Positions 1 through 64,000 of a DNA stretch of 64,000 bases are shown here, in pieces. This DNA comes from Saccostrea cucullata (taxonomy: Eukaryota). The notes under the pieces were generated by a model, which saw only the letters and a program-made list of their open reading frames with translations, did no database searches and was not told where the DNA came from. Location of the stretch: positions 186,001-250,000 of the forward strand of contig NW_026936003.1 in assembly GCF_032062105.1 (NCBI RefSeq). The letters run 5' to 3'. Each line of letters opens with the position of its first letter. Positions within the stretch are counted from its first letter, which is position 1. The position numbers and the translations under genes were made by a program.

Positions 1-671
1 GGTAATGCAGGGGTCTTAATAAATCGATGTAAGGCAAGGACATACACTTAATAAACCATCGTAAGCTTTTACAATTCAACTCTAGAGGTATTAAGGTATC
101 TCAAAAGTGCTGCAATCCTGATGAAATCTTGAACATAATTTAATTATAACAATATTTCAAGCCTTTGACCAGCAAAAAATATAGCATTCTGTCATTCAAA
201 TATTGAAATTACAATTTTAACAATAAAATTGCAGAATTTAGATAGGATTTCAGCACTTTTCAGAAACTACAATGCGTGTTGATAATATTTATAAACTAAA
301 CTTGGAATTTTAACTTGGTTATGCCCTTGCACTGGTGACATTTATAGGTAACCTCAACCCTGCAAGTAAATGTGCTAAAATCACGTGACTGCCGCATCAC
401 GTGACAAGTCTAAATACAAAATCCAATGGTCCTCAATAAGTAGTTATTAACCATAATAACACTTATCCGATATAATTAATGTGCTAAAAATAATCGCCAT
501 CCCGATTATGAATGCATTTTTAAATACAAAATATTGTCGATTTTTCCATTGCACCTTGTGGAAAAGAGAATGAAAGGATACGTGTACATAATTTGGCGTA
601 TTCAAAATGTAGCGTAATCACTGGGTATGAAGTTGTTGGCGTAATCTTAAATTAGCTCTGCATGAATACAA

Positions 672-803
672 NNNNNNNNNNNNNNNNNNNNNNNNNNNNN
701 NNNNNNNNNNNNNNNNNNNNNNNNNNNNNNNNNNNNNNNNNNNNNNNNNNNNNNNNNNNNNNNNNNNNNNNNNNNNNNNNNNNNNNNNNNNNNNNNNNNN
801 NNN
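672..803. other. Assembly gap (132 N)
   Basis: Run of n characters. Confidence 0.99.
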
Positions 804-1119
804 TTCATGAATTCGAGCATTGTTGTCTGTGCAAAAGCCGCTAAAATATGAAGCCCGCTACACATACAGTACATTGTCTACGAAATACGATAATCCGCCT
901 TTCACGAATTTTAAGATATGTACAGGAGATAATAGATTTCTATTTTACATTTTCTCAATACTTGTATTAATATTATGTATATATTAGAATGCGCAAGTAC
1001 GTACATGTGCATGTATTTCGTACATTTTGCACCTTTATGTGCACTTTTTTAAATAAGATCGAACATGTTCTAATGTTTACTTACCTGAAGCGAAAGGTAT
1101 TAAGTTTAGACATTATATA

Positions 1120-1986
1120 TACTCACCCTCAATAGAAACGCAACACTCTAATTTTAGAGTTAAAATTATATACGGGATATAACTATGTCATAAAAAAGTT
1201 AGGACATCTTCAACTTTGCCAAATCAGTTATTTAACGGTTGAATGATTTTCATACCATAACCGGAAGTTGATTTTTAGCCCTCTTAACAGAAATCAAAAA
1301 TTAGCATTTTTAAATAAAATTATTGATAATTTTTTGGTTTTTAAGGTTTTGTATCTGTTAATCAAAAGTATTGTACTAAAATCCCGGAAAAATATCCTTT
1401 TTTCTTATCTGGATGTGATGCCTGTATTTCCTCAAAATGACGGAAAGCACGCATTTCGATTGCTAATGCTGGAAATTCTCAAAATAAAGAAAAAGGAGAG
1501 CTACAGATGCAAATATACACTACATAACGACTTTTCGGGGTCATGTGTTTCAAAAGCATGAATGGCACTTCTTTGACTAAAAGTCTAACGGTTACTATAC
1601 ACTACACATGTACGCCAAGTTAGAGAAAATTCGACCTCAGTATCTGAAAACAGATATTTAAAAATGCAAAAAACATTTATTTAACTCAGATAAAGACATA
1701 AATAAACCTAGTGCGTGGTAGAAATCTGACTGTGTATGGTGTACATCGCAGACTGGCACGTTTTAATTAAATAGTCGGAAGGGGGGATGTTTTAAAAGTT
1801 ATCTGTTAACAAAGAGGGCTAAAAATCAACTTCCGGTAATGGAATGAAAATCATTTAACCGTTAAATAACTAATTTGGCAAAGTAAAAGATGACCTTACT
1901 TTTTTGCTACATGTACATAGTCATATCCCGTATATACTTTTCACCTAGGTAAAATTAGAGCGTTGCGTTTCTATTGACGGTGAGTA
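1120..1986. mobile_element. Non-autonomous TIR element (Tc1/mariner-like MITE), ~170-190-bp TIRs
   Basis: 1120-1290 (tactcaccctcaatagaaacgcaac...ccggaagttgatttttagccctc) is the reverse complement of ~1800-1986 (gagggctaaaaatcaacttccgg...gttgcgtttctattgacggtgagta). TA flanks both ends. No ORF. Confidence 0.8.
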
Positions 1987-2603
1987 TATGAACAAATATC
2001 TAAGGAATAAAGTGTTTATCTTGCATTAATATTACAACAAATACATACCATAATCATTACGATTCATTTTACCAATGTACTTTAGATATTTGTTTTTTTT
2101 ATTATTATGATAGAATCAAATGACAGCTTTCTTTCATAATGTATCTGAATTATTTCAAATTGCGAACTTCCGTGTGAATGCACCGGAATTCCATCCTCAC
2201 AAAGAAGTGCAATTTTCTAATCGATTTGAACTTTTGTCATTCAAGAATTTACATGCTTTGCTCTAGGTGACTTTTGCCCACACTGGGGTAAATAGATATA
2301 TTTATTAAAATATCGTCTTTGGTTTTCTTATTTTCTTTATCAAGAATCAAAACTCACATACTAACTTTTTAGGTTCGATTTTGTTTTGCGAGAGAAAAAT
2401 ACCACATATAAACTTAACGTGGTTTTAATTTGAGAAATATAACTGCTCCTTGAGCGCCCATACTGAGCATTAGACTAAATTTTCATCCACAAACGGCATA
2501 TGGGGGCATTTTAAGTCCAGCACAACTTGTTTCATCAGCATAAACTTAAAAAGAAGTAAAATATATGGTTGAAAATACGTTTATATCACTGAATATACTT
2601 AAG

Positions 2604-2777
2604 AAGTAAACAACAATGTTAAAAAGTTTTCTGGGAAATAAACTTAGACGGTCACGTGATCGGCTGTGGTGATCAAATCCTGTGAAGCCGGAAGGGTTGC
2701 TCAGTAGATTTGAACACGTAGGCCTACCAACTAAGTTCATTTTCCAGAGAACTTTTTAACACTGTTGTTTATTACTT
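2604..2777. repeat. Internal inverted repeat, probable MITE core
   Basis: aagtaaacaacaatgttaaaaagttttctgggaaataaacttag (2604-2647) pairs with ctaagttcattttccagagaactttttaacactgttgtttattactt (2731-2777). Confidence 0.6.
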
Positions 2778-3530
2778 ATATTTACATTTGAGACCGTCAA
2801 ACATTAATTACGAGTAAAACTGCATTTTTTACTAGAATGCGCTGCTGTATTACTATTTTGTGACGTGCAATGACCTAGAAGTTGTTTGTTCTTGAAAGTT
2901 CACCTCCCTCTAACATTTGAATGTGTACATACATGTTTAACAGTCCAATTCAGGAAATATCTGTTTATAGTGAAAGAACAATGAGCGCTGTCGAGAATTA
3001 TCTTACTTATTCATGGGTTCTTAATATATGTGAAGTCAAAAGCGGTGATATTTTTTATTTTAGTTTACATAACTCCAAAGTTTTAAGGAATTTCGGGTTT
3101 AAAAATGTAAGACATGTGCAGTAAATCTTTTTTCGATGTGAATAAAGTTTTGAATACTAAATACCTAAATCATCATAAATTTAGATGATTTATAATGTGC
3201 CATAAGTCATAAAAGAGTTATGACTTCTTATCAAGACTGCACAAGTCTTGATTAAAAAGCATCCATATTTTTTAATACTTTTAACTTTTTTATTGTTATT
3301 AACTAAGAAATATTCCAAAAACAAGTTGCACGGAGACAGAAATATGCACACAAAATATTATAGATCTCGCTTTGTGATTCGGTTGCGCTATGACCTCTGA
3401 TCCCCAAATAAAGTTCATACAGAATTGAACATATTTTTTTCTTCAATAGGTGCACCTAAGAAAGATATTTGCCAATGTAAATATACATGTACGTACATGT
3501 ACAGAAATATATGTACATGAACGATATAGA

Positions 3531-3695
3531 TATAACGAACAGTATTCAAGATCAAATGTCCATAAAACAATGCAAAATAGGAACAGGGAAAACACGGACC
3601 TCCAAAACATCATAGATGGAATCAGGTGCCAAAGAGGAGTGAGAACCCCCTGCCGACCGGTCAAACCCGCCGTGTGCTCCTTGTCATGATCGGGA
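3531..3695 (-). repeat. Common bivalve interspersed repeat (possibly a Penelope-like element end); related degenerate copies at ~48500-48590, ~56260-56330 and ~63575-63680
   Basis: Shared motif ggaatcaggtgcc..gaggagt.ag.a.cccctg.cgaccggtca.acccgccgtg across the four sites. The family assignment is from memory. Confidence 0.45.
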
Positions 3696-3838
3696 ATTTA
3701 CGGAAAAATCCGTCGTCAAAATGTCTATTGTTTAAATAATGCACTAACAATTACAAGTCGTATGAAAAACGCAAGTGATGCATCTTACCTGTGTATGCAA
3801 AGGGTCAGAATACATCTTCTCTTCATTAGTTGTGCAAG

Positions 3839-5448
3839 TAAAGAGCAAGATATGATAAGTGTCTCAAATGGCCCCTTAAAAGGAGTATCTTAATTTTACT
3901 TTATATTAATTTGTACAGCTATAGTGTATACATGCGACCTTTATTGGTCATTTTCAATTTGATCAAAATGCCGTTATTTTAGAAATATGACATCATAAAG
4001 TTCACGTTTTGCCGCCATTTTAGCATATTTCTTTCAGAAAATATAGAGCGCAGCCTCGAACAAACTTTGTATTTTCACCAAAAATGTATCTATCCAATAC
4101 TAATTAGTGACAGAAAAACTATGTATGTTCTACACTGCGCTCTATGTTTCCCATAAGAAAAAAACATTAAGAAAAAGGCATATTTGGGGGGGGGGGGGTT
4201 AGATAGCAATAATAGCATTACTCTTCATTTTATCTACAGCCAGTGAGTGCATATAAATGAGAAAAATATATTTGAAATACTTCTAATATAATCTCTTCTA
4301 CAAAATAAATATCAATTAAACATATCTGAATATAATTCTAAAATGTTGATTTTAGGGGCCAAAATTGGCTCTTATCATATATACGAGGGCTGTTTGGAAA
4401 TTATGGAGACATTTACCTTAACTCTATAAAGAGTTGAGATAAATTCAGGAAAATTCGTCAACATTTAACAAAGAAAGAATAAAACAAATATGCAAAATTT
4501 CTAATTTATAGGATAATTAGATAAGTTCTGGTAATATTATAAACATGCATATGTCTATCGACCTGGAGCAGCATCGCTACGTCATTTTAACGTCATGTCA
4601 GCATGAAATGTTTTCGCATGTGAAACGATCGGGAAACGTTTACTTTTTTTCTTTATCATATATAACATTAGAAAAATCGAACTTTCTCTTTTTTCTTTTT
4701 TCTTAAATGATTCTTTTAAAAATGTGTGCTGTTACTTTACCAGTGTAAAATCTTCATTTGTCATGTATACAGGATGAATTTGCATCATGAAGTGCCGATT
4801 TACGCAACGCAGGTCAACGTTATCGATTCCGTTAGGTCAAAATTGATGGTCGTCCGAAGCTTTTGATTTTACTCTGGTTGAATAATTGGTCAGAAAAAAT
4901 ATAAACCAATAAAATAGTAACCCTTTAACGTGTTTTGCAATCTTGTTGTTATTGTTTTATCAGGTTGTTCAGTCTGGAAAAGAGTTTTAAATAGCGCTAC
5001 ACAAAATTTTCAGTCCCTCGCTGCTCCGCCTTGACGTCAAATTGCATTTTTTGTCGTTATCAGAATTTTTTACTACGCTTAATTTTTTAAATGATCTCCA
5101 TATTTCTAATCAGAATTTTAACAAACTTAGATTACATGCAGTAAAAAAAAATTGAAAAATTATAAACATAAATTGAATTATTATCGCCTTTATTATGGGT
5201 CCACCAGGGGTTTGAACGTTGTTGTTACATATTTTTAATATCTGATTTTGTGACTGCTCCGGGTTCCCTTACCATGGACACATTTATAGACCATTGAAGA
5301 CAAGAAATTTAATATTTGTAAAATATTGTTTTTAAGAATTTTTAGTTTTTGTCAAACATATATGCGAATTTTCACCGAAAGACGTTCATTAGAAAGAAAA
5401 ATATACACAATGTCTCAATAATTTCCGAACAGCCCTCGTATTCCTTTA
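3839..5448. mobile_element. Degenerate TIR element whose right TIR is interrupted by a mariner-like MITE
   Basis: Left end taaagagcaagatatgataagtgtctcaaatggccccttaaaa; right end ttttaggggccaaaattggctcttatcatata [insert] ttccttta. Confidence 0.55.
4384..5438. mobile_element. Non-autonomous Tc1/mariner element with TA target-site duplication
   Basis: TA|cgagggctgtttggaaattatggagaca ... tgtctcaataatttccgaacagccctcg|TA, 28-bp TIR with 2 mismatches. No transposase ORF. Confidence 0.85.
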
Positions 5449-8400
5449 TTCTGACTTAATTTTTTTTTATTCATGCATTTTTATTTGCTTTGAAGGTTAT
5501 TTACATGTAGGGTTACATTTGATTCTTAAATTCCCAAAAATATAGTACCTTTAAGGGACTTTAATTTGTCACTTGTTATGACCACCATTTGCTGTTTGTT
5601 CCATTTTATTTTTCCCGACAAGATAATTCTTGACTGATATATATTTTCCGGTAGCATTGTATATTTCAATCTTGTGTGTACTTTTTCTATTGTTTCTTTA
5701 CCTCTGGAACTGACAACCTACCAATATCATATGCAATTATTCCCAGAAAACATTCAAATTTCATGCGTTGTATATCTTTGTTTTGACTAACAATATATTA
5801 CTTTAAAGAGAGTATACCTATGTATATCATAATAACCATCATATTAAGCTCTGTATAATGTGGCGATGAATCGTTATATTTGATTATAATTGTGATTTAT
5901 TGCCTTTCACTACAAACACTAACTATCTAACTGTTAGGACGTGTAATTTACTTAGACATCCGTTCTTCGGCACTTTTTCCAGTTTTATGAGATTCGTTAA
6001 TTGTTTATGCCAGCATGCCTCTTGTTAAACTAGCATTTTTTTCTTTCATCATTTTTTCCATATTTGGCTCCGTATAATAATTAACCCTAGTTGCCCATGT
6101 GTCTGTAAAAATTTTCCTTTAATGTCCTTCAAGTCATGTGAATTTCATTTTACCGCACTTTTTCGATAGAAAACATGCTATTAATTGCTATAAAAATGAT
6201 ATTAACATTTTTTTTATCACAAAAAGATCATTAAAAGAGGATTGGAATTGAAAAAAAGCCCACTAATGAATATTGTAAAGAGGGACCCTCAAGAATTTGA
6301 CTATCTTTGAGGTCACATAGTGTTGTCTTCGAGAGAATTGTTTCATTTAAAGCACTTTTTTAAGTTGTCGAAAGTGATATTGCAAAACTTAAATATAAAA
6401 GAAAAAAAACTGTCTAATAAATTTAGTGTTTTTGCTTTGTCTAGAATCTTGTGATTAAACTAAAATATGGAAAACATGTCTGCAGCATTTTTATTATTTG
6501 CTAATAGATTTAGTGTTTTTGCTATAATGTTTTTTGACACCTTTCACTTTTTTACATGTGAGCATAAATTCTCTGCCCTTTGCTGTTTTGTCAAGTGTAT
6601 CTCATTGTAAAATTGAAAGCTAAATGCAGTTTCATTATCTGTTTGAATATCAGACAAACGTGGCTAACTACTTTTTTTTAGCTTTTTAATTTTTTTTTTT
6701 AGATATTCTTACATACATTTGTGTGTAGTATTAAACTTTTTTACCAAATGAACAATTCAAAGAATACAAGCCATGTGTGTATCTATAAATTAAACTGAAG
6801 TGTCCTGAGTGCAAATTCAAAATTCATAATTCGAGGATTTATATTTTACACTACACATATAAAACAACAGAATTTGTGTGAGCCTATATAGACTCCTGTC
6901 CTGAAGTGTTGCAAATTCAAAATTCATAATTGTTTTCAACTTTATGCAATTGGTTTTCATTTAAAAAAAATATTACGATATTAATTTTTTAGTACGAAAA
7001 ATCTCCAAATCGTCAGATTTGGTTTCAAAACAATTTCTAATTATTTGACATCTTTAAAGGAATTTTATACAATCGCAATTTAATTCAATAATCAAAATTT
7101 CTAACCCTTCAATTCTACTTTTTGTAATATCTGAATAAAAAAATTGTGTAATGCTGTAGATTTCAAGATTTAGTGGATGAAATTTATCTACTTTAAAGAT
7201 GAAACCTCGACAAGAACTTTGCTACAGAAACGCGGAATGTGAACTCAAGAAAATTGTTTTTTGAAGTTTTTTATTGCAATGTTTTGTACATTCCTTAATT
7301 CAAGTAAAAGATAAATTACACAGACTGGTAATTGATATCAATTGAACTTTTGCATGAATGAACTACGGATAAATGATACAAAAGAAATGAAATAATTATG
7401 AAAACACGGACTTGTTCATACTGAGTTCATCATTTAATAATAATGAATAACGCAGATCCATTCATTCTGTTTTTGTGAGGGTTTTTTTCTCAAAACTTTT
7501 TATTTATACAAATCATGTTGTTCGTGCGAAGTATTATCCGAAAAAATTTGATTGCGTCAATGAGTTCTTAAGATTTTCTGTTCACTGTAACGTAGACAAA
7601 ATTACACTTGACTTTTACACCTATATTTGTTTCTAAGTTGTTTACCTAAATTCTTAACTTTATGCTCATCAGAATGTCAGAAAGTTTTGTACTATAGGAT
7701 GTGAAGGTCAAAAGAATTCAGTTAAGTTTATGAGCAGAATTCTATATTATACCTTTATTTAAGTTTGGTACCAATTCTCTCGATGTTACTATATAGGATA
7801 TCAGCACCAGAGTATACTCTTCGCATTTGTTACTCTTGATTGTTTTATTGTCACGGGTATCGGTGTGGAATGGCGACCCGCGTGTTCGTGCTGGTTTTCT
7901 TATATTATCTCTGCTTTCATTTATTGCAGTTAAATGTGAATATGTGTAAATGTGTAATGTGTAAATGTGTAAATATTTGTTTTAAACTTTGTTTGTATAC
8001 TGGACTGAGCTGTGCAACTATTTTAAGTTCCTTTAATTCGGTATTTCACTTTCCTGCATATGAAGTATAGTTATTTTTGTCACTACCGAGTGCTGTATAG
8101 CATACGACTGTCTACCACGGTGACGACTGATTACACAAAGAGTGATTTATCATTAGTATGTCACCTGCTTTATATAGGACTTCTCAGATATAGCGGGAAT
8201 CTGATCAAAAATAGCAGACACATTCCTTTGAGGAATTGTGATTGTGTTCAGTTTTAAGAAACGAATTACGATGTATGATTGTTTTAATAACAAATTATTT
8301 GAAAGTATTTCTATGCATAGTGTTAAATTTAAACTAACGTCCTGACGATCAAATAAATTTTATGATCTTTGATCTTGAAGTATAATTCATGACAAATGAA

Positions 8401-10580
8401 GACGATTGATAATAATTATTAACACAATACAAATCTAGCATTCGATCTATCCACTGAATGTTTTTTTTAACAAAATACATGTATTGAGCTGTGGTGCAGT
8501 TTATTTCAAAATATGTGGGAATCAAAATATCAGCAAAAGAATAATATGAATTAATAGAGCATATAAAGCAATGCTTTATCAGCTGGAACTTGTATGAATT
8601 TATTAAATTCTTTAAGCATTTTTTTATTTTCTAAAGGCAGAGAAACATAAGAAAAGCATTCAAATATTCAAATGTTGTTAAAGAAAAGTTTTTGACCAAA
8701 TATTATAGCTTTTATCGCCAGTTATTTAAAATTTTTGACTTTAACTTCCTTCAACACTGTTTAAAGAATACATATACTCTTTAATTTGTTCTGGTGTACA
8801 GATAATGTCCTTAATATCTATCTAAGCATTCTAATGAACAAATGCCTCCTCATTGTAAACTGGGTTTGAGGCACTGGCCAAGACGAACTTTAACCAGATA
8901 AAAAAAAATGAACAACCTTAAAGACTTTTAAGCCATTTATGAAATATTGAATGTCTTTCAGCTGAAACTGCAGATATGTAGCTCAATGATATATTCTTAT
9001 TAATTATCGTTTTGTATTAAAATAGATTTATTGACTTATTGTATGGTACAATAAAAAGAGGTCATTTATCCAAAAGAGCAATGGCAATGAAAACACATTT
9101 ATTGTATCATATATAAATGACGAAAAATCTGTGCATAGAGCCATAAAAAATGTTGGATAATTATTTTTTTAATAATAACCATGACAAAGATTTCATGTAT
9201 TTATGATCTCATCTTAAAAGCACCTGACTTTCACCTCTATCGACAATTGTCAAGACAGAAGAATAATAAACGACTTCCTATCTATGAATGATTTTGTATA
9301 AGGCCGGAGTCTAACTCACGATACATGTATTGCTTTGATGGAATAAACTCTGTGACTTTCTTAGGAATGCATGCAATATAAAGTAATTTATCACGTTTCC
9401 GTCATAAAATAACATATGTGGTGATCAATAAGATTGCACTTGGCAGTATCAGTTGTGACTATTCATTTTGGGATAGTTTTGTTGCCATTTTTAATATTGG
9501 TTTTGTCATAAAGACACTATCTTAACGCACATATAGTGTTAAGTGGAATATAATTGCTGATTATTTTCAAATCACCTTGAAGAGCTCGTTATAAAAAAAA
9601 AACTTTATGCTTGCTATTTGTATCAAGATTTATAAATATTTTTTTGGTTGATTTTTTTTAAATACCATGCAGTGTACTAAGAGAAATTTGTCAATAGTAG
9701 CGGTCATATAGGCTTTCATTAAAATATTGAACAGCTATTTGCCATTGATGCTACATGTTTATGATAGGAGGGAAATAAGAGAAAGATAAACCGTATTTAT
9801 GCTGTTTGGCAATCTCCCCGAAAATATAACAGTAACAAAAAGTAAAGGAATAAGAATGGTCATTTATTCAAACAAGTGCAATAAATGACAAACAGTAAAA
9901 ATACATACAATCAAATTAAAAGGACTAGGGACAAAAATATTATGCTATGAAACCGCAAGGTCGGTGCACGATTCTGACTAGAAAAAGAAACAAAAAATAC
10001 TATTGACAACAATTAAGCACCTGTGTTAAAACTAAAAAACGTCCCTGACTCTCAATTGTAAAAATTGTTAATCCAAAAAACATCTATCTAAAAAATGTCA
10101 GCATATATACATGTACAACAAAAAGACAATATGGGGCGTCATCTGCCACCGTAACAAGGTAGCATTGTAATACCGGCGCAAGAAGAAAAAGAAGCTCATG
10201 CTGGCTTGTTACCGCCCCCATTCAACAACATCATCATAGACAAAACAAAAATTAAATGTCACACCATTTTCTTGCTGACAATTACTATAAGGATCAAATG
10301 AAAGTGTAACACAAAATCAAAATACGTGAAAGGACAATACTTTAGAAGTTAAGGTTTTACTTGAGCCCCTGTCTCAAGAAAAACTACTAACATTAACCAT
10401 ACTTAGAGCCCCTGGGCCCGTTTCACAAAGCCTACTTAGGACTAAGTTATATCTTAGGAAAGAACTTTTTCCTAAGTTCATTACTTATCCGTTTCACTAA
10501 CCTCGTCTTATCTTAGGATATTCCTAAGTTATGTCGTAACTTTAGGAAAGGTAAATCGATGTCTTAAGATCAAACTAAAT

Positions 10581-11612
10581 ATGGCGGCTGCTTATGTTAC
10601 TATAAACCATAGGAATCTCTTTCGACGAGAAAGAATATTTCGCGACAGAAATGATCCAATGGATTATATGGACGATGATGAGATTATCTCAAAGTTTAGA
10701 CTTCCTCGCCATTTGATTCAGAGTATATGTGGGGAGATCGGTAACGATATCAGGAGGCCTACAAGAAGATCACACTCACTTCCACCATCCCTCCAAGTCA
10801 TGGTTGCTTTGCGGTTTTTCGCCACAGGGAGTTTTCAAACAGTTACTGCTGACTTGCATGGTATAAGTAAAGCAAGCATATCAAGAATTGTTAGGGATGT
10901 GTCTGAATCCCTAGTAAAAATCAGTCCAAGATATATAAAAATGCCCACTGATGATACTGCAATTACTAATACTATGTTCAATTTCTCAAGAATAAGTGGC
11001 TTTCCGAATGTCATTGGTGCAATAGACGGAACACATATTGGAATTAAGTCTCCAAATTTTGAAGAAAATGTCTTCGTGAACAGGAAAAATTATCATTCAA
11101 TTAACACCATGGCTGTGTGTGATGCCAATTTAAAATTTCTAAATGTAGTAGCAAAATGGCCAGGGTCATCACATGACTCATTTGTTTGGAACAATTCTAC
11201 ACTCTGTCAAATTTTAGAAAATAAGATAATATCAAGAGGGTGGCTATTAGGTGACAGTGGTTATCCCCTTAAACCATATTTACTCACACCTGTTCTAAAC
11301 CCAACCACCGGTAAAGAAAATGCCTACAATACGGCTCATATGAGAACAAGAAACGTCATTGAAAGATGCTTTGGTGTATGGAAAATGCGATTTCGTTGTG
11401 TGGACACATCAGGTGGTACACTTCAATTCTCACCTAAAAGAACCTGCAATATTATAGTTGCAACTGCAGTTCTACATAATATATGCATTGACAATAGAGT
11501 CCCAAACCCAGTTGGAAGAGCCGTTGTTAATGACGGAAATGACAATGTGTATCGTGGGACATTGAACGACGGATCAGAAGTTAGAAGACGATTGATTGAT
11601 GCTAGGTTTTAA
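10581..11612 (+). CDS. Harbinger DDE transposase (HARBI1-like, DDE_Tnp_4), 343 aa, intact
   Basis: ALRFFATGSFQ..DLHGISKASISR HTH; catalytic motifs GAIDGTHI, WPGSSHDS, LLGDSGY, RNVIERCFGVWKMRF; VLHNIC. Confidence 0.95.
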   Translation: MAAAYVTINHRNLFRRERIFRDRNDPMDYMDDDEIISKFRLPRHLIQSICGEIGNDIRRPTRRSHSLPPSLQVMVALRFFATGSFQTVTADLHGISKASISRIVRDVSESLVKISPRYIKMPTDDTAITNTMFNFSRISGFPNVIGAIDGTHIGIKSPNFEENVFVNRKNYHSINTMAVCDANLKFLNVVAKWPGSSHDSFVWNNSTLCQILENKIISRGWLLGDSGYPLKPYLLTPVLNPTTGKENAYNTAHMRTRNVIERCFGVWKMRFRCVDTSGGTLQFSPKRTCNIIVATAVLHNICIDNRVPNPVGRAVVNDGNDNVYRGTLNDGSEVRRRLIDARF

Positions 11613-11717
11613 ATAACAATATCTTATATTCTTATATGTACATCAACTCATATAGAGTAACCTGTGACAAGTATTGTGTGCAAAGTAAATAAGAATAAAT
11701 AGATATAAAGTAAATAT

Positions 11718-13351
11718 TTATTGTTGAGAAGAAATAGTGGCATTGGAAATAATGCCCAGCTGGCAGAGTTTTATGCTGTGTTTTTCCTGCTCTAGCTGTA
11801 GTCGTGTCCTTTCTATAGTTAGCCTTTGTTCCTCGACATTTAGTCTTTTAATTTCCACATCAAGTCTCTTCTTTTCTATATCCAGTCGCTCCTTTTCAAT
11901 ATCAATCAAGTCCAGCGAATGTGATTTAATATCTATCTTACGTTTCTTTGCTGTTGATAAATGAACAGAAATTATATATATTTATATGCATATACATGTA
12001 AATCCTCACAAGTGAGTACATGCACAATGAAATGACGTTAAAATATAATTTTAAATTTAAAAAAAAATAGCTTTTATTTAAAAATAAAATAAAAATGATA
12101 ATACTAATCAATAATGTAATAACATTCTATAGCATACTGTATATGTAATTATTTTTTTATAATACCCCTTCCCTCCTTACAGAATAGAAGACGAATACAT
12201 ATTTACCGCTCACTGTAGAAGTCTGTCTGTTTGAAGATGTAGATGAATCTATAGAATCCGTTGATCCATCAAGTGACTGGTCGGTCGCTGGGGTGATCAG
12301 TGTCCCCTTTCCTGTCATACCATTAGACTCCTTAGACTCCTCTAGAAATTATATTAACCACACATTTATACCAAGTTTATGAATAAATTACATGTATATT
12401 TAAACGATATATCTGATTATTCTATTGACTGCTTGTATACTTATAAAAAAAATAGGTACACTTCATAGGCGTGGGAACCGGGGGGGGGGGGGGGGCTAGG
12501 GGGGGGGGGGGGGGGGGCTTAGTCCCCCACTTTTTTCCAAATATATACTTAGTATAGACATTAAACATATCTTCGTAAGCTTAGCCCCCCCCCACTTTCC
12601 ACAGATACGTCTTAGTATAGGTTAAAAATGGGGAAAGTGGTGGTGTTTGTTAGAAAATTGTTGGTACTGGAGTTCGAACCTTATCCCCCCCCCCTTTTCC
12701 CTTTTTTTTTTTTTTATATTTTTTTGGGTGGGGAGCCATTCAGTTTCAGTTGGGGCCACTATTAATTACCAAAAATTCCTTTGTTAAGCAAAAAAGAAAA
12801 AAAAAAAAACAGTCATCAGATTTTTTGTAAGGGACACAAACATATAGTAGCTTTGTTTTATACTGCCAGTAGTTATCTATGTATCGGCAAAATTATTGGG
12901 GGTGGAGTGGGTGGCCATGATCTTATTAATTTAGAAGAAACCAACTTTATCCAGAATTACCTTCAAGAGTGTCAATGCCCCCATCAACTCCAGATAATGC
13001 AGTTTCTCCAATAATGGACTGTATTTTGTCCTCCATTGGGGTCACGCTGCAATCCGCTGGCAGTTGACCGCCACCAGTCCTCACTTGCTCGCGCTTTAAT
13101 TTTGAAATTTTTTTCTTTGTCTCACTACATAGAACACTCCATTTCTTTTTTAGTTCATCTGCTGTACGTAAATGAGAAGTATTTACAGCATTAACTTTCT
13201 CACAGATTAAGTCCCATTCTCCCTTTTTCGCCTGATTTGTCACAGATGAATTCTGTCTGGAGAATATCACGTTCTTCCTTTTCTCCACTTCTTCAGTCAA
13301 TATAGAAATTTCTGCAGTTGAAAAATTTGGGTTCCTCTTTGGTCGAGCCAT
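11718..13351 (-). CDS. Harbinger Myb/SANT-like DNA-binding protein (NAIF1-like), 3 exons: 13351-12961, 12341-12207, 11950-11718 (252 aa)
   Basis: N-terminus RNPNFSTAEISILTEEV...W..ICEKVNAV...RTADELKKKW...RTGGG. GT-AG phase-1 introns join the exons in frame (759 nt). C-terminal coiled coil (IEKERLDIEKKRL). Confidence 0.85.
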
Positions 13352-16293
13352 TATGATTTTGTGGGCGGGAAAGCATGTATACTTTTAAGCACGGACTGTT
13401 TACATGGACTAGACAATGCAATGCACTCATTCATGACGAAATGGAAGACACTTTAACTACTGACTGGAGTGTTCGATTTAGGTTGCCGAAACCAAAAATA
13501 TTTGTTTTCCAGTACTTTGTAATTAGATAAAATGTTTTTATTAGTGTTTTTAACACTTTTCCCCATCGTTTCTTCTACCCACCAAGACATGTACATAATA
13601 ATTGTGTAAGAGTTGGAAGTACAAATCAATTTACGTGCATGAAATGTACGATTGATCGTTGATACTATGTGACTTTTCTGTGCACGTACATGTGTGTGTT
13701 TAACATACATGTTGTAACAATACACCTATTTAAGAAAAACAAATCTCATATTACAAAGAGACTGCCTATTAATTTCTGCATACAAATTAATTTTTACCTC
13801 ACAATTTTTTGGTGAGGGGATTTTGGGGGAGAGGTGAAATCAATTAGCTCGTAAAGGTTATATATGAATATTTTAAGATATGACTTAGGAAAAAAATAAG
13901 ATAAGAAAGTTTTGTGAAACAGCTATGACAAAACTTACGAACATCCTAAGTTATAACTTAGGCATATCCTAAGTTGTATCTTAGGAAATATCTTAGGAAA
14001 TCTTTGTGAAACGGGCCCCCTGTCTCTAAGTAACAATGTCATATTAAGGATTACCTTAAGCCCCTGTCTTAAGGTAAAAACGAGTTTTTGTGGCAAAAAC
14101 ACCTGAAGTCCCTGTCTCCAGATAATCTTAATACGGGGTAATAGAGATTGTTCTATCTGACGTATCCGTATAAGTATCCGTATCCGTATCCGTATCGAGA
14201 TATGAAAGGCATCTCGATCCCGATGTCTAAACAATCTTGTTACATTTCATTCGTTTCATGTTTGATTTTTAACCTCATTCACTAAAAAATGATATGTAGT
14301 GTGATATTTTTAATAATAAAAACATATCAGTTGCTATACACGCCTTATGCATCATGTTTTTTGGGGGAGAGGGGGAGGGGGTAAAACTTTAAAAATAAAA
14401 TTAGAAAAACACTTGCTTGCATGATTTTAATTATTTAAATGTGTAGAAATTTGTTCGAAAATCTCTCTCTCTCTCTCTCTCTCATTCTTTCTCTCTCTTA
14501 GGGTATTCATTCTTCATTCTAAAATTAATATTTACAAGAATTTTACACGACATATCCCCAATATTGTATAATTATATATACAGTTAAACCTCTTTATCTC
14601 AAACTTGTAAATTAAGTACCAGTCCACATAAAAATCAGACAAAACTGTAAAAAAGTGATACATGAAGGTTTTCAGAATTTGATGATTTTCCACTCATAGA
14701 TTTATTTTGAAGTATGAACAATGTTTGTAAAATGAAAAATGTTTTGAGTCATGGTAACCATGGAAACCCGGCCAAAGAAATTTCCTTAGCAACGGGTGGA
14801 TTTTTCAGTGTTGAAGGACAAAAAATCACCTATATTTGAGGCTTAAAATAACACGTAAATACCATGAGAATTATTCTTACTTATGGGTATAATAAAGAGA
14901 CACATTTATTGTGTTCTAATAATGTAATAAAGAATATTTAGGTCTTAAGTCAGTTCTGTGGTAGACATTGGAAGGTACATATGTTTTACAAGTTTTGCTT
15001 ATTCAGCATTTTTTGTGATTTTGGCAATATTCAAGGCCAAATTTTAAAAATGGCCAGATTAATACAGTTGTTGCATGTATCTCACATAAAAGCAGAGGTA
15101 TTTCTCTTTTAGAATTTGAAGTCAAATCCATGGGCTCTTTTGAAAATCGAATCCGTTGCCTAGCAACAAAAATGGGCTTTTTGATGCATAAAATGAGAAA
15201 CAATGTAAAAAGTTTACGGAAAAATCAAATGAACGGTTATTTATGATAAACGAGATACAGATTTTAGAATAGTATAATTAAATTCGGTCTCCCTAGCACA
15301 TTATTGAATATTGCATAATTCTTTATCTCCATAGCAACGGCAGGTTCTCCATAGCAACAAGGCGAAGAAAGGTGATTTTGGTGTGTATTCGTGTAATCTT
15401 ATTAAGGCTTATTCAAAATAAGTCAGAAAAATCCGGTTGAGCAAAATTGACAATGAAATGTTGGTCAATCTTAATTTTTTTTTCGTCTTTAATCAACACA
15501 TGGCAACGATTCCCAGTGCATGGCAACCAATGTACTCTATGCCTCCTGTAAAGAGATTTGACTTTTGGATAAGTGTTCGTCATGGAAATGAATATTAAAT
15601 TAATGTGTTGGTGATTGTATTTGTGGAGAGAGCTGAAAAAATATATCAAATGTTCCATCAATTGTTGTCATGGCAACAACTACATGTGAGTGAATTTAAA
15701 ATGGGGCGATTTAAAAAAACACAGTTTAAAATCTTAAACAGAACTGTGACTGGGCGAATTTAAAACGGGGCAAAATTTCTTGTATGTGTGAACGGGCAAA
15801 AATTATACGATACAAAATTAAGGATGTTTTCCATAGATAATGTTTTAATGTAACTTGTACGATATTGTGGATTAGATTCAAGACACTCATGGTTTCAATG
15901 GCTGCATTTTATTTCCGGAACTGTTTTAATTTCCGATATTTTAAAGTTTTCATCTCTGATATTTTTCAAGCAGTACTTTTCTGCAATGAAAGTAGCTAGG
16001 ATTTAAGATTTTACTCATGAAAAATATTACAGAATAAATCATGAATAAATCATTGAAATCCAAAATAATGAGTTTTTCAATTGACTTTGGGTTATGTTTT
16101 AAACCAAAGAGGCCATGATATTGGGGCGGGGGGGGGGGGGGTAGGTTCGATATTCAGTACCAATTTTTTTTAAACAGCACAACTTTGAATTCCTTATTTT
16201 AAACCTATTCTGCAACATGTCTGTGGAAAGTGGGGGGCTAAACCTACGCAGCAATGTTCAATGTCTATACTAGGAAAAGGTAAAGAAACCTAG

Positions 16294-16324
<31 letters not shown>

Positions 16325-16419
16325 TCCGACGCTTATGTAGATTGGTAACTTTATAACCGTAGACAAAGTAGGGGAATAAAAAAATGCATTTCAACCACTC
16401 TAAGTAATATTCAGCATTA

Positions 16420-18315
16420 CTCAGTAGTGTCCCCACCCCACAAGAACCCCTGACCCTCAGGTCCACACATTTCACAATTCTTGCTCATCATAAATGTTTG
16501 AATAACATCATGGAGTGGATTTCAAAGAAATAATTCATTTTTAGTATATAGTCAAAGACACCCCTCCAACCCCAGCCCTCTATGATACCCCTGTTCCGGG
16601 GGGCTTGGAGTTCACAGTTCTGGAAGAACGATCATAGCTATATCATAACTATATGTCTGTAGTCAGTTTGTTAAATACCTGAGAGCAAAGAAGAAGATTA
16701 ATTATCAAAGATTTATTGCAATTTCACCATTTGATGATTAGAGCCCCACCCTAAGTAACACCAGAAATCCTGGTCCTTGCGCCATGAAATTCACAACCTG
16801 ATCCTTTGGCCATGAAATTCACAATTTTCAAAGAGGCACTCTTCCTCATTTTAACTACACATGTAGTTAGTTTAATACTGTAACAATTGATGGGTTTGAG
16901 TATAGTGTATTCTAATTATGCAAGTCGGGCCTTGAGATCTCTGATTGGCTGAAGCTGATCATGTGACCTTAAACCAAGGTATATAAGCAAGCGCAGCTAA
17001 GCTGCAGGGTTCTTTTAAGTCCAAGCAACGGAGAGAAGAAGACCGATATAAGGTTAGTTGGGTGGATTGCCTAAGATTGAGGCTTGCCACAATTATTTGA
17101 CAATACTAGGTGGATTGCCTATCGGTAAAGGCTTGCCACAATATATTTGTAGTATTGGTTTGTGACTAACCAGTTAGAGGCCGACCATAGAGGCAAGTCA
17201 ACCCTCTGAGGCTTTTTAGAATAGTGCAAGTCTCTGATCGCAGTGGATTACTGTGCGTCCTGAATAAGGACAATTCAGTATCTTCTGTTGTCAGAGGCTG
17301 ACCACTAGGGGATTGGACTTAGCGCCGTGACTGACACTACGAGCCTGAATAAGGCAATATTGGTGTCAGTCCGGTGCTATTGGGCGAACCAGTGATTTTG
17401 TAAATATAAGGCCGACAATCAAGTGTGATTTTCCCCTAAGTAAGGGAAGGGCCCTATTTGTATATATTTGCAGGCCAATATTTTTATCTAATCATTTTTA
17501 AGAGGAAAATTATTTATTGTAAATATTATCTTTACCGAGATCCTGGAATCAACCAGGTACGACCCCTAAACACGTTACAATACCAAGGGACAGAGAAGAA
17601 GATTTTCCATTTTAAAAATGCATGTTTACTATATAATCAAAAGAGCCCTGCACCCTAACACTAGAACTCCTGACCCTGGGGCCATGAAGTTCACGATTTT
17701 AGATGAGGCACCCTTCCTCATCATAACTATGTATTTTTCAAAGAATTAATGCATGTTAACTATATAATCATTTAAGCCCCGTCCTAACACCAGAACCCCT
17801 GTCCAAAGGCCATGGAATTCACTACTGTAGAACAGGAATTCTTTCTCATCGTAACTATGTACTTAATTAATTTTACCCAGGAGCAGAAAAGAAGATTTTC
17901 AAAGAAATAGTGTATTTTTACTATATAATCTATTTAGCCCAGCCCTAGCATATAGATCACCTGACCTTGGGGCAAACAATTTTACAATTTTGGTACAGTG
18001 TAGAGGATTCAATGCTTATTACAATCATTCCACAGTTTCACTGCTTGATGTCTAGAAGTAAAAAAGAATTTAAAAAACTGCATTAATTTTAGTAGTTTTG
18101 GTCCCACCCCTCAGGCCCCAGGGACCCTGAAAATTACAATTTTGTGTTCCTCTTTTACCCATAAATGGGTTATTTCAAATTTGTTTGAAATTGGTTCAGT
18201 AGTTCCAGAGAAGAAGCTAAAAATGTTCAAATGTTTACGACCGCCGAATGACGTACGACGACGAACGAACAGAGATAGCAATAGGTCACCTGAAAGACTC
18301 GGGTGGCCTGAAATT
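16420..18315. repeat. Satellite-containing Helentron-associated (HINE/CvA-like) repeat, split by a solo LTR
   Basis: Degenerate ~150-170-bp tandem units (ccccaccctaa..ccagaacccctgacc...catgaaattcacaattt...gaagaagattttc); end with gacg microsatellite and hairpin aataggtcacctgaaagactcgggtggcctgaaa. Confidence 0.7.
16879..17579 (+). mobile_element. Solo LTR (701 bp), Ty3/Gypsy-type
   Basis: TGTAAC...GTTACA termini; ATAC 4-bp TSD at 16875-16878 and 17580-17583; gattgg and tatataag promoter-like boxes. The empty site restores the host satellite unit. Confidence 0.88.
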
Positions 18316-19402
18316 CTCAGAGGCACATCTCCTTTTTAAAGTGCAGTTTTAAGTTTGAACTCAGATATGCAATGATGGAAATAAAGGCATACAGAAACCA
18401 CTTCTGGTAAATACAGACCCTTAGTAAGCAATGTCGGAGATGGGGTGGGTGTTACAACCTAATATTTTCAGTTTGCCCCCCCCCCCCCCCCCCCCCCCCC
18501 GCTTCTTACACGGCCATAGGAAAAAACAATCATCGTTGAAGGAATTCTCAAAAGACAGTAGAATGTTTTTAATACGAAGACATCACACTTACGCCTGTAC
18601 ATGTAGCACAGGGAAAGATATTAATATAAGTATTATTGCAACTTGTATAAGTATGTATTGAATTATAAATATGTTTTTATTTTTTGAACATGAAATAAAT
18701 TTATTTAAAATTTTATTTCCAGCTGTTTGGCAAGCAAAAAAAAATTGTCAGAAAGTGATCCTGCAGATATCCAAGAAATACAAAAAAATGTCGGAAATTG
18801 AAATAAATTTGTCGGAATTGAAATTTTAAGCATGTCGGAAATCCTATGCAAAATACTGGAAATTAAATGCAGTGAAAGAAAACATGAATATGAAATGAGC
18901 AAGCACAAAAAATTGTGTACACCTAATAAAACCCTTAACCCTGGTAGTGGGTACGTTCACAATTCTCCCATTGGTTGACATTGGTGGTGTAGTTTACCAA
19001 TGACAAAACATTGGTACCAATGTTTACTATTGGTAACTTTTATTGGTAACCAATTCTGCAGGCCAACCACACCTCTGGCAGATTGGTAACCTAGATTTTT
19101 TCGTTTATTAGTGTCACCCCCAAGATGGCTACCTGGACCGTTCGGCGTTCCTGGTAGCATGAGTGAAGTTTCCTCACTAGTAATAACACTTCAGATGAAT
19201 TCTACTACAATGGGTGCGTTCAGAGTATTTCCATTGGTACCATCACCTGTTTGCCAATGGCAACAATTTGTACCGTTGGTACCATTGGGCCCATATTTAC
19301 TCTGAACGGTTTTTTGGGTACAATTGGTAGGAATCTCACCAATGTTAACAATGGTACCATTGGTGTACCATTGGTTACCATTGGCTTATTATTTAGAAGA
19401 AA

Positions 19403-20536
19403 ATGTCCAACGAAGAAAATATAATAATTGCTTCATGCGTCATTTTACAACAAGAGAGTATGTTTAGAAATATTTTTTTTAGTTCAATGAAGTACTTCTC
19501 CCTTCCAGATTATTTTCTCCTACAAAACTTGCGTAGATCTTCAGATGAAATGACTAGAGTGAGGCATTACTATGAGGTTACTATACCCTCGTATACACTT
19601 GATGAATTTAAAACCCATTTTCGTTTGTCCAGAGACACATTTGAGAGTACGTGCCAGAGATTATCAACAGTTAACGCTTACAACAATCAAAAGGGCCCTG
19701 CCCCTAACCTTGAAAAAGAACTGTTGATGTTTTTGTGGTACTTAGGAAACCTTGAGAGTTTTCGATCTATGGCTGATAGGTTTGGTACATCTAAAGGAAG
19801 TTTTCACGCTAGTGTTACTAGAGTATCCTCCTCCTTGATAAGTGTTATGGCAGAAGTAATTAGATGGCCTTTATCACAAGCAGAACTAAATGAAACATGT
19901 CAAAAATTTGGAGAAAACTGTCAATTTCAAAATGTTGTGGGTGCTTTGGATGGCAGTCACATTCCGATAAAGGCCCCCAAACACCAGCCACAGGCCTACT
20001 ACAATAGAAAGAAATTTTACTCTGTGGTGCTTCTGGCATGCTGCAATTCCAAAATGGAATTTACCTATGTTTGGACAGGAAATCCTGGAAGCACGCATGA
20101 CGCAACAGTAATGCGAATGTCAGATCTTTTTCAAAAGAGTGATGAAAAGATTCCTGTTGGCTATGTCATATTGGGGGATTCAGCCTTTCCATTACTTCAG
20201 TGGCTCATAACACCTTTTCGGAATTGTGGCAACCTAACTGAGCAACAACGAAAATTTAATAAGGAGCACAGCCGTAGCAGACAAGTCATCGAAAGATCGT
20301 TTGGCTTATTAAAGTGTCGGTTTAGGAGACTTTTGCGATTTGAGTCTTCAAAAATTAAAATCATAGTAGAGTCTATACTTGCTGCTTGTGTTTTACATAA
20401 CTTACGTATTTCAGACACAGACTTTATCGAAGTACCAGATGAATTTGAAGCTTGTTATGACATGCCACCTGCCCATGACGGTCATCAACTCCAAGGAATT
20501 CAAACCAGACAACAGATGATGAACCAATTGATATGA
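19403..20536 (+). CDS. Harbinger DDE transposase, 377 aa, intact
   Basis: FKTHFRLSRDTF; LWYLGNLESFRSMADRFG; GALDGSHIPI; PGSTHDA; ILGDSAF; RQVIERSFGLLKCRFR; ACVLHN. Confidence 0.95.
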   Translation: MSNEENIIIASCVILQQESMFRNIFFSSMKYFSLPDYFLLQNLRRSSDEMTRVRHYYEVTIPSYTLDEFKTHFRLSRDTFESTCQRLSTVNAYNNQKGPAPNLEKELLMFLWYLGNLESFRSMADRFGTSKGSFHASVTRVSSSLISVMAEVIRWPLSQAELNETCQKFGENCQFQNVVGALDGSHIPIKAPKHQPQAYYNRKKFYSVVLLACCNSKMEFTYVWTGNPGSTHDATVMRMSDLFQKSDEKIPVGYVILGDSAFPLLQWLITPFRNCGNLTEQQRKFNKEHSRSRQVIERSFGLLKCRFRRLLRFESSKIKIIVESILAACVLHNLRISDTDFIEVPDEFEACYDMPPAHDGHQLQGIQTRQQMMNQLI

Positions 20537-20977
20537 ACTATCAATAACATTTTCTACAATTAGTAGACTGTTGATTTTGTTCAATACTTTAATATTATTT
20601 TAATATTCCATGTTCAATGCAAAATATTCAGAACATTAAACATTTTTTTAAACAACTTTATTAATTTTTAAAATAAAAAAATATACAATTTCTTTGTATA
20701 GCTAAAAATAAATACAATTTCTTTGTATAGCTAAATATAAATAAAAAGAGTTTTAAATGTTTAAATTCAAAACATGAAAGACATCTTAATTAGTGTATCT
20801 CAGGATGTCAAAATAATAACAACTTATCCAAAGAAGAGGATGCTTACTTTAACCCTGACTAGTGTTTTCACTTGTGCAGTGATAAGGACTTATTACTGTA
20901 CTCTAATTAGTTTTGTTAATATTCGTCAAGTTATACAGACAAAAAATTTGTAATGTGTGGTGTTGTGTACTCAGTCC

Positions 20978-22650
20978 CTATTTGCCCAATTTTTCAATTA
21001 ATTTTGTTAAGAGTTCTTTATTGCTATTCTGCATATTTTCCATTATGTCGAAGAATTTTTTATCTCTCTCCTCAAAGTATTCTCTCATCTCGTCAATTTT
21101 TCTTTTCTTTGTCTTACATGTAGCTGTAGGAACAGGGGTTGATGGTCTTGAAGTTGAAGCACTGCTGGTGCTTGCATCATCATCTTCCTCAGGTTCATCT
21201 GACTCACGGTCAGCATCATCTTTTCTCAAACCAAAAGAGCTACAAAGAAATAATGGTTTGAACGATGGGTCCCCATCCAGTATACTCTGCATTTCAGTTT
21301 CGTACTTAAATGGTTTAGGGGTTTTATTTCCAGTTTTCTTGCATTCGGACAAAAATTTTCTATAGCCTCTTTTTAATGTGTAGAACTTCTCACGACATTG
21401 ACTGGCAGACGGGGGATTTACTTCATTTTTGGACAGCTCTTTTGATAGTCCCGCCCATATCTTTTTGTTTATGGAAAAAGAATCTGGTGCAACTTTTTTC
21501 TTTTCCTCTAATATATTTAGGAGTTTTCTGGTTGTTGTCAGTTTCCATTCATATCTTGATTTTGATCCTGACTCTTCCCAATCACTATTGTCATCTTGGT
21601 GCATGGGGAATTCTGTTTCACTCGGAGGGACAAGATCTGAGGCTTGATCACTCGGATGAACAAGATCTGAGGTGCTGGCTTGATCACGCGGAAGAACACG
21701 ATCTGAGGTGCTGGCTTGATCACGTGGAAGAACACGATCTGAGGTGCTGGCTTGACAGGATGAGGAGCTACTTTCATTATTATCCTGCATTTCATCATTT
21801 CGGAATAATTCTTGTGGAATGACTACTTCTCCATCAATACAATCAATAAATATTGGATCCTTCGGGGGGTCAGGAGGTAGTAATTTTTCTAATTGATTAG
21901 ATACCACATCAAGATCTAGTAATTTTAAGAAAAGAAAAAAATGTTAATTAATGAATTACCATAAGATCATAAAACCTTAAGTTCTATCAGCATTTTTGAT
22001 TTGTTCAATGCAACAAACTGAGCATAACTCAGTATTATTAATTTTTCATATACTAGGCCTAAAAAGATAATATTTGCATCGTTTATGTGACTATAGTGAG
22101 AAAAATAAATGGGTAAGCATGTTAAGACTATATTTTTGAGACAGATTTCTAAATAATTTTTTAATTAAAAATTGGCTAAAACTGTTTTATTTGTATACAT
22201 CAGAAATAAATAACTGTTTTTGAATATATTTCATTAATATCAGGGTAAAGTATCAATTAAGATTTACTATGATTAATCTACCAAAAAATTTCCAACCTAT
22301 CCGGGTATTCCCGATATATATATAATTTGTTTAAGGAACTGGGAATGAGTTTAAAATGGTTTTTATTCCTTATATGATTATATATATTTGTTTAAGTAAG
22401 CAGTGCAAAGCGCCGCTCACATAGACTAACGTGTAAGAACAGAGGAAATTCCGAATGAAATCTGTTCATTCGTCAACGGTCACTTTATAAGACTATATAG
22501 CAGAAAGTGTGCATACTTACTGTCAGATATATGCTGAATGTTTGAAGCCTTTGTTAATATACGGTAATTTTTTCCTGCAACAACGAGGTTTAAAGGAAAA
22601 AGTTGAGATAAAAAATCTGTCGCTTTAAGCACATATGCCATACCCGCCAT
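20978..22650 (-). CDS. Harbinger Myb/SANT (trihelix/MADF-like) protein, 2 exons: 22650-22521, 21915-20978 (355 aa)
   Basis: W..TTTRKLL...KKIWAGLSKEL...SASQCREKFYTLKRGYRK...TGN..KPFKYETEM domain. Donor gtaagt at 22520 and acceptor ttactag at 21916 splice in frame (1068 nt). 36-bp repeat encodes QASTSDRVLPRD. Confidence 0.85.
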
Positions 22651-23414
22651 TTTTCGTGACGTCATAAAAAAAGTTACCATCGCTAACAGAGCTCTAGTTC
22701 GTCTGCAGAAAAATCTACCTATGGTAAATTTTTTCGGCAAACTTTGGTACCAATGGCATACCAATGGTAAAAAATTCTACCAATGGTAACTTTTGTCAGC
22801 CAACGGTAGTACTCTGAACGCACCCATTATAAGGGAACTGTTATCTCTACATAGTATTCAAACAAATGATCACTTGTTTTGGAAAAAGAATATTACCTGA
22901 AGACAAGTTTTCATATAAAGTTTAGTTATGTCCATAAAAGTAATTTTATTTTGTTTTAGGAATACAATAAACAAACTTCATTGTGAATTTGTTGTTTCTG
23001 GAAAATGGTGAATAACTCAACATTTGCCGTTGGTTACCATTGATTACCATTGGTGACCATTAGTAACCAAGCGTTATCATTATTCACCTTTGACAACCAT
23101 CGGTACAGCCTTTGGTCGTTTTGTCATTGATTTACCAATATATGCTGTTCACAGTTTAAAGGCAACCAATTGTACCATTGTTCAACATTGATGCCAAAGA
23201 CAAGCCAATGGCAAATCGATATTTGTACCAATGGAAGAATTGTGAACGCACCCAATGTTTATCTAGCATATATTGTGTTCATTTGAGATAATTTCCATTT
23301 TTCAAAAGATAAGATATTTATAAGCTTGTATCTTTAACTTGTTGTTGGGAAGCTGACACTTATTCAGTTCCCAAGGAATCTGTAGCTCTGGAGCTTCAAA
23401 CGCTATTACCCAGA

Positions 23415-24432
23415 GAACAGGCCCATAGCAACGCGTATCAAAGTATCGGGAGCAACCTCCAACATCGCTCACCTGAGCACATGGGCTAGGTAAAAACAAA
23501 TCAGCTCAGCACTCAAAAGTTTATTTGGGGAAGGGAGGGGGATGGACTTGAATTTTATACTTCTTGCCACCATATCAATATAAACTAGTGCTAATTGTAA
23601 CGGGGACCGTTACAGATGTTCCCCAAACGCTCCCCAATTCCCTTTTGATGCCATATTCCCTCTAAGCTTCATTAAAGAAGACAAACGCTATGCATTTGAG
23701 ACTTTAACAACGTTTACCCAGAAGTGTACCAAGTTCATTCATATTTTAGCATTGCACGCATGCACATGTGAATGCATGTGTGTAATGACCATGTCATCTT
23801 GTCTAAACAATCTAATTAATGTATTAATGTAAAAACTTTGGGCCAGGAAAGATGAAACTTATGTAGAAGCATCCTCAGGTAGTGTACATTCAAGTTTATT
23901 CAATTCAGGACCCCCGGTGGTAGGGTGGGGCCACAATGGACGACCAACGTTTTAAATAGGAATATATAGGAAAAATCTTCTTAATAACAGCAAAGCCATG
24001 ATTGGTCATGTTTATATGGAAGCATCCTCAGTAGTGTAGATTCAAGTTTGTTCAAATCATGACCCCCGGGGGTACAGCCACAATGGATGATCAAAGTTTT
24101 ACATAGGAATATATAGGAAAAATATATAAAAATCTTGATTGGTCTTGTTCAAATGTTAGCATCCTCAGGTAGTTTAGATAAAGATTTGTTAAAATCATGA
24201 CCCCAAGGATTGGGTGGGACCACAAAAGTACATAACTTATTTGGAATAAAGCCACAGTTAGTCAAAAAATATGTAGGCACCCTTAGTTAGTGTAGATTCA
24301 AGTATGCATAGATTCAAGTTTGTTCAAATCCCCCCCTCCTCTTTTAGGATCGGGACTTCTTAGGCATTTACTGAATTGATTTTTCATAGCCACAGTGCTC
24401 AGGTGAGCGATGTGGCCTATGGGCCCCGTGTT
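23415..24432. repeat. Cg170-like oyster satellite units within a HINE-type repeat
   Basis: About four units of gaagcatcctcaggtagtgtagattcaagtttgttcaaatcatgacccc...ggtggggccacaatgg; terminus ctcaggtgagcgatgtggcctatgggccccgtgtt. Confidence 0.75.
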
Positions 24433-24764
24433 ACATGGATGAGTTCGATGTCAATTTTTTGTTTTTGTTGCATAATATTTCCATTTTAAGATATGAACTA
24501 ACCGGATACATGAAGATGACCCTCTAACCATCGTTTGCATAATTTTTGAAATATGTTTGCACTACATGAATGCAAATCTCATCAAACAAAAATAAAGTTT
24601 CTACTTGTGTGACTAGCCATGTTTTAAATTCATTTGTATTTGATCTAGCTTTGGACATCTTGCAATATTTCTTTCAAATGGTGTAAACTTCAATTTTATG
24701 TAAATAACCGTAACTGACTGCGATGCGACTTTTCTTATTTTGATTTATTTTAATGTGCCGCGGC

Positions 24765-24850
24765 GCCCTCATGGAGCAGTGGTTAGAGCGTCTTCACTAG
24801 AGTCACGAAGTAAGGAGCTGATCCTTACGTCGCGGGTTCGAATCTGTGGG
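24765..24850 (+). mobile_element. tRNA-derived SINE head fragment
   Basis: A-box-like tggagcagtggttagagc and B-box gggttcgaatc; no complete cloverleaf. Confidence 0.6.
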
Positions 24851-51165: not shown

Positions 51166-52105
51166 GCACGCTGAAGGATATGTCTCTGGTCGACTGAGCA
51201 AACGAAATGATAATTGTTGGACCAGTAATTTTCAAAATTAAGTTAAAGATAGAAATAAAAACAATAGAAACGCTGATACAAATAACGATATGTGTAGATA
51301 TCATAGATTGATTCCATGTCTTTACAGGATAATAAATGACATAAATAAGCCTTGAAAATGATCGAGGGAAAAAACTTAATTCAAAGAGAGAAAATTTTTT
51401 TAACAAAGTTTATCAAAATCATTCACTCTTCACACATAGATAGTGTGTCAAAATGATCAAACAATTCTTTCAGTAAAAATGATGAATTCACAAAATCGTC
51501 GAAAATTTACAACAAAATACATTATACAATTTTTTTCATATGTTACAGATAACTCTGGGGACTTTATTGAAACAGATCTATTATATCTAGGAAGAACATA
51601 ATTGTATGTTTTGGTACGATGTGTATATAACACTAACAACCAGAAAACAACTGGGGCGGTGATGCGCATAGTTACAAAGTTATTCTCAGTTTTAGTGTTT
51701 ACTCACTTTACCACCCACGTTTTACTTTTAAGGAAAGAACAAAGATAAACTTTATCTGTTTCAAAGGTTTAGATAGATGATAAACTATTTTGGGTTTTAA
51801 AATCGATCAAAATGGCAACAACCAAAATAAAATTTTAAGAGATGGAGTTGGATGATATCAACATTTTTTTCCGAGTTTTCTTTCCTATCTTATCTTTCTT
51901 ACAGAGGAGTATCCAAGACAGGAACAAGTACTTCCTGCCTAAAGATATTGGCTAATTTAGTCATTATCATAAACAGGAACTATTTCCCAAACAAAAATAG
52001 TATATTTCCTTGTGGAATTCTGCTTTGAAAACACATGATTCTAGGATTTCAAACAAAAACCGGCTTCCTTCGGAATCAGACTCTAGAACTTTTTGGGAGA
52101 CTCAG

Positions 52106-54444
52106 ATGGAAGAAGGTGCCGAGTCAAACATCTTAACGTACCCTTCATCAACAGGTAAGATGTTTGCATTTTCTTACATTAACCATCACTCAATTCAGTG
52201 TTAAAGCAAGGTGTTTTGTCACGTTGATAAAACTATATTCTTAATATTGTGGTGAATTATTTTCATTAGGGGAATGGCAATGTGAAAAATGCACCTTCCT
52301 AAATAATCCACTTGAGTCCGTGTGTTCTGTTTGTGGCTTTGAACAAACACAGATGGAGAGTTCCTTTACTTGTCTCTCCTATCCAGGTTCGCTTCCAGTC
52401 GAGGATTTGGAGGAAGATTCTGTTCGGAGAGATTTACCACCACTTCCAGACCTTCCCCCGTCAGGAGCTTCTGGTAACTCACAACAATATGTATTACACA
52501 ATTTTACACGAAAGTTTTTTATTATTTTTTTGTCAGAGAAAGTTTCTTACTATTTCATAACGAAAAGTTATATTTTTTTTTAAAAATTCGTTGTTTCTTT
52601 CTTTTTTTAAATACACAAAGTATTTTTCCTAAAAAAATAAATGCAAATTTTTCTGAATAATTTGGTATGCTGGATACTTTTGTTACAGATACCAAAGTTT
52701 TTATTATTTCATCCCGGTCACAGGATTTGGAACTTTTTTTTTTAAAAAAATGAATTAAAATAAATGAGATAAGTTTTTAAAAAAAATCCATACGCTTGGG
52801 TTAAATTATTGAAAGAGACAAAAATACATTTAGAGAAATAGTCGTATGTAATGTAAAACAATTTTAACAAATAAGAGCACATAAGTGGCTTGGTAAGTGT
52901 GATCCAATTTTAAAATTTTTATTATCCATTCCATTATAGAGTGGTAAACAATGTTTTCATCAAAGAAAATAAAAAAATATAAATTCAAATATTTTTCAAT
53001 AAAACATCTTGAGTACTACTGAAAGAAAATACAAATTTATCAGTGTCACAGTAGGTAAAAAATCAAAATTTTCCGGTGGTTTTCATAAAAACCATAGATA
53101 CCTCTACTTTTGCTTAATTTTATGACAGAATGCGAATACTTAAATGATGAAATTCGTATTATACTCGTTGGAAAGACGGGCTCAGGGAAAAGTGCAACAG
53201 GAAATTCCATTCTTGGCAAGAGAGAGTTTGAATCTGATGTTTCGAATTCAAGCATAACTAAAATCTGCAAACGAGGAACAGCAGCACGGTTTGGTCGGGA
53301 AATTTTAGTGGTTGACACCCCAGGTCTATTTGATACCGGTAAGTACAACATTCATCGAGAACAGAATATATGTGACACACTTCCAATCAGAAACTCCAAA
53401 TTAACAAATTTACTCGAAATCAGATTATTCTCTTTATTTCAAGGTATGACAAATGATGCTATCACGAAGGAGATCTTGAAATGTGTGGGAATAAGTTCAC
53501 CTGGACCACATGCCATTTTGTTAGTGATAGGTATTGGTAGGTTTACGCAGGAGGAAAGGGAAACTGTCGAATTGCTACAAAGGTCATTCGGTCCAAGCAT
53601 GCTAAAATATCTTATTCTCGTTTTCACGAGGAAAGATGATCTTGATCGTGGTCGAAAATCTATACAACAGATACTTAGGGATGCTCCGCCTTCTTTACAA
53701 GATATAATAAGAAATTGTGAAGACAGATTCTTTGCCATCGATAATACAGAAGAAAATATCCATAATATGGACCAACAAGTAAAAGATCTTTTGCAGATGA
53801 TTGAAACCATGGTGAAGAAAAATGGAAATAAATATTACAGCAGTACTATCTTTGATCAGACTGAATTAGTAATCCAGGAACGCGAACGAGAAATTAGGCA
53901 GAAGTATGAAGAACAGAATAGACAAGAACTTAGCAGGATGAAACGAATGATCTCCATGGAGTTCGATCACAAGAATTCACATTTTAGAGAAAGAGAAAGC
54001 GCGCTGCTTGAGAAGCTTGAAAGATTGGAGAGTCAGCAATCGATTGAGAGACAAACAATGCGTGAGAATCTGAGAGCTCTTCAAACAGAAATGGACAATT
54101 TAACCATGGAAGCCAATCCAGAAAGTTTTGATGAGGAAGAAAACTGCAAGCTTTTCAACTTACAGCGAAAGATCCTTGAGGTCAAAAGTCGTCTGGAGGA
54201 TGTCAGACATAAACAAGAGGACATGATGCTCTACGAAGATATAGAAGAGGTTCCGGGTTTGGGATACAGAGATGAAGCGGGACTTAAAAGAGCTCTAAGA
54301 GAAAACGTCCGAGACGAAATTGAACGTGGTGACAAGAACATTCTGAAGAAATTCTGGAAAAATATCAAGGACGCGGGAAAGGGTTTAGTGACTAAATTCA
54401 AAGAAATATTTGAGGTAATTAAAGGGAGGGCAGGCTTCTACTGA
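52106..54444 (+). CDS. GIMAP: NZF-zinc-finger GIMAP/AIG1 GTPase copy 2; exons 52106-52154, 52270-52473, 53129-53338, 53444-54444 (487 aa)
   Basis: MEEGAESN... start; [20 protein letters not shown]; [25 protein letters not shown]. Total 1464 nt in frame; the G1-G3 exon is 210 nt, as in copy 1. Confidence 0.88.
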
Positions 54445-56506
54445 GCCGCTCTCAATATTCATCTTTTCTTGATCAATTGCGAAGACAAAAAATCTGTATA
54501 TATCAATGGTATCGTCAATCTTAAATGCGAAGGTGAGCAGGAACTTCACACAAAACTTTATTTTTATGCAAGATAGTTACAGAAGAGCAGGGTGATTTGT
54601 AAATTGTAAATTTTATGATGTTTGCCATAGATAATGCAAATAACATTGAATATGTTTTATTATTATTATTATTATAGATGTATATATATTAAAGTGTGTT
54701 TTGTTGAGTATAAAATTATGAATTTCCATTTCTATTTGTTTTCTCTGTGAAAACTTTCGAAAGTTAGGTGAGTTGATGTCTTGATAATTCAATCGGAATG
54801 CAAAGAACAAGGTAGGGTATATGTAACGGTCATATCTGGTCCATTACATGATGTAAAAATCAGAACACTGGTAAAATTTTGATAGTTTGTAGTAACATGT
54901 AAGAACTTAAAATGATGTTTGCTTTGAATCAACACTAATCCGGATTCAAAGGTTACATGGAAGCCACTAGAGGGTGCAGAAGTAGGACATTTTCCTCAAT
55001 TCTGGTAGAATTTCATCATATTTGAGATACTTTTCTCTTCAGAAACCATAGAGTACAAGCTTGCCTATGTGAGACTTTTACATGTAAACTGCATCTGATA
55101 CTAGTGTATAAAATATGTAAATTTGGTAGATAGGCAAGTTTGTGCTCTGTGTTTTCCGAAACAAAATGTGCTGTAAAATCAATGAAAATTTGCATAAAAA
55201 TGAAAAATATTCGAAGATTTTCTCACCTCTCTGTGGCCTCTGTGTATTTTAAAACTTGGAACCAATACTCACTTTGTGGCAGGGATGACAAGATGTTTCT
55301 AAAGATAAACTGTTGCATCATTCTGAAAGACACCCAAAATCAGGGGCCAAATACGGGTCTTACCCTATCTTGTCTTTTCGCCAAGCTAGAGGTCATGAGC
55401 AAGCTAAGGAGACCTAATGTGCATGTCAATCACTTGCGTCTGTCTTTGTGTTTAAAGTCAGTGGGTGGGAACTATTGAAATTGACATGGAAGGCTGCTTG
55501 TTATCAAAATCTAAATTTAATTTCACAAACTGTAAAAATAAGGACTCGCTGTTTGTTGGTTACGCTTGGAACAAGGGATAATTTATGCAAATGGAACTTC
55601 GATAGTCCATTATGCAAACTATCTCAAGTTTCCAACTATCGTTGATGCCCTGGCATTACCATTAAACTAAACAATGATTTCTTAAGCAACTTGCTATATT
55701 TTAATGTGTTTTTAATATTAATGAAAGAATATACATGTACATGTATCTGTCTTGAATATTTCTGTAAACGACTTTAAAAGTATTTTTATCTTTAATTTCT
55801 GTGGAATTTTGTGATTTGAGAAAGATAAAAAGAATAAAATATCGCTTGTGTTTAGAAAGAAAACATGAACCAAAATCTATGGTGCATCACAATTTCTGTT
55901 ACATGTATGTATCAATTGATGATGATACATGTATTAGGCCATCTTTGAAAAATTGTTTGCTTGTCTACTCCCGACTGATTGGACAAAAAAAAACTCTTAA
56001 AACAGTTTAAACCTTTTAAACCTCCAGGAAAATTTTTAAGCATTCCGAAAGTTTGCATCTAGCTCATAATTTACTACATATATTTTAATTGTATTAAATT
56101 TCCAATTTTAACATATTTTGGATATTAAATTTTTGAGGGAACCCTCCCAACCTACCGACCTTTTTATCTCGAGGGAGGAAAAATAAACAGTATTCTGGAG
56201 GTGGTCTAAAATAAATCAATCTTATAAATCCAGATATGAACGTGTACCACGATCAGGGCAATAACATAGACCCTGGAAACTCAGGCGTCAAAGAGGAGTA
56301 TAAACATCAGCTATTGACCAATAAACCAGGGTTTTAAGCCTCTAATCAGGTATACGAAGTAATCTGTAGTCAAATTGTATTGATTGAAATTTGAAAAATC
56401 AGAAAAATACTCTTGCGTACAGAATTATTTGAAAGAGATTAATACCATTAATACAATATTCAATGATATAGGAATACATGTAATACTTAATAGGAAAAGA
56501 AATTAA

Positions 56507-57009
56507 CAGTATGACATTTAACTCTGGACACGACATAGTCCAGACTTTTTACTACCATTTCTAATTATGATAACCAAAATATTTTTATATCACTTGGTGG
56601 GATTTCTTAGCAGTATTCCAGGGTCTTAAGTTGGACTCAAGAACAGTTCCATGTTTCACAATGTATTGGAGAAAATAATTCATTGTCAATATCCGTGGGA
56701 TTTATCCCATTTGAACAAATTCATGGGAGAAAAAATCCCCTAGGAGAAAATATCCCATCTGACATTTTTTCTCCCATGGGAGAATGGTGGGATAGTTGGT
56801 GGGACTGAAAATCCCACCATTCTCCCATATGATTCTGAGTTTTAGGACTTCATATCTTTAATAGTGGAGATGTTCTTGAGTCCAACTTAAGACCCTGGAA
56901 TACTGCTAAGAAATCCCACCAAGTGATATAAAAATATTTTGGTTATAATAATTAGAAATGGTAGTAAAAAGTCTGGACTATGTCGTGTCCAGAGTTAAAT
57001 GTCGTACTG
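56507..57009. mobile_element. Young TTAA-flanked MITE with ~140-bp near-perfect TIRs
   Basis: TTAA|cagtatgacatttaactctggacacg...caagaaca vs tgttcttgag...ccagagttaaatgtcgtactg|TTAA. Confidence 0.85.
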
Positions 57010-57736
57010 TTAATTGACAATAAGAGGTCACTTTTTCGAATAGTTTAATTTTAGTTGGTCATTAATGTCTATACATACAAGAATCTCAAAATGTGTTGGA
57101 GATTCCAAAGTCCATAATCTTTCATTTATCTGTTTATGTGAAATAACTTGAGTCGAGTTTCATAAAATATAATCCTAAAAGTTAATAGTATACTGCTATT
57201 TTATTTTTTGAACAAAAATGTTGTTTTCAGTTTTGTTAAAGAGTTGTTTACAGATATTTTATGAAGTTTCATTAAAATATTACTATTAATTTAGAATTAC
57301 ATAGACCAAGGTAGAATTTAGTAAAAACAGTGCTTTTTAAAATCATAAATTACATAAAATTTAAATGCAATTGTTCATAAATTTCCATGACATTAGGATT
57401 ATATTGGTGGGCTGTAAAAGAGAAATGTGTAATTTCAACACATGTTGATATGATTAAGAACACAAATTTAAATCAGGAAAGTACGATTTGTAGTGGAATT
57501 CCGTTGAAACCTTATTTTGTACGTATTGAAAATTTTCAAAGTTTTCCTGTCTGAAAATTAAAAAAAAATTCAAAACATCTTTAGTTACTTTATATAACAT
57601 AGCCACAGGTAATGATCATAACCACAACACGGAAATTTTCGAAATTTTGAATTATCCTTCCGTGAAACAACACCACGATTGATCAACTTCTCATTTTGTA
57701 AGCTGATAATATGCTTTTTTGGACAAGAGAGAAATC

Positions 57737-58650
57737 ATGGACCTCCTTAGTAACTGGACCTGCGCGTGTGGACACCGGAATCAGAACAACAGATGTTGTC
57801 AGTCCTGTGGTTCCCACAAGGAACGGATGAGTTGTGCCCTCAGTCTTAATCCAATGTCTATCCATAGCAATTATCAGCCATCTTTTCAGATCTCAACAAC
57901 AGGTTTGTTCTGTGTTTCTTTCTGCTCTTCCCTCTGATGTAAGTCTTTATATCATGTCTGTCAACATCAATAACAGGTTTGTTCATTATTTGACCATTTG
58001 CATGCTCTCCTTTTATCGCTCGAAGGTTTTCTGGTTTGAACAGTTTAATCTTTTATATACTAGTAGATGTAGACAAATATTCTTAGGTATATTCATGATC
58101 AGCTATGGTGAATATACTGGCTTTATTCTAAGAACAGGACACAACTTGGATAACATTCTTACATAACATTTCCTGATTTTAGATCTGAATTTTTAACCAT
58201 ACATGAACTCACTCACACTTAATATGTACAATCTAAACCTGAATTTGATTGGTAATTCTGTCTGGGTTTTTTCTTATACAGACAGTGATTGGCAGTGCTC
58301 TCGGTGTACATACCAAAATAACCCCGTGGAGACATCCTGTGAGTTGTGCGGATACAGCAAACCTGTTGAAGTTGAAGCAGTAAGACCAGAGGGAATGGAT
58401 TCTAATAATACATCTTCTGCACAGGACAATGGTGAGTGAAACCTTAATTTAAAGGAAAATAGTTTAATATTGAGATAAAGTGATTGCATCTATGAATAAC
58501 TTAACTCATTTATTTGATATCTATGTTAGCAATAGGAAGCAGGAATCAATTTGCATATGTGGAAACACATTTTATTAATTATATTAACAGATCAGCAAAC
58601 AAGAGGCCTTTATGCTAAAATATTTTATTTTTCCTAACTTGCTTTGCCTG

Positions 58651-58710
<60 letters not shown>

Positions 58711-61700
58711 GCTTGCTTAAGAGAGGAGGTACAAAAAAAAAAGAAAGTTAGATGAAAAACATTAAAAAAGATTTCAGAGGGTCTTTTGCTCAGCTGATCA
58801 ACATTGAATATTACAATGACGATAACGCCTTTATTTGTTTGACTTGTCAACTCAAATGCACAATATTCAAAAACTCTTACAGACGAAGTTCGAATCATTC
58901 TGGTCGGCAGGACGGGGGCCGGGAAGAGTGCTACTGGGAACACCTTACTCGGCAAAACTATTTTCCACTCGGATATTTCAAATTCCTCCATCACCAAGAA
59001 ATGCAAACGAGGCTCAGTCGACCGTTTTGGCCATCGTCTGCTGGTTGTAGACACACCAGGGCTTTTTGACACAGGTACATGTATATTGGAAATATCAATT
59101 GTATCATCAATGTGAATGAATAATTATGATAATGTTTAAATGATATACATGTATAAAAACTAACAAATAATTTTTTTTATAAATTATTTAAGATGGAAGC
59201 GATTTCTCTTGTCTCCTGGCCTGGGGACCATAAAACTAAGAAGAGCTCACTTTTGGTCTCAGTCGCACTTTTTCCAAAGGAATTAATAGTGGAAAAGTGA
59301 GACTTAGATCAAAAGTGAGCTCATCTATACTAAGTTTTATGGCCCCCAGGCTAGGTCTTGAGGTCAGAATGCCGAAGGGTTGAATCTAATTTTTGCTTCT
59401 TTTCTCGCTCTAGAATATAGATTGATACCCTTTAAGTTTTATGCCAGCGCATGGGGGCACTTACATTATGAAAGCCTCATTCACTTCAAGATACTGCTAG
59501 TGGACATATGTCTTATACAAAACAAGGCTGCTGATTCATTTTCAACACTGAAAATATGTACCTACATTGTATGTTACTTCATGTAAAGAATGTTGGAACA
59601 ATTTTTTTATACTTTGCACTTTGTAGTGGTGGTACATGTATGTGATTTGGTGGGAAAAGTAATCTTCATCGATTCCCTTTTCTATATTTTGAAATCCCAA
59701 GCTCACAAGAGAAACATTCATCATTACATTTTTTTAGTTTGAAGAGCAATTTATTATCAATAATATGCAATAAGTTTTGATAAGGAAAACCAGGAAATTC
59801 ATTAATTAACTACATGTATCTGGGAAGTAATTATCACATAATTTAAGTTTTGTTGAGAAGAAAGTAACTTCCCATTAATGTCCGCGTGATTGATGTAGTG
59901 AAATGAGTAGGTCAAAGTTCAGTAATAAGTGGTGGTATCTCTATATCTTTCAGCATTTGAACAATTTTACTTTTTTTACCTTTCTAATCCCATGAAGTGT
60001 GAAGTCACCCAGAAATAGCAACAGTTTTTCAATTTTCAGTTATTTTACATCAGTTGTTAACATTTGGGATTTGGATTAGAGAGTCTTGCCTGCCCGAATC
60101 AGTAAAAAAAAATTAACGACTGCATTCTTACCATAGTTTTGAATAATCTTATTTCATATCGTCAAGTCAATGTCTTTCAAACAAGGACATGTGTCAAAAG
60201 TGTTTGAAAATTGGTGGAGAATCTGGATAAGATTTTAGTTGTAAGCCATTGTTGACTGCCATCTTAAGCATTTAGTAATTTGGCATTGGAGTTGTTCTTT
60301 CCTTGTATCAGTCTATCTGTGTTCGGATTTGCAAAGTGATGCTTGATACTGTGTGATCTCAGATATCTAACTCATATCATGGCATTGGTGGATTGGGACA
60401 TGGTGTTTAAAGTTTCTTCCACGATCTCACATCAAATTCTCGAGAGGGACGTCAAACAACATACAATAAATCAATCATTCCTCCTATTCCTCTAGAGTTT
60501 TTAAGAAAGGACCTTAAGCCGATGGTTGAAGTAATCGGGCAACACAGTAAAGGAAGGTTTTATATCAGCAATTGAAGGGAGTGAATGAATCAATACAAAT
60601 ACATCGTCACGAAGTTATTGTGTTCCTCGGGTGGTTTCCTCTGGAGACAAGTATGTCAAAATGTATGTTAAGTATGTCAAAATGTCATAGGAGGAATGAA
60701 TGTCTTTTTTGGTTATCCCTTGGTTCATTCTTAGCCAGCATTACTTCTGTAACTTAAAATGAACAGTTTTATGTTAGAATTTTTGAATACAGGCGGAGAT
60801 TGCATAGATATTGAAATAATTGTAAATTGTAAAAGGGTCAGTTTTAAATGTGGTATATTTTCCCATGTTGAATGAAACATCTGCGTATGACAACTGTTTC
60901 TTGAAATCAATACTAAAAGCTAAAAAGCTATGATAATATGATACGGCATATAAATTACATAATTTTTGGCATATAAATTGTATTTATATTTGTATTTATA
61001 TATATTGTTGATTATGGACATGGACATTCACCGTTAACACTGCCAACTTCTCCCTTCCTTCAAACACCATTATAATACACCTCGACTTTACACTACCAGG
61101 AAGTCTTTCCTATTTCTGTAATGTTACATGAAAAACTAGTATTTTTTTCTCTAAATGGAAACAGAACCTTAGGTTATAAATACTAGTACTTGCACTAAAA
61201 TGGGTGGATTTGCATTTAAAAGGAAGTTGATTGAACCCACCTGTATTAATTAGGAGATCACTTCCACTTTTTAGGGCACTCTGTTTCTGGGATGAACTTT
61301 GCTATATTGGATATTGATGGTACATGATACAGTTCACGGTTCATAGAACTGCAGCTTTTTCATAGGCGTTATGGTCCTTTGTGGGCCTAATTTTCAAACT
61401 TTTTCAGGCGTCATTACTACTGTTCATGGAGGTAGTAAGCTTGTTTTAAGTCTGAAGGAGGGGGGGGTGTTGTAGTTGTTATCCAGTTACTCATAAAAAC
61501 ATGTATAGTCTTTAAATTGCTATCATGTTGCAAATTCAGGAGGTTATAGCTATAAGTATCGTGTTGCTAATTCCAGAAATCAATATGCTACCTCCCTAAA
61601 TACAGAAAAAGATGAAGATACGTAACGTTCACTGGGATCGTTCTTTTAAACAATACATATCGTGAAGAGAGAAACCACAGACGTCTGACAACACGCTGAT

Positions 61701-63312
61701 ATGACTACAAGTGCCTAAAAATATAAAAATTCTGTCCGGTCACAAATGTACGCTGTATTTATAAGGACAACTTAAAAAAAACGTTCTACACAGTCATGTA
61801 GTTATCGATTGCTGTGAAATAAGTCAGAAAAAAATATATAAACCAGACACATTTGCATTTGCAAAAAGACAGTATATACGTGTAAACCTTGTAAACTATT
61901 ACATGTACAAGTATTTTATTGAGATTGTTGAAAGCCCTGCAACATCAACATTTTTCAGCAGCCTGATTTAAATATAGATCGTTCTAAGATATTGATTTGC
62001 GACCGAATCAGATTGGAAATTTGTTTGTTGTTTAACGTCGCGGGTTCGAATCCCACTGAGGGACATGGAGACTTCGGATGAGATCGTAAAAAGGTCCCGT
62101 GTCGCGGCACATTTGTAGGTGATGGCACGAAATCCCTCATTGCTCTATGGCCCTGAATGCCGAGCATACGACAAAATTTGTACCTCTCCATCGGCAAGTG
62201 GTGGTGTCTCCATATGAGTGAAATATTCTCGAGAGGGACATAAAACAACAAACAAACAATCAATCATTCTGTTGTTCATGTTTTATTTCATTGTAGGGCT
62301 ATCCAATGAGGACATCACAACAGAAATCCTGAAGTGTGTGGGCCTGACGGCCCCTGGTCCTCACGCCATTTTGTTGATAGTGGGGATCGGACGTTTTACT
62401 CAAGAAGAAAATGAAACCGTGGTCCTTCTCCGTAAAATGTTCGGCGCAGATATGATGAAATATCTCATTGTTGTGTTCACTCGGAAAGATGATTTAGACC
62501 GAGGTAAAAAGACAATCCATCAAATTGTCAGAGATGCTCCGAAGTGTCTCCAAGATATTATAAATGAGTGTGACGACCGTTACTTTGCTTTGGATAATAC
62601 CGGGGATGATCCGAAAAATTCTGAACAACAGGTCCAAGAGTTATTGGACATGATACAGTGCATGACCAGGAGAAATGGCGGGGACTATTATACAAGCCCT
62701 ATTTTTGATGAAACAGAACTCGCAATCCGGCAAAGAGAGCAAGAGTTAAAGAAGCAGTTAGAGACTGAAAGCAAAAAGCGATTCACTAAACTTCGAAAAC
62801 GACTCTCTGAAGAATACCAGGAAAAGAACAATATATATAAACAGCACGAACAATATTTGTTGGAAAAGTTAGAAACGTTGGAACAACAACGATTCAGTGA
62901 AAATGATGCTATGTGCAAGAGACTCACCCAGTTACAAACAGAAATGGATAATCTTCAGATAGAAGCCATCCCTGAGACGTTTGAAATGGAAGAAGGGGGA
63001 CACGTATCAGGAATTCATCAAAAAATTTCGGAAGTCAAACAGAAACTAGCGGAAGTCCGCAGAGAACAAGATGAACTTTATTCTAGAACTGTCTCTGCTA
63101 TTCCTGATATTGATTCCACTCCTGGATATGTTGAAAATGGCGGGTGGGAAGTGGTGCGTGAGAGTGTTCGAGATGAAATCGAGAGAGGAGACAAGAATAT
63201 TTTAAAAAGATTTTGGTCGAATATAAAAAATGCTGGCCTTGGTTTACTTCAAAACTTTAAAGATATGTTTGAAATTCTTAAACAAAGAGCTGGCATTTCT
63301 TCCTCTTCGTGA
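57737..63312 (+). CDS. GIMAP: Double-zinc-finger GIMAP/AIG1 GTPase copy 3; exons 57737-57902, 58282-58431, 58883-59074, 62297-63312 (507 aa)
   Basis: [19 protein letters not shown]; [20 protein letters not shown]; [25 protein letters not shown]. Total 1524 nt in frame with phase-1 GT-AG introns. The acceptor at 58882 is less certain. Confidence 0.85.
58652..58708. repeat. (CT)n microsatellite in a GIMAP copy 3 intron
   Basis: Directly visible. Confidence 0.95.
59224..59346. mobile_element. Tiny Harbinger-type palindromic MITE (intronic)
   Basis: CTG|gggaccataaaact..gagctcacttttg ... caaaagtgagctc..agttttatggcccc|CAG. Confidence 0.7.
62037..62268 (+). mobile_element. tRNA-derived bivalve SINE (Meta-domain-like), 5'-truncated; tail-only copy at ~60433-60480
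   Basis: B-box gggttcgaatccc; aggtcccgtgtcgcggca...ggcacg core; tail ctccatatgagtgaaatattctcgagagggac..aaacaa(caaa)n(caat)n. Confidence 0.75.
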
Positions 63313-64000
63313 GAATATTTATCAATTGAAATGTTTTATGATGTTGTTTATATGCTCAATATCTAAATGTCCCAGAAATAAATATCTCTGTATGATAATT
63401 ATTAGTGTTAATTTGATGAATATCATCAATATCAAAATTCGTGTTAGTATTGCTTTAAAAGTACACGCGTAAACGAAGATTAAAAGCTCAGTTGAGGTAA
63501 TGAAAAAGAAAAAGCTAGCGAACAGTGATCCATCTCAAAAATATTTTAAACGATACAAATTTGTAAACAAACCATAAAACACGGATCCCGGGAAATCTCC
63601 AGATTGGGATCAAGTACCTAGGAGGAGTAAGCTTTCTTCTTACTGATCACACCCGCCCAATGCATGCATTGATCAGTTAGACAAATTCAATTTACAAATA
63701 AAGCCTGGCAATTGGTTTGATACATGGTAGTCAAAATGTGACTAGATATTTGCTGTATTTGCAAACAAAGTCTTTATTAAAAAAAATAAAATGTATGATG
63801 TGCTGATTTAGAAATCCCCGGGTATAGTCAAGTTATTTGTCAGTAGAATACTATTTTTTTTGATTTGAAAACTGATCGTATTCAGAAAATGCATTTGTGT
63901 GTCTAATAAGTTGATAAAAAGACATGTAAACACAATGAGTAAAGGATAGTGGAATTTTACTAAAGTACATAAATATGGAACGTTGCCGATGGAAAACCTA

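Follow-up and report, generated by a model that had tools for sequence, protein, structure and literature searches.

Five hairpins on the minus strand of a 64,000-nucleotide stretch of Saccostrea cucullata DNA (the 'window') are parts of one decayed Ngaro-type retrotransposon that has been split by two insertions. They represent a structured motif of Ngaro RNA that is conserved, specific to one strand and located in its non-coding regions. The function proposed for them, to which a probability of roughly 45% is assigned, is that of repeated docking sites for the zinc fingers of the element's own Gag protein.

All five hairpins were found where the original prediction had placed them: hairpin 1 at 14103-14121, hairpin 2 at 14051-14077, hairpin 3 divided between 14019-14032 (5' half) and 10400-10410 (3' half), hairpin 4 at 10360-10378 and hairpin 5, with the loop ACAGGGG, at 32788-32812. 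The window contains four matches to GACAGGGRC where 0.29 would be expected, and none of 100 shuffles reaches four; the count does not include the split hairpin 3, which is the fifth hairpin. The predicted spacing from two stop codons was also recovered, with hairpin 1 beginning 6 nt past the stop of the tyrosine recombinase (YR; TAA at 14130-14128) and hairpin 5 beginning 3 nt past that of an SGNH hydrolase (TAA at 32818-32816; in the window copy the SGNH frame is disrupted close to its end, and this stop is therefore the one of the intact reading). Two further claims survived in part. The loop had been given as ACAGGG(G/A); the ACAGGGG form stands, and the A that ends the loop of hairpin 1 is peculiar to the window copy (L002, L003, L005 and L018 have G). 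A 'full stem turnover' had been claimed for the window hairpins, which in fact all share U at -5, G at -1, C at +1 and U at +2; turnover, of a compensatory kind, is found only across families.

The element has the order A1-SGNH-gag-RT/RH-YR-B1-A2-B2, and its remains in the window, all on the minus strand, begin with the 3' remnant of the A1 terminal repeat (33805-33901; 100% to A1 and 98% to A2 of the intact copy L062). A first GT-AG intron (32571-33500; joint 7410-8343 on L062) and the first ORF, an SGNH/GDSL hydrolase (32816-33381; Pfam Lipase_GDSL_2, E 2e-8), are followed by a second GT-AG intron (31853-32502; joint 6560-7349 on L062), which ends just ahead of the gag ATG and where a first array of hairpins, with UUCG loops, is located (32097-32314; repeat family D13, fold z -5.0). 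The gag ORF (30775-31851, 3' end approximate) and the RT-RNase H ORF (29207-31030, 5' end approximate; Pfam RVT_1 and RT_RNaseH), which overlaps gag in the +1 frame, are both broken in this copy, and the YR ORF extends from a conserved splice acceptor to an insertion (28289-29284). That insertion, 14.1 kb long with terminal inverted repeats (14144-28288; inverted pair I5 and junctions) and containing further nested elements, interrupts the last YR codons, which resume with the stop at 14128-14143 and are uninterrupted in L002, L003, L005 and L018. The second insertion is a Harbinger DNA transposon (10414-14018; Pfam DDE_Tnp_4 and Myb_DNA-bind_5) in the loop of hairpin 3, with AGG duplicated. 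A B1 repeat with AATAAA (9796-10147) matches both B1 and B2 of L062; the window copy lacks A2 and B2, and only part of A1 and of B1 remains. The array had first been recognized by removing the Harbinger element; the 14.1-kb insertion must also be taken out.

The predicted connection between the blocks at 10.3-14.1 kb and 28-33 kb is borne out by L062, an intact copy on which both are colinear (window 33557-28289, 14145-14017 and 10414-9796 map onto it at 94-98%). Uninterrupted copies, whose lack of the array had been named beforehand as evidence against it, do carry it, with six hairpins in L002/L061 and L003/L062 and four in L005/L063, and with hairpin 3 whole in L061-L063. The assignment to Ngaro is based on split direct repeats (A1 ... 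B1-A2-B2, with the internal repeats downstream of YR, in 15 of 16 copies examined), on gag, RT/RNase H and YR ORFs that share one strand, and on the methyltransferase domain, for which no match was obtained in L066 and L067, where about 55 aa separate the end of RNase H from that of the ORF, and YR overlaps the latter. It is the absence of this domain that separates Ngaro-like elements from DIRS1 and PAT. SGNH lies ahead of gag in the intact copies and after YR only in L098.

Using the closing G-C pair and a W-C-A-N-G-R-G loop as an anchor, the motif was found in 19 related ('class-1') families, which extend down to 37% YR identity and include five from other records; this class was delimited only after the motif had been seen, and its members, as kin, share motifs by descent. 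Sixty-one anchors lie in the 11.4 kb past YR stops and five in the 0.72 kb past SGNH stops; gag-YR coding DNA contains only three in 48.1 kb, and there are none in the remaining 8.9 kb of SGNH-gag spacer or on the antisense strand of the post-YR and post-SGNH UTRs. Five of ten class-1 families have a counterpart of hairpin 5 no more than 30 nt from the SGNH stop, with 2-28 nt from stop to loop in all five. Hairpin pairs 916 nt apart in L230-L232 come from a single decayed locus in which SGNH is duplicated and are uninformative.

Across 55 distinct hairpins, stem pairs 2-4 (n=165) comprise 139 Watson-Crick, 21 G-U, 0 A-C and 5 other combinations; by manual count, 13 family-level G-U cases shrink to about seven independent events. 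The stem covariation score is 0.815, against 0.219 for shuffles (0 of 500 reach the observed value) and at most 0.315 for slid controls. The excess of G-U over A-C, which agrees with the prediction that such pairs work on the sense strand only, points to sense RNA as the likely functional form. Of the 'protein-recognised RNA (or ssDNA) motif' originally proposed, protein recognition on the sense strand is favored by the fixed loop, the covariation, the G-U pairs and the confinement to non-coding parts of Ngaro copies, and single-stranded DNA is disfavored for antisense cDNA because G-U is confined to the sense strand.

The same observations bear on two explanations that dispense with an RNA signal, both of them very improbable. 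The hairpins might be DNA sites of the tyrosine recombinase, either as inverted arms flanking a 7-bp spacer or as attC-like hairpins on single-stranded cDNA; their geometry resembles that of YR core sites. The cDNA of DIRS-1 is described as single-stranded in the covered part of PMC7192593. However, the arms vary freely yet stay paired, the 21 to 0 strand bias argues against both duplex arms and antisense cDNA, and the array is located away from the ends of the element, which are A1 and B2; in these respects it departs from a recombinase core site, whose inverted arms are conserved in sequence, in duplex DNA and at the junction of integration. Alternatively, the array might be a neutral by-product of local tandem duplication, of which the two-unit duplication of L061/L062 and the 70-nt period of L233 are suggestive; the fixed loop, the stems that covary down to 37% YR identity, the unrelated spacers and the presence of the motif at another location, 4.6 kb distant, all speak against it.

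The genome-wide search that the original prediction had called for showed the motif to be enriched in Ngaro copies: two 15-nt forms gave 95 and 170 matches, against 1 and 4 for reversed controls, and of 27 sites that were sampled, 24 fell in Ngaro copies with coding sequence and two more in an ORF-less derivative. A looser pattern (297 matches, 142 in the control) was judged too loose. The same loop is present in other assemblies (L106, L116, L118, L119, L122 and L123), and a search of Rfam with seven copies (E<=1) matched no family on the arrays. The iron-responsive element, in which a 5-bp stem over a bulged C carries the six-base loop CAGUGN, was rejected as an identity for the motif, where the loop has seven bases, U occupies loop position 4 in only 5 of 55 hairpins and position -5 is U in 41 and C in 3.

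The ORF-less family (L242/L233) keeps A1 and B1-A2-B2 and carries 13 and 10 intron-type hairpins and 7 and 11-12 of the 3' type, with no match to SGNH, gag, RT or YR at E<=0.01. Its copies have distinct flanks and are old (83-93%), some of their hairpin units contain A-C mismatches, both ends are seen in just one copy (C8128), and the interior may contain a spliced captured gene. The derivative keeps and expands both arrays with no stop codon ahead of them, and a stop codon is therefore not needed, which weakens the tie to the stop implied by the original prediction. A signal coupled to the stop, protecting against nonsense-mediated decay or controlling termination or readthrough, is very unlikely. 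In the window's own family the first hairpin does follow both stops at 3-6 nt, and a spliced intron and some 6 kb come after the SGNH stop; but the distance from the YR stop to the first hairpin varies from 8 to 245 nt across families, and no hairpins follow the gag or RT stops.

At the position of the array, Ngaro lineages of this genome outside class 1 carry repeats of unrelated motifs (21 of 25 copies with at least three repeats), and nearly all lineages also have a second array within an intron, the splicing of which is seen in RNA data; the loops of several intron arrays are YCUG or ACUG. A common 'G-bulge-C' core across lineages is an impression gained by eye only. That the motif differs between lineages in one genome suggests a lock that varies by element and not by host. 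This bears on a reading that is doubtful but not negligible, in which the hairpins form a host-facing export or stability element of the type of hepatitis B PRE stem-loop alpha, with CAGG(N) loops bound by a SAM protein (ZCCHC14/Smaug type) together with TENT4, so that intron-retaining RNA, which the element needs, would be protected or exported. Seventeen of the 55 loops can be written U-CAGGN-G, a CNGGN pentaloop with U-G closure; the invariant C2 and G5 and the free position 6 fit a C1-G4 pair with a bulged fifth base, and 24 of the 55 hairpins have a 5' bulge. The PRE, too, is carried by all transcripts in their 3' part and has a CAGGU loop and a bulge, according to the covered portions of PMC2275152 and PMC9282228. 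The Smaug element (CNGGN0-3), however, by definition requires a canonical pair 5' of CNGG (PMC4053848), which is lacking in 38 of the 55 hairpins, including all five in the window; its third G, which is invariant in the Smaug element, is present in 44 and missing in 11, with four of 19 families lacking it altogether while their stems still covary. The oyster motif thus shares with the PRE and Smaug elements a CAGG(N) core, a frequent 5' bulge and a 3' site common to all transcripts, and differs from them in its 7-nt loop, its 3-12 copies and the non-CNGG loops that take its place in other lineages of the same host.

The RNA libraries, which are unstranded and have no DNA control, support the joint of intron 2 with 13+5+2 raw reads (runs X20-X22) and with contigs of X6, X1, X2, X4 and X11, and that of intron 1 with contigs of X1 and X2, the shorter side of which is merely 25 nt. 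Removal of intron 1 takes the SGNH ORF and hairpin 5 out of the gag mRNA, and the UUCG array is found only in RNA that retains intron 2. The 3' array is present on every splice form; it cannot alone select genome RNA, because spliced RNAs carry it too. Poly(A) reads (17+3) also reveal a form that lacks RT, YR and the array and probably derives from a deleted copy. The use of hairpin loops as 3' splice sites (CAG-G) was rejected, the one joint near hairpin 1 having six reads in one run and non-canonical ends.

Gag consists of a basic N-terminus, a helical core and two zinc fingers (CCCH and C-x2-C-x3-H-x4-C), the eight Cys/His ligands of which are invariant in 21 of 21 sequences (Pfam detects CCCH fingers in 3-4 of the 21). 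Its predicted structure (mean pLDDT 74) gave a best Foldseek Z of 5.4 and no match at E<=0.001, and a capsid claim was dropped since fold searches returned nothing above background. In trees built from the loci of the present analysis alone, class 1 forms one side of a branch for gag, SGNH and RT (support 98-100; RT by FastTree); the YR tree is broken by L139, which turned out to have the motif, and by L159, a decayed long branch. The trees were discarded as a means of singling out the reader, as all four proteins track the motif. The viral contigs searched contained no YR relative.

We infer that a protein binds the array, that it is encoded by the element and that it is Gag. Gag is favored over the other element proteins because recognizable RNA-binding fingers are found in it alone and because many tandem copies suit a multimeric binder. 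By recognizing the loop at its G-x-G end, the fingers would start assembly of an RNA-protein particle; the 3' array would recruit Gag to every element RNA, the intron-2 array, on unspliced RNA only, would be the likelier tag for singling out the genome copy, and RNAs that retain intron 1 would have one more site in hairpin 5. The same lineage-specific pattern would fit another element protein (RT, a Gag-N/YR fusion or SGNH) as the reader, an alternative given perhaps one chance in several. Stringent LINE RTs recognize a 3' stem-loop, and the array lies just upstream of B1, where steps of reverse transcription are modelled; two distinct arrays per lineage suggest two readers. An SGNH reader, with a site just past its own stop, would permit cis loading or feedback, although half of the ten class-1 families have no hairpin there. 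For RT, the covered part of PMC7192593 describes that of DIRS-1 as acting in trans.

A broader scheme, more speculative than Gag docking itself, is that SGNH-first Ngaro elements use a two-tag RNA code, in which lineage-specific arrays co-evolve with Gag fingers. One tag, in the intron, would be present on genome RNA only and the other in the shared 3' end; splicing would separate the mRNAs for SGNH, Gag/Gag-RT and Gag-N/YR from the genome, and ORF-less parasites would hijack the system by multiplying both tags. If the scheme is true, it would give retrotransposons of the order DIRS their first defined RNA-selection signal. To our knowledge, tyrosine-recombinase retrotransposons have no protease and no tRNA primer site and have been the subject of few experiments, and how they choose, package and copy their own RNA is the question that the arrays address. 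A 15-nt motif, with its natural variants, lineage alternatives and candidate reader, provides a basis for direct binding and swap tests, and orthogonal hairpin-reader pairs would serve as RNA tags.

With Ngaro-like elements of the order DIRS, such as Xenopus DIRS-53_XT, the oyster family shares A1...B1-A2-B2, gag, RT/RH, YR, SGNH and the lack of a methyltransferase, as far as the covered parts of PMC9210276, PMC4157794 and PMC7192593 describe them; in the amphibian elements SGNH follows YR, whereas in the oyster it comes first. The Ngaro literature covered (partial texts, excluding most subscription papers, Repbase reports and the original Ngaro papers) contains no description of an SGNH-first Ngaro, of alternative splicing, of a Gag-N/YR fusion or of two hairpin arrays, and the covered passages of PMC8547959 and PMC3783388 do not touch on hairpins, splicing or zinc fingers. 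The geometry of the hairpins may be TAR- and MS2-like. The knuckles of HIV-1 NC bind two guanosines of GGAG, and MoMuLV NC binds UCUG (PMC7599994, in the part covered); the invariant loop positions G5 and G7 are reminiscent of the former pair, and the YCUG/ACUG intron loops resemble the latter. In contrast to retroviral packaging signals, the oyster array in question lies at the 3' end and on all splice forms, its binding by Gag is putative, and the Gag fingers are of CCCH and C-x2-C-x3-H-x4-C type in a protein with no matched capsid fold. What the two systems share, with the HIV-1 Psi GGAG loop and the MoMuLV UCUG sites as examples, is a set of multiple short sites with an exposed G, a two-finger Gag and one array confined to unspliced RNA.

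All five hairpins of the original prediction, four after the stop of the tyrosine recombinase (YR) gene (10360-14121) and one after the SGNH hydrolase stop (32788-32812), are present at their places within a single decayed minus-strand element of the order SGNH, gag, RT/RNase H and YR. A 14.1 kb inverted-repeat insertion (14144-28288) lies in the last YR codons, and a Harbinger insertion (10414-14018) lies inside the loop of hairpin 3. The former displays inverted ends of about 115 nt, a duplicated TATTA, an inner inverted pair of 737 nt (14636-15372/25655-26391) and a second Harbinger (19397-21943). Elsewhere in the window are a LINE encoding endonuclease and RT (34267-37172, upstream of the element), a palindromic element made up of 21-nt repeats and having inverted ends of 120 nt (41302-42101) and an AIG1/GIMAP GTPase gene cluster (45360-63312). 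The proposed tie between 10.3-14.1 kb and the element at 28-33 kb is borne out by an intact copy (L062), on which the pieces are colinear at 94-98%. Close uninterrupted copies, inspected for absence of the array, carry 4-6 hairpins each, every loop being ACAGGGG; of the predicted loop ACAGGG(G/A), the G ending is thus general, whereas the A ending is private to window hairpin 1. The string GACAGGGRC occurs four times in the window versus 0.29 expected (0/100 shuffles). For the stretch of hairpins 1-2, the sense RNA has the better fold (z -3.0, against -1.7 for the antisense); hairpins 4 and 5, folded singly, were not significant (z -0.8 and -0.9).

For a wider comparison, 150 of 1220 candidates from a YR search of the same genome were scored, and 80 of these regions, taken at length, were joined by 29 loci from metagenome records. 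After 22 of 108 oriented loci were left out for lack of a located YR stop, the remainder grouped into 46 families, with L106 as a manual addition. The motif, a closing G-C pair around a W-C-A-N-G-R-G loop, was found in 19 families (‘class 1’, defined after inspection of the motif), five of them from metagenome records. With one copy counted per family, the ‘anchor’ (loop and closing pair only) matched 61 times in the 11.4 kb that follow YR stops, 5 times in the 0.72 kb downstream of 10 SGNH stops and 3 times in 48.1 kb of gag-YR coding sequence; there were no matches in 5.9 kb of SGNH coding sequence, in 8.9 kb of remaining spacer, in antisense within the two UTR zones, or in 15.2 kb after YR in families outside class 1. 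Genome-wide, two 15-nt forms gave 95 and 170 matches versus 1 and 4 for reversed controls. A check of 27 sites, taken from the first 30 loci per search, placed 24 in coding Ngaro copies and two in an ORF-less family; one was apparently chance.

Among 55 distinct hairpins, loop position 4 is G in 44, A in 5, U in 5 and C in 1, while pairs 2-4 comprise 139 Watson-Crick, 21 G-U, no A-C and 5 other combinations. G-U occurs in 13 families and A-C in none, amounting to about seven events once shared descent is allowed for. The covariation score of 35 distinct 15-mers was 0.815 versus 0.219 (0/500 shuffles; slid controls at most 0.315), in a control that ignores kinship. The sense fold is the more stable in 48/55 hairpins, and 24/55 have an unpaired base at -5. 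Beside these figures, a site acting as DNA seems very improbable, and a neutral origin of the rows equally so.

In FastTree trees a single branch sets class 1 apart for gag (99), SGNH (98) and RT (100); the YR tree needs three changes, two owed to decayed rows. Lineages outside class 1, whether from this genome or from metagenome records, bear different repeated motifs after YR, with at least three repeats of an 11-mer in 21/25 copies. Metagenome Ngaro lineages with their own 3' arrays include L104, L108 and L109; L102, L103, L120 and L128; L105; and L110, and in one of these a UUAG loop is enclosed by numerous G-U pairs. A second, different array lies between SGNH and gag in 22/23 spacers, a count made without a shuffle control and including some weak folds. 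It occupies the intron before gag (window 31853-32502; L062-L167 spacers) and is lineage-specific, with UUCG loops in the window and YCUG/ACUG in L067, L072 and L131; it is a candidate genome-selection signal.

The element fits the Ngaro type by its split direct repeats (A1...B1-A2-B2 in 15/16 copies examined) and its missing methyltransferase, both agreeing with the available portions of published descriptions (PMC4157794, PMC9210276). SGNH comes first here, whereas it follows YR in the elements described from amphibians; the exception is a Ngaro-like copy of the same genome (L098:7019-7615), in which YR is immediately followed by SGNH (amphibian-type order), with no class-1 array seen behind it. 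At the start of B1 (window ~10130-10225; L061-L100) lies a long, conserved stem that bears a bulge of the GGUGGC type, its G-rich 5' arm partly complementary to a C-rich tract right after A2; this is possibly a priming or template-jump structure.

Reads stemming from related copies cover L062, array included, in three unstranded raw runs of oligo-dT data (about 45% read, roughly 1000 reads per run, without a DNA control). Splicing of the intron before gag is seen in 13+5+2 reads as well as in the contigs of five runs. An upstream intron (32571-33500), which takes SGNH and hairpin 5 with it, is spliced out in two runs' contigs (short side 25 nt); the GT-AG ends on the element's strand establish that the RNA is sense. 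In two runs a loose end of 11 nt fits a splice between a donor in gag and an acceptor at the RNase H end (window ~31524 and 29284; L062 ~6234 and 3989). That acceptor needs phase 1 in 22/22 copies; 16/22 were found to have a donor of this phase, located at a glycine that is conserved in at least 90%, and YR is thus likely made as a Gag-N fusion. In the window copy the donor is not canonical. By this splice map every isoform carries the 3' array, and unspliced RNA alone carries the intron array. Counting against the array's necessity are 17+3 reads of a form that skips RT, YR and the array. RT lies in the +1 frame relative to gag, often without an early ATG, and gag contains an in-frame CCC-UUU-CGU (window 31003-30995) with a near-invariant Phe, a candidate +1 frameshift site by analogy with that of influenza PA-X, which it resembles.

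The ORF-less family (L242, L233, L235, L236, L254) has both arrays expanded and short exon-like interior stretches. L242 (G000:C8128:23400-29800) runs A1, about 4.9 kb with no matches to any element protein, the arrays, then B1-A2-B2; its arrays consist of 13 hairpins of the intron type, like those of L067, and 7 of class 1, the corresponding numbers in L233 being 10 and 11-12. Pieces of the family are also present on C12894, C5778, C14164 and C10624, both ends being seen at C8128 only; the A repeat has 40 matches, with differing flanks where read. One hairpin pair occurs as G-C, G-U and A-U, and in decayed units also as A-C. Such a family points to the hairpins being a cis signal that is used in trans. 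It also shows the stop codon to be dispensable, so that control coupled to the stop is improbable.

Recognition of the RNA motif by a protein, as originally predicted, is favoured: a reader encoded by the element gives the best account of a motif that changes with lineage inside one host, is the same across hosts, stands in rows and has been multiplied by a non-coding parasite. Gag would read the loops through its RNA-binding fingers, which it alone among the element's proteins possesses; this carries a probability of roughly 0.45. The predicted Gag model gave no fold match. Another element protein is a distinctly weaker contender. So is a host SAM protein, by analogy with the hepatitis B PRE (available parts of PMC2275152, PMC9282228, PMC4053848): 17/55 loops fit its recognition, but 38/55 do not.

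The element class and RNA tags in retroelements are already known. The arrays, SGNH-first order and splice map were not found described in the literature searched: they are absent from the portions available of PMC9210276, PMC7192593, PMC6681497 and PMC4157794, and hairpin, splicing and zinc-finger terms gave no passages in those of PMC8547959 and PMC3783388. Among known systems, the invariant G5 and G7 of the class-1 loop resemble the pair of G residues that HIV-1 NC binds, and the YCUG loops of the intron array are reminiscent of the MoMuLV site (both from part of PMC7599994).
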